Below, one piece after another: positions 1 through 64,000 of a stretch of DNA of 64,000 nt. The stretch comes from Macrostomum lignano. Lineage: Eukaryota. The stretch is from positions 19,062-83,061 of the forward strand of contig NIVC01002920.1 of assembly GCA_002269645.1 (NCBI GenBank), given 5' to 3'. How positions within the stretch are numbered: position 1 is the first letter of the stretch; each line of letters starts with the position of its first letter. Made by a program: the position numbers and the translations under genes. The notes beneath the pieces were generated by a model. The model was given only the letters and a program-made list of their open reading frames with translations. It did no database searches and was not told the DNA's origin.

Positions 1-741
1 TTCAACAGTGCTGAGAAGCAGACAAATTCCTAACCGACCTCTGGTGAAACTTCTTCTAACTTAGTTGCCAGTCATGTTCTGCAATATTTCCACATTCTTA
101 TTTCAAGTGACGGGTCGAAGTTCTGAAAATAAAAATTCTAGGCCATGAAGATGAACAACAAAGACCAGGAACAAACCCAAATCGAAGAGTTATAAGTTGA
201 TGAAGCTTTATTTAATATTCCTTTAGGGTTAGGTTCTCCAAAAATTTGTAGCTAAACCAAACTAAAGAAGAAAATCTTGCCCTCAAACTGGAAGAGTTGT
301 ACATCTTCCAAAGATTTAAGGGGAGGAGGGCGCTATGGGAAAAGACAAGGCACGCCTTGAATTTATAGCTCGTACAGTACATTCAAACAAAATAGCCAAA
401 ATGGTTCGAAAATATACTTTTGCAGTTAGTTTCTTTAAAATCTATGCAATATACAAAAAAGTCAAATATATAGGAGTCTGTTTAATTTACGGTAAAGCCA
501 TTTACGCTCGTATGATTACCGCTGATCAACTATGGCTTACGTTTGATCATTTAGGGTAGAATTAAGTAATCTGAAAAGTAAAAAAGTACACAAAACAAAA
601 ACAATGCGCAGAACGGAAGAGGAATCGATAAAATTCGATCTAGCTCATTGATTATTGACTTTTAGAAGCCATATGCAATAAAAAATAGAAAAAAAAGAAT
701 TTTGTCGCCATTCACTTCACCAATACGCGGAACAGACGAAT

Positions 742-2668
742 TCAGCCTTCATTCAGAGATGCTTGAACACCAGCGCTACCGGTTGAGAAGTGAGCAACCT
801 CTCGAACTGCACTATTTTGAGCCAAAACGGTGCGCGCAACGCTAGGGATATTGGTGCTCAACTTGATTGATCCGAATGTTTGCTTATCCTGCTCCACTGA
901 AATAAGAAAGATAGTGTTATAAAAGAAACTGCCAGTGGTAGGCCTGTAAAATTTTTGCATTCAATCATTTCATCGTTGTGCTTACGTTTGAAAGTTTTAT
1001 CCTTGATGTCACCCTGAGCAAAGTGCTCGCCGAGATTTATCACAGTATTGCAGAAGGGCACTTTTAATGGTGAACTATCTGAGCAGCACAGCCGAATCGC
1101 TACATGCAGCTCTTTGTCGGGCAATTTCTGAAAGCTGTAGTTAAATGTTGTCATGTAGTTGAACTGGATTTCGATTTCGTCGCCACTGCGCTTGCACTTG
1201 CTAGAATTCGACAATTCTACTTTTGGTGAGTCGTTCCAGTTCCAGTCAGAATTCATTTTAAATCCGACAGAACAGTTAGTTGCATCCGACGGGAGAATTT
1301 CCTTTTGAAACTTTACGCTGACAATATTCAGATTGTAAGTCTTTGTTCGGGCAGCTCGAATGTAGAGCTGCATCATTTCCTCCGTGACGCTAGCAAAGTC
1401 GGATTGCAGCCTTGTCGTTTCATGAGCTGCTGGCACAGCCGCTGCCACCGCTGCCGCATCTTCATATTTGGCAGAGTCAGCAGCCGGCCCCAGCTTCTTT
1501 GAGGCCGCCGCAGCAGCTTGAATATCGTCGAAGTCTAGAGCCGTTTTCAACGCATCGGTATGAGCAGTTATATCGGCCTCTGAGAATTTCGGAGCTAACT
1601 CCGATTCAACAAGTTTACAAAGGTTTTCTAACTGCTGAAGCCGTTCGCCGTAAAACTCGTTCCAATCGGACAGAAGTTTTGCTTTCGTCTTCGCCAACCT
1701 TGCCGCCTTGCTTGCGGCTGCCATCAGCGACTCGAATTCGGCCTAAATGAGAATTTTAGTTCAAGTTTGAATTCTAGCTTCGGGACGCATCATTTTATGT
1801 GTAAAATATTTAAATAGCCGTTTAAAGGCTTTTGTCACTCGTCCGGTAGTAATAATAAAAAAATAATTATTTTTTCTGCAACGATTAAGAAAGCCTATTA
1901 ATAAAAATTAAAAAAAATGTTTTAAATAAGTAGTTATTGCATCTAAATGCCTCTAATTTACAGGCATTTGGATGGCGAAATTTCAACTAAATTTCGTTTT
2001 AACTAACTGCTTTACCATTGTGGTATTACTTGGAGTACTAGAAAAACAGCCTTCAAGTTAATTGGAAACCTGTTTACAGATTCCACGTACTAAAAACGGT
2101 TTGTCGGTATCTAGGTATGCAATTGATTTCGAAGCAAGCTTACTTGAAATAGAAGTCGATCGTCGCTATAATGTAAACCGCAAAGATTCCGATCGCAGTG
2201 CTCGCAGAAGCGCATCGAAGGTTTCCCGCATGGTCGCTGTTGAGCACCATTTTCTAAGGCTTCACATGGAGGCTTCTGGCTGTTTGTTTGTCCTGTCACA
2301 TCCTTTGGCGCAGCCTTGGCCGCCGCAACCAGGATGCGCAGCTGAGAGTTCTCAACAGGTCTTCGCAAGTTCTCCTTGCACAGCGGGCATTTCGCCTCCC
2401 TGGGTCCTGAGCTGCTAACAAAACCTTTGTAGCAGGCCAGGCACAGTGAATGGTGATTCGCGCACACATAGTGGGGGTTATTAAAGAAGTCGAGACACAC
2501 CGGACAGGTAACATCGTTCCTGTCGATTTTGGAATTTTGACTGCCAGCTGAAAAACAGATAATAAGATAAACTAAAGTTAATCCCACAGAGAATTAATAT
2601 TATGCTGCAAGCTAAACTGCATTTAAAATTTTGAAACTCAGTAACTTACCTCCGCCTGAACCGCTCAT
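742..2668 (-). CDS. TRIM-like gene A: RING + B-box + helical region + C-terminal RID/RPGRIP1_C-like C2 domain (about 444 aa)
   Basis: Hand-spliced complement(join(742..896,986..1742,2144..2547,2650..2668)) = 1335 nt, in frame, all GT-AG introns. RING CPVC-x10-CANHHSLCLAC-x14-CPLC. B-box-like C..C..CEHCDRNLCGLH. C-terminus (LNIVSVKF, IQFNYMTTFNYS, VINLGEHFAQGDIKDKTF|..GSIKLSTNIPSV) aligns by eye with the RID units at 54-62 kb. Confidence 0.82.
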
Positions 2669-3046
2669 TGCAGTGTCAGTTAACTCAGCTCTTAGGTAAA
2701 ACACTTCGAAAAAACTGCTTTGCCGGCTCTATATGTATTATTCTTGCCGCATGTACATCAAACCTCACACAGCCTACACACAATTTATTTTTAACGCAAG
2801 CACTCTTCTCCTTGGGCAAGCTTTTCATTTTAAACACAATTGCATTGAGGCATCATTCAGCGCAGACGTGCTTTTCTGCATATTAGGCGCATGCAAATTT
2901 GTGCTATTATGCCTTCTTTTTGAGTAAGAATGGCCGTTCACATTGATGCGAGACAAACTGAAAATGAAATGGGTTACTGGCATTTAGTAGCTGGCTAAAA
3001 ATAAACCCGTGCAGTGGTCTGAAAGAACACTAGAAAATTCAAGAAA

Positions 3047-3047
<1 letters not shown>

Positions 3048-3090
<43 letters not shown>
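3048..3090. repeat. (GT)n microsatellite
   Basis: Uninterrupted TG dinucleotide run. Confidence 0.98.
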
Positions 3091-3095
<5 letters not shown>

Positions 3096-3244
3096 ACGAA
3101 TTAAATTCGGTAATTTAGGCAATGCATTGCAAATTTATTAAATATTTATTAGACTCATAATTATAATTTCGGATAGCAACCGATATATTGGATACAGATT
3201 AAGCAGTAACGAGGCAAATATTACTAAAGTAGCGCTCGAAATTT

Positions 3245-3410
3245 ATGGAAATGTTTTGAAGGCCACTTTTCGTCAAAAAATACACTACGGAGATAGGAAG
3301 TTTTCATTTTTCAATCGGACATTAAAATCTCTTAACTTCTCTGAAAATGAAAACTTCCTATCTCCGTAGTGTATTTTTCGGCGAAAAGTGGATTTCAAAA
3401 CTTTTTCCAT
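3245..3410. mobile_element. Short hairpin/MITE; deleted relative of the foldback element at 46.4-47.7 kb
   Basis: Inverted arms of about 60 bp (3254-3312 and 3342-3400, aaaaaatacactacggagataggaagttttcattttt) match the inner arms at about 46810-46865 and 47345-47405. Confidence 0.75.
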
Positions 3411-3642
3411 GAAACGTGAGTGTTGCGTCCTGTGTATAGGTTGCTTTAGTTGTCCTTGTTACGAGGCTCCAGAGCGAGGGTGAGGAAATTATAATTTCCC
3501 CCAACATAAGGAAACTTAAAAATTTTGGAATTTAACATAAATGTACAAAATAAATACTACTTCAACGCGCATGGTAAGTAGTACGGTATACTGTACGTAA
3601 TTTGATAAAATTTTAATAACGCCTCACTATTTATCAGTATCG

Positions 3643-4305
3643 TATCGACAGTATCGACAGTATCGACAGTACCGACAGTATGGACAGTACCGACAGTATC
3701 GACAGTACCGACAGTACCGACAGTACCGACAGTACCGACAGTACCGACAGTATCGACAGTACCGACAGTACCGACAGTACCGACAGTATCGACAGCACCG
3801 ACAGTATCGACAGTACCGACAGTACCGACAGTATCGACAGTATCGACAGTATCGACAGTACCGACAGTATCGACAGTATCGACAGTACCGACAGTATCGA
3901 CAGTACCGACAGTACCGACAGTACCGACAGTATCGACAGTATCGACAGTACCGACAGTACCGACAGTATCGACAGTACCGACAGTACCGACAGTACCGAC
4001 AGTACCGACAGTACCGACAGTATCGACAGCACCGACAGTATCGACAGTACCGACAGTACCGACAGTATCGACAGTATCGACAGTATCGACAGTACCGACA
4101 GTATCGACAGTATCGACAGTACCGACAGTATCGACAGTACCGACAGTACCGACAGTACCGACAGTATCGACAGTATCGACAGTACCGACAGTACCGACAG
4201 TATCGACAGTATCGACAGTACCGACAGTATCGACAGTATCGACAGTACCGACAGTACCGACAGTATCGACAGTATCGACAGTTCTGACAGTACCGACAGT
4301 ATCTA
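3643..4305. repeat. 9-bp satellite (ACAGTACCG / ACAGTATCG)n, array 1
   Basis: About 73 tandem 9-mers in two main variants; source of the spurious RYC, DST and VLS ORFs. Confidence 0.97.
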
Positions 4306-4433
4306 GTAGCTACTTTAATAATACTCATGTTAATACATAAAAATGCCAGGCGACCGCTATTTTAAAAGCTAAAGCTTTTAAATTACATGTCTGAATTACA
4401 TGTTCATTTTACACGTTACACGTTTCTGAATTA

Positions 4434-4567
4434 CAGGTTCCAGGACGCCCTTGGAAACCTTAGAGCTCTTGTAGACATATTTCGCGACAGTAAGATACCA
4501 TAAAAAAAAATTCTCGCGAACCAGCTCTACAAGAGCTCGAAGGTTTCCAAGGGCGTCCTGGAACCTG
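4434..4567. mobile_element. MITE-like inverted repeat of about 134 bp
   Basis: caggttccaggacgcccttggaaacctt-gagctcttgtaga ... tctacaagagctc-aaggtttccaagggcgtcctggaacctg. TA on the left flank only, so the TSD is imperfect. Confidence 0.65.
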
Positions 4568-5775
4568 CAGTAAGCGTACCATAGTCTTTGTACATTTACT
4601 TCTGAATTTCTTTGAATTAGACTCATTCATTGACAGAATCTCAGTCGCCACCTGGAGACTAGACCCAGCAAATCTATCGGTCTTTCCGTTAGTCTCTCTC
4701 TTATTTACCACCAATCAACAAAAGAAGAGCATGATAACGATATACCTATGAAAACGATATCACAACAAATGAAGTTTGTTTGAATGTTTCCCTTCCAGCA
4801 ATCCGAGTTCAAGCGCCTATTCGCCAGTGGACGTCCTTCGTGATGTTATATACGTCGGCGAACTATGGAATGTGTCATGGCTAATAAGCTACGAACGCAT
4901 TCGAACGTAACTAAACGCATCAAGAGAGTGTTCCACAAAATATTATTCTAAATAGTTACTTTAGAATTTATAGCAATTTTAAAGATCCTTGGGAGTGAAA
5001 AGTCTCAAAACTTCAGTCATAGAATAGAATGATATGCTACTCAAAGTAAAAAGTAAACACTGAGGCTGCTGAGTAGCAGAAAGAGCTCTTTTGTCTATTT
5101 GAGTTCAGTTAAAAATCGTAAGCTTAAAATAAGCTTGTATCCTTAGTGAGCGAAACAACACAATTTCTTGAGTTGTCAAGCAGCAATTTATTGTTCTTGT
5201 GTCCCTACATAGTGCGCATAAAATCGCAGTAATAACATAACGCTACGGGTCCCTCGGCATGCGAAACGCGTGGAACATTTACACAAGTGTTTTGCAGCTG
5301 CTTCGGGTTGGCTGGCATAGTCGCATAGAAACTGTTTGCTCTGGAATGGCTGGCGACGGCTCAAATTTTGGTCCATTAAGATGTTTGCTCTGCGCCCGAC
5401 TCAGGAGTTTCTGGTGTTACATATGCATGCCTAAATTGGTTTACAGCCCACCCAGACTTTTCTGGAATTGGCAATCAAGAAAAGCAGAGAAACCATGTTA
5501 GCTTTCTTCTGCGGAATTTCCTGACATTCTCGGTCGCCTAAGCGATGCTGAATGTTTTTTGCCAGGAAATTCATTTTGCAGCTCACTTACAGGAAAACTT
5601 TCTAATGCTGGCAAACCCTTTGGCGGCGTTTTGAGGCTTTGAAATTTCGACAAACTTGTAATAATTTTCTCACCTTGCAGTCGCTATGGTGATATAAAAT
5701 TTTTACACAGAAAGCTGTTTTTTCTTTCTAAAGCTGTATTAACTTTTTATTAGTATTGATTTTTACGTAGTTTCA

Positions 5776-6613
5776 ACGACAGTACCGACAGTATCGACAG
5801 TATCGACAGTATCGACAATACCGACAGTACCGACAGTATCGACAGTATCGACAATACCGACAGTATCGACAGTATCGACAGTATCGACAATACCGACAGT
5901 ACCGACAGTATCGACAGTATCGACAATACCGACAGTATCGACAGTATCGACAGTATCGACAATACCGACAGTACCGACAGTATCGACAGTATCGACAATA
6001 CCGACAGTACCGACAGTATCGACAGTATCGACAATACCGACAGTATCGACAGTACCGACAGTATCGACAGTATCGACAGTATCGACAGTATCGACAGTAC
6101 CGACAGTATCGACAGTACCGACAGTACCGACAGTATCGACAGTACCGACAGTATCGACAGTACCGACAGTATCGACAGTATCGACAGTACCGACAGTACC
6201 GACAGTATCGACAGTACCGACAGTATCGACAGTATCGACAGTACCGACAGTATCGACAGTACCGACAGTATCGACAGTACCGACAGTATCGACAGTACCG
6301 ACAGTACCGACAGTATCGACAGTACCGACAGTACCGACAGTATCGACAGTACCGACAGTATCGACAGTACCGACAGTATCGACAGTATCGACAGTATCGA
6401 CAGTATCGACAGTATCGACAGTATCGACAGTATCGACAGTATCGACAGTATCGACAGTATCGACAATATCGACAGTACCGACAGTATCGACAGTATCGAC
6501 AGTACCGACAGTACCGACAGTATCGACAGTACCGACAGTACCGACAGTATCGACAGTATCGACAGTATCGACAGTATCGACAGTAACGACAGTACCGCCA
6601 GTACCGACAGTAT
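5776..6613. repeat. 9-bp satellite array 2, with an added ACAATACCG variant
   Basis: About 93 tandem 9-mers; the first third shows a 36-bp higher-order period. Confidence 0.97.
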
Positions 6614-6707
6614 AGATACTCAACAGTAGATACTCAACAGTATTATAGTTTTAGTTCATTAGTCAGAGTACTTCAATTCAGTGTGCAAGCGATGCAGTGG
6701 AAGTCCT

Positions 6708-7598
6708 CTACCGGACCAGAATCGCCAGGTAGTCGGCAACCCGACCGTGATCTTTCCACGTAGCGTTGATACCCAAATTGTAGAGGATCGTCGGAAAAGT
6801 AGTGAAATTAAAAAACGTGCACCAATCGCTGGGGGTGTCAATGATCACCAAGGAGCCAGTATCTGTCGGGCATAGCTGGGAAAATATGTTTATGAAAAAA
6901 CGTCGCCTAACTAGGGAGCCAGACACGGAACCTTCGAGGCTGAAAAAGTTGAACTTTTCGTTTTTCAGATTCGTTATGGGGGCCGTCTCGATAAGTCTCT
7001 GACTGGTGAACCAGTTGGTCTGGTTCACTCGCTCAGCAGCGGTTCCAACATCGAACACCCATCGCATAACAACAGATGAGTTTCTGTAGACCTGCACAAT
7101 GAACTGCTTGTAGACTAGGCTAGAAATCAATCGCTGCATGTCGTTGAGCAGACTCGACCTGAATGCGGCGGGCAGGGTTGCAGCCTCCGGGTGAGCCGGC
7201 TGGATCACGTAGTCGAATTCGGCAGCAACAGAATTGAACAGCTCCCAGGCTTTTTGACCGCTGCCGCTCTTGATGCTGAAGACGACGTGCTCAAGAGCGA
7301 TGCGGCTAAGAGGCATTTGCAGAGTGTAGCTGCAGCTGCTTGAGCAGAGCTTGTATCGAGGGCACAGTGACGCAATCAACTGGCACGACTTTCCGGAGTT
7401 CTCGAAAACTATGGCTGAAGGGTCGGTGGACATGGCAGCCGCGATTGAGCATTGCAGTTTGTCTCCGGTGACCAGGGTGGCAGTCACTGAGCAGTTTGGG
7501 TAGAAGGCGTACTGCTTAAACTCGACTCTCTTACTGGGACACGTCGGCAAAGCCGAGGCTGCACTCTGTGCCAACAGAAGCAATACAAGCAGAATCAT
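6708..7598 (-). CDS. Intronless secreted protein, paralogue 1 (signal peptide + degenerate PAN/apple-like Cys module + unnamed C-terminal domain), 296 aa
   Basis: Hydrophobic N-terminus MILLVLLLLAQSAASA. Clear homology to 8136-9047 and 12688-13599 (LLNDMQRLISSL, NWF..RL, FSLEG, RRFFIN, C.TD.G). Confidence 0.85.
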   Translation of the reverse strand: MILLVLLLLAQSAASALPTCPSKRVEFKQYAFYPNCSVTATLVTGDKLQCSIAAAMSTDPSAIVFENSGKSCQLIASLCPRYKLCSSSCSYTLQMPLSRIALEHVVFSIKSGSGQKAWELFNSVAAEFDYVIQPAHPEAATLPAAFRSSLLNDMQRLISSLVYKQFIVQVYRNSSVVMRWVFDVGTAAERVNQTNWFTSQRLIETAPITNLKNEKFNFFSLEGSVSGSLVRRRFFINIFSQLCPTDTGSLVIIDTPSDWCTFFNFTTFPTILYNLGINATWKDHGRVADYLAILVR

Positions 7599-8135
7599 GG
7601 GTGTCTTGAAGAGCTTTGAAATTAACTTGAGAAATTTTTCAATAGCTTGGCTTCGTTGCTGTGAATTGATTTCTGAGAGCGAGATAGCTTAAATATTTCT
7701 ATCCATAGCCAATCAGATGCCAGAGTCGACAGCCCAGACTTCATGCTAATCAATGGCCAATTCGCCATCTAAGTCAAGGACTTTTACTGCATAGGTAATT
7801 TTTCCCCCGCTCAATATTTTATCTTGGATTACTCAAAATCCTGAAAAATCCTTTCGCTCTACTTTAGTAGGCACAAGTGGGTATGTTGAAAGTAATTACG
7901 AAAGAATGCGATATTTTGGACTCAGCTTCTCTACGAAGCATGAGACGACGTCTTCCAATAACATGACTAAGTTAGGCTTAGCCAATACGGAGAAGGTAAA
8001 GGGAGTAAATATACTTGGAGAACATCGTAAAAGGCTTTTTAATCCACATACACTGCCGAACAACCGATCGACCAAGCTTTAGGGATCAAAGATAATTTTC
8101 AAACAAGTTTTTATACAGACCATTAAACTAAAAAT

Positions 8136-9047
8136 ATGAATAACTTTCTCCCACTAATTGTACTGCTCTATAACGTCATCTTCAATTTTCATTTTGCAAC
8201 ATCAACTGCCTGTAGCTCTAAAAGGCTTCAGTACAGAAAGTATGGCTTCCTGCCCAACTGCTCCGAGTCCCTCACGCTGAGCACCGGACGCGCTCACGAT
8301 TGCGTTATGGCTGCAGCTTTGTCACCCGCCCTGTCTGCTGCGATCGTGTCTACTTCCGAGGCCGAATGTCACGTGACCACTGCCCAGTGTCCTCGCTACC
8401 TGTTGTGTTCCACCGACTGTCCCTACACCGTGCTCATGCCTGCCAGTGTACTCAACAGCCTCGAGCACATACGGATGAGCGTGAAGGGCGGCTGTGGTTA
8501 CAAGATATGGGACGTGCTGACTGGGTCGGCATTGCCACCTGACCCTGTTGTCCAGCTGGCCCCTCCCAGCGCAGCTGCCCTGCCGAACGTCTTCCGCTCG
8601 AGCGTGCTGGACGACATGCAGCGCCTGATCTCCGGCCTGACTTTCAAGCAGCTCATCGTGCAGCTGTACAAGAGCTCCGCTGTGGTTGTGAGGCTCGTGT
8701 TTGATGTCGGGACGAACTCCGCCAGTGTCGACCTGACGAACTGGTTCAGAAAGGAGCGTCTCGTACAGAGCTTTCCGGTCACCAACCTCGCCAACATGAG
8801 CACGAACGTCTTCAGCATCAAAGGAGAAAATAGAGGCTCGTTTCAGAGACGTTTTTTTGTCAACTTTAACTATGGTGGCTGCAATAATGACCGCGGGCTC
8901 ATGGCAGTCTTGGATTCCAACGATGACTATTGCGCAGCATACCAATACTCACAGCCGATTCCTCGAATCGTGTTTAGTTCGGATCCCAGTCGCACAATGG
9001 CGACGACAATTCAGGATGCCGAACATTTTGCCATTTTGGCGCGCTAA
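8136..9047 (+). CDS. Intronless secreted protein, paralogue 2, 303 aa
   Basis: Signal-peptide-like start, GC-rich coding bias, motif RRFFVNFNYGGCNNDRGLMAVLD; divergently transcribed from paralogue 1. Confidence 0.88.
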   Translation: MNNFLPLIVLLYNVIFNFHFATSTACSSKRLQYRKYGFLPNCSESLTLSTGRAHDCVMAAALSPALSAAIVSTSEAECHVTTAQCPRYLLCSTDCPYTVLMPASVLNSLEHIRMSVKGGCGYKIWDVLTGSALPPDPVVQLAPPSAAALPNVFRSSVLDDMQRLISGLTFKQLIVQLYKSSAVVVRLVFDVGTNSASVDLTNWFRKERLVQSFPVTNLANMSTNVFSIKGENRGSFQRRFFVNFNYGGCNNDRGLMAVLDSNDDYCAAYQYSQPIPRIVFSSDPSRTMATTIQDAEHFAILAR

Positions 9048-9250
9048 AGTTGAAAAATTATTAGACTACATATAACCAACGTTGGGATCAATGATACATA
9101 TTTTTGCATATTACCATTTGTTTGCACGACATTAATTGTCTAATGGTTTACTCGTAGATATTTTTCGTTATCGAGTTTTGCTATCTTTCAGTGTCATAAT
9201 TATATAATAGTTAATTAATCTTATTAATCTTTATTGATAGTAAATAAAAA

Positions 9251-9537
9251 TTGATTACACCTGCCCTAATGGGCAGATGCGTAACCGACAGCTCAGCCGC
9301 TGCTATTGCCTGGCGCATTTGAAGGCTGCGTACGGCTGTTCAGTCCAAGGAACGAGGGGTCACCATGCACACACACCCTCAATTACCCCAGCTACATGAA
9401 AGGATGGCACCAAATTTACAGATGGGTGAGCTGAAGCAATTGCTCAACGACACAAACTGTTTCAAGGGGGTCGAGAATCGAACCCCCAACCTTTCAAACC
9501 TGAGTCCGACATTCTTACCACTCAGATACACGAGCCT
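9251..9537 (-). mobile_element. tRNA-derived CORE-like SINE, copy 1 (diverged)
   Basis: Minus-strand head with A-box-like tatctgagtgg and B-box ggttcgattc; body shared with copies at 18.4, 43.1 and 61.7 kb. Confidence 0.7.
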
Positions 9538-10548
9538 CACAACCAAAATCCCCAAGATATTGGGTAACTTTTAAAAATGCTGCATTGAACTATTATTGAA
9601 AAGGTATACTTTTTAATGCTGTAGGTAGTAAGCCTATACATAATTTGTCAATAAAGTCAAGCGTAATGCATGACTAGTTTGTTGAGCTGCAAATTTTTGT
9701 GTCAAATAAAGTAAAAATTGATAGACTAATAAACCGACTCAATTCATTTACATCTTGTCAAGTTTGGTTTATTTGACTTTGGTTTATTTGACGTTTGGCT
9801 TTTGAAATGGAAGTCTTCTTTAACGATCAATGCAGAATTTTATTCAAACACAAAGGAAATTTCTCTGTATCTTCAATAGGAACACAAATTGCCGGAAACA
9901 GTGAGATGCATAGACATGTTATGATAAAATTTGATAGACATTGATAAGCCGATATTCACTGTGTCGTGAATAGGGTCATTGAGCGAGAACCGGCGACCAC
10001 TTTTAGCAGCAATAAAACACGCTTTTAGTTTTAACTAAGTGTTGCATTTGACTACATGAGCCCAGCATTGTCAGCCTTTGCCTAAAAGCATTGTAAAACG
10101 CATTTATGTATTTACGTTGTTGCATAAAAGCTCCTAACACGTCTGTATCTACTCTGGTTTAGAGTCAAATGTCTCTGAGATACAAAGCAAATACTCTATA
10201 TTAAGCAGTTCACACCTAATGGCTGGCACGACACCGCCAGTGGTGTTCGCAGATAATTTTGATGGTATTCACAGATACAAGAATTCTAGATAACTCACTA
10301 GTAGGGTTCGGAGTTTGTCATTCAGTTAAACTACTTCTAAATAGCTCGTAAGTAGTGTGATGCGAGAATTATACGTTATTTACGACAAATTGGTTTTGAA
10401 AATCTGTTTAGATATAAATAAAATTTATCTTCTTCAGAGCTGACAAACGTCTTTATTTATCCAGTTTATTATCCGTGCGCTATTTTTGACATGGGATGCC
10501 TCCGCTTTCAGGTCATATAAGTAAAAATAAGTCTTGAGTAAAAATTAT

Positions 10549-10770
10549 CTTTAAGCACCAAGGGGCTTTAGCACCAAGGGGCTTTAGCACCAAGGGGCTT
10601 TAGCACCAAGGGGCTTTAGCACCAAGGGGCTTTAGCACCAAGGGGCTTTAGCAAGGGGCTTTAGCACCAAGGGGCTTTAGCACCAAGGGGCTTTAGCACC
10701 AAGGGGCTTTAGCACCAAGGGGCTTTAGCACCAAGGGGCTTTAGCACCAAGGGGCTTTAGCAAGGGGCTA
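10549..10770. repeat. 16-bp minisatellite (AGCACCAAGGGGCTTT)n
   Basis: About 14 tandem units, two carrying a 3-bp deletion. Confidence 0.95.
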
Positions 10771-12687
10771 TCCAAACAAAGATTCTCAGAATATTTGTTG
10801 GGATAGCCAATTCAAAAAAACCCGTGTGAATTGCTGGATATTTGCTTGGATGGCATAAAATGCCAGTCATATTTGAGCGCATCGAAGGTGATTGACAGCC
10901 AGGTAACGCGAAACCGCCGCGCATGATTGCATCTTAGCTAATAATTGGTTAAGCACTCTCCGAACGCATCTGGATCCCATTTAGCTCCACTCTGCCACAA
11001 GTATTCCATGAGTTTATATGCTATCGTGATATGATTCCGCTATCTTCCGAACGGAAAGTTGCAAAAGTCAAAATTCCATGTCACCTACATGTAGCTCTTC
11101 CTGCCATTCACAAATCCAATTCGAGGATAGCATGGAGGATTCGAGGATAAAGCTGGACAGTCAGAAAAAATCATGCAGTTTAGATGGAATTTCTACATCT
11201 ACCTCATAAATTGTATGCATTGAGAAGTCCCTTATTTAATTAAATTCTGTCAGCCATCGCAAATATGTAACAATTGTTTCCAGATTCATTTGCCAGCCCG
11301 AAAGATTATTCGGCTCAGGTATAACATTGATTTTTTCAGAGCGGGGCAGTAGTGCTTGCGCTGGTCTCTTTCCTGTATTTTCTTTTCCGCTCTCCTCATG
11401 GGCGCGCTGGATTAAGCGAGAACCGCAGCACGAAAGAAGATCTCTAACATTTTTGGTAGCTACAGCTACCAAATCCTCAGTGGCCACCCTTTGTATAACA
11501 AAGGAATGTGGAGGGCAGGTGGGTTTAGCAAAAAAGCATTCTTGTTTTCCCACCGTGTGTCTGGGCTTCAATGCAGCGAAGTCAAGCAGGTCCAACATGT
11601 TCAATGAGGAGGTCCAAAGCTTGGATGAAAAAAATCGATATTACTCGGCTCTGCATGATACAATATCGATTTTTTCAGAGCGGGTGGCTGCAGTAGTGTT
11701 TGCCCCGATCTCTTTCCGGCCTTATCTTCTCTCTTTTCTCCTCGTGGGTACCCTGGAGAGAGCGTCTCCAGCATTTTTCAGCAGTTATCCAGACAGCACA
11801 GCTTCAGTGTAGTGGATTTTTTACCTTTGTCAGAAGCCAGGTCTTGAGACAAGAATTTGGCCTCCAGGGTCTTCAGGTGCATACGCGTAGAATATTTTGA
11901 ATTTCTATAGAAGCCTTCTAATTTCAGCAAAGTTACTGTAAATTTAAAGTGCCATGAAATTTATTTATTAGCTACCTTGTACAGTTGATTCAATGTAGTT
12001 TATTCGGCATTTTAATTTCGACTTGGGACAGAACTTTTGCATGCACTGGAGCGCATTCCTTCTGGCAACTGGCACTTGGAGTTCTACGAGCTAATTAGAC
12101 TCGTGCTGTTTATAATATAAATTTACTGAGACAACTAGGAACATTTTTATGATACCTTATTTTTTAGGACGGTCAGGACCATGTGCTGATGTTGAATTAC
12201 GTTGGGCAGCATAAGAGATAAAATACTTCTAATCCTTCTTTAGAAACAATGAACATGGAATTAATAGGATTATGGTGGCAGGGGAAAATTCTCTTAAGTA
12301 TTATGTTGGAAGATATTCGAGCTCATTCGATACCCCTATACTACCGATATCTGTGGGAATAACGAATATAGAATCCACGCAATTATGAAGGAAGCGAATT
12401 ATTCCCCATTATGCTTACCACTTGTCTACCCAATCAAGTACCCCAGAATTGAAGCAGGAGTTGATGAGCAGGTTGCAGCAGCCGGAGGCTTCTTGTTAGA
12501 TTTCCTCATTCGCTGCATCAATCTTCGCCAATGAATGCCAAGGCATCACAGGAGAGTCTACTGATACAGATAAATACCAAAGTCCACAGTAAGCCACAAC
12601 ATCCCGCGTTTTCGCTCCCACAGCGGCAAAAAGAACGATTTCTGTATGTAAAGCTTTGCTGTTTTGCTTATCTAATCGGAAGTAAAA

Positions 12688-13599
12688 ATGGAAACTCTAC
12701 ATCTCATACCGCTAGTATTATATGCGATCGTGAGTACATTCTCTTCGGAAGTGATTGCTGATTGCACCCATAAGCAATTGCAGTACAAGCGACACGCATT
12801 TCGTCCGAACTGCTCTGACCTGATGACGCTGAGCACAGGAAGTGCTCAAGATTGCGTTATGGCTGCAGCTGTGTCTCCCGTCCAGTCTGCCGCGGTCGTG
12901 TCTACTTCCGAAGCCGAATGTCACGTGACCACCGCCCAGTGTCCTCGCTACCTGCTATGCTCCACCGACTGTCCCTACACTGTGCTCATGCCTGCCAGTG
13001 TACTCAACAGCCTCGAGCACATACGGATGAGCGTGAAGGGCGGCTGTGGTTACAAGATATGGGACGTGCTGACTGGGTCGGCATTGCCACCTGACCCTGT
13101 TGTCCAGCTGGCCCCTCCCAGCGCAGCTGCCCTGCCGAACGTCTTCCGCTCAAGCGTGCTGGACGACATGCAGCGCCTGATCTCCGGTCTGACCTTCAAG
13201 CATCTCATCGTGCAGCTGTACAAGAGCTCCACCGTGGTTGTGAGGCTTGTGTTCGATGTCCGGACGAACTCCGCCAGTGTCAACCTGACGAACTGGTTCA
13301 GAAAGGAGCGTCTCGTACAGAGCTTGCCTGTTACCAACCTCGCCAACATGACCACGAACTTCTTCAGCATCGAGGGCGCCACTGACTATACAAACTTGAG
13401 AAGATTTTTCATTAACTATAGCTACGGCGGATGCGACATTGACAAAGGGTTTATGGCTATTCTAGATTCGAAAATTGACGTTTGCTCCATGTACCAGTTT
13501 TCAGAGCCGATTCCTCGCATTGTCTTCAGTTCAGATCCGACAAAGTCGATGGCCTCAACACTTCAAATTGCCGACTACATGGCTATTCTAGTGCGCTAG
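12688..13599 (+). CDS. Intronless secreted protein, paralogue 3, 303 aa
   Basis: Same length and architecture as 8136-9047; central part nearly identical at the DNA level, ends divergent. Confidence 0.88.
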   Translation: METLHLIPLVLYAIVSTFSSEVIADCTHKQLQYKRHAFRPNCSDLMTLSTGSAQDCVMAAAVSPVQSAAVVSTSEAECHVTTAQCPRYLLCSTDCPYTVLMPASVLNSLEHIRMSVKGGCGYKIWDVLTGSALPPDPVVQLAPPSAAALPNVFRSSVLDDMQRLISGLTFKHLIVQLYKSSTVVVRLVFDVRTNSASVNLTNWFRKERLVQSLPVTNLANMTTNFFSIEGATDYTNLRRFFINYSYGGCDIDKGFMAILDSKIDVCSMYQFSEPIPRIVFSSDPTKSMASTLQIADYMAILVR

Positions 13600-13879
13600 T
13601 TTGATCTGTGCGTTCAGAATTGGTCACAATGCTGCTTTGACGGGCGAGTTATTGACACAAGTGATGTCGTCGGTGATCACTATGTGGCACTACTGAAAAC
13701 TTTTTACTAAACCTCAAAGCTAACGTAATTTTCATTTTTGTTGCTGTTAAAGGTCAAAAAGTCTAATTTGGGTGTCAAATTTCTTGTCTCGTATCTATAG
13801 TCAAGTATTTTATATAGATTTCTATACTTCTATCATTTTGTATCTCAAACTTGTTTATTGGGGGATATTAATCGCACGA

Positions 13880-14045
13880 ACACCCCCGGCCCTACCGCGT
13901 TGGGAAACACACTAGGGGTCTTGTCGCGAGAGTTATAAGCTTAGGAGAAAAAAGCTGTGTTTCCAACAAAGAACTAATTTTTGCGTTTTTTGAACAGATC
14001 TGTTGTAAGCCGTTTCTATTTTTGTTTATTAGCTACTGAGAACGA
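13880..14045. repeat. Dispersed non-coding repeat (second copy at about 26815-27045)
   Basis: Shared blocks ccgcgttkggaaac..actaggggtcttgtcgcragagtta and caacaaagaactaattt...gaacaga...ttattagcta.tgagaa. Confidence 0.65.
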
Positions 14046-14595
14046 TCACATGTAACGTTATATTCGTCCATTGTTAATAAATTTTCTCTGCATTATATTC
14101 AGTGACAGCAATTTTAAAGAAGTCCCTTAAAGTAGCTAGCTTTCCTCTTCAAATACACTTATTGCCTCCCTTTGAGCTCTTTGCAAACAGAAAAGTAACG
14201 ACTCTAAACTTTTTAAATTCACACCTTTTCAAGGCTTTGTATTGGAGCTCCTTAAAAAAAGAAAGTAAAGAGGTGCCTCAAACTTATGATTGGCACATAA
14301 CTTTAAAATTAGCTAAACCTTTTTCACCTGTAAGAAATTCGTCAAAGAATGAGCAGCCATTTAGCACATATGGATTTAATTGCAATTTGCATCAGCAGAT
14401 GCTGCAACTTAACAAGAAGATTCAGAATTGAAATCTGAAGTGCTACAAAAATTCTCATTGCAATTCTACCAGCTGCATAACTCTCATATTCGTATCTGCA
14501 ATGTTATGATAGTTGCCTATTCTCACTACGTATTGACGAAGAAAAATATTCTAAGCAAAATTACAGGTGTATATACAATGCCTGTTTGTCTGCCC

Positions 14596-14663
<68 letters not shown>

Positions 14664-14665
14664 GC
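14596..14665. repeat. (CTGT)n microsatellite
   Basis: Tandem CTGT run. Confidence 0.97.
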
Positions 14666-15716
14666 TTCAGGTCTGAATTTGGTGGCTACTGGTCTTCAGT
14701 CAGGCGAAACTCCTGGATTTTCAACAAGTGGCACCAGTTAACAAAGGACATCTACGAGTAGTTGGGAATTTTTACAGTGCCAATGGCCCAGCATCAACAG
14801 TAGGGATTGGTCTCTCACGAATTTATACGTCATCGTGAAGCTATCGACATCGACGTCTTCAACACGTAGCACCGACACACTGTTGTGAATATGTCAGACT
14901 CGTTTTTATCATAGACCCTGTTGTGAACTTTAATGATATATAATACAATTGTCAATTCACCATGCGATACGAGTACCTCAGACGCAAGAAAATATTTTAG
15001 ACTGAATATTTGTTCACCAAGTGACACAGTCCATGTGGGTGTGCAACTCCTAAGTGCACACCGCTGACAAAAACCTGCGGATGAATGCCGTGCAGATTTA
15101 CGCGGACGGGGCAGTACTCAAGCATCCTATTTACCAAAATTTGAGCTCATTAGATCGATGAGACCAACAAAGACGGCGGCTTGCACCAGTGCAGTAGGAT
15201 CAGTGTAGGCCGAATTGAGAGCAAAGCAAAACAGTTTATTTGTGAAAATTAATTTGAGTTGGTACGCTAGTAATACAAAATTTGACGTTATTAAAAACAG
15301 TTAAACAGTTAAAAACAGATAAATTTGTCTGTTACTATGTCTGAATGATATTAGCAAAAGCACATTCACATAGTTTAAAACAGTAATAATGTAAATTTAT
15401 CGATAACAATATTAAAATATTATTTGTTACAATACTTCGTTCGTTATAACTAAAACACATCCACATTATTACAAATAGCTAGTCATAATTCATAAAATAA
15501 AACTGTTTTCTACAATCTACAATACTGGATTTGTAACAAAACACTGCTTATTTTTCACATTGAGAAACAGCTTGCAGAGATGATTCCGTCTCAAATTTTT
15601 TTCAAACGTACTTAGGCTTGAAGAGCCTAAACGATCTATGTAGAAGTACTGTTAAGTAATTTATAACGTATGAAAATGTAAAAGTATGGCCAAGTTAAAA
15701 ACCAACTGCTTCTATG

Positions 15717-17007
15717 TCACTCGCAGACAGCGTACACGTCGAACTCGTCGTCATAAACGCCGATGAGGTCGTCAATGCCGCCGCAAGTGCCCACCATCGT
15801 GCCAACAATGGTATCGATAGCACTTTTCGCCTTGTCAATTTCTCTCCTTTGTTCGTCAGTCGGCGGAGGTCCGACATTCTCAAGGCCGAAGGTCGCTTTG
15901 GAGGCCTCTACCAGACCCCGCAGCTGGTCAAATTTGGCTCTGGCGGCTCTCTGGTCATCAGAAGCGAGCGCTGCTTGCAGGGCGGCCGCCTCCGCCCGCT
16001 TGCGAACTGCCAAAGCGGCCCAGTCGGCCTTCGGTGTGGCGGAGTTCAACAGGTCCTGAAGGCGCTTCTTCTCCATGTCGAGAAACTCAATCAGACCCAC
16101 GATGAGGCTGTTCCAGGGCTGCAGTGAAGCGTTGACTCGGTCAGCCTCTGCAGTTTGTTGCTGCACCCGATCGACCAGATTCGTACAATCGGCCTTGCGT
16201 TGAATTGATTTATTAAAGTTTGAAATATTGTATAAAAAGTGTAAATAAAGACTACTTCTGAAATTCAAAATTGCTAACTGTTGAGTCGACGTAAAAAATT
16301 CCAGTATTTGCAGCGGCAGAATGCTCTCGTACTTGACGTTTCATGCAAAGCAAGCAGAACAGGGAATAAACGTCAAACATTCCACTAGAGGCAAATTGAA
16401 ACGACTTTAATGCTGACTTTTACCTCGAACTGCATCCAATGAATGCTGAAGTGCCGGCTGCACAGCCGCCTGTCGCAGTGCCTGCACTTGACGAAGACAG
16501 GGATGGTGCACTGGCCAGCTTCGTCCTTCCACCGGCAGGTGGCGCCCTCTTGGGGTATCAGGTGAGAGGAACTGATGAGCCTCTCCATTGTGCTGTTCTG
16601 TAGCGGTTTGGTGCTAAGCTGGCTCCTGCATATTGGACAAGTGCTGGCTTCCCGAAGAAGCCGCTCGTAGCAGGGACGGCAGAGCGTGTGATGACTCGCA
16701 CACACGTAGAGAGGGTCAGTGAAAGTTCCCAGACACACAGGGCATTCTAGGTCTTTGTTAGTTTCTTCACCTGATTAAGATTGGATCGAATTGTAGAATG
16801 AGCAAGAATCTTTTGAAAAGCACCAATTATTCCACAATAAAACGACTAATCTTATATATTATATTATAGCAGTGCATTGTAATACATAGTAGGGCCTTAA
16901 TATAGTGCAAACCAATTTGAAAACTAACAAATCAGCATAAAAAATTTACCTGCATCGGTTTCATATTGACTGTAACAAAGGTTCAAATATACTCTTGAAT
17001 CAGCCAT
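15717..17007 (-). CDS. TRIM-like gene B: RING + B-box + helical region, no C-terminal C2 (about 293 aa)
   Basis: complement(join(15717..16193,16424..16770,16950..17007)) = 882 nt in frame. CPVCLGTFTDPLYVCASHHTLCRPC..CPIC; CRHCDRRLCSRH; LQPWNSLIVGLIEFLD. Confidence 0.8.
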
Positions 17008-18374
17008 GCCGTAATTTCTCAAACACCAACAAACTGGAGATTAAAAAGTCGTTTTCAATTTTTAACCAAAAGTTTAAACGGCCCTAAAACACTTATGTAG
17101 GAATAAAAAACAAGCAGTCCACAGGATGTACCGTCTTTATTATTCTTGCACTTTGCAGAAGCTTTTTTGCTTTTGATAGATTGTACGTACGAGAAAACAA
17201 TACTTGGATTTGGAAACTGTTCGTTTCTACTCGTATTTTAGTTTCTATTTTTAGAGCAGATAAAGTAGCTTAGTTATTAATATTTATTTCGCCACCTCAG
17301 TACTTTATGCAGACTGCATGTACATTCAGATTCAGTGGCTGCAATGCATTGGAAAAATAAAAGAAGCATCCTTAAGCATTTTACCACCATATAACTTCAT
17401 TGCCAAAGTGGCCTCGAGGTGGCCTCGTGTCAGCCAGCGATACGGTTATACCTGCAGTTATCGCTGAAGATGGGTTGGATAGAAAACTGTTTAATGTGAA
17501 GTAGAGGCTGTGGTAAAAAATATGCTTGAGAAGGCAGTGCGACCTTGTTGAGAATTCCGTTTCTTTTAATGCAGTGCTGTTGTCATTTAAAGATATTTTA
17601 TGCATTCAGAGTACATTTTTGTGCAGCGGAGGGCAGTTGCAATAGCATCTGTTTTTATCGGAGAGGTACTTTATTTTACATCTGCCTTTTATTCCTACAA
17701 TTTACGAGCGTATTATCTTAGCCTTGAAGAAACGCTTCTCATCGTACAATCAAACTCTGTAGCTGCCACTTTTGGCTTTCTGATTTTTGGTGCTAATTAC
17801 GGAGGAGCAATGCTTTTGGCTTTGCCAAAGCTAGTTCTGTTTAGCTAATCTCTCCAGTTCACGGTGGGCTCTTCTTTGAGCCTGAAGTTGAACATCAAAA
17901 AAGCTTAGTGTCAAAAATAAAAGAAGCGTCCTGTCAAACATAAGACCAACGAATTATTGCTGAGCTGTAAGGGCTCATGGGGGAATATCGGAAATGCCGT
18001 GACTTTCAGCAACTTACGGTTAAAGATAGGGTTAAAGTTAGGATTAGGAACCCTTAGGGTTAAAAAATGAAATGATGTCAAGACTCATGAGGGAATTGCT
18101 GAAATGCTGTGGCTCGTAGGGGTTGCTCAGATGCCAAGGGTCAATTGCGAGTTGATGGTAGGCCAAGCTAAAGGTAGATCAACGGGAGAGTTGGGATGAA
18201 GCCATGGCCTTAATGGAGGCTTTGATGCCTTTGGTAAAGCTGCTTTGATAAATAGGTCGCCTTTTCTGCATTAGAAAGCATACGAGAAGCTTCTGCAAAG
18301 CTTCGCTTTTGTGAAATGAAATCAAACGATTAACATAATTTATAAGTTAATTTAGACAAGATGTTTTACTTTCT

Positions 18375-18645
18375 AATAATAATAATAATAATTGATTACA
18401 CCTGCCAGATGTGCAACCGACAGCTCAGCCGCAGCTATTGCGCGGCGCATCTGAAGGCTGCGTACGGCTGTTCAGTCCAAGGACTGGGGCAGCTAATGCT
18501 GGCACCCATTTTACAGCTGGGTAAACTGAAGCAGTGCAGAGTTAAGTATCTTGCTCAAGGACACAAATTGTTCCAGTGGGATCAGAAATGGAACCCCCGA
18601 CCTTCAGGTCGTGGGTCCGACGCTCTGACCACTAGGCTACTATCC
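18375..18645 (-). mobile_element. tRNA-derived CORE-like SINE, copy 2
   Basis: Minus-strand A box tagcctagtgg, MIR-core-like cccattttacagctgggtaaactgaagca..agagttaagt..cttgctcaagg, (ATT)n tail. Confidence 0.78.
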
Positions 18646-20419
18646 CCTTTTTATTGAATATACTTTCAAGAAAAAAGAATATTTAATATCTATTTTTGTA
18701 TTCTCCACCAGCCTTTATTCTCCACTAGATTTACTTGATCTTGATGGAACTTGATCTGGATACTGCAGTTGACACCCATGCAGCTTTACATGTACAGCCA
18801 GAATTGTAACGAGAATGTTGCAAATTTTTGTAAGATTTATTTGTTTCCTGTTTAAAGCTATAGGCTCGGTTCATTATTTGAATTCAGATTCAGAATCCGG
18901 TTGTGAAACTCAAATAAGAAATCTACATGTGGCAGCTGCTTTACTTGTGAGAGTTTGCATTCGGCATCGGGTTAGTGCGACATGCAAACGTTTATATTAG
19001 CAGCTGCTAACTCTGATATTTAACACCGATCCAGACCGGGCTAACTAAAATTTTTCCCAGCGCGTTCACTTTTTTGTGGATGCTGCAAATGGAGGTTCTA
19101 TCCTATATTTAGTTTCGATGGGGAGGCGGCTTGCTGAGATACCAAGGGCCAATTGGTATTTGTTGTTAGGTCAAGCACAAAGGGAGAGTTATAGGGGAGG
19201 GGGCAAAGGGAGGCTTTGATGGCAAAGCTCGCGTGGGTGATGCTTTATTGCCCAAAGCATCATTTCCCTAAAATACTAACAATAGCGACTGTACAAGATC
19301 ATGGGGAAACTTCTAAAATTCTAAAATCCATTCTTTGTTGCCTCATCAATATAAACGCTGATTGCTAGTATATCTTTCTAATAATTAGCAAGGCCATGCA
19401 AAGCTAAATTTAAAGATTTTAATAACCAAAAGAACCAGATTTTGTAATGTCTAAAAAATCTGTTACGAATATTGTGAAATGTCTGCCCTGTCTTGACAGA
19501 AAGGAGACAGAAAAACTAATAATGGTGCTACTTTCGCAGATCCTTGTAAGTAGTATAATAGATATCACTACATTTACGCATCCAAAGCATTAAACTTGAA
19601 AGTGGAGCAAATCTTCATTGTCCAGTCAGAGGAAAGATAGAAGAGGTCAGAGGTGAGAGATGCATTTAATAGAGGTAAGAGAGAGAGAAGAGAGACCGAA
19701 TGAAATTTATATGCAACATTCAGCTTTTATGATTAGTTTATAATTTATAGTTTCACTAAATTAAGAGTTGACGTCACCAAGAACTGATACTGATACCTGC
19801 AATAATTTTGCGATTTCAGGGCCGGTTTTACTGGCTCTGTAATCGGTTTTAGTGACCGGGGCCGGTGCCTCTGCCAAAGCTCATAGAGGTGAGGTTTGGG
19901 TGGGGGTGAGGGTGCGGTGTGTGCAGTGTGCGTTGTGTGGGGTGGTGGGGGTTGGGGTCACGCTGGCCCTTTTATTCGCGCCTTCTGCCCCTCAGTGTTG
20001 GCATGCTTGGCTAAATCTTTTTTCTGTGTGCTTGCCTTTGCATTTATCCTCTGCTTTTATCCCTCTGATTTTACCCGTTTGCTTGTACGAGCTAACACGT
20101 TGATTTCGAGTCAAATACACTCGCTTCGCTGGGTTCGTTTCGCCCGCTTTTTCGTCTTCTCCTTGTTCCTTTCGGCCCGGTTGGCTAAATTTTATCTTTT
20201 CACACCTTGACTGTTTTCATCTATCTACGAGCGTACTATCGTAGTATCTGAGAATAATCTAATCAAAAAGACGAAACATATACATGTAGGAAAAATAGGC
20301 AATGCACGAGGTTAAGACAAGCATATGTAGTTTCTTTGTCACATGTGAAAACTGCTTTCCATGCGCACACTTACGCTTCTTTTTTCGTCCAGTGTTGCCT
20401 AAACGAATCTTAAAACAGA

Positions 20420-21960
20420 AACGATGCCCCGGTATGACCACAGCAGCGCCCTCAACGCGTCCTTGAAGCCGTAGCCGTCCTGCAGGTGCGTCTACAGGCC
20501 GACGACTTTCAGTAATGGTTGAAGCGCTCGAATGCAGCGTTGCCTTGCGGGTGGTAGTGCCGCGACTGGCGGTGCTGGGTGCCGCAGCGCTGGAGGAAGT
20601 TTTTGAAATCATCGGGCATGAACTGCGACCCGCCGTCCGTGCTGATGCTCTTTGGGAGTCCCCAGCGGCTGAACCACGTCGTTGGGGCGTTGATCACATC
20701 AGCTGTGGTCCCTGGGGACATGCAGGCTGCTTCTGGCCACTTCGAATGCGGGTCGTACAGCACCAGAATGAAGCGACATGAGTTCGGCGCCGAATGCAGC
20801 TCCCCGAAGATGTCGAGCTGAAGCTCCTCCCAAGGTCGCGTCGGCCACTTCGTCGGAGTCATCAGCCAGCACCGTTTTGGATGTCTTGAAGTTTTTCTCG
20901 CTGAGCAGGCAGGCCTCGCAGTGCCGCACGAACTCCTCGATTTGGCTGTCGATCTGCAGCCACCAGACCGAGTCCCCGCAGTGCTGCTTCATTCTGCTCA
21001 CTCCGAGGTGCTCAAAGTGGGCCAGCTGCAACGTCGTCTTTCTCAACAACGCGGGGATCACCGCGCGCAACCCATTCGCCAGGCACTTGCCTTCGTTCCA
21101 GACTGTGAGCTGCTCCTTGATCCGCCAGAACGGCTGCAGCTCCGGCCTAAAGCTGCTTGATGGAACTCGGCCAGCCCTCAAGCGTCATCTCGATCGCCTG
21201 GCTGATCACCGGGTCCTGTAGAGATGCCTCAGCCAGTTCGCTTGGGCTCACGATCTGCAGCGCGCCAGACCGCAGGACGGCGTTCACCTGGAGCTTCGCT
21301 GGGTCCTCCTCGCTGCTGTCGTTGCGCGCGCCGTGTTGCGACAAAAAGTCCGGAACGGTGTTCTTTTCCCCGGAACGTGGCAGACCTGGAAGTCGTACGC
21401 GTGCAGGCGGTCGGCCCACCGGTGCAGTCTTAATGGCAGGTGCCCGCTGCCCTGAGCCGTCAGCGACGTAGTCTGCGCTTGATGGTCCGTGTGCGACTCA
21501 AATCTCCGGCCGAACAGGAAATAGTGCCACCTCTCATAACTCTCATGCCTCTCGCATGCCAATGCCTCTCTTTCAGACGCGGAGTCGCTGACAGGGTTCG
21601 GGATGCAAACGCAACTGGTCTCCGGACGCCGGCGCAGTCTTCTTGAAGCAAAACTGAGGTCATTGCAGATTCGGATCTTACCGTCAGGATTTGGGACGAC
21701 CACCAGATTCGAGATCCACTCGGATGCCTGGATCTCCACGACGATCCTGTTGAGAGCCCCATCCTCCAGAGCGACGCCTACAGCTGAACCCTGTTGGGAA
21801 GCTGCGACCCCCAGGTCCCCAGTAGAGCTCCCGTCCCGTGTCCCAGGGAGACGCAGGAAAATGACAGAGCAGAACTCACGAGCTTCCGTGAAAAAGCCGA
21901 TGCAGTTCGCACTTTGCTATGGTAGACAAGTAAGTTTGTTTTGAAGTAGCCAACGATAGG
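20420..21960 (-). mobile_element. Degenerate Ty3/gypsy LTR-retrotransposon pol fragment (RT start, RNase H, integrase) with frameshifts
   Basis: WISNLVVVP.PDGKIRICNDL (RT); EREALAC..ERWHYFLFGRRF..HTDH..L, LHRWADRL (RNase H); H.G...MKQ...VWW..ID.QIE.FVRHCEAC (integrase zinc finger); PWEELQLDIFG, ISTDGGSQF, YHPQGNAAFERFN (integrase core). Pieces fall in different frames; no LTR identified. Confidence 0.9.
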
Positions 21961-23490
21961 ACCAAGAAAACGCAAGGCCGCGGCTGCCCAATAGACAGCA
22001 AATTTATTATATTATATTAACTGATATATAATATATATAATATATTATTAATTAATAATAATATATTATTAATAAATAAGCTCCATAATAATATATTATG
22101 GAGCTTATTTATTATATCAGTTATATCAGTTATAATATATACTTTCTTTATAATATTATAATATATATATAAGTTATAATATATTTAAGGTACTTTCTAA
22201 TGTATTTAAAAAGGTAAACTAACTCAGCTAGAGGCTGGATGTTTTTAAAGTATCTCACAGTTAAAAATATAAATTTCGGCACCCTTCTCTACTGCAAGTC
22301 GTCTCCGCTGCACATACATAAACTCTTACTCTTCTTGAACTTTTAAATTTGTCATTTATTCTTACCATTTTGCATCTTTGTCTTGATGAGATGATTTCAC
22401 CTTACATCATCTAGCCTCTACAAGAGTTATTTTACCTTTTTAAATTTCATTACAAATTTCGGAGAACTGCTTTTTTGGTTGAGCGTGTGCAGTGTTTGCT
22501 ATTGCTAGTTCTCCTAGCTAATGCTTCTTTGATAAAGTGGGCTTTTCTCTGAGCCTGAAGGTAAACGGAGGGAGCTAGTTAATAAACAAGCTGTATCACT
22601 TTGTACGCCTGATCTCTCTGGCGCTTTATGCTGGGCCTTTTCATCTCCTCGCTGCATCCGTCTCTTCAGGGCTACGAGTACTCTAAGATAGATTAAGTTC
22701 AACAAAGTTCAACATTGTTTAAGAACAATGGTTAATGCCTACACAGCCTGGGGATCATCGTTTTACGCACAGACTTTCAAAATCAAGAGAAAAGTACGAA
22801 TGCTCTTACAAGAAAACATTTAGCTCGTGTTTAGTCTTGCAATCCATCTTATAGCTACGCTTTTTTGAAACACAGAATAGATAGAAAAAGACAAATAGTG
22901 GTTGGTACTTTTGCATATCCTTGTAAGTAGCATGATAGATGCTTTCGCTGGGTTTCGTAGTAGATTTGCTCACGTATGCGTGAGGAAAATGTTTTGCTGG
23001 AATTTTTATATTTTAGAATTTTACACGTACTAAAAATTGGATACTCAAACATATATTTCAGCAGTATAGTTAAAATATGGAAGAGCAGGGCAGCTATTGA
23101 AACAGTAAACTACACTGGAATAAATAATTTACGGGTTTATAATAAGTGTTTTATATGCATAAATTAGTTTTACCTGTGTGCAGTTGCAGCTACACTCATA
23201 CAAAAACTAGCTACTTAGGAAGTTTACAAGTTAAAATTTTATTTGCTTCAAAAAGTGAGCTTGAGTTTAGGAACTGAGGAGCCTGGTGCATTTCTAAATG
23301 TCACTGAAGTCATTGTGGAAATAGCAGACAAACTGCTAAATGGTGCTGGGGTTGGTGATAGTGAGGAAAAAATCTACATTCCTGAAACTCCTCCGACTTC
23401 ATCGGGAATGCTGTAAGTTGTATGTCCTGAGTTAACTTCTTGCTTTTTTGTCATGGCTTTGAGACATAGCAATTGTTTGCTGCAATAGGA

Positions 23491-24366
23491 TTATTCTGGG
23501 ATGCCACCGCAAGTTTTAGTTGCAGTGTCGATTACGGTGTCCAGCTTTGATTTACAAGCTTCAATTTCCTTTTTCTGCTCACTGGTTGGAGGCGACCCGA
23601 AAGCTTTCGATTCCAGCTTGGGCGCTTCAGCAGTAGCAGCTTTCAGCCGGTCTGAGATGGCTTTGGCTTCCTTTAGTTGGAAAGATTGAAGGGATTTTTT
23701 CAGGCCCTCCGTCTCAGCCCCTCGGGAGGACCCGGCAGCTGCCTGCTCCAGCCTCTGCTCTGTGGCTCTCAGCAGCTTCTCCAGGTGCTCTTTTTTCTTA
23801 CCGATAAATTCGATAAGATTTTTTATTTGAGCTTTCCAAGGCTGCAGTTTAGCGCTGACTTGTTCGCATTCCTTTGCGTCCTTCTCCACTGTGCTTAACA
23901 GGTTCAGGCATTCAGTCTGAAATATAAGCGTTCCGTTTTATTAATTTGAATTTGAATAAATATTAAATATGTTAGCTTCCATTACTTGAAACTTCAACCG
24001 ATGATCGCTGAAGTGCACATCGCAAAGATTCTTGTCGCAGTGACCGCAGTTGACAAGGACCGAGTAGGAGCATTGGGTTTCGCCTTCGCCTTCGCCTTCG
24101 CAGGTGGCGCCGAGCAGCGCTTTCGAACAGAAAACCTTAATGAGCTTGGCCATGGCGGCGTCCTGCTTAGGTGTGATCAGCTTCTCTCGGCATTCCGGAC
24201 ACTTTGCTGCATAAGGGGTTGTCTCTAAAATGCCTCTGTGGCATTCCCGGCACACGGTGTGGTGGTTCGGGCACACGAAGCAGGGATCAGTAAAAATGGT
24301 TTTGCACACTGGGCAGCGCAGGTCTTTTATGTCTACTGAGCTCACGTCTAAAACTTTAGGGGTCAG
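23491..24366 (-). CDS. TRIM-like gene C: RING + B-box + helical region; canonical start codons mutated (possible pseudogene)
   Basis: Exons 23986..about 24366 and 23491..23916, 69-bp intron, in frame. Positions that are ATG in paralogues D and E read CTG (24366) and GTG (24345). Confidence 0.7.
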
Positions 24367-24639
24367 GTATTGAATAGCGATTTTAAAATCCCAGTTAACG
24401 CTGTATTATATTCACATTCACCATAGTATTTAGAAACTAAAAAGGATAAAGATTAAGATTATTGTGCGGTCCGAAGGTGAGTCCAGTCACAAGAGAGGGA
24501 CTAAACCAATTAATAAAATGCTGCATTCACATTTTATCTAAGCTTTGTGTCACAAATTGCGTGCGTGACACGTGATAGAAATCGTCTTGAGGTATCCTTG
24601 ACCTCGTCGAAAAGCAACCAATTAGTGATGCCAACCGTA

Positions 24640-25006
24640 TTTATTTATTTTTTTATTAGAGGCAGGGGGTTGTGTGCACCCTGGCGCACTTTAAGCGACA
24701 TAGGCACACAACCGGCGAGAGGCATTACTGCCCATTCCGCCGACTCCCCTGAGCAGGCATACAAGCGCGCGGATACGTACGCAGGCACACACTCACACAG
24801 GAGTGTACAGCGGCCCTAACTTTATATTATCGTTAGGCATGTACACTTCACTGCGCCTTGGGGGGTTGGCCCTCAAGGCCGTTAATTGTACGAGCAGAGC
24901 CAAGCCGAGATTCCAATTCAGCCCCAAATTAATGTGACTGCACTTGGAATCGAGCCTGGGTCGCTGGCACACCAGAGCAGCTGCGCTACCGCTGGGCTAC
25001 GGCCCC
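24640..25006 (-). mobile_element. tRNA-derived SINE (second family) with a 14-bp target-site duplication
   Basis: TSD tgatgccaaccgta at 24626-24639 and 25007-25020. Minus-strand head ggggccgtagcccagcggtagcg..ggctcgattcc (A and B boxes); A-rich tail at 24640-24657. Confidence 0.88.
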
Positions 25007-25853
25007 TGATGCCAACCGTAATTGATCATAGAAACTTAGTGGGGTCAGTAAAAGTATTTGTATTGAGGCGGACAAATGCCTGAGGGCGATTCGCATCAGT
25101 CAGTTCAATCTAGGAGGCGGATGTTGTGATTGGTGTAGAGATTACTCTGAAGTAGACGGAAGTTTGATGGGGCTTGGAGTTCCAGGGTGGAAATCAGTTT
25201 CACTCCAGCTCGCATGCATAAAAGCAATAAATCTTTGTTTGAAACTTTGCCTCATGCACTGACGCAACTCCATGTACGAGTACGAGCAGATGATGGAAAT
25301 TTAAATGAAGCGCACTTGAAGCATTTCACCACTTTTTAACTTCGCTCGCAGGAATGTTTTTTAACTTACCTTTTAAAAGTGACATTGTGTAAGCAAGCCA
25401 GTGATACCTTTTTTTCTGCGGCCCAGGTTATCTCTGAAAACAGATGGGGTATTTGCTAGAAAAAAATTAGGGCGAAGCAGAGACTGTGGTAAATAAAATG
25501 CTTCAGAAAGCGGTGCAACCTTGTTTAGAAATTAGAGCGGAGAAGAGTTTGCAGAAGTGAAGAGTGACGAAATTTATATTTTTATCTGTGAGGTACTTTA
25601 TTTTACATCTGTTTATTATTATTTTTATTTAGCAACCCTTGACCTTGAAGAGATAATTTCACCTTACAACCAACTTCCAGCTGCTACTTTTTGCCTTCTG
25701 AACTTTTAGTAAAGTTGCAGATGAGCAATGCTTTTGGTTGTGCTCGTATTTGGTTTAACTTTCTCGTAGTTCTGTTAGCTAGCTAATTTCTCCACTAATT
25801 CAACTAATTTCATTCATAAATATGGAAGCTTTTCGGGAAGTTTCTATTCAATC

Positions 25854-26352
<499 letters not shown>

Positions 26353-27541
26353 GGCAACTTAATAAGCCGGAATAGGTAAGACTTGTCTCAGAAAAGGACA
26401 TGTTTAGTAACAATGGTTAATGTCTTCGGCCTTGGAAAGCATCGTTTCAAATACATGTACAGACTGCTTGAAACCGGTGAATTCTGCCAATTTTTACAGG
26501 TACAAGTGCTTTTAAAAGCAGGCATTTAGTCTCTCTTTCACCATTTGGCTAGGCTTTTTAGAAACAAAATCGCAGGAGAAGTGGTCTTTCGGATCTCCAA
26601 GCTCGAATTTGTATCTAACTAACTAATAGATTGGCAAAACAGTAAGGAGTGTTGAGAAAAAGCAAGCGTAGTACATATTATCCTTGTCTAAAATGATTTC
26701 AATAATAATTTCAAACATGTTTCATCTCAACCTAAAAAACTTGTCGGAAGGCTGTAAGCAACGCCTTCGGTAACATTGTCTCACAAACAGTACCGAGTGC
26801 GTCGCAACCTTGGTGACCGCGTTTGGAAACGAACTAGGGGTCTTGTCGCAAGAGTTAGAAGTTTTTACGCTGAGCTGCTCTGCTCCTTATTTTCCTAAAT
26901 TTTTGTTACGTTTTAACATACCAAACATATTGAAATAACTTTAAGAGAAAGAAGCAGTGTTGCAACAAAGAACTAATTTTCGTGCTTATGAACAGACCTG
27001 TTTTGTGTTACAAGCCGTGTCTCTTTTTTATTAGCTATTGAGAATTTCAGGTACTCTTTATTCGTCATGTAGTAGGGCTCCTTGGATAATACGTACTGAC
27101 GCCGAATTACTAATAATGAAATAGGTTTTCTAATACATGCAATTTATTCACAGAAATACTTGTACAGGCGCCGATTATTAATGTACTGGAATTACGCGAC
27201 GGTTGTACCAATTATTTTGTTAGAATGCACTGAAATATTTAGTATAAATACTGCTCGCACCAATTTGAAGTTTCGCGCTCGTCGTGGCCCGTTGAAGTTT
27301 GGCCCCTCCTTTGTTGCGACGGAACCGCTCTTAGTTGAATTGTGCTGGCTCATGTGAAGCCCGGCCTTAGTACATAGTCAGTTTGTAATAGATCTAGTTA
27401 CTCGTACAAATATTCGACATGAGTACGAGTGATCTCGAAATTATGAACTATTGATTGAGAAGAAGTCGTAGATTTTAAGCTGAAACTTAATTGCTTTAAT
27501 GTCCGGAGCGAAGAGGCGGAGACGGAGTGAGTGGTGATCGA

Positions 27542-27734
27542 CAGGGGCGGATTTAGCCCCCCCCCATCCAAAGTAGCTTGACCGAACATATTGCGCCCCC
27601 CAAAAACCTAAACTTGCGCCCTCTACACTTGATTTTTCGCCCCCTATACGCATTTTTTGCGCCCCTAGCTTAAAAATTGGCGCCCCAAACTTGGACCGCC
27701 CTCCCCCCAAAATGAAAATCTAGATCCGCCACAG
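27542..27734. mobile_element. hAT-type MITE of about 193 bp with 8-bp TSD
   Basis: Termini caggggcggatttag ... ctagatccgccacag; direct repeat gtgatcga at 27534-27541 and 27735-27742. Confidence 0.75.
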
Positions 27735-28020
27735 GTGATCGAGCACAGCAATGCAGGTCCCAAAGCGATTCGGAGGCGCATTATTCGAGTATATTGATTC
27801 GAAAATTAAAAAGAAAAAAAATTGAGCGGCAGCAGCGCCCTCTCGCGCTGAGCAGAGCAACATATAAATAAAGCACACGCACACCTGGGGTTAGAGGTGT
27901 TAGTCAGAGCACGTACAGGTACCTACAGCGCCTAAAACAAGTACAACGCGATAAAAAGGGGAGCAGCGAGGCAGGTCGCTCCGCCATCAACAATGGGTAA
28001 AGCCCACTTGCTTCACCCGC

Positions 28021-28860
28021 CATCAGATCATCTCAGGGTAAATATCTGTCGCACTCTATCAGATCATCTCAGGGTAATTATCTGTCGCACTCTATCAGAT
28101 CATCTCAGGGTAATTATCTGTCGCACTCTATCAGATCATCTCAGGGTAATTATCTGTCGCACTCTATCAGATCATCTCAGGGTAATTATCTGTCGCACTC
28201 TGTCAGATAATCTCAGGGTAATTATCTGTCGCACTCTATCAGATCATCTCAGGGTAATTATCTGTCGCACTTCATCAGATAATCTCAGGGTAATTATCTG
28301 TCGCACTTCATCAGATAATCTCAGGGTAATTATCTGTCGCACTCCATCAGATCATCTCAGGGTAAATATCTGTCGCACTCTATCAGATCATCTCAGGGTA
28401 ATTATCTGTCGCACTTCATCAGATAATCTCAGGGTAATTATCTGTCGCACTCCATCAGATCATCTCAGGGTAAATATCTGTCGCACTCTATCAGATCATC
28501 TCAGGGTAATTATCTGTCGCACTCTATCAGATCATCTCAGGGTAATTATCTGTCGCACTCTATCAGATCATCTCAGGGTAATTATCTGTCGCACTCTGTC
28601 AGATAATCTCAGGGTAATTATCTGTCGCACTCTATCAGATAATCTCAGGATAATTATCTGTCGCACTTCATCAGATAATCTCAGGGTAATTATCTGTCGC
28701 ACTTCATCAGATAATCTCAGGGTAATTATCTGTCGTACTCCATCAGATCATCTCAGGGTAAATATCGGACGCACTTCATCAGATAATCTCAGGGTAATTA
28801 TCTGTCGTACTCCATCAGATCATCTCAGGGTAAATATCGGACGCACTTCATTAGATCATC
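28021..28860. repeat. 36-bp minisatellite (ATCAGATCATCTCAGGGTAATTATCTGTCGCACTCT)n
   Basis: About 23 head-to-tail units, no spacers; one frame stays open (27993-28907). Confidence 0.96.
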
Positions 28861-29102
28861 AGATCATCATCATCTTCGGCTGGTGCAGCATAAACGTCTA
28901 TCCCTAGGCCCAAGCATCGCAACTACCATTCTTCGAAGTTATTTATTTTGGGATATTTGTCAGCTGAAATAGAGACCGCTTACTCAGCAAGTTAAGAGTT
29001 CGCGGACCGTTAACCCAATTAACCCGAGCCAGACGCTGAGTAATTACCGGTTTCTAATCAATTTTTCTAAGTTTTTGGGAGCCAAAATATGGCAAAAGTT
29101 TT

Positions 29103-30033
29103 CTAATGCGAGTTTGCTTTGGGGCGAATAAACCCGCCCAAAAAACCGGTAAAAAAAAATATACGAGCTACCGAGCAATTTTCACGTGTAGTCTCGATTA
29201 TGGTGCTCAGCTTTGCTTTACAAGCTTCAATTTCATTTTTCTGCTCCTCGGTTGGAGGCAACCCTAATTTTTGCGAGTCCAGCTTTGGCGCTTTAGAAAA
29301 AGCAGATTTCAGCCGGTCTCCGATGGCTTTGGCTTCCTTTAGTTGGTCAGATTGAAGGGCGGTTCGCAGGCCGTCTGCCTCAGCTCGGCGAGAGGACCCG
29401 GCAGCTGCCTGCTCCAGCCTCTGCTCTGTGGTTCTCAGCAGCTCCTCAAGGCTCTTTTTTTTCACATCGATAAATTCGATAAAACTGGCGATCTGAGCTT
29501 TCCAAGGCTGCAGTGTAGCGCTGACTTTGTCACATTCCTTCGCGTCTTTCTCCACAGATTCCAACAGGTTCTCGCATTCAGTCTGGGAAGGAAAGCGTTC
29601 TGTTTTATTAGTTTTCGTGTTAATACCTGCTAAATACTTTAGTTTACATTACCTGAAACTCCAATCGATGCTTGCAGTAGTGAAACTCGCAAAAATACTG
29701 ATCGCAGTGACCGCAATTTTTGGAGACTGAGTTGGGGCACTGGGTTTCGCCTTCGCGTACCTGGCAGGTGGCGTCGGGTGGCGGTTTTGAGTGGAATTCT
29801 TTGACGAGCCTGGCCATGGCGGCGTGCTCCGTCGGTGTGCAAAGCATCTGTCGGCACACCGGACACCTTGCGTGTCCGAAAAGGTGCGTCTCCAAATGGC
29901 GTTTGTGACATTCGCGGCACAGAGTGTGGTGGTTCGGGCACACGAAGCACGGATCAGTAAAGATGTTTTTGCACACCGGGCACTTCAGGTCTTCGTCCTC
30001 TCTTGAGCTCATATCTAAAAGTTCACGGGTCAT
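29103..30033 (-). CDS. TRIM-like gene D: RING + B-box + helical region (about 286 aa)
   Basis: complement(join(29103..29582,29653..30033)) = 861 nt, 70-bp intron; close paralogue of C, E and F. The 3' end may splice differently. Confidence 0.8.
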
Positions 30034-30339
30034 CTGTTAACTAAGTATATTAAAATCCATGTTAACATTCTAGAATATGCTAAGCTACTATGTAGAAACG
30101 GAGAAGGGCATAGATGAAGAGTATTATTGAGCGGTCTGAAGGCAAGTCCAGTTCCTAAAGAGGGACCTATCCAGTTAATCGATGTATAGCACGAGTTGAA
30201 AAGTGGTTAAAGCCTGCTCCAGCTAATCAGCTTGTATGTGCCATAAGTAATTTCCAGTACTGTATAGATTTGTCTATCGCTTCGCTTCGCTCGCCTCGAG
30301 ACCATTATTTGCGACCTCTGACTTTCTGACCACAGAATG

Positions 30340-31950
30340 CGCATTATAAAGCTATTATCTTATACTTAAAACTCCCTTGGTTAATGCAACTGCACATGAA
30401 GATGCAATGAAGAAAATTAAGAAGCGCACCTAAAGCATTTCACCACCCTTTTACTTTATCGCCAAGAACATACCGGACTGTATTTTCAATAATTCTGCAG
30501 TCAAAATTTCAGACAATACAGCTTGTAGGAGTGTTTTTACTACCTTTGGAAAGTGACCTTCCGCATTTCGATTTTGCGTAGTGAGCCATTTAGTTTTTGT
30601 CTGCGGTCCAGGTCGTTGCGGAGAGCAACTAAATTTTTTGCCAGAAAAACTAATGCGAAGCAGAGGCTTTGGTAAATGAAATGCCTGAGAAAGCGGTGCA
30701 GCCTTGTTTAGAACTCTGATTCTGCGTCCAGCATTGCTATTGTCGCTTCAAGCTATTTTATGCATTCAGAGTTCATGTATGTACAGCAGAGACGAGTTTG
30801 AAGCAGAGAAGAGTGACGAAATTTATATTTTTTATATTTTTATCTTTGAGGTACATTATTTTACATCTGTCTTTTATTCTTACCATTTAGCATCATGGTC
30901 CTTGAAGAGACGATTTTCATCTTGAAAGCAACCTCAATAGCCGCTACCTTCGCTCCCCTGATCTTTAAGTGCAAATTACAGATGAGCAATGCTTTTGATT
31001 GTGCTCATGTTTGGTTTAGCTTTCTCGTAGTTCTGATAGCTAATTTCTCCACTTTAGAGTGGGTTTTCCTCTGAATCTGAAGTTAAATGGTAGAGTTGTT
31101 AATATACGAACTACATCCGTCCGTACGCGCGTGATCTCTCTAACCTTAAATTCTCTATATCTGTCTGGCCCTCCTATTCCCGCTGTATCCGCGTCTCTTC
31201 AGGACTTCTCTAGACTGTTAAAGTTTAACAAAAATGAGAAATTATTTCAAATCAGCCGGACTAGATAAGACCAGTCTAAGAAAAGGATGTGTTTAACAAC
31301 AATGGTTGATGCCTTCAGCCTGGGAAACATCGTTTCAAGAGCGGACTGCTTGAATCCTATAAATTCTGCCAATTTTACAGGTACGAGTGCTCTAACAAGC
31401 AGACATTTAATCTCTTTGTCCGTCCTGTGGCTAAGTTTCTTAGAAACACAAAATCGCCGGAGAGGTGGTCTTGCGGCTCTCCAGGCTCGAATTTATATCC
31501 ATCTATTCTAATAGATAGGCAAAACAGTACGGAGTGTTGATAAAAAGCAAGCGTAGCACATATTATCTTTCTGTCATATCTAAAAATATTTGTTACGAAT
31601 GATTGTGAAATATCTGCTTTTTTGACAGAAAGGAGACAGATAAAGACGAGTAGTGGGTGCTACTTTTGCATATCCTTGTAAGTAGTATAAAAATACTGCT
31701 ACATTTATGCAGCCAGCGCATTTAACTTGAAAGTGGGGCCAAATGCTCTATTATCTAGCTAACTATGGTGAGAGAAAAATATTTGAGATATGAGAGATGC
31801 AATTAAGGGAGGCTGTATGATTTGTTTAAAATATATAGTTCTGATTGATGAAGAGTTGACGTCACCAATAACAAAAAGTGCAAAGTTGGAACTTTGCAGT
31901 AGGTTTTACTCTTTTAAGCTCTTACTCTTTCGTATACGCTATTATATTCT
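30340..31950 (-). pseudogene. Decayed intronless ORF / dispersed repeat co-duplicated with the TRIM-like genes (most complete copy)
   Basis: Homologous blocks at about 17330-17900, 22250-22960, 25200-26700, 33600-34620 and 35500-36700. Minus-strand translations retain shared peptides (YKFE.G.P.DH.S.DFV; ETDAARR..GPA..DQAY..IQLVY; EF.TRLHR.L.HF.Y.SLCF) among stops and frameshifts. Confidence 0.55.
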
Positions 31951-32183
31951 GTTTACTAATATAAGTGTAACATGTGCATAGCCCTTTACATGAGATGTAA
32001 TTCGGTGCAGTTACAATGCTTAAAAAACCGGCTACTTGGTATGAAAAATTCCACTTCAGTTTAGAAACTGAGGAGACTGGTGCATCTCCACATGCGATTG
32101 AAGTTATTCAGCTCAAATCATTTCGAATTTCAAAATATATTAAGCAGCCCTTAATAGAGGGAAGCTTCTAAAAAGAAAATGGG

Positions 32184-33195
32184 TTAAAACATTGGTGGCA
32201 CTGGGGAACTTAAACTTGATCTACGGGATCTACGGCATCCATCGCATTGACAATCCAACTCCGTCCTGAATGCTGTATGTGGTCTAGAAGATCTGGCTGT
32301 TTTGCTGTACTTCTTTTGCGGTGCGTGAAATAATTTTTTGACACCACCGCAAATTCGTGTTGCAGTCCCGATTATGGAGACCAGCTTTGCTTTACAAGCT
32401 TCGATTTCTTTCTTCTGCTCATCGGTTTGAGGCAACCCGAAATCTTGCGACTCCAGCTTCGGCGCTGCAGCAGGAGCAGCTTTCAAGCGGTCTGCGATGG
32501 CTTTGGCTTTTTTTAGCTCACCAGATCGAATGGAGGCTTTCAAGCCGTCTGCCTCAGCTCGACGGGAGGACCCGGCCGCTGCCTGCTCCAGCCTCTGCTC
32601 TGTGGTTCTCAGCAGCTCCTCCAGGCGCTTTTTTTCCACATCGATAAATTCGATAAGACTGCCGATCTGAGCTTTCCAAGGTTGCAGTGTAGCGCTGACT
32701 TTGTCGCATTCCTTCGCGTCTTTCTCCACAGATTTTAACAGGTTGTCGCATTCAGTCTGGCAAGGCAAGCATTCCGTTTTATTAATTTTCGTATTAATAC
32801 CTGCTAAATACTTCAGCTTAAATTACCTTAAACTGAATCCGATGTTCACCAAAGTGCAGATCGCAAACATTCAGGTCGCAGTGACCGCACTTGACAAAGA
32901 CTGAGTTAGGGCACTGTTTTACCCGGCAGGTGGCGCCGGGCGGCGGTTTTGAGTGGAATTCTTTGACCAGCTTGGCCATGGCGGCGTGCTCCGTCGGTGT
33001 AGAAAGCGTCTCTCGGCACACCGGACACTTTGCGGGTCCGAAAAGGGACGTCTCCAAATGGCGTTTGTGGCATTTGCGGCACAGAGTGTGGTGGTTCGGG
33101 CACACGAAGCACGGATCAGTAAAGATTTTCATGCACACCGGGCACTTCAGGTCTTCGTCGTCTCTTGAGCTCATATCTAAAACTTCAGGGGTCAT
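32184..33195 (-). CDS. TRIM-like gene E: RING + B-box + helical region (about 313 aa)
   Basis: complement(join(32184..32756,32827..33195)) = 942 nt, 70-bp intron in the same position as in C, D and F. Confidence 0.8.
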
Positions 33196-36100
33196 CTGTT
33201 AACTAAGTATTTTAAAATCCATGTTAACATTCTAGAATATGCTAAGCTACTATGTAGAAACGGAAAAAGACATAGATTATGACTATTATTGAGCGGTCCG
33301 AAGGCGAGTCCAGTTCCTAAAGAAGGACCGAGCCAGTTGACAGAAACCCTGGAGACACAAATTATCTCGTATCTAAGCTAGGTGCCACACATTACATGCT
33401 GACATGTTACATAAAATATTCTTTGATATGAGCTGTCCTTGACTTCGTCGTCAAGCAACCAAGTGATGATACCTGCCGAACAGTAACATGATTGGTCAAA
33501 AAACAGTGGGGTCAGTAGTAGTAGAGGTGAGTCTGTTGTAGACGAAAGTTGCGAAAGGCTTTGAGTTCTGGGGTTGATGTCTGTTCGAAGCAAACTTGCA
33601 TGCATAAAAAATAAATTTTGAAGGGAGTTTAAACACAATTAAAACTCCCTTCGTTGATGCAAATGTACATGGAGATCCAGTGATTTCAATGCAATGAATG
33701 GCACCTTGAGCATTTCAAGACATTTTAACTTCATTGCCAAGAGCATAACTGTATTGTCACTTATTGGCAAACAAAACTAAGTAACTGCGGTTGATACAGC
33801 TTGTAGAAATGTTATAGTTACCTTTTGAGAAGTGACGCTGTGTATTTGGGAGCAGCTGGGTTATTTGAGAAAAAACTTTAAAGGCGCAGCAGAAGCTGCG
33901 GTAAATAAAATATTTGAGAAGGCGAAGCAACCTTGTTAAGAATTCCGTTTATGCTTTTTTCATTTCAAGCTACTTTATGCATTTAGAGTTCATGAATGCA
34001 CAGCGGAGACGAGTTGCAGTAGAGAAGTGTGACGAAATTTTTATTTTTGAGGTATTTTTTACACCTGTCTTTTATTCTTATCATTTAGCATTTTCGCTCC
34101 TGAACAAACGATTTTCACCTAACAACCAACCTGTAGCTGCTACATGTACTCCTCGCCTTCTAATCTTTGAGTGCAAATTACAGAGAAGCAATGCTTTTGA
34201 TTGTGCTCATGTTTGGTTTATCTAGTTCTTTTAGCTTATCTCTCCACTTTAGAATGGGCTCTTCTCTAAGCCTTAAGTTAAACGGGAGAGTTACGAGCTA
34301 GTTAATAACCAAGCTGAATTCGTTCGTACATCCGGTCTCTTCGACGTTTTATGCAGGGCCTCTTCTATTCTATCTATCCCTATCCCTATTCTATCTATAC
34401 CCTGGTGTATACAGAAGGTTCGTGGAGTTTAGAGTTTTAGTTTCAAAATCAGTTGAGTGCAAATTGCCTACATACGAGTTGAATAAAAAAAATATGCTTA
34501 AAAAACTCCACTTCTAGTGCTTTGGCTTGTAAATTCAGTTGCAATGCAGATGCAATAAAAGTAATAAAAGAAGCCCTCTTTGGCATTTTACCACCTATAA
34601 CTTCATTTCGAAGAGCAGTGTGACGTTGCTAGTTTAAGTGGTCCCGCAAAAGGGCCGTTGGACTATAGTTTCCCTTGCAATTTCTCATATTAATTTCTCC
34701 AATAGTTTATTTTAACGTTTACTTATAGTAGCGTGCAAATAATCTGTATCAACTGCTAATTCACTGTGTATTTGGTAGGCCTTGCGCTCGTCTGTGAATT
34801 TTGGCACGATCGATTATTTCAAATTCTCTCGCCAGCCAATGAAAACCGCTCGTGCTTCGCACTACCCCCCCCCCTCTGCGCTCCTTTATTAACCCTCGCC
34901 TGGCGGGCTGGGGGCTTCTCTCGTCCCTGTTTTTGTGTTCGCGTTCTCGTGCCTCTCTCCTCACTGCCTTGTGTGTTTTCTGCCTTGTGTTTTCCGTCTG
35001 GTTTGTCCAGCCTTGTCTAGCCTTGTTTTCCTTCTCTCTGTCTGGCTGCCTCGAGCCTCCTTATCTCACGCCACGGCTGACGCCAACCTCGCCACTGCTA
35101 CTCACCGCCTCCACTGAGCTCATTGCCATTGCTCATCACGTTACGTCGCCATTGCATCATTCGTCTGTCACTTGACTTCATATCCAATTTATCTTCAAAA
35201 ACCATTGTTGCAGCCGCCAGTGCCCAGAAAGCTATAGTTTGTGTATTGACAGTAATAACCAAGCCTAATATTGATACTACCAATAAAAACAACTACGGAA
35301 GTTCCGGCTTTTATCGCCAAGTGCTCCGCTACAAAATCCGCTTTACAAGAGTTGACTTCAACTTATTTTGGGACTACGACTCACTACAACACTCGTCAAA
35401 ACGGCCCTTTTAAGGGTCATAGCCATAGTTAGCCGCTACGCCAACATAGTGACAAGCAGTATTGTCACTAAATTCGCAGATCAAATTAAATAATTTTGAT
35501 TAATGAAGCTCGTAGGAGTTTCTTAACAATCTTTGAGAAGTAACGCTGTAGGCCAGTGATACACTTATTCCTGCGGCCCAAGTTGGTGCTGAGAGCAGAT
35601 GGGTTAAATAGCTAGATACTTCTAATGGGAAGCAGAGGCTGAGGTAATTAAAATTCTTGAGAAGGCGGTGCAACCGTGCTGTTGTCGTTTCAGTTATTTT
35701 ATGCATTCAGAGTACATGTGTTTACAGTGTGGAGACGAGTTGCAGCAGTGAAGGGTGACGAAATTTATGTTTTAACTGTGAGCTACTTTGTTTTACATCT
35801 GTCTTTTATTCTCACCGTTTAGCAGTTTAGCTTTGAAAAGACGATTTTACCTTACAACCTCTAGCTGAATGTATAGCTGAATGTATTTTTCCTTTTTATA
35901 TTTTAGTACAATTTCATGGCAGAGATGCTTTTGGTTCTGCTTGCGTTTAGGTTAGCCAGTTCTCTTAGCTAATGTCTTCATGTCACGGTCGGGTCTTATC
36001 TGAACCTTAAGTTGAACAAGGGATTCAATTAATAAACGAGCTGCATCCGTCTGTACGCCTGATCAAACTCTTTGTCCTTGAATGCCGGCCCCTCTTGTCT

Positions 36101-37360
36101 CCTTGCAGCATCCGTCTCTTTAGGGCTATTTTAAGATAACTTAAGTTCAACAAAAACAAGCAATAATGTCAAAGCAGCCAGACTAAAAAATCAGTGTTAG
36201 AAAAGGACGTGGATAGCAAACAAGGGTTGAGGATCTTTATAAGCCTGAGAAGCCTCGTTTTAAGTACAGACTGCTTGGACCCGGGGAATTCTGTCAATTC
36301 TTACAGGTACGGGTGCTCATATATTATCTTTCTGTCATCTCTAAAAATATACTTTACAAATGATTGTGAAATATCTGCTTTGTCTTATTGACAGAAAGGA
36401 GACAGATAAGGATAAATAGTGGTGCTAGTTTCGCAGATCCTTCTAATTAGTACGTGTATGATTGTTACTACTGTATTTATGCAGCCAGCGCATATGACTC
36501 GAAAGTGGAGAAAATGATATGAGAAGTGAGAAATGTATTGAAGGAAGGTTCTATGGTTTTTATATAATTTATAGTTTTGATTAATGAAGAGTTGACGTCA
36601 CCAATAAACTGTTGTTGACACCAAGGACTACTTTTGGAACTTTGCATAACATTTTACTCTTCTAATATTTTACTGTTTTGTATAGACTATCATATTATCC
36701 GTATAGCCAAAACATACGCTCGTACATGTAAGCAAAATAAGCAAAGTTACTTCAAGGTATGAAGTAAGGACTAACATAAGTAGTGTTTTAGGTTACATGT
36801 GCACACTGCATCTCAAGTGCACCCTTACGCAATTCTGCTTTTGTCCAATGCAGCCTAAAAGAAGCTTAAGACAGAAAAGATTTCGAGATTAGCCTGGGAT
36901 ATAAGAACTTAAATCGAAACTGAAGTGCTTAACATCTGTCGTGTGAAACTTTGTTTACAAAGAATCATTCATATCGTGTTATATATGAAATATGAAAAAT
37001 TAACCACCTGAGCATAAATAATTATTTTTCTGATTACTATCAGTTCCATAGTAATGCCGATTATTCAAGCTTTTAGTCTCTATGCCACTAAAAAAGCAGT
37101 GTTAATCAGCGATAGAAAAAATGTGATACAAGTATTTTTCATGATACAAGCATTAGCGTTGAAATGAAAAAAGTAACTTTTTATTGTCACATTACGTGAA
37201 AACAATAAATAATAAGTTTTACAATACGTGCTGATTTGTTACTTCTTTTTTTGAAAGAAAAACACTGTTTTTAATCTCTTTTGCTCTCGCCCTTTTGCAA
37301 CCAATATATCAAGCGCGCTGGACCATCGTGCAGTCGCCGGACAGCAGTGCATGTTGCCAG

Positions 37361-38274
37361 CTATATTTCATACATAGCCGCTGCATATATCGTATCATCT
37401 TCAAAATCATCACGACAGCTCACACCTCCGCAAATTCCTGTAGCGGTCCCGATTAAAATATCCAGATTTGCTTTACAAGCTTCTATTTCTTTTCTCTGCT
37501 CATCGGTTGGAGGCCACCCGAAATCTTGCGAGTCCAGCTCCGGTGCAGTGGCAGCAACTTTCAGTTGATCTGCGATGGCTTTGGCTTGCTGCAGTTGGCC
37601 AGATCGAAGGGAGGCTCGCAGGTCGTCTGCCTCAGCTCGGCGGGAGGACCCGGCCGCTGCCTGCTCCAGCCTCTGCTCTGTGGCTCTTAGCAGCTCTTTG
37701 AGGCGCTCTTTTTCTATATCGATAAATTCGATAAGACTTTTGATCTGAGCTTTCCAAGGCTGCAATTTAGCGCTGACTTGGTCACATTCCTTTGCATATT
37801 TCTCCACAGATTTTAACAGGTTCTCGCATTCAGTCTGGGGAGAGAATAGTTTCATTTCATTAATTTTCGTGTCAATACCTCCTGTACTTCAGCACAAATT
37901 ACCTGAAACTTCAATCGATGATCGCAGAAGTGCAGATCGCAAAAATCCAGGTCGCAGTGACCGCATTTGACAAAGACTGAGTTGGAGCACCGGGATTTGC
38001 CTTCAAACACCTGGCAGGTGGCACCGGGCGGCGGTTTCGACTTGAAATCCTGGACGAGCTTGGCCCTGATGGCATCCTGCTTAGGTTTGGAAAGCATCTC
38101 TCGGCACTCCGGACACTTTGCGGGTCCAAAAAGGGACATGTCCGAAATGCGTTTGTAGCATTCGCGGCACAGCGTGTGGTGATTTGGGCACACGAAACAC
38201 GGATCAGTAAAGATGTATTTGCACACTGGGCACAGCAGGTCTTCGTCGTCAGGTCGCTTTTGAGCTTCCATCAT
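37361..38274 (-). CDS. TRIM-like gene F: RING + B-box + helical region (about 281 aa; 5' end unresolved)
   Basis: complement(join(37361..37834,37903..38274)) = 846 nt, 68-bp intron. An extra upstream exon near 38.4-38.5 kb is possible. Confidence 0.8.
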
Positions 38275-41200
38275 GGACGAATAGCCAAGGGAGCTCACAG
38301 TTTCCAATAATAATTGGTGCAATTGCACTTTTTAGCTGTGCGACGATTACACTGTTAAGAAAAAAAATTTTGAGCTGACTTGTTTTATACCTTACTGTTT
38401 TCGTAATCAAAAATGACGTGCGAAATGTTTCGTTACATATGAAAACCAGGCCAACCTTTAGTCTGTCAGCCATGCAACTCAGTTTTCTAAAGACTGCTTG
38501 AAGTCATATAAGAAAGGACGCTAAACAAAGTACATTTTATGAAACCAACCAAAGTATTTTGATGCGAGCTATTAAAACCCCTTGATAATCTTTATTTTAG
38601 GACATTTTTCGAATCGCAGATAAGCTCTATCACTCTTCAATCCAGAAAAATTCTATAATTAGGACTTTGATTTTTTATTTGTTTCAGAAAAGTAAATAAG
38701 AAAATTCTCAGTTTATAAAAAATGCAGCAGTAAGCATAATGCAAAATTAGCTATGACAAAATGCCTATTCTTGTCTACACTAAATTTGACGCAGTGTAGC
38801 AAACTTTTGAAAATTTTTGCCTTTAGCAACTATTTTTTCAATAGATCCGCGTTAGTAGTATGTTTTGCTTTAAACTGCTTTTTTATCTAAGTTCAGTTGA
38901 TGAGGACGCACTTTTTTCCAAATTTCACGCTCGCACATGGGTTCAAAACTTGCTAGCCTACTAACAGCATGCTATGGGCGTTTTTTTTCTTTTTCTTTTG
39001 TATTTTTTCTAGAATTCATCCTAGTAGGACTTCTGTAGCTATATTAATTTGCCATACTTGTAGTTATGATAACATAGGCGCGGTTTTTTGCTGCTTTTGG
39101 GTCATAAATCATTGCTTTTGAGCTGGTCTGACAGCCACCTGCGCCTCACTCAGTGCTGGGGCTGGCGCCAGATGATCTGAGAGGATGCGAATGGTAGCTT
39201 TTTTCTCATCATTTTGACAGTCCATCAAGATTTATGAGGTTAGGGCCTATTTTTCGTGTTCACTCAAGCGTGTGACAGCTATGCGTTTTACCCATAAAAG
39301 TACGTTGGGATTAGCGATTAGCGATTTATCTTCATTATCTTCACTTTCTACTTAATAAGAGCTTTCTAATGTATATTTTTTCATTAGTTTTTTTTCGATT
39401 CTACGCGGAAAGTCATAAATCATTTTGTTGCGATTTTTATTGATTTATGGCCGCATCTGTCATATATTTACGACCCCGAGGGAACTGATAGGATCTCTTG
39501 GTCACGTGACTTTGGGTGGCAACAAGCTCAGCCGATCAGAAAATTCGACGTGCGTTGTAACAAATCGGCTCAGCCAATCAGAATGGAGGTGTTCCATTAT
39601 AACTAATTGCGGTCCAGTTGGCGGCTTTGGCCGGCGTTTTTGGCCGGCGCGGACCTCAACTGGCTCGGAACTTCCTGCTACTTGCTCGGGCCCAGTACAC
39701 GACCGTCGTTTCTTGATCCCCGGATTGCGACTTCCCCCATCATCATCAAGGACGAGTCCCCCTGGTCGTCAGCAGTAAACATCAAAGTTAAGAGCATCAC
39801 CTGCTAGCTATCAGCGAGGATTGGGACATCAGCATCATCCCGGGTCTACAGCTGCGAAGCACTAAGCCGATTCGGTCGCTGTGGATTACCTGGTCTCCGC
39901 CTGTTGAGTTTCTGATTGGTTGGGTGAGAGGCTACCTAGACTTGCTTGATTTGGTGATTCCTTATCTGTCCCCTATTTCAGTAGCTGGATTAGGCGCACA
40001 CTTTTGCTCATTTTATTTAGTAGTGCTGTTACTGAGGCAGAAATCATTCAATAATACTGATAGTAGTCTGAGACTCCAATTCAATCTGAAGTGTGAGAAG
40101 ATCTAAGGAGAAGGAAGGAGAAGGAGAATCCGACAGTTATTTTTATCGGTTTTATTTCTTTGTTCGCCGATGGCTCAGATGAGTAGCTAAGCTAGTAGGC
40201 GCCGGTCACAGTGGACCAATGGCAAGGCAGTTCTCAATCGATCAATCTATCAAATCAGTGAGCAAAACTGCCAGAAGTGCAGAATCGGCGCCAGAGATGT
40301 ACTTTGTGCACTCTAGGTTCGCCAAGCGGCTCGGGTAATGAATCATGCGGTCCCTGAAGTTGGAGTTGGCCTATCATCAGGGCTATGAGAGGCTGGTTGG
40401 CGCGTTGAAGGCCAAAAGTACAATTCTTTGTATTTAGCAATGTAATAGTACATGTAGCTACCCCATAGTCTCGCCATTGCAAGAATCCCCTGCACAAGTC
40501 CCCTCTGTACCTGCATGGCCAATGCGATCTAGTCCCAGCAGTGTCCCTTAACATCGGCTATGACTTCGAGATTGACAGCAAAAAGACACTAGTTGGCAGG
40601 TAAGTGCAAAGCCCCCTCTAATCGGAAGCCCGATTTCGAGAGTCCCGGTGTGGTGAGCCAGGACGCACGGGCTGGTGGCAGCGAGTTAGCTTAGTCTGCG
40701 GATTAGCTAATTTCTACCTTCAAAATTCTCACTGCTTGTCTCTCGCTGTCCCTCTCTTAGCTATAGGACCTAGACTGCTCGCCACACGATCAAGCTACCA
40801 TGGGGCTGACCATCTGACAGGAGTGGGGGGCCAGGACTCTAATTTATTTATTTCTGAGACCTAAGGCCCGAAGGCTTCCCCACAAGGGAGCTGAAAGGCC
40901 GAAACCCATCACAGCTAAAAATGTCCAAAAACGATTTTATCGAAATGATTAAACCTAATTTTCGGTTAAAACCTAATTGTTCAAGTGAAACAGTGCTGTG
41001 CACGAGTTCATGGGCATGAAACTTTAACTTAACTTCTGCTAGTGTAATAATCTAGGGATTTCAGATATGGACTTATCAGGGACTTAGAATAATACGAGAA
41101 TAAGGGTTTATGTTAAAACGTATCTAGACAAAAAATTCATTGAACTCATAACTCGCTATTGTCATTAACTTTTCTTAGCTCAAGTGTCCCTTTTCGGGGT

Positions 41201-41369
41201 ATCAATGAATGAAATTTCGTCTCAAATTTTCGTAGTCTATGGTAAAACAAGTTCCAACCAAGTATGCTTTTATATTTTAAAAGAAATTATACTTTTATAG
41301 GATTATTATGATTTAGTTTTCTTCTACGCTTTCGTACTTTTATAATTTCGTAACAGTAACGCAACAATT

Positions 41370-41813
41370 TTCGGCTTGTTATTTTAGTTCATTCAATCAG
41401 ACGACGTTTTACTTTTTCCAAGCTACTGATTACCTTGTATTTTTGGACCATGGACACCAGCATCCGATTGGCAGCGGTAAACACGGGATCTCCGATAATG
41501 TTTACCTCCTCACAGCGTCCGCCATCTGTCTTTCAGAGGACTTCGGGATTCCTTCTCGTTCAATTTCTTTAAGTTCCTCGAGCGCATCTTCGCTTAGGTC
41601 CTGAATCTCTTCAGCGTCTAGTTGTCGAGCGAACTCGCCACTCAATTCTTCCACATAGCGGGTTGCTGACTCTGACGACACCCAATGCAACTCCTCTGTT
41701 GACAGACCACTGATAAGTTGGTCGGGCAGATTCGCATAGTTCAACATTCTTAGTCAGTAGTTGATTCGACAGACAGAACTTTCTAGAATCGTTGCTTCAA
41801 AACGCGGCTCCAT
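41370..41813 (-). mobile_element. Internally deleted remnant of a probable Crypton-like (tyrosine-recombinase) transposon ORF
   Basis: EELKEIEREGIPKSSERQMADAVRR followed, in another frame, by NIIGDPVFTAANRMLVSMVQKYK. Both resemble motifs recalled from Crypton/DUF3504-associated proteins; recognised by eye only. Confidence 0.5.
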
Positions 41814-42414
41814 AGCCCCGTCCTCTCGATTAATCCGAGTGGTTAGTCTATGGCACAAAGATTTGCCTATCCACCGAAAAAAAGCCTTCGACCATAGACT
41901 TTCTCAACTTTCTGCCTATCTCTAACATAGTGCCCGCAAATTTCCACATTGTTACCCGCAAATTTCTTGCATTGATTAAGTTAGTGACAATCTTATTGAC
42001 ATAGAATTTTGCTAGTTGTCAATGCGGAATTATATGTTAATGTTATATTGTTGCGACGCATGCATCATTCGGGGCTCAAGAATGATCATACAAGAAAAAG
42101 ATATTATATGTTTTATGCTTTTAAAAAGCTCATTAAAACAAATTTTAAAAAGCATCTTGTTCATGCTTTATAGAAGTTATAAATTCCTACTATATTATCA
42201 GGTTGAAATGTTGCATAATCATCATATTGGCATTTAATTTAATCGAACTATATTTTAAGCACGGCCGTGCTGATGCAAATTTCACACTGCAGGTAAAAAT
42301 AGTTAAATAATTTCTTTCAAGTATTCCCTGGCTGCATTCGAAATGGCAGTTGTCATATATATCGAAGTTTCATTAGTTCGCATTGCTTTTGTCTTGTCTC
42401 TCTAGCCTCCATAG

Positions 42415-45265
42415 TCAGGGTACAAAGCGACGCAGAATCTGCCTGAACGGCTCCTCAGGATGGCCTCTACCAGCGGCCGAGAACCTTCCAGTCAGTCGAA
42501 GGACGCCGCTAGGCGTGAGTATCGTCGAGTCGCCGTGCACCGCCTCTAGAAACGGTCGCTCCATCTCGTGTCCCAACTCTGTCGCTTTTAGATCGAATTC
42601 CTGACCGGATTTTACCGGCGGAGACACCTTCGGCGTCTTAGTCAACGAATTCAAGTTGTGAAGTCCTCGACGATTCAGTCTGTTGAAGGCGACACTGGCC
42701 ACTTTTAAGTCGCCAGTGTCCAGAGCTTCGCGCAACTCGACAGCATCGGCAGCCGCGGAAGTTGATAGGGCAGCTCCGCGCGAGGAATCCGCCATCTCGG
42801 CGGCCATAGCGGAGAGCGCATCAAATCGCTGCCGCTGATGCTCCAGGGCATCGCGACAGTCGGCAAAGAGGCGACTCCACTGCTGCAGAGCCGACTGGCG
42901 CTGCTTGGCTGACTGGTTTGCCGACTCTGCCGCTCTAATTAAAGTGCTGGACTCCTCCTGAAAGAAAATTTGACAAGTTGACATGTAGAACATGAACACT
43001 AATTGCAGCAATATCCGTTGTAAACCGTTGCTTTGTTAAAATTTGAGCGAAAAATGTTAGTTTTAGTTTTGGAACTTTAGTTTTATGTAATAATAATTAA
43101 TTACCTCGTGCACCTGCCCAAATAGGCAGATGTGCAACCGACAGCTCAGCCGCAGCTATTGCGCGGCGCATCTGAAGGCTGCGTACGGCTGTTCAGTCCA
43201 AGGACTGGGGGGGGGGGGGGGTCGCCACACGCACCCTCAATTACCCCAGCTAATGCTGGCACCCATTTTACAGCTGGGTGAACTGAAGCAATGCAGAGTT
43301 AAGTGCCTTGCTCAACGACACAAATTGTTCCGAGTGGGTTGAGAATCGAATCGAGGATCGACCTTTCAGTCGTGAGTTTCGACGCTGTAACCATTAGGCT
43401 ACAACCCCTTTGTTGCAGTTTATTAATATTTGTTGTTACTTTGGTAAAACAATAGGAATCGGAAATCCTATTATAGTTTAGAATTTATAGCTTTGCATAC
43501 GAGTATAAGTAGCAAACTACGAGCATAAGGTATAAATACGGTATTCCACCCAAATAATTTTTATTGTCAAAGCTGTCAATCAGTTATAATTGTGTTCCCC
43601 GTGTAAAGTCAACAGATCATCAAGTACTCCTAAAAAGATATGTAAAGTCAGCTTAATGAAAGCCAATCTTAGATTCATGAAAGGTCTAGAAATGGAGGAT
43701 CAAGGCTGAAAGCATTGCAGCAAACCTGGGAGAAATCCGAATGACCATATTTTTTAAGGATTCAAAATGGTCTAGCGCTTATTAAGGTATTCAATCGCTG
43801 TTTATTAAAAAAGTGTTTGTTATGCTACTGATTGAGGGAAATACCAATGAAAGAAAACATACGGCTATTGATACGGATCGAACTGCTACAAACCGATGAC
43901 TACTTCTACCGATTGATCTGTTACAAACCAATGACTACTTCTACCGATTGATCTGTTACAAACCAATGACTACTTCTACCGATTGATCTGCTACAAACCA
44001 ATGACTACTTCTAGCGATTGATCTGCTACAAACCGATGACTAATTCTACCGATTGATCTGCTACAAACCAATGACTACTTCTAGCGATTGATCTGCTACA
44101 AACCGATGACTAATTCTACCGATTGATCTGCTACAAACCGATGCCTACGTCTACCGATTGATCTGCTACAAACCAATGACTACTTCTAGCGATTGATCTG
44201 CTACAAACCGATGACTAATTCTACCGATTGATCTGCTACAAAACAATGACTACTTCTACCGATTGATCTGCTACAAACCGATGACTACTTCTACCGATTG
44301 ATCTGCTACAAACCGATGACTACTTCTACCGATTGATCTGCTACAAAACAATGACTACTTCTACCGATTGATCTGCTACAAACCGATGACTACTTCTACC
44401 GATTGATCTGCTACAAACCGATGACTACTTCTACCGATTGATCTGCTACAAAACAATGACTACTTCTACCGATTGATCTGCTACAAATCAATGACTACTT
44501 TTATCGATTGATCTGCTACAAACCGATGCCTACATCTACCGATCGAGGACTACTAAATTTAAACAACTATAAAAGATTGAACGACCGTACAGCAATCATG
44601 CGCTTTCGTTAAACTAACTCTGAACGTTTTAACTTACGAAGTTACGATTATAACCCACCTTAAATCGCATCTGATCGTTAGCGTAATGCATCTCGCACAG
44701 GTTCCGATCGCAGTGCTCGCACCTGGCAAATACCTGCTGCAGACAGGCACAGTTACCGGCACCCTCTCGAGCGTCGCATTTCGCGTGATGAAGCCACTGC
44801 TCCCGCCGACGCCAGCTGTCTACCACGCCGCGGACGTGAGGATTCTCCAGCGGACGATCGACCAGACGCTCGCGACAAATCGGACAGCGGGCCACCTCGC
44901 CAGACGAGTGACATTTGGTTGCGATAGCCTGGTGACAGCCGCGGCACAGAGTGTGATGACGGCTGCACACGAAGCACGGATCAACGAAGGTGCTCAAGCA
45001 CACTGGGCATTTCAGCTCCTCTTCGAGATCTTTGACTGCCGGAATCGAAACGTATTTTTGCATTTAAATAGACAGTTTCAAAACTTGGGCACTTTGCTCA
45101 GGTTTGTTGCGTTTTAAGATTGATTCAATTTGATTATAGTCGACCGTAATACCGAAAGACTTAATTGTTACAATGTCATAGGTTTGAATTTTTACAACAA
45201 ACAACTTTACAATGCAGAAACAACAACTGAGATAACTTACAGGTTCCACTTTCTGCAGACATCAT
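42415..45265 (-). CDS. TRIM-like gene G: RING + B-box + helical region (about 314 aa)
   Basis: complement(join(42415..42957,44659..45035,45241..45265)) = 945 nt in frame; the 1.7 kb intron holds a SINE and a 35-bp minisatellite. Confidence 0.8.
43090..43405 (-). mobile_element. tRNA-derived CORE-like SINE, copy 3 (intronic in gene G)
   Basis: Minus-strand A box tagcctaatgg, B-box-like gattcgattc, core cccattttacagctgggtgaactgaagcaatgcagagttaagtgccttgctcaa. Confidence 0.8.
43880..44545. repeat. 35-bp minisatellite (CTGCTACAAACCGATGACTACTTCTACCGATTGAT)n
   Basis: About 19 head-to-tail units inside intron 2 of gene G. Confidence 0.96.
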
Positions 45266-46360
45266 CGCAGGCCTAGTCATAGTCCTTCTTTTTAGTCAAG
45301 GTACTTCAGATTGAAACAATTGCAAGGTTGAGTCAGTTGCAGAAAAAAAGTGTCACCTCAACAAAGATGAATGCTCTTCACATGGCCTGAATGCTTTAAG
45401 AGGAGGAGGCCTCTTGTGTTCTCTGAGCAGACAGAAGTTTAGTTCTCACTCTGGTCTGTACACTGGGAATATAGTACATTCACTTACGAGTACAGCTGGG
45501 TTAGGGTGGACTAGAAAGAGATTGCAGCTCAGTGAGTATATATGGAGTACAGCAAAGGTTTGAGAAGCTAAACCGCAGACACCTCAGACTGTACGCGGGC
45601 ACGGAAATTGAAATGTTTATTGTTTGAGACCGTTGGACTGTACGTACTTGGAATGCCTTATCAAACTATGAAAGATTACTGAAGTAATTCAGGAAAAAGC
45701 GCTGAGTGCAATTCCAGGCACTGAGAGATAATATGAATTCAAGATCAATTTTAAGCCTTTTTGTTAATGACAGACGTTTCGTATCCTCTCAGTTGCTATA
45801 AATATGCAGTACTCCGAAGTACGAATTAAAACTATGTTCTGGAAATGCCAACAACTGCACTACCGCCAACTTCATTCTTTTTTTGTGTCTTTAATCAAAC
45901 TTTACCATTTTTAAAGTCATCAAAATAGATAGTAATATTATATTCTGATGCCACACCTTCTGAGGACATTGACTCACAACCGATGATGAGGCCATTCTGC
46001 CCATTTCGCTGACACCTAAGCACATAGTACGCGCACCAATATAGTACGCAGGCACGCACTCACACAGGGTGTACAGCTGCCCTGAAATCCTAATCCTCAG
46101 ATATGTACACTCGATCTCTGTTCCTTCGAGGTTGGAATAGCACGACAATCAAATCAAATGTTTTCGTGCACAAGCCCAAAATGAATGTGGCAATGCGCGG
46201 AATCAAACAAGTTGTCGAGGTGCATTATAGCGCATAATATCGGTGCATATAAGTACATACATGAAGTAACATATTGACTTTTAACTTAATCGCTTTATTT
46301 TGTAGTTTAAAGAAACATTTAAAAAATTCTGACAGAACAAAGCGATGATACCCAGCTATA

Positions 46361-47732
46361 TAACGGGTGTCCCAAAAAAAGGTAACACTTTGTGCGCTCA
46401 CTGTGAGTGAGCAGATAGGCCTATAGCACAGTAATTTAACAGGTCCACAGTAAATATTTGTAAGTTTTTCCCACAAACATTTGGTTGCGAACAATTGCTC
46501 CAGAGGCGAGTTATTGAGCACAGAAGTGTACGCTAGCTTTTCTGCCAAGCTTTGCCATACACAGCTGCCATAGACAATCTTTTGCTTTAAAAAATCTTAA
46601 GGAGCATAGACTCTGAGACGGTGTGCGGTCAAATACCAGTTTATTTGAAAAATCGTTATTGATTTTTTGAGCTTGTAAGTGTACGCTAGCTTCTCTGCTA
46701 AGCTTTGCCATAGACGGAGGCCATAGACAATCTTTTGCGTAAGAAAAATGACAGAGCCAAGGACGACTTAAGTAGAAGGACGGGAAACCTCGTTTCTTAG
46801 AAAATTTTTGAAGGCACTTTTTCCCGAAAAAATACACTGCGGAGATAGGAAATTTTCATTTTTTCAGCACAAAAATTGCTATAACTTTTGATAGGAGGCA
46901 GATCCAGTGTTGATCTTTTGATATGTTGTGCCTTTTTTATTGCTCTATCGATATTTATAAAGCTTTCCGTTCAGAAAATTAGGATTCTATGTTAATTTTT
47001 TATTCTACGTATATTTCCTGTATCTAAAAATCACAAAAATGCATGACACAGCTCTAATATTTGGTTTTATGAATCTATTTTATCATCTATGTTACGACTA
47101 TTTGCTATACAGTCAGGTAAGAAGGATAAAATAGACTCATAAAATCAAAGAGCCAAGCCGTGGCATTCTAATGTATTTCAAGCACAAGACACATGAAAAT
47201 ATACGTAGAATAAAAAATTAACATAGAATCCTAATTTTCTGAACGGAAAGCTTTATAAATATCGATAGAGCAATAAAAAAGGCACAACATATCAAAAGAT
47301 CAACACTGGATCTGCCTCCTATCAAAAGTTATAGCAATTTTTGTGCTGAAAAAATGAAAATTTCCTATCTCCGCAGTGTATTTTTTCGGGAAAAAGTGCC
47401 TTCAAAAATTTTCTAAGAAACGAGGTTTCCCGTCCTTCTACTTAAGTCGTCCTTGGACAGAGCATGCCTAGACTCTGAGACTGATCTAACGTTAAAATTT
47501 TTAAAGCAAAAGATTGTCTATGGCAGCTGTGTATGGCAAAGCTTGGCAGAAAAGCTAGCGTACACTTCTGTGCTCAATAACTCGCCTCTGGAGCAATTTT
47601 TCGCAACCAAATGTTTGTGGGAAAAACTTACAAATGTTTACTGTAGACCTGTTAAATTACTGTGCTATAGGCCTAACTGCTCACTCACAGTGAGCGCACA
47701 AAGTGTTACCTTTTTTTGGGACACCCGGTTAT
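46361..47732. mobile_element. Foldback / long-TIR non-autonomous DNA transposon (Tc1/mariner-like termini)
   Basis: Outer arms about 46361-46598 and 47485-47732; near-perfect inner arms about 46757-47014 and 47198-47455; further arms about 47065-47085 and 47126-47146. Ends read TA-acgggtgtccc ... gggacacccggt-TA. Confidence 0.85.
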
Positions 47733-47857
47733 ATTCATGCTGTGTACACAAGAACTTAGACAGATAGGCAAATTCAAGAAAAAAGAACAAAGTTGAAAAA
47801 CTCAACACAGCGTCAGAAAATAGTTCTTCGTTCATCAATCTGAATCATTTAATTCGT

Positions 47858-50008
<2,151 letters not shown>

Positions 50009-50884
50009 TTTTCAGTAAGAATTCTAATTGCAAAATTCATACAATGCGAAGAATCCGAGAAATAAAACTTAGAGGTAGAGCTTGCATGGTTCCTAGTTCT
50101 AAAGCGCGTTTAATGTAAAAAATCAGATTGTAAGTGCAATGTCTATTTATAGAGTAGCCAGTGCGTACGCTTCTAGTGTACAAAAGAACAGAATTCCAAC
50201 GTACTTCTCGGCGTACAGTACGTACTCGTACAATGGGTATAGGTACAGCGTACGTTAGTCAGTGCATACTATTTCTCTTGTTCTTTCCCACGCAGCAATT
50301 TCAAATAAATATCCGTAAAACCAACTGCTGTCTTTCGCTTGGACACAACAACCTTTATAATTATAACCTACCATTCGATCTACAAAATGAACGATTTTGG
50401 TTCAGGTAAGGTTGAAAGCAAGTTAATCCCCAAATTTAAGTAAAACAGGCCTGCTTTGAAGCTTTTTAAAATTTTTTATGGAATTTCGATTCAAATTGAA
50501 ACAATACGCACGCCCGTTCTTGCATAGTTCTAATTAGGAGAGTAGCGGATCTGGAATTAGTTTGAGGGTTCATCAACGCAAATTGGCCTGTCCAAAGCTG
50601 TCTTGCGATTCCCATGGCTTATGACGGCCAACCAAGTCTCAAGGCACAGGGTAAAGTTCAGGGATGCCCGACGATGGGAATAGCGGCGTTTTTGCGTCAT
50701 TTATGTGTTTAGGGTTTTTTCCATTGGATCAAGCAAGATTAGCAGTTTAAATATTGAGGGGTTCATTGACACTATAGCAAAATGACAAAATAAAAAAGTG
50801 CATTTTGGTAATTTTTGTAGACTGTACTTGGTTTTGGTTGATTTTTTATACATGAGCCCAAAACCCAAAGCCTGGCCCTCTGCA

Positions 50885-52931
50885 ATGAGCAAATCATCTC
50901 AAGGTTTCAATGTTGTTCCTATATTTTATACTTCTGATTTGCAGAGGTTGCTGAGGAGCTGCTATGCCCCGTGTGCTTGGATCCCTACAACGACCCCGTA
51001 TATGTGTGCATCCATCACCATAGCCTGTGCCGCGAATGCTACCAAATGATTGTTTCGACAGCTGGCAGTGACATCCCGCAGTGTCCGCAGTGCCGAGAGA
51101 AATTGACCAGACCCGTTGATAATACTCAACTGCGCCGTCTGGTGGAGGCTCACCAACAGCAATCTCAGCAGGCGGTCCAATGCCAGGACTCTTCCTCTGG
51201 CGGCATCTGTGCTCGGCGTAGTGCTGAGCGATGCGGGCACTGCGAGCAGAGCTTCTGCGCGCAGCACTTCATCGCTCATAAAGAGCAGTTTCAAGTGCGT
51301 ATGAAATTCACTGTTTCTTTATTGTTTTTTAAGGTTCTCGCTCTGAAGATTAATTTTTAGGTTCTTAAATGCGATCACTGATTTCAGACCGATTGCGTTG
51401 AGCTTTTGTCGGCTGCAGATGAAGCAGCTCAGCAGTCAGAGATTCGACAAAGAGTGCTAACCGAATGGGAAGTCTTTATTCAAAGCTGTGTAGCGCATCT
51501 GATTGAGAATTCGAGACTGCAGCGATTAATTCCCGAATCCTGGCTCGACGATGCATCCCGGAGGCACGCCGAAGATTTACGAAGCACCCTCAACGCCGGT
51601 GACCTGCGGGCAGCCAGAGTTGCCTATGATGAACTCAGGATGGCCAAAGCGAGATTCGACCAGCAAGGACCGCCTCGCGAGATCGTTGGAGAGCTCAGCC
51701 GAGATGCGTTGTTCTCTCTGTTTCAAGAGAAGCTTTCAGCCCTGCTGAACGAAGCTGAACAGGTGTACCTTGACGGCATCTACGGCTTGGTCGAACGCGT
51801 TTGCCACATTGGAATTTCCACAGTCAAGCTGAAGATTGGGAAAGAGATACAGAAAATTCCGGAGCTCAAATGCCGGCTTAGTTTCGTCCTGCCCGGTCGA
51901 GGCAGTCACTTCACTCCCTATGTTGACCTCAAAGCCATTCGTGCCGAGCAATTTGAAAGGGACATTCTGATTCGTTTCGATTTCCAGCAGCAGTTCGACT
52001 ACAGCACCATCAGTATGTCGAACGGTCTGGCCATTTTGGCGCAGTTTCTGCAGAGAGGACCGATTGAACTGCCGTTCTGTCTTCAGATGAAGTTTAAGGA
52101 GAGGCTGGCCTCCGGGGTGGCTGAAAATACCTACTGCAGCAGAATGTATCAACTCGCAGCTTTGCTGCCACTGGCGGAGGCGATCAGTCGTGGGGAGAGC
52201 ATCGAAAACGTGGAGTGTCCTTGTGAGCTTCTGAATAATGTACACTTTAAATTACCTTTGTCTACTGAGTCATGACCCTGTTAATTAAACTACAAAAGCT
52301 TTTAGTGTAAAATGCACCAAAAACTCGCGAAACTAACTTTTCTGGTTTCTTAGAAAATATTTGGATTCTGGGCTTGCGCAAAAAATGCAATGCTGTCATG
52401 CTGAAATAGGAAATAGCTTCTCTTCAACACAAATGATAATAATATTAGTTTTTGTAGAAGCAGATTGATAGTAAACTTTTCTGCTGGTTAGATCAGAGGT
52501 ATTTGGAAAGAGTACTTAATTGTTCAAAATCAATAGTTTTTTGCTTTATGAACTAATTAGATAGAAATTGACTTTTACAACTGTAATGCGCATACAAAAT
52601 CAAGGATTTACAGAAGTTGCCCTGTCTGTCTAATGAGTGTCTGACTGGTGGAAATTAACGTTGAAAACGTGAGCTCCTAGCTCGACCGTAAAGACCAGCT
52701 GACGCAGTGCAATTAGCCAGTCGTCGTTGAGCCAGCTCCGGCTTCTTCTGAGATTGAATCTCCAAGAACCAGCCTTAATTGGTCTTTCCCGCAGTGCTGG
52801 ATGAAAATGAGGCACCTCGCGGATGTGTCACGGTGTCCACCAACCTGCCGTGTCTGCTGAACCAAGTCTACCGGGAGCTGCCGGCTGAGGAGCAAAGCGA
52901 AGTTGAATTGAGGCTTCGAGGAGAAGAGTAA
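50885..52931 (+). CDS. TRIM-like gene I: RING + B-box + helical region + C-terminal RID/RPGRIP1_C-like C2 domain (about 446 aa)
   Basis: join(50885..50903,50945..51294,51388..52222,52795..52931) = 1341 nt in frame. The last exon, missing from the ORF track, reads LDENEAPRGCVTVSTNLPCLLNQVYREL and matches the RID small exon GSIKISTDLPSLLLEIGREL. The first exon is less certain (41-bp intron). Confidence 0.82.
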
Positions 52932-54128
52932 TTTCGTTTGTCCGAAGTCAAAATATGGTAAAATTGAAAGGTTGATTAGTTCGCTAACGATGAAAACTGG
53001 AAACTATGGCGTTGTCTGAACAGATTTTAAAAAACTTTTTTGAACAGTAATTGTTTCTTCAAATATTACTCCAGTGGCTGTCTACATGTATATTTAAACA
53101 ACTTCATACAATACTATCGCCGTAGTATTTCTGTTCTGACCTCAGTTGGTGCCTCAAAAGGCGTGACTACGCACTTCTTTCAAGCTCAGGAAGCAGGAAA
53201 ATATTGGATTGCTATTAACTTTTCGCAAAAAACTTTTTGTCAATTTTTATAGAAAATATTGGAAGAGATTATTTAGCTAGCCAGGAGTTTTACACATGAT
53301 TCTTTTTGTCAAGAGTACGAGCGAATTATTCACTGTGCTCGTATTGTGTTTTAGATATTCTATTTATTCTAGAAAGTTTTTTAGGGTGGTTTGTAGCTCG
53401 TAGGTTTGAACGCACTCATCTTGACGTCGTCCGTTTTTACATTTCATCATCAGCATCTTTCAGAGTCGTGTGGTGAGGAAAACACACGCTTAGTTGCCTA
53501 TTTAAGGCATAAAATGATTTCTTTTCGAGTCATTGTATAATTATAACTTTAAACCAACTGGTTAATTAAGCGTCTTTTTCAATTGTTTGTCTCCAATTGT
53601 CGCCGTATTCACGCTCGTATTTAACTAAATGGAACGTATTACGAGCTAAAAAGCATATATATTTTGAATTATCGAAGTGCGTATTTTTTTAGCCTCAAAA
53701 CTTATTAATCATGTGAAGAACAGTTTAGTTTCATAAAACGCTTTTTGGGGTACACGCGATAGTAGAATTATTATACTGTGTAACCTTACAATCAATGATA
53801 TATACACGCTCAAAAAATCGCTTATTTTTAAGCAAAACAAAGAGTTCTTATTAAAAATTATCCATAAAACTTTGTTTAAGTTACTTACGGGGATAAGGCA
53901 CGTATAGGCACTTTATCAGATACCTCGTGCAGAATCAAACAGCTTAAAAGTTAAAGGCTGCATTATTCGACTCGAACTCACATGCAAACTAATCACAGAC
54001 AAATAAAACAAGAGATATAAAGTGAAAATCGATATGAATCCAGTATAATATGGAATTAAAAGTCAGGTGGTGAGTCACCTTTTGAGAGATGAAAGCATAA
54101 AATTAAGTCTTTCAGACTCAAAAAAATA

Positions 54129-57100
54129 TCACTGCATTCCATACTCACTTTTAACGTGATGAAGCAGCCGTGGCAGGCTGGTTTCAATCGCGATGCTGCC
54201 AATCTTCTTCTCGTTTTGAATGACTGAAATGAAAACGTTGATTGAATCTGGGGTGATTAACAGTAAAATACATTTTTTCTTTGTTGGATTGTGTTTTAAA
54301 TGGTGTTTTAGAAATCGAACAAACTCGGAGAAGAAGTATAGCTCGTAGATCTATTTTTACCGTTACAGAAAATATAAAAACTGACACTCTGCGGAACCTT
54401 TGTGAGAATTCTATTCATCGGTTGATTTTTTATAATTCGGCTAAAGTAACTTGGTCACTCATTTAGTTGTCAATATATGATCCACTACACAAAACTTTAA
54501 TGCCTTATAAAAGACCCACGAAACATTTCAAACGTCTGTAGACCCCACGTCGATGTACGTCGCAGGCAATTGGGTATTTTGACGTTAAGCCGAAGGACAA
54601 TGACATCATGCGTAGGTCAGAATTCGATGTAATGTATTAAATGTATCAAATCTGCCCCCCAACATAGATGGACGTCGAAAACGTCTGCTGACCTAAATGA
54701 CTTCAAATTGCAGACGGGAGAGAGAAATCTCTAAATCTCACGTGGAAACTCGTTCCAGATGCAGCGGTCCTGTTCGATACTGGGTTGCAGGCCGACACTG
54801 GCCTCGCACAAGTCGCCGGCTGCCTCAGAAGCCAGCGTGAATCGAAGCTCGACTGGATCAGCCAGTAGCAAGCTGGTTAGCTGCTTCCTCATTCCTTCTT
54901 CTGAGTAATCGAAGCGCCATATATAGTCGAAGTTTAGGCGATAATCTCCAGGCTGAGACCACCCGGGTCTGGGGATGAGCACGCTGGGCGTGTGCGTATC
55001 CTCAGAGTCGGAATAGCCAGGTAGATTGAAGTAAACATAGCAGTTGTTAAGTTTGGGATTTTTCAAGGCCTCACTGTTCTCCATTAGATGCACAGTTGAT
55101 ATGGCGATGTCGCAGTGCCTCGAAACACTTTTCACTGTGAATGGTTTTTGTGTTTATGCTTTTTCTAGAATTTGAAGCGTTTACAAGCGTTAAAAGTCGA
55201 AAATACTTACTCCTATAATTCAGATGACTTCTGATGCTGATAGGTACAAATCTAAGTAGAGATTTTGGTAGCTCACGGCCGATCTCCAGTAGCAAGCTGG
55301 GCAAATCCGTGCTGATTTTGATGCTGCCCACCTGCTCGGTCCTCGCCATTACTAAAAGTTTTTGATAAAATTCATTACAAAATCCGAAATTCATATTTAC
55401 CGTATACGCTTAACCAAGAAAAAAGCAAGTTTACACGCACCAGGAAATCTCTCGTCTCTAACATCTACATGTACTTCACGTCTTAAGTAATCATCGAGTT
55501 TTATGATAGTCCTTCCCAATTCAGTCTTAACGAAAGAGCTTGCCAAGTTTGGTGATTTGCAAAATACTTTGAACGCGATCTGCAGGTTTCCCTCGAGAAT
55601 CGACTTGGCCAGCATCAGGCGGTTTTGGTAGTTGCCTGTCATGCTGTAGTCGTAAGTCTTTTCAAAATTGAAAGCAAGAAGGAACCCGTTTTTCGGAGAT
55701 TGCACCGAATTCAGGACTGGTCTCAAAAGAGACGTCATTGTTTCTTGAAGCTTGAAGCCGACTAGGTCAAATGCTACGTAGCACTTTCCCTTGCCAAGCT
55801 GTGAATTTGTCAAGACTTCAGATGAGCCGTTCAGTTGCACGTCAGCTATTCGCACAGTGCAGTTCTCAACGAAGGCTTCATCGATTTGCGAATAGGCTGA
55901 TTATTACCTGTAATCGAAAGGTACATGTCTGTCGTATCTATGGGAATGCATAGTTGTAAATATGAAGCCTCATTTATTTAATAGTTAAAAATACAAGGAT
56001 AGTTCGACATTGTCTCACCCTCGGCTTCATTTTCCTCAGCAGTAGGTTTTTGGACGTCCTCAAACGAGTCTAACCGTTTCCTGATCGAAATTAGCAGACT
56101 CGGCAGGCTCATGCTGATTTTGATGCTGCCAACTTTATTACCGTTTGACAGTACTAAAGTTACAAAGCGATACATTTTAATGCGACAACAATTCGGACAC
56201 TATCAGCATGTGATGCTAAAAGCCATCTAGCTTTTTACCAGACAGTATACATTTTTTTAAACTCTTGAAACTTGACTGAAACCTGCATTGCTTGCATACG
56301 AGTACTAAGAACTCATATTAATATACGACCAATGCCATCATATCACACTGGGACTACTGAAATAAAGGGTAAACCACCGTTGGACTAACAGGGAAAGCCA
56401 CCCACTGTCTATCTACCGATCTAAAAAAACTCACGTGGAAAGCTTTGTTTTCGAATATCCTCGCCTCGAGCAACAAACTCGTCCATTTTGACAGTCGCCT
56501 TGCCAAGATCCATGTAGAATTCACTCTCTGAGTCGGACGGCTCGCAAGCTACCACGAACGGAATCTCGATGCACTTTCGTCTTAAAAGCAGCATAGTTAA
56601 TATTTTTCTCTTGCTTGCGCTGCTGTAGTCGTAGACTCCTTGGAAATTGTAGCTGAGGCAGAACTCCTCAGGTCGCGACCGGCCCGGCCTGGGCGTCGGC
56701 ACAGATCCGGGCGTTTCCGTCTCCTCGCTTCGGAAACCGGGTAGCGAGAAGAGCACGGAGCACTTGGTGTTGTCGAGTTCTGGCTTCCTCAAAACATCGC
56801 TTGTTTCACTGAGCTCCACATTGAATATCTGGACTTTACAGCTTTCCATAGTGAATGAAACTAAACCTAGTAGCTTTTTTAAGTCGTTCTAATTCTGTCT
56901 GGCATCATTTAAATAGCAAGTTCGCAAACTGCAACTTCAGCTGAACTTTGGAATCTAAGAGGGAAGGTGAAGTTCTTAGGTAAAAATTGTCCACCTTAAT
57001 GAACTCCCACTTTCTCTGAGTAATTTGGGCTCTGGAATAATATTAGCAAAAAATGAAGTCAGAGATCTTCTACGTGCTGCAAAAGCCAATCTTCCTTTGT

Positions 57101-59444
57101 GCGAAAGAGAGTTAGAAATTGTCAGAAAAGTGGATGCGCTGCACACATCTTTGAGTACGTCATTGTGCATAATAAAATGGCAGCACTAAAATTAGCAGCT
57201 TACCCAAATGAAGTTCGCTTGATATTTTCTATTTATCTACCAAAATATAAAAATAAAAACGCTGAAACAATATCTAATTCATAATATAATCAGAATATAA
57301 TTCTGAATTAGAAATAAAAACAAAAATTGCAAACTTATTCACTAAGAATCTACGATACACACACCGTAAAACATAACAAACGAGATTCTCTATAGATGTA
57401 CATGTTAGTACAGAAAATTTAATTTAGAAATAACCTGATGCATCAGTTACACAACCAATGAGCATATGCTTACATGTAAAGTTGAGCAAAATGTTAGTAG
57501 CATGTACAGCTGATTCTAACGAGCGCACTGGTTTGATTATAGCTCTCATAACTTTTTTAGCAGAATTTCAAACCACTTGGGCACTTTGAAATTGATAAGC
57601 TTTCTAGCTCTTTAAAAAAGTTATTGACTTTTTTTTACCCTCTGGTATTTCATCGCAGATTTCCCGCAGCAGACTGGGCAAGTTGGTGCTAATCGTGATG
57701 CTGCCAACAACTTCATCTCCGTTCAGTACTGAAATAATAAAAAACGGCGTGTCTGGTGAACGACGCGTCTACTCGACATGTCCACTCAAAGCCCATTCTA
57801 CTGAATTTTAAGCACGCACAAACATGAAAACAATCATAAACTCATCAACTCAATCATGAAATTATCAACTCAATCATGATATCATCAACTCAATCATGAT
57901 ATCATCAACTCAATTATGAATCATCAACTCAATTATGAGATCATCAACTCAATTATGAATCATCAATGTAATCATGAGATCATCAACGCAATCAATAAAT
58001 CATCAACTCAATCCATAAAATCAACAACTCATTTTTGAAATATTCAACTCAATCATGAGATCATCAACGCAATCGTGAAATCATCAGCTCAATCAATGAA
58101 TCATCGACTCGATCATGAACTCCTGAACTCATGAATTTGATTATCATCAAAAGCGTGGATCATTCAAAATTAAGACCACAAAAGAACATCAAAAGTTAGC
58201 TAGGATAAAAAATCAAAGCGAATAAACTAATTAATTAACATGTCTTGAAAAAACCTACACGGAAAGCTCTCGTCTTGAATGTCCTTGCCATCAGACACAC
58301 GATCTTCGAGCTTGACGACCGCAGTGCCAAAATCCAAGAAGAACTCGCTGTCCTGATCCTCCGCCTCGCACACCAAGGTGAACGGAAGCTTAACTGGACT
58401 CGCCATTAACAGAGTGGCAAGCTGGATCCGCTTATTGTAATTTGTATCGTAGCTGTAGTCAAATCTCTTCTGGAAGTTAAACCTAAGATGGAAATCTTTT
58501 GCCTTGGTCCAGCCTGGTCTTGGCGTTGGTAGCGAGAGAGAAGTCTCCGTTTCGTCCATATCAAAACCAGGTAGATCAAAGGACACAAAGCTGTTGGTGT
58601 TGTCGAGCTCGGGATTCTGTAGAGCTCGGCAAGATTGCTCTAGCTGGACACTCGATATACAAACTGTACACATCTCGCGCGAGTCTGCTTTAGAAGTCGA
58701 CTGAGTCTTCCGACTGAGTGCTGAAGTTTGTTTCAGGTTTCAAACTCTTATTGAGAGTGTCTTTACGAGAAAATGACGAATAAATACAGAGTAAAATGGC
58801 AACAATAAAGCTTAAATTCTCACAGTCTTTAATATGATCATCGGCAGCTGGATTCGTTTCTATGCAAACGGCGAGCAGTAAGCTGGGCATACTTGTGCTC
58901 AGCTTTATCGTGCCAACTTGCTCTTTGTAGTAGGAAAGCACTAAAATATAAAACATCCGATTGATAGTAGTTAAGGAACTGATTTCAATTGATTACCTAC
59001 CGGTATTTTAAAAATATAACATTCTCAACCCGCACCAGGAAAGCTTTCCTTTTGGACGTCGTCCTTTCGAGCAATTCTATTATCGAGTCTGACAACGGCT
59101 CGGCCCAGATTAACTTCACTTTGCGATTCGTCCGGTAGGCAAATCAGGGTAAAATTGACATCAGCATGATACCGGCTGAGCATGTCATCCAGAGCCTGTC
59201 GCTTGCCTCTGCTGGAATAGTCGTATGAACTTTCGTAATCGAATTTCAGGACCAGATCCTGGCGTGTGGACGCTCCTGGTTTTCGGGTCGGCAGGATGGC
59301 GGGGGTCCTGGTGGCCTCCAGCTTATAGCTTGGCAGATCGAAAAGCACGTAGAACTTCGAACTTCTCAGATTCAATCCTGCCAAATCAGGGCAAGTCTGG
59401 TCGAGCCGGACGCTGAATATTTTCACCACGCAGCTTGATTCCAT
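54129..59444 (-). CDS. Protein of five tandem RID/RPGRIP1_C-like C2 domains (about 885 aa), stand-alone or a 3' extension of RPGRIP1L
   Basis: complement(join(54129..54223,54742..55134,55277..55351,55441..55896,56019..56153,56435..56860,57639..57728,58259..58720,58824..58940,59036..59444)) = 2658 nt, no stops, nine phase-1 GT-AG introns. Each domain is a large exon ending F-P-x plus a small (V/I)GSI.IS..LPSLL exon. A further 3' exon is possible (donor at 54148). Confidence 0.78.
57836..58130. repeat. Degenerate minisatellite of about 20 bp (ATCATCAACTCAATCATGAT)
   Basis: About 14 imperfect units inside an intron of the five-RID gene. Confidence 0.88.
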
Positions 59445-61485
59445 GGCTCCGCTGTAAAATCCGCATAAAATCCATGTAAAATTCAGATATTATTAGTTTG
59501 ATAAGAGAGTTCTCGCTGTTTCTAGAAAATTAAAGAACCTTTTTTTCCAGAATGTTCTGAATTACTGATTGACTGAATTACTGAATAAATTTGTTTGAAT
59601 TACTGAATAACTTTGTTGTTATACTCGTGAAATCTCAGTTTGTTGAAATGAAGAAAAAACAGCGAGAACTTTCTTATCAACCGAATATAATTATTATCAG
59701 TTGCTCTTTCTGCAAGCTTACCCAAATTGATGGTTCTTTGCTATCAAGACTTGCAGTCAATATAATCGTACTTGCATATATGATTACGAACTTATACACT
59801 GCTACAGAGGTATTCTGAAACTTTTTCTGCATTGTGTTGGCTTTTTAGCGAGAGACAGTTTGCATTTTGAAAGACTCACAATTCGTTCGGATGGATGGAC
59901 GTATGTACGAGTGAGCGCTCAGAAAGACTTACTCATGCATGATATGTGAGAGAACCATTTAATTTCGACAAATCTTACACTATTCATCAGTGGTCTATTG
60001 TACGAGTACATTAAACTGCCTGCCAACTCTCTCAACTTAGCTCTTATTGTGGAGTATGTGCGTACTCAGCATCCACATCTAGTCTGTCTGAGGTTTGCGT
60101 CCACTTTTTACAAAGCATTCTTTTATTAAAATGCGTCTAAACAGTCTCTAAGCGTAGCTTTCTGTATGCTAGAAAGACTACTGCACTCGTACATCCGTTT
60201 TAGTAAGTTACATGTATTTTTAATTTTTCTCAAAAATAGTGCATCAAACCTCTAAAGGACAGTTAATTGCTCGCTTTCTTATTTGAAAGTACAACAGGCG
60301 AAATATTATAAATTTTGTCTTATAAGCTTTCCATCTCCCTAATGAGAAATCCTCGAACGAACTTTTAAACTGCATCCTTTAGATATCCATAAAAACTTTC
60401 TCAAATTTGATTCCCACGTACACCGCCTTTCTGACAAAATACTTAGATTGTACTATGGTAAATAATAAATAAAAGTCCATTCGTGCCAATGCTGCAATTC
60501 CACTTGCATTGTTCAAAAACAGGTCTTTTGAAAGAGATTTTCTTACCATGTTATACTCAGAATCTAAAAGTATTTTTGCATATACTGCATTTAGGACTGT
60601 ATGGTATTGAATGATGGGTCTTTGATCGAACCAAAAAGTCTGAATTTAGAGCAAACCTTATTTCTTAGTTTTTGAATTTGCTCGTATATTTTCTATCCGA
60701 TATTTCGTGTCAGCTGATGGAGAATCTTTCATAACTCTAAATAACTTAACCAAATAAGCATTATTAGAAGAGGATATAGTTAAAATTAGATTTAAAATTT
60801 TCTCAGATCGACAACCGGCACATCTTAGGCGCATAACCCTTAGAAAAGCGTTTATTTCGCTTTTGAGTTACAAAGCAATTTTTAACTTAACTTTATCCCT
60901 GCTCGTCGCAATCGCGCTAAAGTAGTTACGCTCGTAGAAGTAAAAATATCAAATATTCAAGTCGGTAAAGTACGAGACGCAGCATCTGTGATAGAAGATA
61001 GACAGGTTTTTTTCAACATTTTTGTAGAAAATCACAGCGAGAAAGCGAAAGATCAGGCGTCGAAATAATAAATAAAATAGTTCTTAAGAGTACGAGCGTA
61101 TTCCTTTACATAAACGTGGTGCGAGGTTTCTGAGAGTGCATGTTTACTCTTACAGAAATACCGAAAAGAGACAGTTCGTCTAAATTCTACCACAAAGTAC
61201 CTTAACCGAAACGGAACGAACCAGAAACTATTAGCAAGACACTCCAGGTGCCGATATTACCAAGCTACCATAACTAGCCATAAATCTAAAAAACTAGAAA
61301 ATACGTAACACCATTTAGCTTCAAAACATGACACGTGCCAGACGTTATTATAACGTACAACAAAATCGCAGTGTACTATGATGAGAATCGCATAAAGGTA
61401 ATAAAATATCTGCAGGTTTTTTACAAAATCCATTATACTAAAATCAAGTCTAAAATGTCTTTAACAGCCAGAAGACAGAGCAGGA

Positions 61486-64000
61486 TTAGTTAACGAATCT
61501 GACGGCAGACTTTTTCGCGTCCGGGAGTTCGTTGTAGACCTCCAGTAGCAGGCTCGGCAGGTTCATGCTGATTTTGATGCTGCCCACTTGTTCATCGTTC
61601 AGCATTACTAAAATTGTTAGAAGACACATGGCATGATTAATGTGAGGTTTGGATTAGTCAAACTTTTTTATTTACCAAATATTGAAAAAAATATAATTAC
61701 ATATTACTACTAATGATAATAATTGATTAAACCTGCCCAAAGGGTATTACGTGGCGCATCTGAAGGCTGCGTACGGCTGTTCAGTCCAAGGACTGGGGGT
61801 CGCCAGATAGCCTCAATTACCCCAGCTAATGCTGGCACCCATTTTACAGCTGGGTGAACTGAAGCAATGCAGAGTTAAGTGTCTTGCTCAACGACACAAA
61901 TTGTTCTGAGAGGGTCCAAAATCAAACAACCGACCTTTCAGTCGCTTGTCCAACGCTCTGTAACCACTAAGGCTACAACAAGTATTTGTGAAAGTGTATT
62001 TCAAATAATCCTACTCGAGTTTTCACCCGAGTCAACTGGAACTCACGAGGAAAGATCTCTTCTCGAATGTCCTCGCCTTGAGCGATTCGATCGTCCAAAT
62101 TGACCATCGTTTTGCCCAGATCCACGAAAAATTCGCTCTCTGGATCAGACGGCTCGCACACCACAGTAAACGGGATCTCAATACTCTTCTGTCCCAATAG
62201 CAGCATCGCCAGTACTTTGCGCTTCTCGTAGCTGCCGGCGAAACTGTAGTCGTAGACTCTCTGAAAGTTGTAACTGAGGCAGAACTCATTGGTCGGGACT
62301 GGCCGGGCCTGGGCGTCCAGAGAGACACTGGCGTCTCCGTCTCCTCCTGCGAGAAGCCAGGCAAGAGGAAGAACACGTAGCACTTGGTGTCATCGAGGTC
62401 GGGATTTCTTAAGCCTGGCAGGTCTCGCTAAATTGCACGTTGAATATCTGGACTGTGCAGGCTTCCATTGAAGCACGACCAGTAGCTGTCAGCATCAGCT
62501 GCTGGCGGAGCTCGTCCCCGTGGCTACTCTCCGTCACCACGCCATCGATTCCTCCGCCTCCGGTGCCGGACGCTCTGTGTCCTCGTAGTCGTCCTCATAC
62601 TCAACCTCCTCCACTTCGTCTTCCGGTTCCGCCTCGGCAACGTCGTAATCGTCGTCTCGCAGACTGACGGACTGCAGATGCGAAGCGACGCCGCTTCTAC
62701 CAACGCTTGGACCTGAAGAATTCGTGGAGTTTAGAATTCGCTTGGAGCTTGGAACTATTGGTTTAGTCTTTATCTTCTGCAACCTGCTTATTCGTTTTTA
62801 GACAAGCCCTGGGTCAGGGTCATTGACAATGCCGAAACTCACCTAACGATGTATTTCTCACGTCCTGCGTATCCGTGATGCTAGTTACGCTGTCGGTGAC
62901 GGATGCTAAAGTGATGAAACCAGTTAGGAAAATTTTAGCAGCCTTGTTTTAGCCAGAAATAGTACTAACAGTAGGTTGATTAAACATGCATAGGCCTACC
63001 ATCCATGAGGGTGCTGACCCGAGTCTGGCTCGCCTGCGTATCGCCAGCGCCACCGCTGCGCCGATGCCAAAGCCGACGCTCTGCGCGGCAGCGGCTAAAG
63101 CAGCGGCCGACGGGCGTGCCGTTTCGGCGGTTGCGGCGTCTGAGACACCTGCGGCTGAATTTGGAGTTGGGATTCAAAATATACAGCTAGCTAAAAATAA
63201 ACTTCAGTAAATTTTATTATCTTATCAACACTACCAACCTGATTGTCCCCAGTCAGAGATCCCGACCGACTGCCAGTTCGTGCACTCGGTCGTGGCGACG
63301 ACGATCCCGACGCTGAATTCGGTGCTACAGCCGACGCTGTTGGCGATGGACCATGGCTGCTTCCGCTGGCACTTCCTGGGTGCCTCGGCGCGGGGTTCTC
63401 GGCTGCTGAACTGGCTGTGGCTGCGGCTGCTGGGGCTGAGTCGCTGCTGCGTGCTTCTCGCTGATCCGGTGTCGGATCCCAAGGCCACCGCCGCGCTGCG
63501 ATCAAGAGTAGAGTCATACCCAGGTTCCCGACGGCTTCAACTGCGGCTTGTCTCTCAGCAGTTCAGCTTCGCCAGTCATCAGTGGCAGAGGCTCGGCAGG
63601 TCCGTCCCAATGACCAGCTGGATTGTACGCAAACTGCCAGCTGAGCTCAAGCTCCAGAGTGCCGTTCGGCTGCTGATCAGCTCCGAGTAGTTGGTAGATG
63701 CCCTGCACAGCCCGGTTCTGGCTTAAGGACACTAGATCGATCTACATGGGGATACGAGTAGATAGGGGATTAGTAATGGGTAAATCGGTAAGAATAAGAA
63801 TCTTTTGGGTCTTGAATATCGAGAAATATGAAAAGTTCAGCCATGGCTGTTAAAACGTGTCTAAATCCTTATTGAAAACAATGAATGACATCCAAGTCAC
63901 CTTAGCAACGCCTAGGTAGGCGCCTTTCAAGAGGATCGTCTTCGTCCAGCACCCAGACGACGAGCTTCTGCGTCTTCAAATAGCGATCCAACTCTGGGGT
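61486..64000 (-). CDS. RPGRIP1L: 3' part of RPGRIP1L/MKS5-like gene (end of second C2 domain, low-complexity/acidic linker, RID); partial, several frameshifts
   Basis: ELDRYLKTQKLVVWVLDEDD..YLGVAK|IDLVSLSQNRAVQGIYQL....PNGTLELELSWQFAY matches the RPGRIP1L C2 end as recalled (DLDRYLKSESL..VFDD, ISGIFEL, GTIHVILKWKFAY). The RID carries ETETPVSL and FTVVCEP. Exons: 63901..>64000, 63520..63741, unresolved 62990-63500, about 62047..62780, 61486..61607. Confidence 0.8.
61705..61978 (-). mobile_element. tRNA-derived CORE-like SINE, copy 4 (last intron of the RPGRIP1L-like gene)
   Basis: Same body as 43090-43405; head tgtagccttagtggttacagagcg on the minus strand. Confidence 0.78.

What the first reader, a model, noticed from the sequence alone, without database searches (positions are those of the whole stretch)
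742..2668. TRIM-like E3 ligase ending in a ciliary RPGRIP1L-type RID C2 domain (gene A)
Seen: after RING, B-box and helical segments the protein ends in a domain that aligns motif by motif with the RID units at 54-62 kb (LNIVSVKF~VCISSVQL, TNCSVGF~TNSFVSF, IQFNYMTTFNYS~LRFNFQKRFDYS, GDIKDKTF~GKDIQDESF, GSIKLSTNIPS~GSITISTNLPS). It has a phase-1 intron (897-985) at the same position as every RID unit. Established: TRIM proteins use a variable C-terminal module (PRY/SPRY, NHL, MATH and others) for substrate binding; the RID is a C2-fold domain of RPGRIP1/RPGRIP1L that binds the RCC1-like domain of RPGR. I know of no RING-B-box-RID architecture. Inference: a lineage-specific E3 family that co-opted the RID for substrate recognition, e.g. 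ciliary protein turnover or immunity.
Basis: partly seen in the sequence, partly recalled or inferred. Interest (0 to 1): 0.9.

Follow-up and report, generated by a model that had tools for sequence, protein, structure and literature searches.

The report
Flatworm RING ligase with borrowed ciliary domain
A gene of the flatworm Macrostomum lignano joins a TRIM-like RING ubiquitin-ligase front end to a diverged copy of the RPGR-binding C2 domain of the neighbouring ciliary gene RPGRIP1L. The domain combination is real and apparently lineage-specific, but its function is untested.

Summary
On the minus strand, 742-2668 holds a four-exon, GT..AG-spliced gene of 444 aa. It is identical to M. lignano PAA54387.1, which is annotated only as a hypothetical RING-type protein.

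- **N-terminal half.** There is a complete C3HC4 RING whose best matches are TRIM RINGs. It is followed by an atypical B-box-like Cys/His cluster with no PF00643 hit, and by about 130 helical residues.
- **C-terminal domain.** Residues ~277-418 fail Pfam RPGR1_C on their own. Even so, they are homologous to genuine RIDs encoded in the same window:
  - 41 bits against a RID-unit HMM, versus at most 9 bits in 2000 shuffles.
  - hhalign probability 98.9 %, E 2.6e-17.
  - An unbiased exhaustive search of 1.84 billion proteins found only M. lignano RID proteins, including the true RPGRIP1L-type protein.
  - All eight RID-type units share a phase-1 intron at the same column.
  - The AF2 model is a C2 sandwich, and 4QAM_B gives the best query-normalised TM-score.
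- **Distribution.** Only gene A and one sister gene at 50.9-52.9 kb, out of ten clustered RING paralogs, carry this domain.

E3 activity, the binding partner and any ciliary role are inferred, not shown. This is a new variant of a known kind, of moderate interest.

The parts
742..2668 (-). Gene A, whole transcription unit from ATG to stop (444 aa; = PAA54387.1, BOX15_Mlig013468g1)
   Evidence: Spliced model with canonical GT..AG introns translates without stops. It is 100 % identical to the annotated protein.
2650..2668 (-). Exon 1 (MSGSGG + 1 nt), followed by the phase-1 intron 2548-2649
   Evidence: The sister gene at 50885-50903 has the same 19-nt first exon and the same phase.
2144..2547 (-). 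Exon 2: RING plus B-box-like zinc module
2378..2506 (-). C3HC4 RING finger, aa 21-63 (C21 C24 C35 H38 C42 C45 C60 C63; CPVC...CPLCK)
   Evidence: The isolated exon scores 21.6 bits on Pfam zf-C3HC4, against a gathering score of 21, and matches several other RING families. PDB best hits are the TRIM31/30/5/21 RINGs.
2159..2266 (-). B-box-like Cys/His cluster, aa 101-136 (C101-x11-C113-x7-C121-x-H-C124-x4-C129-x2-H132-x3-D136)
   Evidence: Cys/His columns are invariant across 9 paralogs. Profile alignments to TRIM21 (5olm) and TRIM72 run on into their B-box. There is no PF00643 hit; ANCHR-like_BBOX reaches E 0.03 in 3 paralogs only.
1350..1742 (-). Helical, probably coiled-coil region, aa 142-272 (first part of exon 3)
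   Evidence: Long helices 132-272 in a low-confidence single-sequence AF2 model. phmmer aligns aa 7-194 to TRIM3 RING-B-box-CC at E 0.0014. The region is homologous to the second exon of the other RING paralogs.
823..1337 (-). RID-derived C2 domain, aa 277-418, interrupted by the phase-1 intron 897-985
   Evidence: homology to genuine RIDs. (C2 fold; 4QAM_B has the best TMq, 0.58). (shared intron).
897..985 (-). Phase-1 intron inside the RID-derived domain (GTAAGC...TTTCAG), splitting Leu394
   Evidence: same column and phase in all 8 RID-type units of the window.
742..896 (-). Exon 4: last RID strand/helix (GSIKLSTNIPSVARTV), a 26-aa tail and the stop codon
   Evidence: this exon alone scores 23.9 bits with the A4 HMM.
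50885..52931 (+). Sister RING-B-box-like-CC-RID gene ('B51', 446 aa; ~ A0A1I8GNY8 / PAA67346.1), with the same exon plan and phases
   Evidence: RID-unit HMM 60.5 bits. Sister of gene A in both the RING tree and the RID tree.
54132..59489 (-). Tandem array of five additional genuine RID units (u59, u58, u56, u55b, u55a), the likely source pool of the domain
   Evidence: Pfam RPGR1_C above gathering score for 3 of 5 first exons tested (1 below, 1 no hit) and for 6 of the 8 complete units of A4, i.e. all but gene A and B51. P0006 is an RPGR1_C domain-containing protein. Unit anatomy.
61489..64000 (-). 3' end of the bona fide RPGRIP1L-type gene, including its own C-terminal RID; the gene continues beyond the window
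   Evidence: P0007 (PAA67348.1, 1290 aa) has C2-C2_1 at E 2.6e-43, C2, and RPGR1_C at E 1.9e-14. Its C-terminal sequence matches window ORFs at 61.5-63.7 kb at ≥90 % identity; P0007 itself is recorded from another contig.

Best explanation
Gene A encodes a Macrostomum-specific, TRIM-like RING protein. Its layout is RING, then an atypical B-box-like zinc module, then a long helical/coiled-coil region.

Its C-terminal ~145 residues are a diverged copy of the RPGR-interacting domain (RID, a Ca-independent type II C2 sandwich) of the RPGRIP1L-type gene in the same cluster.

**Origin (inferred from anatomy).** RPGRIP1L's terminal RID exons were tandemly amplified. Five extra units lie just downstream of that gene. 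One copy was captured by a member of an adjacent tandem family of RING genes. The fused gene then duplicated, giving B51 (next to the array) and gene A (48 kb away). The RID's internal phase-1 intron was kept throughout.

**Mechanism (inferred by analogy with TRIM/RBCC ligases).** The helical region dimerises the protein. The RING recruits an E2~ubiquitin; its CPVC...CPLCK motifs have the usual E2-contact and linchpin positions. The RID-derived C2 domain serves as the partner- or substrate-binding module. The leading candidate partner is an RCC1-like beta-propeller such as the flatworm RPGR, or another transition-zone protein, but divergence makes a new specificity quite possible.

**Shown:** gene structure, RING, homology of the domain to genuine RIDs, C2 fold, shared intron, restricted distribution.

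**Inferred:** ligase activity, dimerisation, partner identity, any ciliary role.
For: - **Gene model.** The model equals the annotated protein. A second, independently annotated 444-aa copy, P0008, has the same architecture.
- **RING.**
- **Homology to RIDs.**
  - 41.4 bits against at most 9.0 bits in 2000 shuffles.
  - An exhaustive hmmsearch used only the gene A + B51 domains. It found the 2-RID protein P0006 (E 1.2e-12) and the RPGRIP1L-type P0007, matched at its C-terminal RID, residues 1134-1275 (E 3.2e-6). Nothing outside M. lignano was found.
  - hhalign Prob 98.9 %, E 2.6e-17.
  - The combined profile hits the human RPGRIP1 RID 4QAM_B end to end at E 7e-10.
- **Shared intron.** A phase-1 intron at the same column in 8 of 8 units.
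- **Fold.** The AF2 model (pLDDT 72.7, pTM 0.67) is a C2 sandwich. 4QAM_B has the best TMq (0.58), the longest alignment (174 columns) and E 1.5e-5.
- **Same plan in the sister gene.** B51 has the same exon plan and groups with gene A in both trees.
- **Constraint.** B51 against its homeologs gives pN/pS 0.29, and 0.22 in the RID part, binomial p 0.023.
Against: - Gene A's domain fails Pfam RPGR1_C outright. The RING-family profile does not detect the human RID directly. The domain is therefore strongly diverged. It also lacks the helical insert (KRxxLAxLL) present in the other RIDs, so RPGR binding may be lost.
- By Foldseek E-value a generic plant C2 (1wfj) ranks first. The model was built from an MSA made largely of RIDs.
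- There is no canonical B-box, and the coiled coil rests on low-confidence evidence.
- Thirteen of the 14 amino-acid differences between the two gene A copies fall in the CC and RID parts. That could mean relaxed constraint. No DNA for the second copy was obtainable.
- No expression, localisation or activity data were examined.
Confidence: 0.6

Rival explanations
1. Neutral by-product. The fusion is real DNA but is a functionless or decaying product of the rampant segmental duplication of the M. lignano genome. The RID-derived part is drifting and the protein has no maintained role.
For: - The domain has diverged below Pfam's threshold and has lost an internal helix.
- Differences between the gene A copies are concentrated in the CC and RID parts.
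- The locus is a hotbed of tandem duplication, with ten RING paralogs, eight RID units and a degenerate retroelement.
Against: - The ORF is intact, with canonical splice sites, in at least two gene A copies and three B51 copies.
- All RING ligands and the conserved RID core motifs are retained.
- pN/pS is 0.29 in the sister gene, though on only 14 substitutions.
- Gene A and B51 are only 23-25 % identical, yet both keep the full architecture. That implies long retention.
Confidence: 0.15
2. The C2 domain is not a substrate receptor. The RID-derived C2 acts as a localisation module (membrane or ciliary base, as the C2 of NEDD4/ITCH ligases does). Alternatively, the protein is a competitive decoy that sequesters the RPGRIP1L partner, with the RING playing a secondary role.
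For: - Foldseek hits include the ITCH and NEDD4L C2 domains and many lipid-binding C2s at similar scores.
- C2 domains are the common currency of transition-zone scaffolds (PMC4519163).
Against: - The RID class is described as a Ca- and lipid-independent protein-protein module (PMC4519163, PMC4466403).
- The sequence affinity is specifically to RIDs, not to lipid-binding C2s.
Confidence: 0.15
3. Annotation artefact. The RING/B-box exons and the CC-C2 exons belong to different transcripts, and the 444-aa protein is a gene-prediction chimera.
For: No RNA evidence was examined here. Other database models of this gene (P0002-P0004) are visibly mis-spliced.
Against: - All ten paralogs have the same RING exon followed by a CC exon, joined by a phase-0 intron.
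- CC and RID lie in one uninterrupted exon (986-1742), so the CC-RID join needs no splicing.
- Two independent annotations, on two assemblies, give the same 444-aa product.
- B51 has the identical plan.
Confidence: 0.05
4. The C-terminal domain is an unrelated C2 class (for example B9-C2 or a generic C2), or a chance resemblance to the RID.
For: The only direct Pfam hit is a faint B9-C2 match (E 0.14-0.19). 1wfj ranks first by Foldseek E-value.
Against: See: strong, specific and colinear similarity to genuine RIDs over the whole domain, plus an identical intron position and phase.
Confidence: 0.03

Closest known systems
RPGR-interacting domain (RID; Pfam PF18111 RPGR1_C) of RPGRIP1/RPGRIP1L, structure 4QAM chain B
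   Same: - C2 beta-sandwich of about 150 aa at the C-terminus of the protein.
- Colinear core motifs: I-x-V-x-L; C-x-V-x-F; L-x-F-(N/D)-(F/Y)-x3-(F/Y)-(D/N)-Y-S; G-x-D-I; G-S-I-K-(I/L)-S.
- Same phase-1 intron as the flatworm RPGRIP1L RID.
- Homology established through the M. lignano RIDs.
   Different: - Not attached to the coiled-coil/C2-C2_1/C2 body of RPGRIP1L; instead it is fused to a RING-B-box-like-CC module.
- Scores below Pfam's threshold.
- Lacks the helical insert after the DYS motif.
- RPGR binding is unknown.
TRIM/RBCC E3 ubiquitin ligases (e.g. TRIM21, TRIM5, TRIM3; TRIM37 with its unique MATH domain)
   Same: - The order N-terminal C3HC4 RING, second zinc module, long helical region, variable C-terminal binding domain.
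- The RING is most similar to TRIM RINGs.
- Tandem lineage-specific expansion, as in vertebrate group-2 TRIMs (PMC2533329).
   Different: - The second zinc module does not match PF00643 and has an atypical first ligand pair.
- The C-terminal module is a RID-type C2. This is not among the listed TRIM C-terminal domains (PRY/SPRY, NHL, FN3/COS, PHD-BROMO, filamin, MATH, ARF, EXOIII; PMC2533329).
- No orthology to any named TRIM was shown.
M. lignano sister gene B51 (PAA67346.1 / A0A1I8GNY8; window 50885-52931)
   Same: Identical architecture, exon plan and intron phases. It is the only other known RING-RID protein.
   Different: - Only about 23-25 % identical to gene A.
- Keeps the helical insert and has an extra ~25-aa insertion before the last strands.
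- Lies tail to tail with the RID array, whereas gene A lies 48 kb away.
NEDD4-family HECT ligases (ITCH, NEDD4L) with an N-terminal C2 domain
   Same: A ubiquitin ligase combined with a C2 domain. Their C2 domains appear among the Foldseek hits.
   Different: They use a HECT catalytic domain rather than a RING. Their C2 is N-terminal and lipid/Ca-binding, and it is not of the RID class. This is analogy only.

Membership tests
TRIM / RBCC | C3HC4 RING finger with all eight zinc ligands at the N-terminus | tested here: met
   Ligands are C21, C24, C35, H38, C42, C45, C60 and C63. The exon scores 21.6 bits on zf-C3HC4, against a gathering score of 21, and all 9 paralogs tested hit RING families. 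The profile hits the TRIM21 RING at E 8.4e-10.
TRIM / RBCC | B-box zinc finger (type 1 or 2 consensus; Pfam PF00643) after the RING | tested here: inconclusive
   None of the 9 paralogs tested hits PF00643; ANCHR-like_BBOX reaches E 0.03 in 3 of them. The conserved pattern C..C-x7-C-x2-C-x4-C-x2-H-x3-(H/D) fits the second half of the B-box1 consensus but lacks the initial CxxC. HMMER alignments to TRIM21 (5olm) and TRIM72 extend into their B-box.
TRIM / RBCC | Coiled-coil region following the B-box that mediates dimerisation | tested here: inconclusive
   The single-sequence AF2 model shows helices 132-272, but at pLDDT below 55. phmmer aligns aa 7-194 to TRIM3 RBCC at E 0.0014. No coiled-coil predictor or oligomer test was run.
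TRIM / RBCC | E2-dependent ubiquitin ligase activity | not testable with these tools
   Only sequence features are available: CPVC and CPLCK, with Lys64 at the linchpin position. This is inference from established RING biochemistry.
RPGR1_C / RID (PF18111) | Scores at or above Pfam's gathering threshold (22.9 bits) | tested here: not met
   Gene A gives no RPGR1_C hit even at E<=10, whether full length, C-terminal half or trimmed domain. The same holds for B51. The six genuine units do pass.
RPGR1_C / RID (PF18111) | Significant whole-domain homology to bona fide RIDs | tested here: met
   41.4 bits against at most 9.0 in 2000 shuffles. Exhaustive search: P0006 at E 1.2e-12 and the P0007 RID at E 3.2e-6. 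hhalign Prob 98.9 %, E 2.6e-17 over 153 columns.
RPGR1_C / RID (PF18111) | C2 beta-sandwich fold closest to the RPGRIP1 RID (4QAM_B) | tested here: inconclusive
   All 32 hits at E<=0.001 are C2 domains. 4QAM_B has the best TMq (0.58), the longest alignment (174 columns) and E 1.5e-5, but 1wfj has the lower E-value (5.4e-6). The model is of medium confidence and was built on a RID-rich MSA.
RPGR1_C / RID (PF18111) | Gene structure shared with the RID-coding exons of RPGRIP1L in the same genome | tested here: met
   A phase-1 GT..AG intron at the identical alignment column in gene A, B51, the RPGRIP1L RID and all five array units.
RPGR1_C / RID (PF18111) | Binds the RCC1-like domain of RPGR | not testable with these tools
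   This needs binding assays or complex modelling with the M. lignano RPGR ortholog. Interface residues could not be checked because the primary structure paper is not held.
RPGRIP1 / RPGRIP1L orthologs | N-terminal coiled coil + C2-C2_1 (PF11618) + central C2 + C-terminal RID | tested here: not met
   Gene A has none of PF11618 or PF00168. The true ortholog-type protein is P0007, encoded at the other end of the window. Gene A is not an RPGRIP1L; only its last domain derives from one.

The most novel reading that the evidence does not exclude
The RID is being used in Macrostomum as a portable, rapidly diversifying recognition module. It has been locally amplified to eight copies in 64 kb and captured by RING ligases. 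On this reading, gene A and B51 are the first members of a new ligase class that targets RCC1-like propellers or transition-zone components for ubiquitination. They would form a lineage-specific regulator of ciliary gate composition in a heavily multiciliated animal, or alternatively an arms-race or reproductive recognition system analogous to TRIM-SPRY expansions.
Probability: 0.2. Interest if true: 0.65.

Novelty: new variant of a known kind. Interest (0 to 1): 0.42.

Why it matters
If functional, this gene would show three things.
- The RID, so far known only as the terminal module of the ciliopathy proteins RPGRIP1 and RPGRIP1L, can be reused as an autonomous binding domain.
- RBCC-type ligases can acquire C2-class receptors.
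- The whole evolutionary path can be caught in one 64-kb locus: donor gene, tandem amplification of the donor exons, capture by a neighbouring RING gene, then duplication and divergence.

It would also give cilia biologists a natural reagent: an E3 physically coupled to an RPGR-binding-type domain, in an organism where RNAi and in situ hybridisation are routine.

Databases currently label the protein only as 'RING-type domain-containing' or hypothetical, so the RID relationship is not annotated. It remains a two-gene, single-species observation without functional data, so the significance is moderate.

Tried and rejected
- **Direct Pfam scans.** Gene A was scanned as full length, C-terminal half and trimmed domain. 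None gave an RPGR1_C hit, only a faint B9-C2 match. I rejected the B9-C2 reading because the RID evidence is far stronger.
- **Pairwise phmmer, gene A against the RID first exons.** Too weak to decide.
- **First MAFFT alignment of gene A and B51.** It misaligned the terminal motif. I fixed this by trimming the inputs.
- **First submission of the exhaustive search.** A homolog search that returned P0005 solved this.
- **Word-indexed homolog search with the RID alignment A4.** It returned nothing. As a result, neither a deep MSA nor a database-wide Pfam architecture listing (RING + RPGR1_C) could be obtained.
- **Single-sequence AF2 of the full protein.** pLDDT was 39.9, too low to use for fold search.
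- **RING-family-only profile against PDB, and against the human RID by hhalign.** Neither gave a significant RID hit.
- **DNA for a second gene A copy (P0002, P0008), wanted for Ka/Ks.** Not on record. I used the sister gene's homeologs instead.
- **Literature searches.** Searches covered the locus tag, Macrostomum + RPGRIP1L, TRIM architectures and RPGRIP1L + E3 ligases. None found a precedent. The primary 4QAM paper is not held, so conservation of the interface residues was not assessed.
- **A hidden RID exon in the other eight RING paralogs.** None was found.
Full report
**1. What is in the sequence**

The window is eukaryotic. It is the last 64 kb (record positions 19062-83061) of contig NIVC01002920.1 of the Macrostomum lignano assembly GCA_002269645.1.

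On the minus strand, the finding's coordinates delimit a four-exon gene: exons 2668-2650, 2547-2144, 1742-986 and 896-742. All three introns are GT..AG, with phases 1, 0 and 1.

The 444-aa product is identical to NCBI PAA54387.1 (BOX15_Mlig013468g1, 'hypothetical protein') and UniProt A0A267E0H6 ('RING-type domain-containing protein'). A second 444-aa copy from another annotation (P0008, A0A1I8HNB8) differs at 14 residues.

**2. The N-terminal half**

- **RING.** Residues 21-63 form a complete C3HC4 RING: C21, C24, C35, H38, C42, C45, C60, C63.
  - The full-length protein falls just below the Pfam RING thresholds.
  - The isolated exon reaches the zf-C3HC4 gathering score. All nine paralogous RING exons tested from the window hit RING families.
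  - A profile of those nine hits the TRIM21 RING at E 8.4e-10, followed by TRIM34, TRIM32, TRIM5 and BRCA1.
- **Second zinc module.** Residues 101-136 hold a cluster whose Cys/His columns are invariant across the paralogs.
  - HMMER alignments to TRIM21 (5olm) and TRIM72 continue into their B-boxes.
  - No paralog hits PF00643, and the first CxxC/CxxH pair of the B-box consensus is missing.
  - I therefore call it B-box-like, not a B-box.
- **Helical region.** Residues ~142-272 are predicted helical in a low-confidence model. They are homologous to the second coding exon of the other RING paralogs.
- **Conclusion.** 'TRIM-like' is a fair description of the layout. Membership of the TRIM family proper is not established.

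**3. The C-terminal domain**

There is no RPGR1_C hit at any threshold, only a faint B9-C2 match at E 0.14-0.19.

The comparison units at 54-62 kb are genuine RIDs. Their first exons score 38.5, 39.4 and 24.5 bits on PF18111, against a gathering score of 22.9. Six of the six complete units pass.

The unit at 62.6-61.5 kb is the C-terminal RID of the real RPGRIP1L-type protein (P0007, 1290 aa). That protein carries C2-C2_1 at E 2.6e-43, C2, and RPGR1_C at E 1.9e-14. Its 3' end lies in this window.

Against these flatworm RIDs, gene A's domain is clearly homologous:
- An HMM of the five complete array units gives 41.4 bits over the whole domain, against a maximum of 9.0 in 2000 composition-matched shuffles. 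The sister gene gives 60.5 bits.
- A profile built only from gene A and its sister was run exhaustively against 1.84 billion representative proteins. Besides the two RING-RID genes' own clusters (P0005, P0002, P0004), it found just two further proteins, both from M. lignano. These are a two-RID protein (E 1.2e-12) and P0007, matched exactly at its C-terminal RID, residues 1134-1275 (E 3.2e-6).
- Inside the window the same profile hits seven separate RID exons and nothing else.
- hhalign of that profile against genuine RIDs (six flatworm, one human) gives Prob 98.9 %, E 2.6e-17 over 153 columns.
- All eight RID-type units share a phase-1 intron at the same alignment column. It splits a Leu/Val codon right after F-P/K.

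The link to vertebrate RIDs is transitive only. The eight-sequence profile hits 4QAM_B end to end at E 7.3e-10. The RING-family-only profile does not reach it.

An AF2 model of residues 263-428, built with a nine-row MSA, has pLDDT 72.7 and pTM 0.67 and is an all-beta sandwich with a terminal helix. In Foldseek all 32 hits at E<=0.001 are C2 domains.
- 4QAM_B has the best query-normalised TM-score (0.58), the longest alignment (174 columns) and E 1.5e-5.
- A plant C2 (1wfj) has the nominally lower E-value, 5.4e-6.

The fold evidence is therefore consistent with a RID, but by itself it does not separate the RID from other C2 classes.

**4. Context and origin**

The window holds ten related RING genes. 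Eight of them (RING exons at about 16.7, 24.3, 29.9, 33.1, 38.2, 45.0 and 49.1 kb, minus strand, among others) have the RING/B-box-like exon and the helical exon but no RID-type exon.

Only two carry the domain: gene A and the gene at 50885-52931 (+), called 'B51' here. B51 is 446 aa and matches A0A1I8GNY8 / PAA67346.1.

B51 has the same exon plan and phases as gene A. It lies tail to tail with the RID array. That neighbourhood (B51, an RPGR1_C gene, then the RPGRIP1L-type gene) is repeated on two other contigs.

Gene A and B51 are sisters in distance trees of both the RING exon (44 % bootstrap) and the RID domain (71 %). Together with the shared intron-less CC-RID junction, this favours a single capture event followed by duplication. 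The support is weak, and long-branch effects cannot be excluded.

B51 against its homeologous copies gives pN/pS 0.29, and 0.22 in the RID part. This rests on only 14 substitutions; the one-sided binomial p is 0.023. That is modest evidence for purifying selection.

For gene A itself no second DNA copy could be fetched. Its two protein copies differ at 1 RING/B-box-region (aa 1-141), 7 helical-region and 6 RID residues.

**5. How it most likely works**

By analogy with RBCC ligases (established knowledge; PMC2533329 for the family's modular logic), I infer the following:
- The helical region dimerises the protein.
- The RING engages an E2~Ub. Its CPVC and CPLCK motifs are of the usual active type (read from the sequence).
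- The C-terminal module selects the partner.

The RID class is described as a Ca- and lipid-independent protein-protein C2 module that binds the RCC1-like domain of RPGR (PMC4519163, PMC4466403). The first candidate partner is therefore the flatworm RPGR or another propeller or transition-zone protein.

Gene A's domain is strongly diverged, however, and lacks the helical insert after the DYS motif. A changed specificity is at least as likely. None of this was tested.

**6. Comparison with what is known, and novelty**

The thing works like a TRIM with a new C-terminal receptor. It is not an RPGRIP1L ortholog, because it has no C2-C2_1 or central C2 domain. It also does not itself satisfy Pfam's RPGR1_C threshold.

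The catalogue of TRIM C-terminal domains that I consulted contains no C2 or RID type. Literature searches found no RING-RID protein and no mention of this locus.

The exhaustive search shows that the diverged subtype is confined to M. lignano in current databases. It cannot exclude RING fusions with canonical RIDs elsewhere, because my attempt to list database architectures failed.

I classify the finding as a new variant of a known kind.

**7. Verdict**

The architecture and the origin of the domain hold. The 'B-box' is atypical, the direct Pfam test is negative, and the functional inference is untested.
- Interest is moderate (0.42). It is a clean, locus-resolved example of domain capture involving a ciliopathy-gene module. 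It is limited to two genes in one highly duplicated genome and has no functional evidence.

Noticed in passing
window 54132-59489 (-): Five extra genuine RID (RPGR1_C) units lie in tandem directly downstream of the RPGRIP1L-type gene's own RID. Each is built as a ~138-aa exon, a phase-1 intron and a ~30-aa exon. In other copies of the locus they are annotated as separate RPGR1_C-only proteins of 331-370 aa. Multi-RID or RID-only proteins are themselves unusual.
   Followed up: partly
window 61489-64000 (-): This is the 3' end of the bona fide RPGRIP1L-type gene (P0007 / PAA67348.1; C2-C2_1 + C2 + RPGR1_C). The RID first exon appears split over three reading frames (62594-62412, 62427-62035, 62389-61976). 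These may be short introns or frameshifts relative to the other units.
   Followed up: partly
window ~15700-49150 (-): A tandem family of further RING + B-box-like + helical genes lacks a RID. Their RING exons end near 16774, 24342, 29991, 33198, 38331, 45063 and 49143. Two subgroups are visible in the tree: 24k/29k/33k/38k, and 45k/49k. Their C-terminal tails have no Pfam match.
   Followed up: partly
window 20262-21916 (-): A GC-rich (0.555) fragment of an LTR-retrotransposon pol gene carries RT_RNaseH, Integrase_H2C2 and rve domains. It is spread over different reading frames, so it is degenerate.
   Followed up: partly
window 6711-7688 (-), 8127-9044 (+), 12676-13596 (+): Three paralogous single-exon ORFs of 306-326 aa have hydrophobic N-termini and conserved Cys motifs (CPRYLLCSTDCPYT...). 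The two tested had no Pfam match. They may be a lineage-specific secreted-protein family.
   Followed up: partly
window 3047-3090; 3627-4328; 57850-58160: Three simple repeats were seen: a (GT)n microsatellite; a long ~9-bp-period minisatellite that is open in several frames (CRY.../DST... translations); and a ~20-bp minisatellite (GATGATTTCATGATTGAGTT-like) inside the intron of RID unit u58.
   Followed up: no
window 3256-3410: A near-perfect inverted repeat gives mirror-image ORFs on both strands (…KIHYGDRKFSF…). It may be a hairpin or a MITE-like element.
   Followed up: no
window 9323-9571 (+), 18346-18654 (+), 43097-43339 (+); also 46228-46596 (-) vs 47417-47764 (+): Dispersed repeated segments share translated strings: CNRQLSRSYCAAHLKAAYGCSVQGLG…, and LKQKIVYGSCVWQSLAEKLAYTSVLNNSPLEQ…. 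They are probably interspersed repeat families of the M. lignano genome.
   Followed up: no
L002 / L003 (NIVC01001491.1 180143-202685; NIVC01000210.1 59465-82007): Two other contigs carry identical copies of the B51-type gene, next to an RPGR1_C gene and the RPGRIP1L-type gene. They have 0 differences between them and about 1 % divergence from the window copy. This is consistent with the duplicated (homeologous or allelic) structure of this genome.
   Followed up: partly

Follow-up and report, generated by a model that had tools for sequence, protein, structure and literature searches.

TRIM/RBCC proteins have a C3HC4 RING at the N-terminus, flanked by helices and with a linchpin Arg. It is followed by a second zinc module, the B-box, then by an extended helical region and a single C-terminal partner-binding domain, and many of their genes lie in tandemly expanded clusters. 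The linchpin Arg/Lys of the RING activates E2~Ub, and the RINGs of TRIM21 and TRIM25 are catalytically active. To our knowledge, the published C-terminal classes are PRY-SPRY, COS-FN3, NHL, filamin, PHD-bromo, MATH, ARF and TM, and the RID is not among them. The MATH-domain protein TRIM37 is reported to target proteins of the centrosome or cilium base through an unusual C-terminal beta-sandwich (PMC12724674).

The RPGR-interacting domain (RID; Pfam PF18111, RPGR1_C; PDB 4QAM_B) of RPGRIP1 and RPGRIP1L is located at the extreme C-terminus of proteins that otherwise contain N-terminal coiled coils and two C2 domains. RPGRIP1L is a ciliary transition-zone protein, and what the RID binds is poorly known outside vertebrates. 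The domain is a protein-binding module with a type II C2 beta-sandwich fold (PMC4519163), which binds the proteasome subunit PSMD2 and raises ciliary proteasome activity (PMC4494006).

We analysed the final 64 kb of the Macrostomum lignano contig NIVC01002920.1, a stretch of 64,000 nucleotides hereafter called the window. Here, a gene referred to as I combines features of both families. It resembles the TRIM/RBCC genes, the RINGs of TRIM21, TRIM25 and TRIM72 being the closest in sequence and fold, in its RING, its domain order and its position within a tandemly expanded cluster, but differs in that its second zinc module falls under the Pfam zf-B_box threshold and in that the protein is short, 446 aa. 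A Pfam search of gene I matched none of the PRY, SPRY, NHL, filamin, MATH, FN3, PHD or bromo domains. Like RPGRIP1 and RPGRIP1L, gene I ends in a type II C2-like beta-sandwich; the link to their RID is by profile, fold and intron-position homology via RID units of M. lignano, although in gene I this domain is mounted on a putative RING ligase rather than on coiled coils and two C2 domains. Gene I is not itself an RPGRIP1/RPGRIP1L orthologue: its Pfam matches are of RING type only, and the true orthologue lies next to it. The RID-only proteins of M. lignano (A0A1I8GPY1, A0A1I8J8Y7, A0A1I8H1D6 and a 370-aa GenBank model) belong to the same lineage-specific amplification of the RID module and have the same module exon structure, but they consist of two RIDs only and lack the RING, the B-box-like module and the helical region. 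Their modules are flanked on either side by phase-1 introns, whereas that of gene I begins inside an exon. TRIM37 is an analogy only, since its C-terminal MATH domain and the C2/RID are without homology.

Exon structure of gene I and its neighbours

Gene I is encoded on the forward strand in four exons, and the spliced translation is an open frame of 446 codons. Public models place exon 1 at 50387-50405 (19 nt, M-N-D-F-G-S, phase 1), with the sequence ATGAACGATTTTGGTTCAG followed by the donor GTAAGG, and both UniProt A0A1I8GNY8 and the GenBank model begin with MNDFGS. The remaining exons are located at 50945-51294, 51388-52222 and 52795-52931, and all splice sites are GT-AG. The initial annotation had instead started the gene at 50885-50903 on the same strand (M-S-K-S-S-Q, also 19 nt and phase 1; ATG..CAAG followed by the weak donor GTTTCA), which likewise results in an open frame but is used by none of the public models. 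Because these take 50387-50405, the start first annotated is probably 498 bp too far 3'. Both candidate exons are unaltered in two paralogous loci, L001 and L002, and judging from this retention 50885-50903 could still serve as an alternative start.

For exons 2 to 4, including the phase-1 intron at 52223-52794 and the last exon, the initial annotation agrees exactly with the public models. The spliced model is identical to A0A1I8GNY8 at all residues but 2-6, and GenBank PAA67346.1/PAA87951.1 has the same exons 2-4 with exon 1 at 50387-50405. The GenBank gene models of M. lignano were built from RNA-seq assemblies (PMC5730564), and the exon at 52795-52931, whose use in transcripts had been put forward as a test of the gene structure, is present in the GenBank model as well as in A0A1I8GNY8. 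In the public records the product is named 'RING-type domain-containing' or 'hypothetical' and has no Pfam match assigned.

Exon 2 (50945-51294) encodes the C3HC4 RING (50965-51093), a linker helix and a B-box-like second zinc module (51181-51279). The first part of exon 3 (51388-51783) encodes a helical/coiled-coil region, residues 124-255, to which the C2-type RID, residues 256-401, is fused within the same exon (51784-52222). Intron 3 is located one base past the codons for C-P (TGT CCT T, followed by GTGAGC), a position that the eight RID copies of the window have in common, and its splice sites are kept in L001 and L002. Exon 4 encodes ...GCVTVSTNLPCLLNQVYREL..., comprising the final RID strands and a tail (..GCVTVSTNLPCLLNQVYRELPAEEQSEV..) that resembles the tail of unit 6, VYNELPDAKKSAV, and ends with the stop codon TAA at 52929-52931.

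Five RID modules, u1-u5, are located on the reverse strand at 54132-59444, each consisting of a large exon and a mini-exon with phase-1 borders: u1 at 55120-54742 and 54223-54132, u2 at 55867-55441 and 55351-55277, u3 at 56849-56435 and 56153-56019, u4 at 58673-58259 and 57728-57639, and u5 at 59444-59036 and 58940-58824. Gene I converges on this array, as first described, since it ends at 52931 on the forward strand and the nearest unit ends at about 54129-54132 on the reverse strand. The array had been read as a single five-RID gene, which we do not recover: the transcript models join only u5 and u4 (370 aa in GenBank, 325-331 aa in UniProt). All five units are intact in three genomic copies, with 17 synonymous to 7 non-synonymous differences when pooled, and u1-u3 are intact and constrained although they lie outside the transcript models. 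The sixth unit (61489-62468, reverse strand; mini-exon 61607-61489, then a stop) is the terminal RID of an RPGRIP1L-like gene, which is cut by the end of the contig at 64000; its counterpart in L001 has a product of 1290 aa in which C2-C2_1, C2 and RPGR1_C domains are recognised. The PF18111 cut-off is passed by u2, u3, u4 and unit 6 (24.5-39.6 bits), with unit 6 scoring 39.6 bits. The window copy of unit 6 contains two apparent 1-nt deletions.

The window contains one more gene of the same domain composition, gene A (742-2668, reverse strand, 444 aa), with exons at 2668-2650, 2547-2144, 1742-986 and 896-742, the product of which is 100% identical to GenBank BOX15_Mlig013468g1. Genes A and I had been described as sharing a four-exon layout and as very divergent yet both intact, and both descriptions hold: exon order and intron phases (1, 0, 1) agree, the frames are open over 444 and 446 aa, and the proteins are 26% identical over 429 aa (E 1e-36). 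Between them lie seven RID-less tandem paralogues, B-H (15720-49143, reverse strand), with RING/B-box-like exons at 16388-16774, 23944-24405, 29647-30036, 32821-33198, 37855-38331, 44632-45063 and 48721-49143, each with a downstream helical exon. Public models of B-H are 295-321 aa in size and terminate at an exon-3 stop, and no RID relics were found 3' of any of the seven. A perfect palindrome is located at 46.4-47.7 kb.

Homologies of the N- and C-terminal domains

The RING of gene I contains all eight zinc ligands (C14, C17, C28, H31 with H30-H32 available, C35, C38, C53 and C56), and exon 2 scores 21.9 bits with Pfam zf-C3HC4 (PF00097), above the cut-off of 21. A search of PDB sequences recovered the RING of TRIM21 (E 3.6e-9) along with those of TRIM25 and TRIM72. 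Structures were predicted with AF2 from two input alignments, one for exon 2 and one for the RID. The exon 2 model (pLDDT 87) matched the TRIM21 RING in Foldseek with a TM of 0.82 and an rmsd of 1.4 Å, and the RING model superposes on the TRIM21 and TRIM25 RINGs. The eight ligands and the linchpin R/K are invariant in 9 of 9 paralogues, as are seven further Cys/His residues (C86, C95, C103, H105, C106, C111 and H114). A Pfam search of gene I gave no zf-B_box match, only ANCHR-like_BBOX at 13.6 bits, and the exon 2 model aligned with the TRIM21 RING-B-box structure 5olm over 107 columns with a TM of 0.45. Helices were predicted for residues 108-257 at low confidence (pLDDT 40-60), with no alignment depth in this region; B-H have helical regions in exon 3 that are homologous to the first part of this exon in gene I, and phmmer aligned residues 7-340 with frog TRIM25-like proteins. 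These data support a TRIM-like N-terminus composed of a RING, a B-box-like zinc module and a helical region, and the RING-type assignment made at the outset is borne out in both sequence and fold.

For the C-terminus, gene I scored 63.4 bits (E 1.5e-19) against a profile built solely from the six RID units nearby, hhalign of the gene I RID against the units gave 98.9% (E 2.4e-17, 168 columns) and BLASTP against single units gave E values of about 1e-9. Identity between the gene I RID and the units of the array is about 30%, and the closest is u1, which adjoins it in the opposite orientation (34.7% identity). Gene A yielded 41 bits against the six-unit profile and 97.3% in hhalign against the units. 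Pfam PF18111 (gathering threshold 22.9 bits) matched neither gene I nor gene A at E < 1, and gene I used directly against PDB sequences did not match 4QAM; the tie to canonical RIDs is transitive, via the local units. A profile of all eight members had the human RPGRIP1 RID, 4QAM_B, as its sole PDB match, at full length (E 1.2e-9). The AF2 model of residues 260-446 (pLDDT 70-87) has eight main strands, and the best PDB match of the RID model in Foldseek was again 4qam_B (E 5.8e-5, TM 0.57), a fold match that depends in part on the sequence evidence since the input alignment included the RID units. The second match was a C2 domain of KIAA1005, which we take to be RPGRIP1L, followed by other C2 domains.

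The core motifs FDYS, LPF and STNLP are retained in the gene I RID, and one loop contains about 10 extra residues (AENTYCSRMYQ). Exon 4 is one of eight homologous mini-exons (42.6 bits). In the RID copies the donor GT follows one base past the codons for F-P, which read C-P in gene I and F-K in gene A. The array modules are all bounded by phase-1 introns, and the 5' border of the RID in gene I is located inside exon 3, as the initial annotation had it. Taken together, the profile and hhalign matches, the shared intron and mini-exon and the fold show that the C-terminal 190 residues are homologous to the RPGRIP1L-type RID modules next to the gene, in line with the relationship first proposed.

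The ETETPVSL motif was reported as lost from A and I. In unit 6 the sequence is EETETPVSL, as in human RPGRIP1, and the motif is near-intact in u3 and u4; the corresponding site reads GSHFTPYVDL in gene I and NDSPKVELS in gene A. The loss is thus real, and the gene I RID may, as was suggested from the sequence, no longer bind RPGR.

Origin of the RING-RID combination

The combination of RING and RID, which gives a putative TRIM-like ligase with an RPGRIP1-type C-terminus, was found in no other organism. An exhaustive search of 1.84 billion proteins, with A0A1I8GNY8 as the only query, identified RING and RID together in genes A and I of M. lignano and in no protein outside this species. A word-indexed search with the eight-RID profile returned only three two-RID proteins of M. 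lignano, a result of little weight for other taxa since the same search missed canonical RPGRIP1L as well as genes A and I. No orthologue of gene I that could date the fusion was found in another species, nor did we find literature on a RING or TRIM fused to RID/PF18111, or biochemical or expression data for Mlig013276 and Mlig013468 in full texts or supplements.

Since the internal phase-1 intron and the terminal mini-exon are shared, the gene I RID was taken, as a genomic DNA copy, from the RPGRIP1L/RID array next to it. The copy was fused in-exon to the helical region. Whether this happened once, followed by loss in B-H, or separately for A and I was examined with neighbour-joining trees. 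The tree of all eight RID copies, a comparison proposed in the initial annotation, was obtained but did not resolve the deep nodes or the order of A, I and the units; gene I and u1 were grouped in 48% of the bootstraps. In the tree of N-terminal sequences A and I were sisters in only 26% of the bootstraps. Independent capture of the two RIDs from the expanding array is a possibility that we regard as rather doubtful. It would account for the much closer match of each RID to the array units (hhalign 97.3% for A and 98.9% for I) than to the other (4.3%, E 0.0096), for the resemblance of the gene I RID to the oppositely oriented u1 next to it, with its 34.7% identity and 48% bootstrap grouping, and for the low N-terminal sisterhood of A and I. 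However, the junction is located in exon 3 of both genes, 128 and 137 residues from the exon start, the alignment of A and I is collinear across it with a single 5-residue gap, and both have kept the terminal mini-exon, while long branches alone could account for the nearness to the slowly evolving units.

The gene I frame is intact on three contigs (the window, L001 and L002). Comparison of the copies revealed 7 synonymous and 7 non-synonymous differences, corresponding to a pN/pS of 0.29 (one-sided binomial P = 0.023), in a test based on 14 substitutions only. There were no indels in exons versus 8 indel columns in introns. In the RID part alone, 4 synonymous and 3 non-synonymous differences were observed, with about 3.4 times more non-synonymous sites. 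The fusion had been called old and functional. The transcript-derived model, the three intact copies and the pN/pS value agree with the latter, and gene I looks functional; the fusion may be old.

Proposed function and significance

We consider gene I most likely to encode a dimeric TRIM-like E3 ubiquitin ligase in which the RID is the partner-binding module. As in other TRIMs, the helical region would dimerise the protein. The RING would recruit E2~ubiquitin, and the RID would bring in a protein to be ubiquitinated, possibly at the base of the cilium. This protein might be an RCC1-like propeller, for instance RPGR, or a different known ligand of the RID, for instance PSMD2. Because ETETPVSL has been lost and identity to the units is about 30%, gene I may bind a different partner from RPGRIP1L.

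One objection to a ligase with a working RID is that the domain could be a decaying passenger on a protein that works RID-free like B-H. Seven intact and presumably functional paralogues without it indicate that it is perhaps dispensable, the motif conserved from human to unit 6 is gone, the domain is under the Pfam threshold and 3 of the 7 amino-acid differences between copies sit in it. Yet three copies preserve about 190 codons and both splice sites, the RID has more synonymous than non-synonymous differences despite the excess of non-synonymous sites, the fold is predicted at pLDDT 70-87 with the core motifs retained, and the very divergent gene A also keeps an intact RID, so that we hold decay to be unlikely. 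An isolated RID over-expressed in mouse cells alters ciliary proteasome activity (PMC4494006), and the locus also encodes RID-only proteins, suggesting that RID dosage or competition matters. Gene I might on these grounds be mainly a dimeric RID decoy or scaffold competing with RPGRIP1L and the RID-only proteins, its RING serving for dimerisation only, which is hard to reconcile with zinc ligands and a linchpin Arg/Lys that are invariant in all nine paralogues and with a RING model that superposes on the catalytically active RINGs of TRIM21 and TRIM25; we give such a role little credence. That the chimera is a pseudogene, or results from an annotation or assembly error joining two genes, is very improbable: the assembly is redundant and has residual errors (the 1-nt deletions in unit 6, the palindrome), but the fusion point lies within one uninterrupted exon, the identical frame is present on three contigs and in the independent earlier annotation A0A1I8GNY8, and the GenBank models are derived from transcripts.

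Beyond the E3 ligase interpretation of gene I itself, the RID module may have been amplified in Macrostomum into a set of RID-only proteins and two RING-RID ligases that would ubiquitinate RID ligands at the base of cilia, such as RPGR-type RCC1 propellers, or proteasome or kinase partners. This broader scenario is speculative and we think it rather unlikely in full. If it is true, the C2/RID would add a new class to the substrate receptors of TRIM proteins, and would give direct access to the control of transition-zone turnover by RID interactions.

Standard annotation pipelines currently miss the RID of gene I. Should it be a receptor domain, the C-terminal repertoire of TRIM proteins is wider than listed, and a RID-bearing ligase would mark RID ligands with ubiquitin, making it a natural tool for ciliary biology. 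With a neighbour's binding module copied along with its intron and terminal exon and welded in-exon to a TRIM-like chassis, gene I would represent a clean and, in principle, datable case of a new E3 ligase specificity arising.

Structure of genes I and A

Exons 2 to 4 of the TRIM-like gene I (plus strand) lie at 50945-51294, 51388-52222 and 52795-52931. Their splice sites are all GT-AG, and in silico splicing of these exons behind a 19-nt first exon gave an open frame of 446 codons. The product is equal in length and 99% identical to the M. lignano protein A0A1I8GNY8 in UniProt, which differs from the gene model of the initial annotation at residues 2-6 alone. That model had placed the first exon at 50885-50903, which is probably too far 3': A0A1I8GNY8 takes an exon at 50387-50405 (+), ATGAACGATTTTGGTTCAG, followed by the donor GTAAGG, and the same exon opens the GenBank models PAA67346.1 and PAA87951.1, which are encoded on two other contigs. 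Since both candidate first exons are unaltered in the paralogous copies of the locus, 50885-50903 is a possible alternative start, one supported by no model.

The predicted phase-1 intron 3 (52223-52794), which begins one base past the C-P codons, and the last exon (52795-52931), which encodes GCVTVSTNLPCLLNQVYREL, were both confirmed. Use of this last exon had been proposed as a test of the chimera, and the transcript-derived GenBank model includes it; the GenBank models of this assembly are ORFs from RNA-seq-derived transcript assemblies (PMC5730564), and a transcript model therefore uses the exon. Gene A lies on the minus strand with exons at 2668-2650, 2547-2144, 1742-986 and 896-742, and its product of 444 aa is 100% identical to BOX15_Mlig013468g1 in GenBank (contig NIVC01002920.1, assembly Mlig_3_7). 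That contig is 83,061 bp long, and the window, with which the retrieved locus agreed at 100% over 12.7 kb, makes up its last 64 kb. The four-exon layout suggested for both genes holds, with intron phases 1, 0 and 1 in each, and the two proteins are 26% identical across 429 residues (E 1e-36).

The RID and RING halves of the protein

Neither gene I nor gene A gave a direct match to the Pfam model of the RPGR-interacting domain (RID), PF18111 (RPGR1_C), which was matched by six neighbouring ORFs at 54.7-62.6 kb, four of them above the gathering score. A profile of these six units alone reached gene I with 63.4 bits (E 1.5e-19) and the gene A type with 41 bits, while hhalign against the units returned 98.9% for gene I (168 columns) and 97.3% for gene A; BLASTP with single units matched the gene I RID at E about 1e-9 and 26-35% identity. 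A six-frame scan of the window found large RID exons and mini-exons, precisely eight of each, and no RID exons near the seven paralogues B-H. Every one of the eight copies has its donor one base past the F-P codons (C-P in gene I, F-K in gene A), with a phase-1 mini-exon, G-S-I-K-I-S-T-x-L-P-S-L-L, coming next. The eight-member profile matched one PDB sequence, the human RPGRIP1 RID (4QAM_B), over its full length (E 1.2e-9). An AlphaFold model of gene I, with pLDDT 70-87 over residues 260-446, had 4qam_B as its best PDB match and a C2 domain of KIAA1005, which we take to be RPGRIP1L, as its second; because the input alignment contained the RID units, this fold match is supporting rather than independent. 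Taken together, profile, intron position and mini-exon, and for gene I the fold, identify the domain in genes I and A as that of the neighbouring units. The motif ETETPVSL is replaced in both genes, as had been noted; it is identical in unit 6 and human RPGRIP1, and partly altered in units 1, 2 and 5.

In the N-terminal half, Pfam recognised RING models only, and the second zinc module is called B-box-like since it did not reach the Pfam B-box model. The top matches among PDB sequences were the RINGs of TRIM21, TRIM72 and TRIM25. An AlphaFold model of exon 2, built on an alignment of the nine paralogous exons (mean pLDDT 87), superposed on the TRIM21 RING with a TM score of 0.82 and an rmsd of 1.4 A, and 107 columns aligned with the TRIM21 RING-B-box structure 5olm. 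The eight RING ligands and an Arg/Lys after the last Cys, the E2~Ub 'linchpin' position of RING ligases, are invariant in all nine paralogues, as are another seven Cys/His where a B-box would lie. Residues 108-257 are predicted, at low confidence, to be helical.

An exhaustive HMMER search with gene I against 1.84 billion representative proteins yielded 186 matches, and among the best 150 a RING was combined with a RID only in A0A1I8GNY8 and in a copy of the gene A type, both from M. lignano. These proteins were already in public databases, without a recognised C-terminal domain, and literature text searches retrieved no publication that describes a RID joined to a RING or TRIM. The nearest relatives beyond Macrostomum among the matches listed were frog 'TRIM25-like' and multi-RING proteins. 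Among these matches the RING/B-box-like module has its closest relatives outside flatworms in frog proteins (P0008, P0009 and P0012) that are 'uncharacterized', 1500-2200 aa long and carry the module several times, P0008 as three separate matches; tandem TRIM genes may have been merged in them, or they may be genuine multi-RING proteins.

The RING array and its surroundings

Nine RING/B-box-like genes, all paralogues, lie in the window. Seven of these (B-H) have three exons, encode about 295-321 aa and stop after the helical region; the two that bear a RID, A and I, flank the array at its ends. The exon 3 ends of G (42418-42560) and H (47861-48000) share with gene I a linker motif, (F/Y)L(E/D)(A/G)(V/I)(H/Y)G, which in gene I precedes the first RID strand and in G and H is followed by unrelated tails. 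G and H may thereby retain a vestige of a RID since lost, although a search for relics gave none with statistical support.

As described in the initial annotation, gene I converges on the RID units, with units 1-5 (54132-59444) downstream in opposite orientation. All of these modules have phase-1 borders. That five RIDs form a single ORF is not supported, since transcript-based models link units 5 and 4 only (370 aa in GenBank, 325-331 aa in UniProt). The GenBank model retains the mini-exon of unit 5, the UniProt models splice its large exon straight to the acceptor at 58720, and both pass the mini-exon donor of unit 4 and stop at 57607 (57607-59444, minus strand). Units 1-3 (54132-56849, minus strand) have intact frames and phase-1 borders and are stop-free in all three genomic copies, with in-frame 6-nt indels only; none of the public protein models found covers them, and a second RID-only gene, with its ATG at 56849, may consist of these units. 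Across RID units aligned without gaps, synonymous and non-synonymous differences numbered 17 and 7 against one paralogous copy of the locus (L001) and 15 and 11 against the other (L002).

Beyond these lies unit 6 (61489-62468, minus strand), the RID of the RPGRIP1L-like gene, whose mini-exon closes with a stop codon; the contig ends at window base 64000. The L001 gene at the same place is the RPGRIP1L orthologue, 1290 aa long with C2-C2_1, C2 and RPGR1_C domains. The large exon of unit 6, otherwise well conserved and with ETETPVSL, reads in three frames around 62290-62412. A single nucleotide seems to be missing at each of two short homopolymers (GCTTAAG near 62412 and CGACCAATGAG near 62290); the cause is an error of assembly, or else this copy has been pseudogenised.

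Three single-exon ORFs that are paralogous to one another and 296-303 aa long are found between genes A and B (6708-7598, minus; 8136-9047 and 12688-13599, plus) with hydrophobic N-termini that by eye resemble signal peptides; the two scanned had no Pfam match, and an 806-aa UniProt model (P0002) joins one such ORF to RING genes. Part of an LTR-type retrotransposon, its frames broken, occupies a G+C-rich stretch at 20259-21944 (G+C 55%; Integrase_H2C2 42.7 bits, RT_RNaseH 27.5 bits). Between G and H lies a large palindrome (46364-47727), with inner arms 46757-47016 and 47197-47456 that are 100% complementary and outer arms at 98%; it is a foldback element or else an artefact of long-read assembly. 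Long tandem arrays are found at 3642-4301 (9-bp units), 5777-6613 (27/36-bp), 25854-26352 ((CTAT)n), 28022-28860 (36-bp), 43872-44543 (35-bp, between the two exons of gene G) and 49151-49889 ((ACTA)n, between H and I); the long ORFs of low complexity that are listed there are spurious products of these arrays.

Origin, constraint and proposed function

The RID of gene I still carries both an internal intron and the terminal exon and was therefore copied as genomic DNA, not by retroposition. Its 5' border falls inside exon 3, unlike those of the array modules, so that plain intron-phase exon shuffling does not apply, as had been argued. Whether genes A and I gained their RIDs in separate captures is a question on which the evidence is divided. 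The RIDs of A and I are each far nearer to array units than to one another, that of gene I being most similar to the adjoining unit 1, and in the N-terminal tree, where (C,D,E,F), (G,H) and B with C-F received bootstraps of 99%, 98% and 78%, A and I form deep branches that are sisters in just 26% of replicates. On the other hand, the junctions lie at similar depths in exon 3 (128 residues in A, 137 in I) and the A-I alignment is collinear across them; we consider separate captures somewhat unlikely. The fusion may be old, as had been suggested, but protein-database searches, the exhaustive one included, listed no orthologue of either gene beyond M. lignano by which to calibrate its age.

The assembly has three copies of the gene I locus at 95-98% identity, and the two outside the window have the same gene I sequence. 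The exons of the window copy differ from these at 14 sites, 7 synonymous and 7 non-synonymous, giving a pS of 0.023, a pN of 0.0068 and a pN/pS of 0.29 (P=0.023 against neutrality, one-sided binomial test on the 14 differences); introns diverge by 0.021, nearly as much as synonymous sites. There are no indels in exons and eight indel columns in introns. The RID part contributes 4 synonymous and 3 non-synonymous differences. The three intact copies and the pN/pS ratio support the view that gene I is functional, and the signal that the whole protein is constrained, RID included, is modest but consistent; that the RID is a passenger appears improbable. With RING ligands kept throughout the array, we regard a role as decoy or scaffold as decidedly improbable, and with a transcript-derived model spanning the junction, a chimera that is an artefact as hardly credible.

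If the protein works as TRIM ligases do, it would form dimers through its helical region, activate E2~ubiquitin with its RING and choose its partner with the C-terminal RID. RIDs are established protein-protein modules that need neither calcium nor lipid and bind RPGR at its RCC1-like domain (PMC4519163), and that of RPGRIP1L binds the proteasome subunit PSMD2 and makes the proteasome more active at the base of the cilium (PMC4494006); NEK4 and myosin Va are reported interactors of the C-terminal C2 domains of RPGRIP1L (PMC10006689). Because the RID binds such partners, the gene I protein would most simply be a ligase aimed at a RID ligand, acting plausibly at the base of cilia, and since ETETPVSL is lost and identity is roughly 30%, the ligand may be a new one. 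On this reading gene I would encode a ligase of TRIM type whose receptor domain is new and arose by local domain capture; while it overturns nothing, it is a neat case for specialists in protein evolution and cilia.

Follow-up and report, generated by a model that had tools for sequence, protein, structure and literature searches.

In this study, we asked what is encoded by a stretch of Macrostomum lignano DNA in which the protein-binding domain known from the end of RPGRIP1L is repeated five times. RPGRIP1L is a core protein of the ciliary transition zone, where it is anchored by its coiled coils and central C2 domains, and it is a human ciliopathy gene. RIDs belong to the type II C2 domains and serve as protein–protein interaction modules, and the RID of RPGRIP1L is among the few C2 domains known as pure protein-binding modules. 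The window analysed here, 64,000 nucleotides of contig NIVC01002920.1, contains an RPGRIP1L gene and, 2 kb downstream of it on the same strand, five two-exon units in tandem (59444..54129, minus strand), each of which is a RID (Pfam RPGR1_C, C2 fold). It had been proposed from the DNA letters that these units form one spliced frame for a multivalent protein kept under selection; the observation was confirmed, with start and end coordinates matching exactly, and the interpretation was supported in part. On balance, we lean towards a reading in which the five-RID array derives from RPGRIP1L, units 1 and 2 constitute a two-RID gene, units 3 to 5 are likely to be coding but weakly constrained, and the products would act as RID-only binders.

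When the array was rebuilt on the minus strand, on which all of its features lie, ten exons and nine GT..AG introns, all in phase 1, gave a single open frame of 909 codons without a stop. This agrees with the original prediction in everything but the length, given there as 886 codons, and the earlier reader must have used other exon boundaries. Each unit consists of a large and a small RID exon. Exon 1 (unit 1, large; 59036..59444) begins with the ATG at 59444-59442 and ends at a phase-1 donor, GTGCGG; the sequence ttttacag, located 7 nt 5' of this ATG, may serve as an acceptor for the 5'UTR or for SL trans-splicing. Exon 2 (unit 1, small; VGTIKLSTSMPSLLL; 58824..58940) is entered in phase 1 and left through the phase-1 donor GTGAGA, and it is skipped in the older ML2 model P0001. 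Unit 2 is made up of exon 3 (58259..58720, with the motif ETETSLSL) and exon 4 (57728-57639), which is followed by a candidate phase-1 donor, GTAAAA, at 57638. A stretch of 772 nt (56867..57638) with the acceptor gctactag separates units 2 and 3. Unit 3 comprises exon 5 (56435..56866, ETETPGSV), with an in-frame ATG at 56851 (MESCKVQIF) 15 nt past the acceptor, and exon 6 (56019..56153, donor GTGAGA); unit 4 comprises exon 7 (55441..55896, ETMTSLL) and exon 8 (55211..55351, donor GTAAGT); and unit 5 comprises exon 9 (54742..55134, DTHTPSVL), from which 6 nt are deleted in frame in comparison with the paralogous loci L001 and L002, and exon 10 (54129..54223), which ends with the stop TGA at 54131-54129. 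These motifs, as well as ATRTPAIL, are all present as predicted. No methionine precedes the domain in exon 7 or exon 9, and units 4 and 5 can therefore be translated solely when spliced to an upstream unit.

The assignment of the units to the RID family was examined by sequence and, for one unit, by predicted fold. As anticipated from the proposed HMM check, the spliced model gave five RPGR1_C stretches in Pfam (151.3 bits, E=2.8e-44). Scanned one by one, units 1 to 5 scored 33.0, 43.6, 46.6, 32.4 and 17.2 bits against a gathering cut-off of 22.9 bits for RPGR1_C/RID (PF18111), so that unit 5 is sub-threshold by itself. A profile of the window RIDs aligned with the RPGRIP1 RID, 4qam_B, over the full domain (E=2.2e-9, positions 7-172 to residues 31-196). 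An AlphaFold2 model of unit 3, the sole unit modelled, reached a pLDDT of 83.4 and a pTM of 0.78; its best Foldseek match was again 4qam_B (E=5.6e-11, TM 0.71-0.73), followed by other C2 domains, and the predicted fold of this unit is a type II C2 beta-sandwich like that of 4QAM_B. RPGR1_C was the only Pfam domain in both the five-unit model and the annotated protein P0058 described below, neither of which is thus a full-length RPGRIP1 or RPGRIP1L. Nor does the array belong with the TRIM/RBCC proteins, as Pfam detected no RING, B-box or coiled coil in it; such domains occur in neighbouring genes instead.

The true orthologue of RPGRIP1L is the upstream gene (Mlig004133; P0002, 1290 aa; PF11618, C2 and RPGR1_C). 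Its penultimate exon (62047..62712, minus strand) encodes an acidic linker and the large RID part, with the predicted ETETPVSL at about 62330, and its last exon (61486..61607, minus strand) encodes the small RID part, VGSIKISMNLPSLLL, followed by the stop. Three 1-nt homopolymer indels in the window copy of the penultimate exon are assembly errors, P0002 being intact. The idea that a symmetric phase 1-1 module was amplified in tandem stands up well, as the penultimate exon of RPGRIP1L is itself phase 1 in and phase 1 out, and the position and phase of the intron within the RID (after FP, phase 1) are common to RPGRIP1L, all five units and the two TRIM-RID genes of the window. Unit 3 is 64% identical to the adjoining RPGRIP1L RID, and in the tree one clade holds all Macrostomum RIDs. 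The sequence evidence supports an origin of the units by tandem copying, at the DNA level, of the final two exons of RPGRIP1L, whose penultimate exon is the source module; the array is Macrostomum-specific. The original prediction went further and regarded the array as a possible donor pool for the TRIM fusions. One of these RING/coiled-coil-RID genes (Mlig013276, 446 aa; P0003/P0047) is located at 50938..52931 on the plus strand, convergent with the array and with a first short coding exon further upstream, and the other (P0006, a homologue of the 420-aa A0A1I8GQ13) at 745..2593 on the minus strand. In the tree their two RIDs pair together outside the five units, so that nothing marks the array as donor.

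Part of the array is already known as a gene. Exons 1 to 4 with a read-through to the stop at 57604 correspond exactly to the GenBank protein PAA54392.1/PAA46747.1 (P0058; Mlig026271, 370 aa, two RIDs), also listed as UniProt A0A267E131, 'RPGRIP1 C-terminal domain-containing protein', and the annotated gene call L004:4557-6397 equals window positions 59444-57604. This exact identity confirms three of the nine junctions (1-3), including both that flank exon 2, and shows that units 1 and 2 are cis-spliced into one mRNA; the GenBank annotation of M. lignano is RNA-seq-based (PMC5730564). In Mlig026271 the intron-4 donor stays unspliced, and read-through extends exon 4 by 35 nt (GKKKSITFLKS, then stop; 57604..57728), which closes the ORF behind unit 2. 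Across three loci, units 1 and 2 show 18 synonymous (S) and 11 non-synonymous (N) substitutions (omega ~0.21, p=4e-5) and are under purifying selection between paralogous loci.

The new finding is that this database-known gene is followed by three further intact in-phase units. The ten-exon model remains open over 913 codons in L001 and 915 codons in L002, every GT/AG site being kept. Across three loci, the ~550 codons of units 3 to 5 are free of stops, and the two 6-nt coding indels preserve the frame. No gene model covers these units in three loci and two annotation sets, including the older ML2, which leaves junctions 5-9 without a transcript-based model, no matching protein was present among 1.84 billion cluster representatives, and their exact 544/548/550-aa products were not in the protein collection. 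Between paralogous loci, constraint on units 3 to 5 is weak and indistinguishable from neutral, with an omega of ~0.68 (about 0.5-0.7; S=12, N=24, 36 substitutions, p=0.18) that is clearly above that of units 1 and 2. The claim that the array is kept under selection is consequently supported for units 1 and 2 and weakened for units 3 to 5. Among the units, pN (0.22-0.52) lies well below pS (0.61-0.81), as the proposed pairwise dN/dS check foresaw, though pS is saturated; taken together, these values indicate that the copies are old and were constrained through most of their history. Divergence is greatest in units 4 and 5.

Whether the downstream units are joined to the two-RID gene depends on the splice signals between them. 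Bare in-phase GT..AG threading of neighbouring units is weak evidence, as it occurs in 45-51% of shuffles per junction. Consensus-like signals, that is, a GTRAR donor and a YAG acceptor in phase, are present at 4/4 inter-unit junctions, including GTAAAA...TAG at intron 4; the chance is ~6% each and the product 1.3e-5, for a motif picked post hoc after inspection of the data. The acceptor of intron 4 has the poorest pyrimidine tract among the nine. The 772 nt between units 2 and 3 contain no AATAAA and gave no match in an Rfam scan, and between paralogous loci they are unusually conserved (0 indels, 0.6-1.3% mismatches); this spacer is either an intron spliced out of a five-RID mRNA, or it combines the 3'UTR of the two-RID gene with the 5' region of a cistron for units 3 to 5. 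At exon 7, the sole in-frame acceptor in the window is aatcag at 55897/55896, and use of the better-looking ttacag 11 nt upstream (exon start 55907) leads to a stop after ~20 codons. In L001 and L002, which have one extra T, ttacag is the in-frame acceptor; the window haplotype has lost 1 nt where exon 7 begins, which throws this acceptor out of frame, although an in-phase acceptor is still present in every locus.

Several readings of these data need to be weighed. A five-RID protein is possible, though unproven; that all ten exons are normally spliced to give one such protein of ~909 aa, a multivalent array preserved by selection, seems to us unlikely. The one frame through nine phase-1 introns, open in two paralogous loci too, the consensus-like junctions and inter-unit gaps of 76-122 nt, which are too short for separate promoters, speak for it. 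However, two independent annotations (P0058 and P0001) read through the intron-4 donor and end the ORF after unit 2, protein collections hold no longer product, omega for units 3 to 5 cannot be distinguished from 1, and the frame hinges on the choice of the exon 7 acceptor, which in the window is not homologous to that of the paralogues; the predicted multi-RID protein is thus established for two RIDs and not for five. A related and rather doubtful reading divides one transcription unit into two genes, the annotated two-RID gene and a three-RID gene (units 3 to 5, 544 aa from Met 56851), the latter depending on SL trans-splicing at 56867/56866 or on its own promoter in the spacer. In M. lignano SL trans-splicing is widespread and ~7% of transcripts are multi-gene precursors (PMC5730564). 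The closeness of the unit 3 ATG to the acceptor, the need of units 4 and 5 to be joined to unit 3 and the conservation of the spacer would also fit, while the absence of a gene call at units 3 to 5 and of their products from the collection, as well as the weak recent constraint, would not.

It is conceivable, though we incline against it, that the two-RID gene alone is functional and that units 3 to 5 are silent duplicates, lost so recently that disabling mutations have yet to accumulate. This would account for the missing annotation and predicted protein, the high omega, the 1-nt indel that the window haplotype carries at the junction of units 3 and 4, the score of unit 5 under the Pfam cut-off and the divergence of units 4 and 5. 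However, it has to be reconciled with some 550 stop-free codons in three loci, with in-frame coding indels, with an exon-7 acceptor in phase in every locus and with the retention of all splice sites, and the GenBank annotation is filtered and can miss weakly expressed genes (PMC5730564). Furthermore, as units 3 to 5 are old, judged by synonymous saturation, and yet still score as RIDs, any functional loss must have been very recent. The location of the units on the same strand just downstream of RPGRIP1L, the short gaps between them and the phase-1 acceptors of all large exons, like that of the RPGRIP1L penultimate exon, could also be taken to mean that they are mutually exclusive alternative 3' cassettes of RPGRIP1L or an operon of five one-RID genes. 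We regard this as highly improbable; it is refuted in large part by the 370-aa product, whose annotated mRNA begins at the ATG of unit 1 itself and joins units 1 and 2. In addition, there is just one good acceptor 5' of unit 1, and its phase relative to the frame is 2; start codons are missing from units 4 and 5, and RPGRIP1L ends in a RID and stop of its own.

According to the reading that we prefer, the array would have arisen as the final two exons of RPGRIP1L were duplicated repeatedly at the DNA level, and units 3 to 5 are most likely still coding, under weak constraint. Splicing of intron 4 would yield a minor five-RID isoform; alternatively, translation from Met 56851 could make units 3 to 5 a separate three-RID cistron, in which case the AG of intron 4 would double as SL trans-splice acceptor; the products may lie below the capture level of the 2017 RNA-seq annotation. 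As they are devoid of coiled coils and central C2 domains, RID-only products would be expected to be soluble, multivalent binders of RID ligands, and by analogy with vertebrate RPGRIP1 and RPGRIP1L they may compete with RPGRIP1L or cluster its partners. The role as a ciliary scaffold or decoy suggested in the original prediction is likewise hypothetical. A wider scenario, which we hold to be improbable as a whole, is that the RPGR-binding C2 module of RPGRIP1L gave rise to a small Macrostomum family, consisting of RID-only proteins with two to five RIDs and E3-type RING/coiled-coil-RID proteins, and that the full five-RID protein is made in at least some cell type, where it would be soluble and multivalent and would compete for, or cluster, RPGR or the ciliary proteasome at cilia bases. 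A naturally occurring protein made up of several RIDs and nothing else would provide a ready tool and test case for RID ligands outside vertebrates and could reveal whether RPGRIP1L faces competition from free RIDs for RPGR or the proteasome; the RING-RID genes next to the array suggest a connection to ubiquitination. In practical terms less is gained, as the two-RID gene is already in databases and the novelty lies in the three additional units, for a direct test of which the existing M. lignano RNA-seq and RNAi methods are suited.

The units resemble the RID of RPGRIP1/RPGRIP1L (PF18111, PDB 4QAM chain B) in sequence and, for unit 3, also in predicted fold, and they share with the neighbouring RPGRIP1L gene the intron that splits the RID. 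The RID binds the RCC1-like domain of RPGR (PMC4519163), and in mouse the RPGRIP1L RID binds the 19S proteasome subunit PSMD2 (PMC4494006); binding by the vertebrate domains takes place without Ca2+ or lipid (PMC4519163, PMC4494006). Whereas RPGRIP1 and RPGRIP1L carry one C-terminal RID, as had been stated at the outset, within ~1300 aa that also include N-terminal coiled coils and central C2 domains (C2-C2_1, PF11618), the array consists of RIDs alone and in repeat, of which the annotated product has two and the full model, on paper, up to five. The database entry Mlig026271 is uncharacterised and ends after two RIDs, and the three in-phase units downstream of it are annotated nowhere. Repetition as such is not confined to this locus, as environmental eukaryotic proteins from ENA metagenome assemblies contain several RPGR1_C domains per polypeptide (five in P0008, four in P0031 and three within 580 aa in P0042). 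However, these proteins are distant and fall outside the Macrostomum clade in the tree, and most are much longer, with other regions, and apparently intron-poor; they are independent expansions. B-box/RING and RID fusions, represented by the Mytilus edulis 'RPGRIP1L' proteins (241-255 aa, e.g. CAG2186541.1), Mlig013276 and A0A1I8GQ13, are similar to the array in that the RID has been detached from RPGRIP1L and reused in small lineage-specific proteins, but they place a single RID on a zinc-finger E3-type head, while the array repeats the RID and has no such head.

On the minus strand, six-frame translation of 54000-59600 gave five long open stretches of 140-170 aa, and behind each of them a shorter one with the motif VGSIKIS..LPSLL. 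Through GT..AG joins these assemble into ten exons, two for each of five RID units, namely exons 1 and 2 (59444-59036 and 58940-58824; unit 1), 3 and 4 (58720-58259 and 57728-57639; unit 2), 5 and 6 (56866-56435 and 56153-56019; unit 3), 7 and 8 (55896-55441 and 55351-55211; unit 4) and 9 and 10 (55134-54742 and 54223-54129; unit 5). All nine introns are in phase 1, and the frame is free of stops until a TGA at 54131-54129. The exon and intron counts of the original prediction, its single open frame, its start and stop and all the RID motif variants it quoted were reproduced, whereas its length of 886 codons is replaced by 909 in the rebuilt model. The five domain hits anticipated from an HMM scan were found in the spliced product (RPGR1_C, PF18111; 151 bits, E=2.8e-44, Pfam); scanned singly, however, units 1-4 lie above the Pfam gathering score and unit 5 falls below it (17.2 versus 22.9 bits). 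A profile of the window RIDs matched the solved RPGRIP1 RID (4qam_B) over the whole domain with E=2.2e-9; when unit 3 was modelled with AlphaFold2 (pLDDT 83), 4qam_B again ranked first among the structural matches (TM 0.71-0.73), ahead of ordinary C2 domains. The five-unit RID array in one open spliced frame is a real observation; its units are clear members of PF18111, and the array proteins are not RPGRIP1L orthologues. A phase-1 consensus donor (A/GTGAGT) is present at 54147-54148, six codons ahead of the final stop in exon 10; no RID exon lies further downstream of it, and it may be a relic of module chaining.

Exons 1-4, together with a read-through of the intron-4 donor to a stop (GKKKSITFLKS-stop), correspond letter for letter to the 370-aa proteins PAA46747.1 and PAA54392.1 (BOX15_Mlig026271g3 and g4), for which there is a gene call at window 59444-57604 on NIVC01002920.1 of assembly GCA_002269645.1. 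In the older ML2 annotation the model A0A1I8J8Y7, of 331 aa, omits exon 2 and terminates at the identical stop. The M. lignano GenBank annotation derives from a genome-guided RNA-seq assembly, with SL trans-splice and poly(A) sites mapped experimentally (PMC5730564), and because the match to it is exact, junctions 1-3 are confirmed and a protein with two RIDs genuinely exists as an annotated product. The proposal of a single five-RID mRNA is therefore upheld for junctions 1-3, but the annotated ORF goes no further than unit 2. GenBank and UniProt already list the two-RID gene, as an uncharacterised protein; no paper was found that names it, the RING-RID gene Mlig013276 or the RPGRIP1L gene Mlig004133, and none of the three is named in two supplementary files of PMC5816591.

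The intra-unit intron position (after FP, phase 1) is common to RPGRIP1L, the five units and both RING-RID genes of the window, and the five intra-unit introns are inherited. Between units, shuffling the sequence left an in-phase bare GT..AG path from one domain end to the next domain start 45-51% of the time at each junction, so that bare threading is weak as proof. The inter-unit donors GTGAGA, GTAAAA, GTGAGA and GTAAGT, with their YAG acceptors, are consensus-like, and at any one junction about 6% of shuffles had in-phase pairs of consensus quality, giving a four-junction product of 1.3e-5 for a motif that was defined post hoc. The unit-to-unit gaps are 103, 772, 122 and 76 nt. Units 4 and 5 have no Met ahead of the domain and are therefore not independent genes; readings of the units as a five-gene operon or as alternative cassettes were both considered and rejected, chiefly because the annotated 370-aa product begins at the ATG of unit 1 and joins units 1 and 2. 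There was no Rfam match in 53000-60500. As a canonical AATAAA is absent both from the 772-nt spacer and from the sequence just past the final stop, poly(A) sites are not placeable.

The window, which covers positions 19062-83061 of NIVC01002920.1, ends where the contig ends. Window 50904-64000 corresponds to 5434-18537 of L003, the copy on NIVC01004714.1, the end of the one contig and the start of the other sharing 13.1 kb with 0 mismatches and 30 indels. The contig ends represent one locus assembled twice, and therefore L003 is not an independent copy and the g3 and g4 copies of Mlig026271 are one gene. Indel discrepancies (20) cluster in the contig's final 2.8 kb (window 61214-64000), and the apparent frameshifts in the RPGRIP1L exons at 63924, 62547, 62412 and 62292 are in all four cases 1-nt homopolymer differences from NIVC01004714.1. 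We rejected the idea that RPGRIP1L is a pseudogene, because the overlapping contig, without a mismatch, has none of these four indels and they belong to the cluster at the contig end; the frameshifts are assembly errors.

M. lignano DV1 has duplicated chromosomes, and the window was compared with two paralogous loci, L001 (NIVC01001491.1) and L002 (NIVC01000210.1), at a DNA identity of 94-98%. In both, the ten exons again join in phase 1 throughout into an open frame (913 codons in L001, 915 in L002), and every GT/AG is kept. Of the three coding indels among the loci, two are in-frame changes of 6 nt in exons 7 and 9, where the lengths of units 4 and 5 depart from those of the other units. The third is a single T just within exon 7 (CGCAAATTCG in L001 and L002 versus CGCAAATCG in the window), because of which the acceptor differs: in the paralogues ttacag, 11 nt upstream, is in frame, whereas in the window only aatcag is, ttacag leading there to a stop after about 20 codons. 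The T is also missing from NIVC01004714.1, which, being the same locus assembled a second time, cannot decide whether the deletion is real. The 772-nt spacer (56867-57638) has 0 indels and 0.6-1.3% mismatches among the three loci, with a higher synonymous divergence of 2-10% in the flanking exons, and could represent a UTR or promoter, or else a tract of gene conversion. Intron 3 contains a tandem repeat at about 57830-58130 with a unit of about 19-20 nt (atcatcaactcaatcatga) and measures 530, 636 and 848 nt across the loci; a 367-nt repeat (window 24644-25006) is inserted in intron 9 of L001 (13869-14235) and L002 (13875-14241) and not in that of the window copy.

With dS saturated, the dN/dS ratio among the five units was unusable and the paralogous loci were compared in its place, substitutions being placed on the three-locus tree with a neutral expectation from the intron transition/transversion ratio. 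Selective maintenance, which had been proposed for the whole array, is borne out for units 1-2 (18 synonymous changes against 11 non-synonymous; omega ~0.21, p=4e-5), but units 3-5 are not distinguishable from neutral (12 against 24; omega ~0.68, p=0.18), and pairwise Nei-Gojobori values agree (0.13-0.29 versus 0.45-0.58). Between units within the array pS is saturated at 0.61-0.81 while pN is 0.22-0.52, which means that the duplications are old and that constraint acted on every unit over most of its existence; a recent relaxation is confined to units 3-5.

We lean slightly towards the reading that units 3-5 are still coding, under weak constraint. No gene calls cover these units on NIVC01002920.1 or in the paralogous loci, and their exact products are absent from a collection of 15 billion proteins. 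HMMER with the RID profile, three of whose splice-junction positions were given the genomic residue, was run over all 1.84 billion cluster representatives and returned 43 proteins, the top six all from the flatworm Macrostomum lignano, and nothing resembling unit 3, 4 or 5. Since the GenBank protein set was filtered for non-coding transcripts and repeat overlap, the missing annotation is evidence of weak or no expression, not proof. The view that units 3-5 are silent relics, which the missing annotation favours and the frames kept open in all three loci oppose, appears somewhat unlikely. Translation as a separate three-RID cistron from Met 56851 would fit the SL trans-splicing and multi-gene precursors that are common in M. 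lignano (PMC5730564), and with the same lack of gene calls to be weighed we regard it as unlikely. Slightly less likely again is expression of the units as a minor five-RID isoform, for which the consensus-like junctions have to be balanced against the annotated stop after unit 2.

RPGRIP1L, whose intact paralogue P0002 has 1290 aa, shares its strand with the array and stops at 61486, which is 2 kb upstream of unit 1. The penultimate exon of the gene (62712-62047) has phase 1 on either side, and the last exon likewise begins in phase 1; the duplicated module is the last two exons of RPGRIP1L, and the argument for amplification of a symmetric module is sound, provided that each copied terminal exon gained a phase-1 donor. 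Identity to the RPGRIP1L RID is 64% for unit 3 and 38-51% for the remaining units. By neighbour-joining (no support values), all Macrostomum RIDs, including those of a second RPGRIP1-like paralogue and the two RING-RID genes, form one clade separate from the RIDs of other animals, which is consistent with a lineage-specific expansion. The two RING-RID domains pair together outside the five units in this tree, and the suggestion that the array was the donor pool for such TRIM fusions finds no support.

These two genes each encode a RING/coiled-coil protein ending in a diverged RID with the RPGRIP1L-type phase-1 intron: Mlig013276 (446 aa; 50938-52931, plus strand) and a homologue of A0A1I8GQ13 (420 aa; 745-2593, minus strand). 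Pfam gave no RPGR1_C match in either at E<0.01; the domains were found by a local profile (E~5e-10). Seven further two-exon genes, all on the minus strand (15720-16774, 23494-24405, 29106-30036, 32187-33198, 37364-38331, 42418-45063 and 47861-49143), have a RING (CPVC..HH.LC..C) and a second Cys/His cluster in one exon, followed by a coiled-coil exon; none of the seven has a RID, and they constitute a tandem TRIM-like family occupying most of the window. Three paralogous single-exon ORFs of 306-326 aa (6711-7688, minus; 8127-9044 and 12676-13596, plus) have hydrophobic N-termini and conserved cysteines and no Pfam match. An LTR-retrotransposon pol remnant (integrase core, RT RNase H), GC-rich (55%) and broken across several frames, lies at 20200-21950, and long microsatellite/minisatellite arrays, open in all six frames, at 3560-4361, 5743-6650, 25779-26376 and 27936-28904.

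The RID, a C2 domain of type II, does not bind Ca2+ or lipid (PMC4519163, PMC4494006). It binds the RCC1-like domain of RPGR, with the same binding mode for RPGRIP1L (PMC4519163); a further ligand of the RID of mouse Rpgrip1l is Psmd2, a 19S subunit, and overexpression of the free RID raises the activity of the proteasome at the base of the cilium (PMC4494006). The array products of Macrostomum are RIDs only, without the RPGRIP1L coiled coils and PF11618/C2 region. Such products would probably act as soluble multivalent binders of RID ligands, competing with or supplementing RPGRIP1L, and the neighbouring RING-RID genes would bring an E3-type head to the ligands they share; alongside the Psmd2 binding reported in mouse, a putative E3-RID fusion is suggestive.

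What is new is modest, namely three more intact RID units in phase after a two-RID gene, a RID-only architecture in an animal, and the physical clustering of the array with RPGRIP1L and RING-RID genes. Tandem RPGR1_C is not unique to the Macrostomum array. It is also present in unnamed environmental eukaryotic proteins of the ENA metagenome (2-5 domains per protein among P0008, P0031, P0042 and P0043, the first three having 3-5), and Mytilus edulis has a family of B-box+RID proteins of 241-255 aa that are labelled 'RPGRIP1L' (P0011, P0054-P0057). From these environmental multi-RID and mussel B-box+RID proteins it follows that reuse of the RID as a free-standing module has occurred on several occasions.
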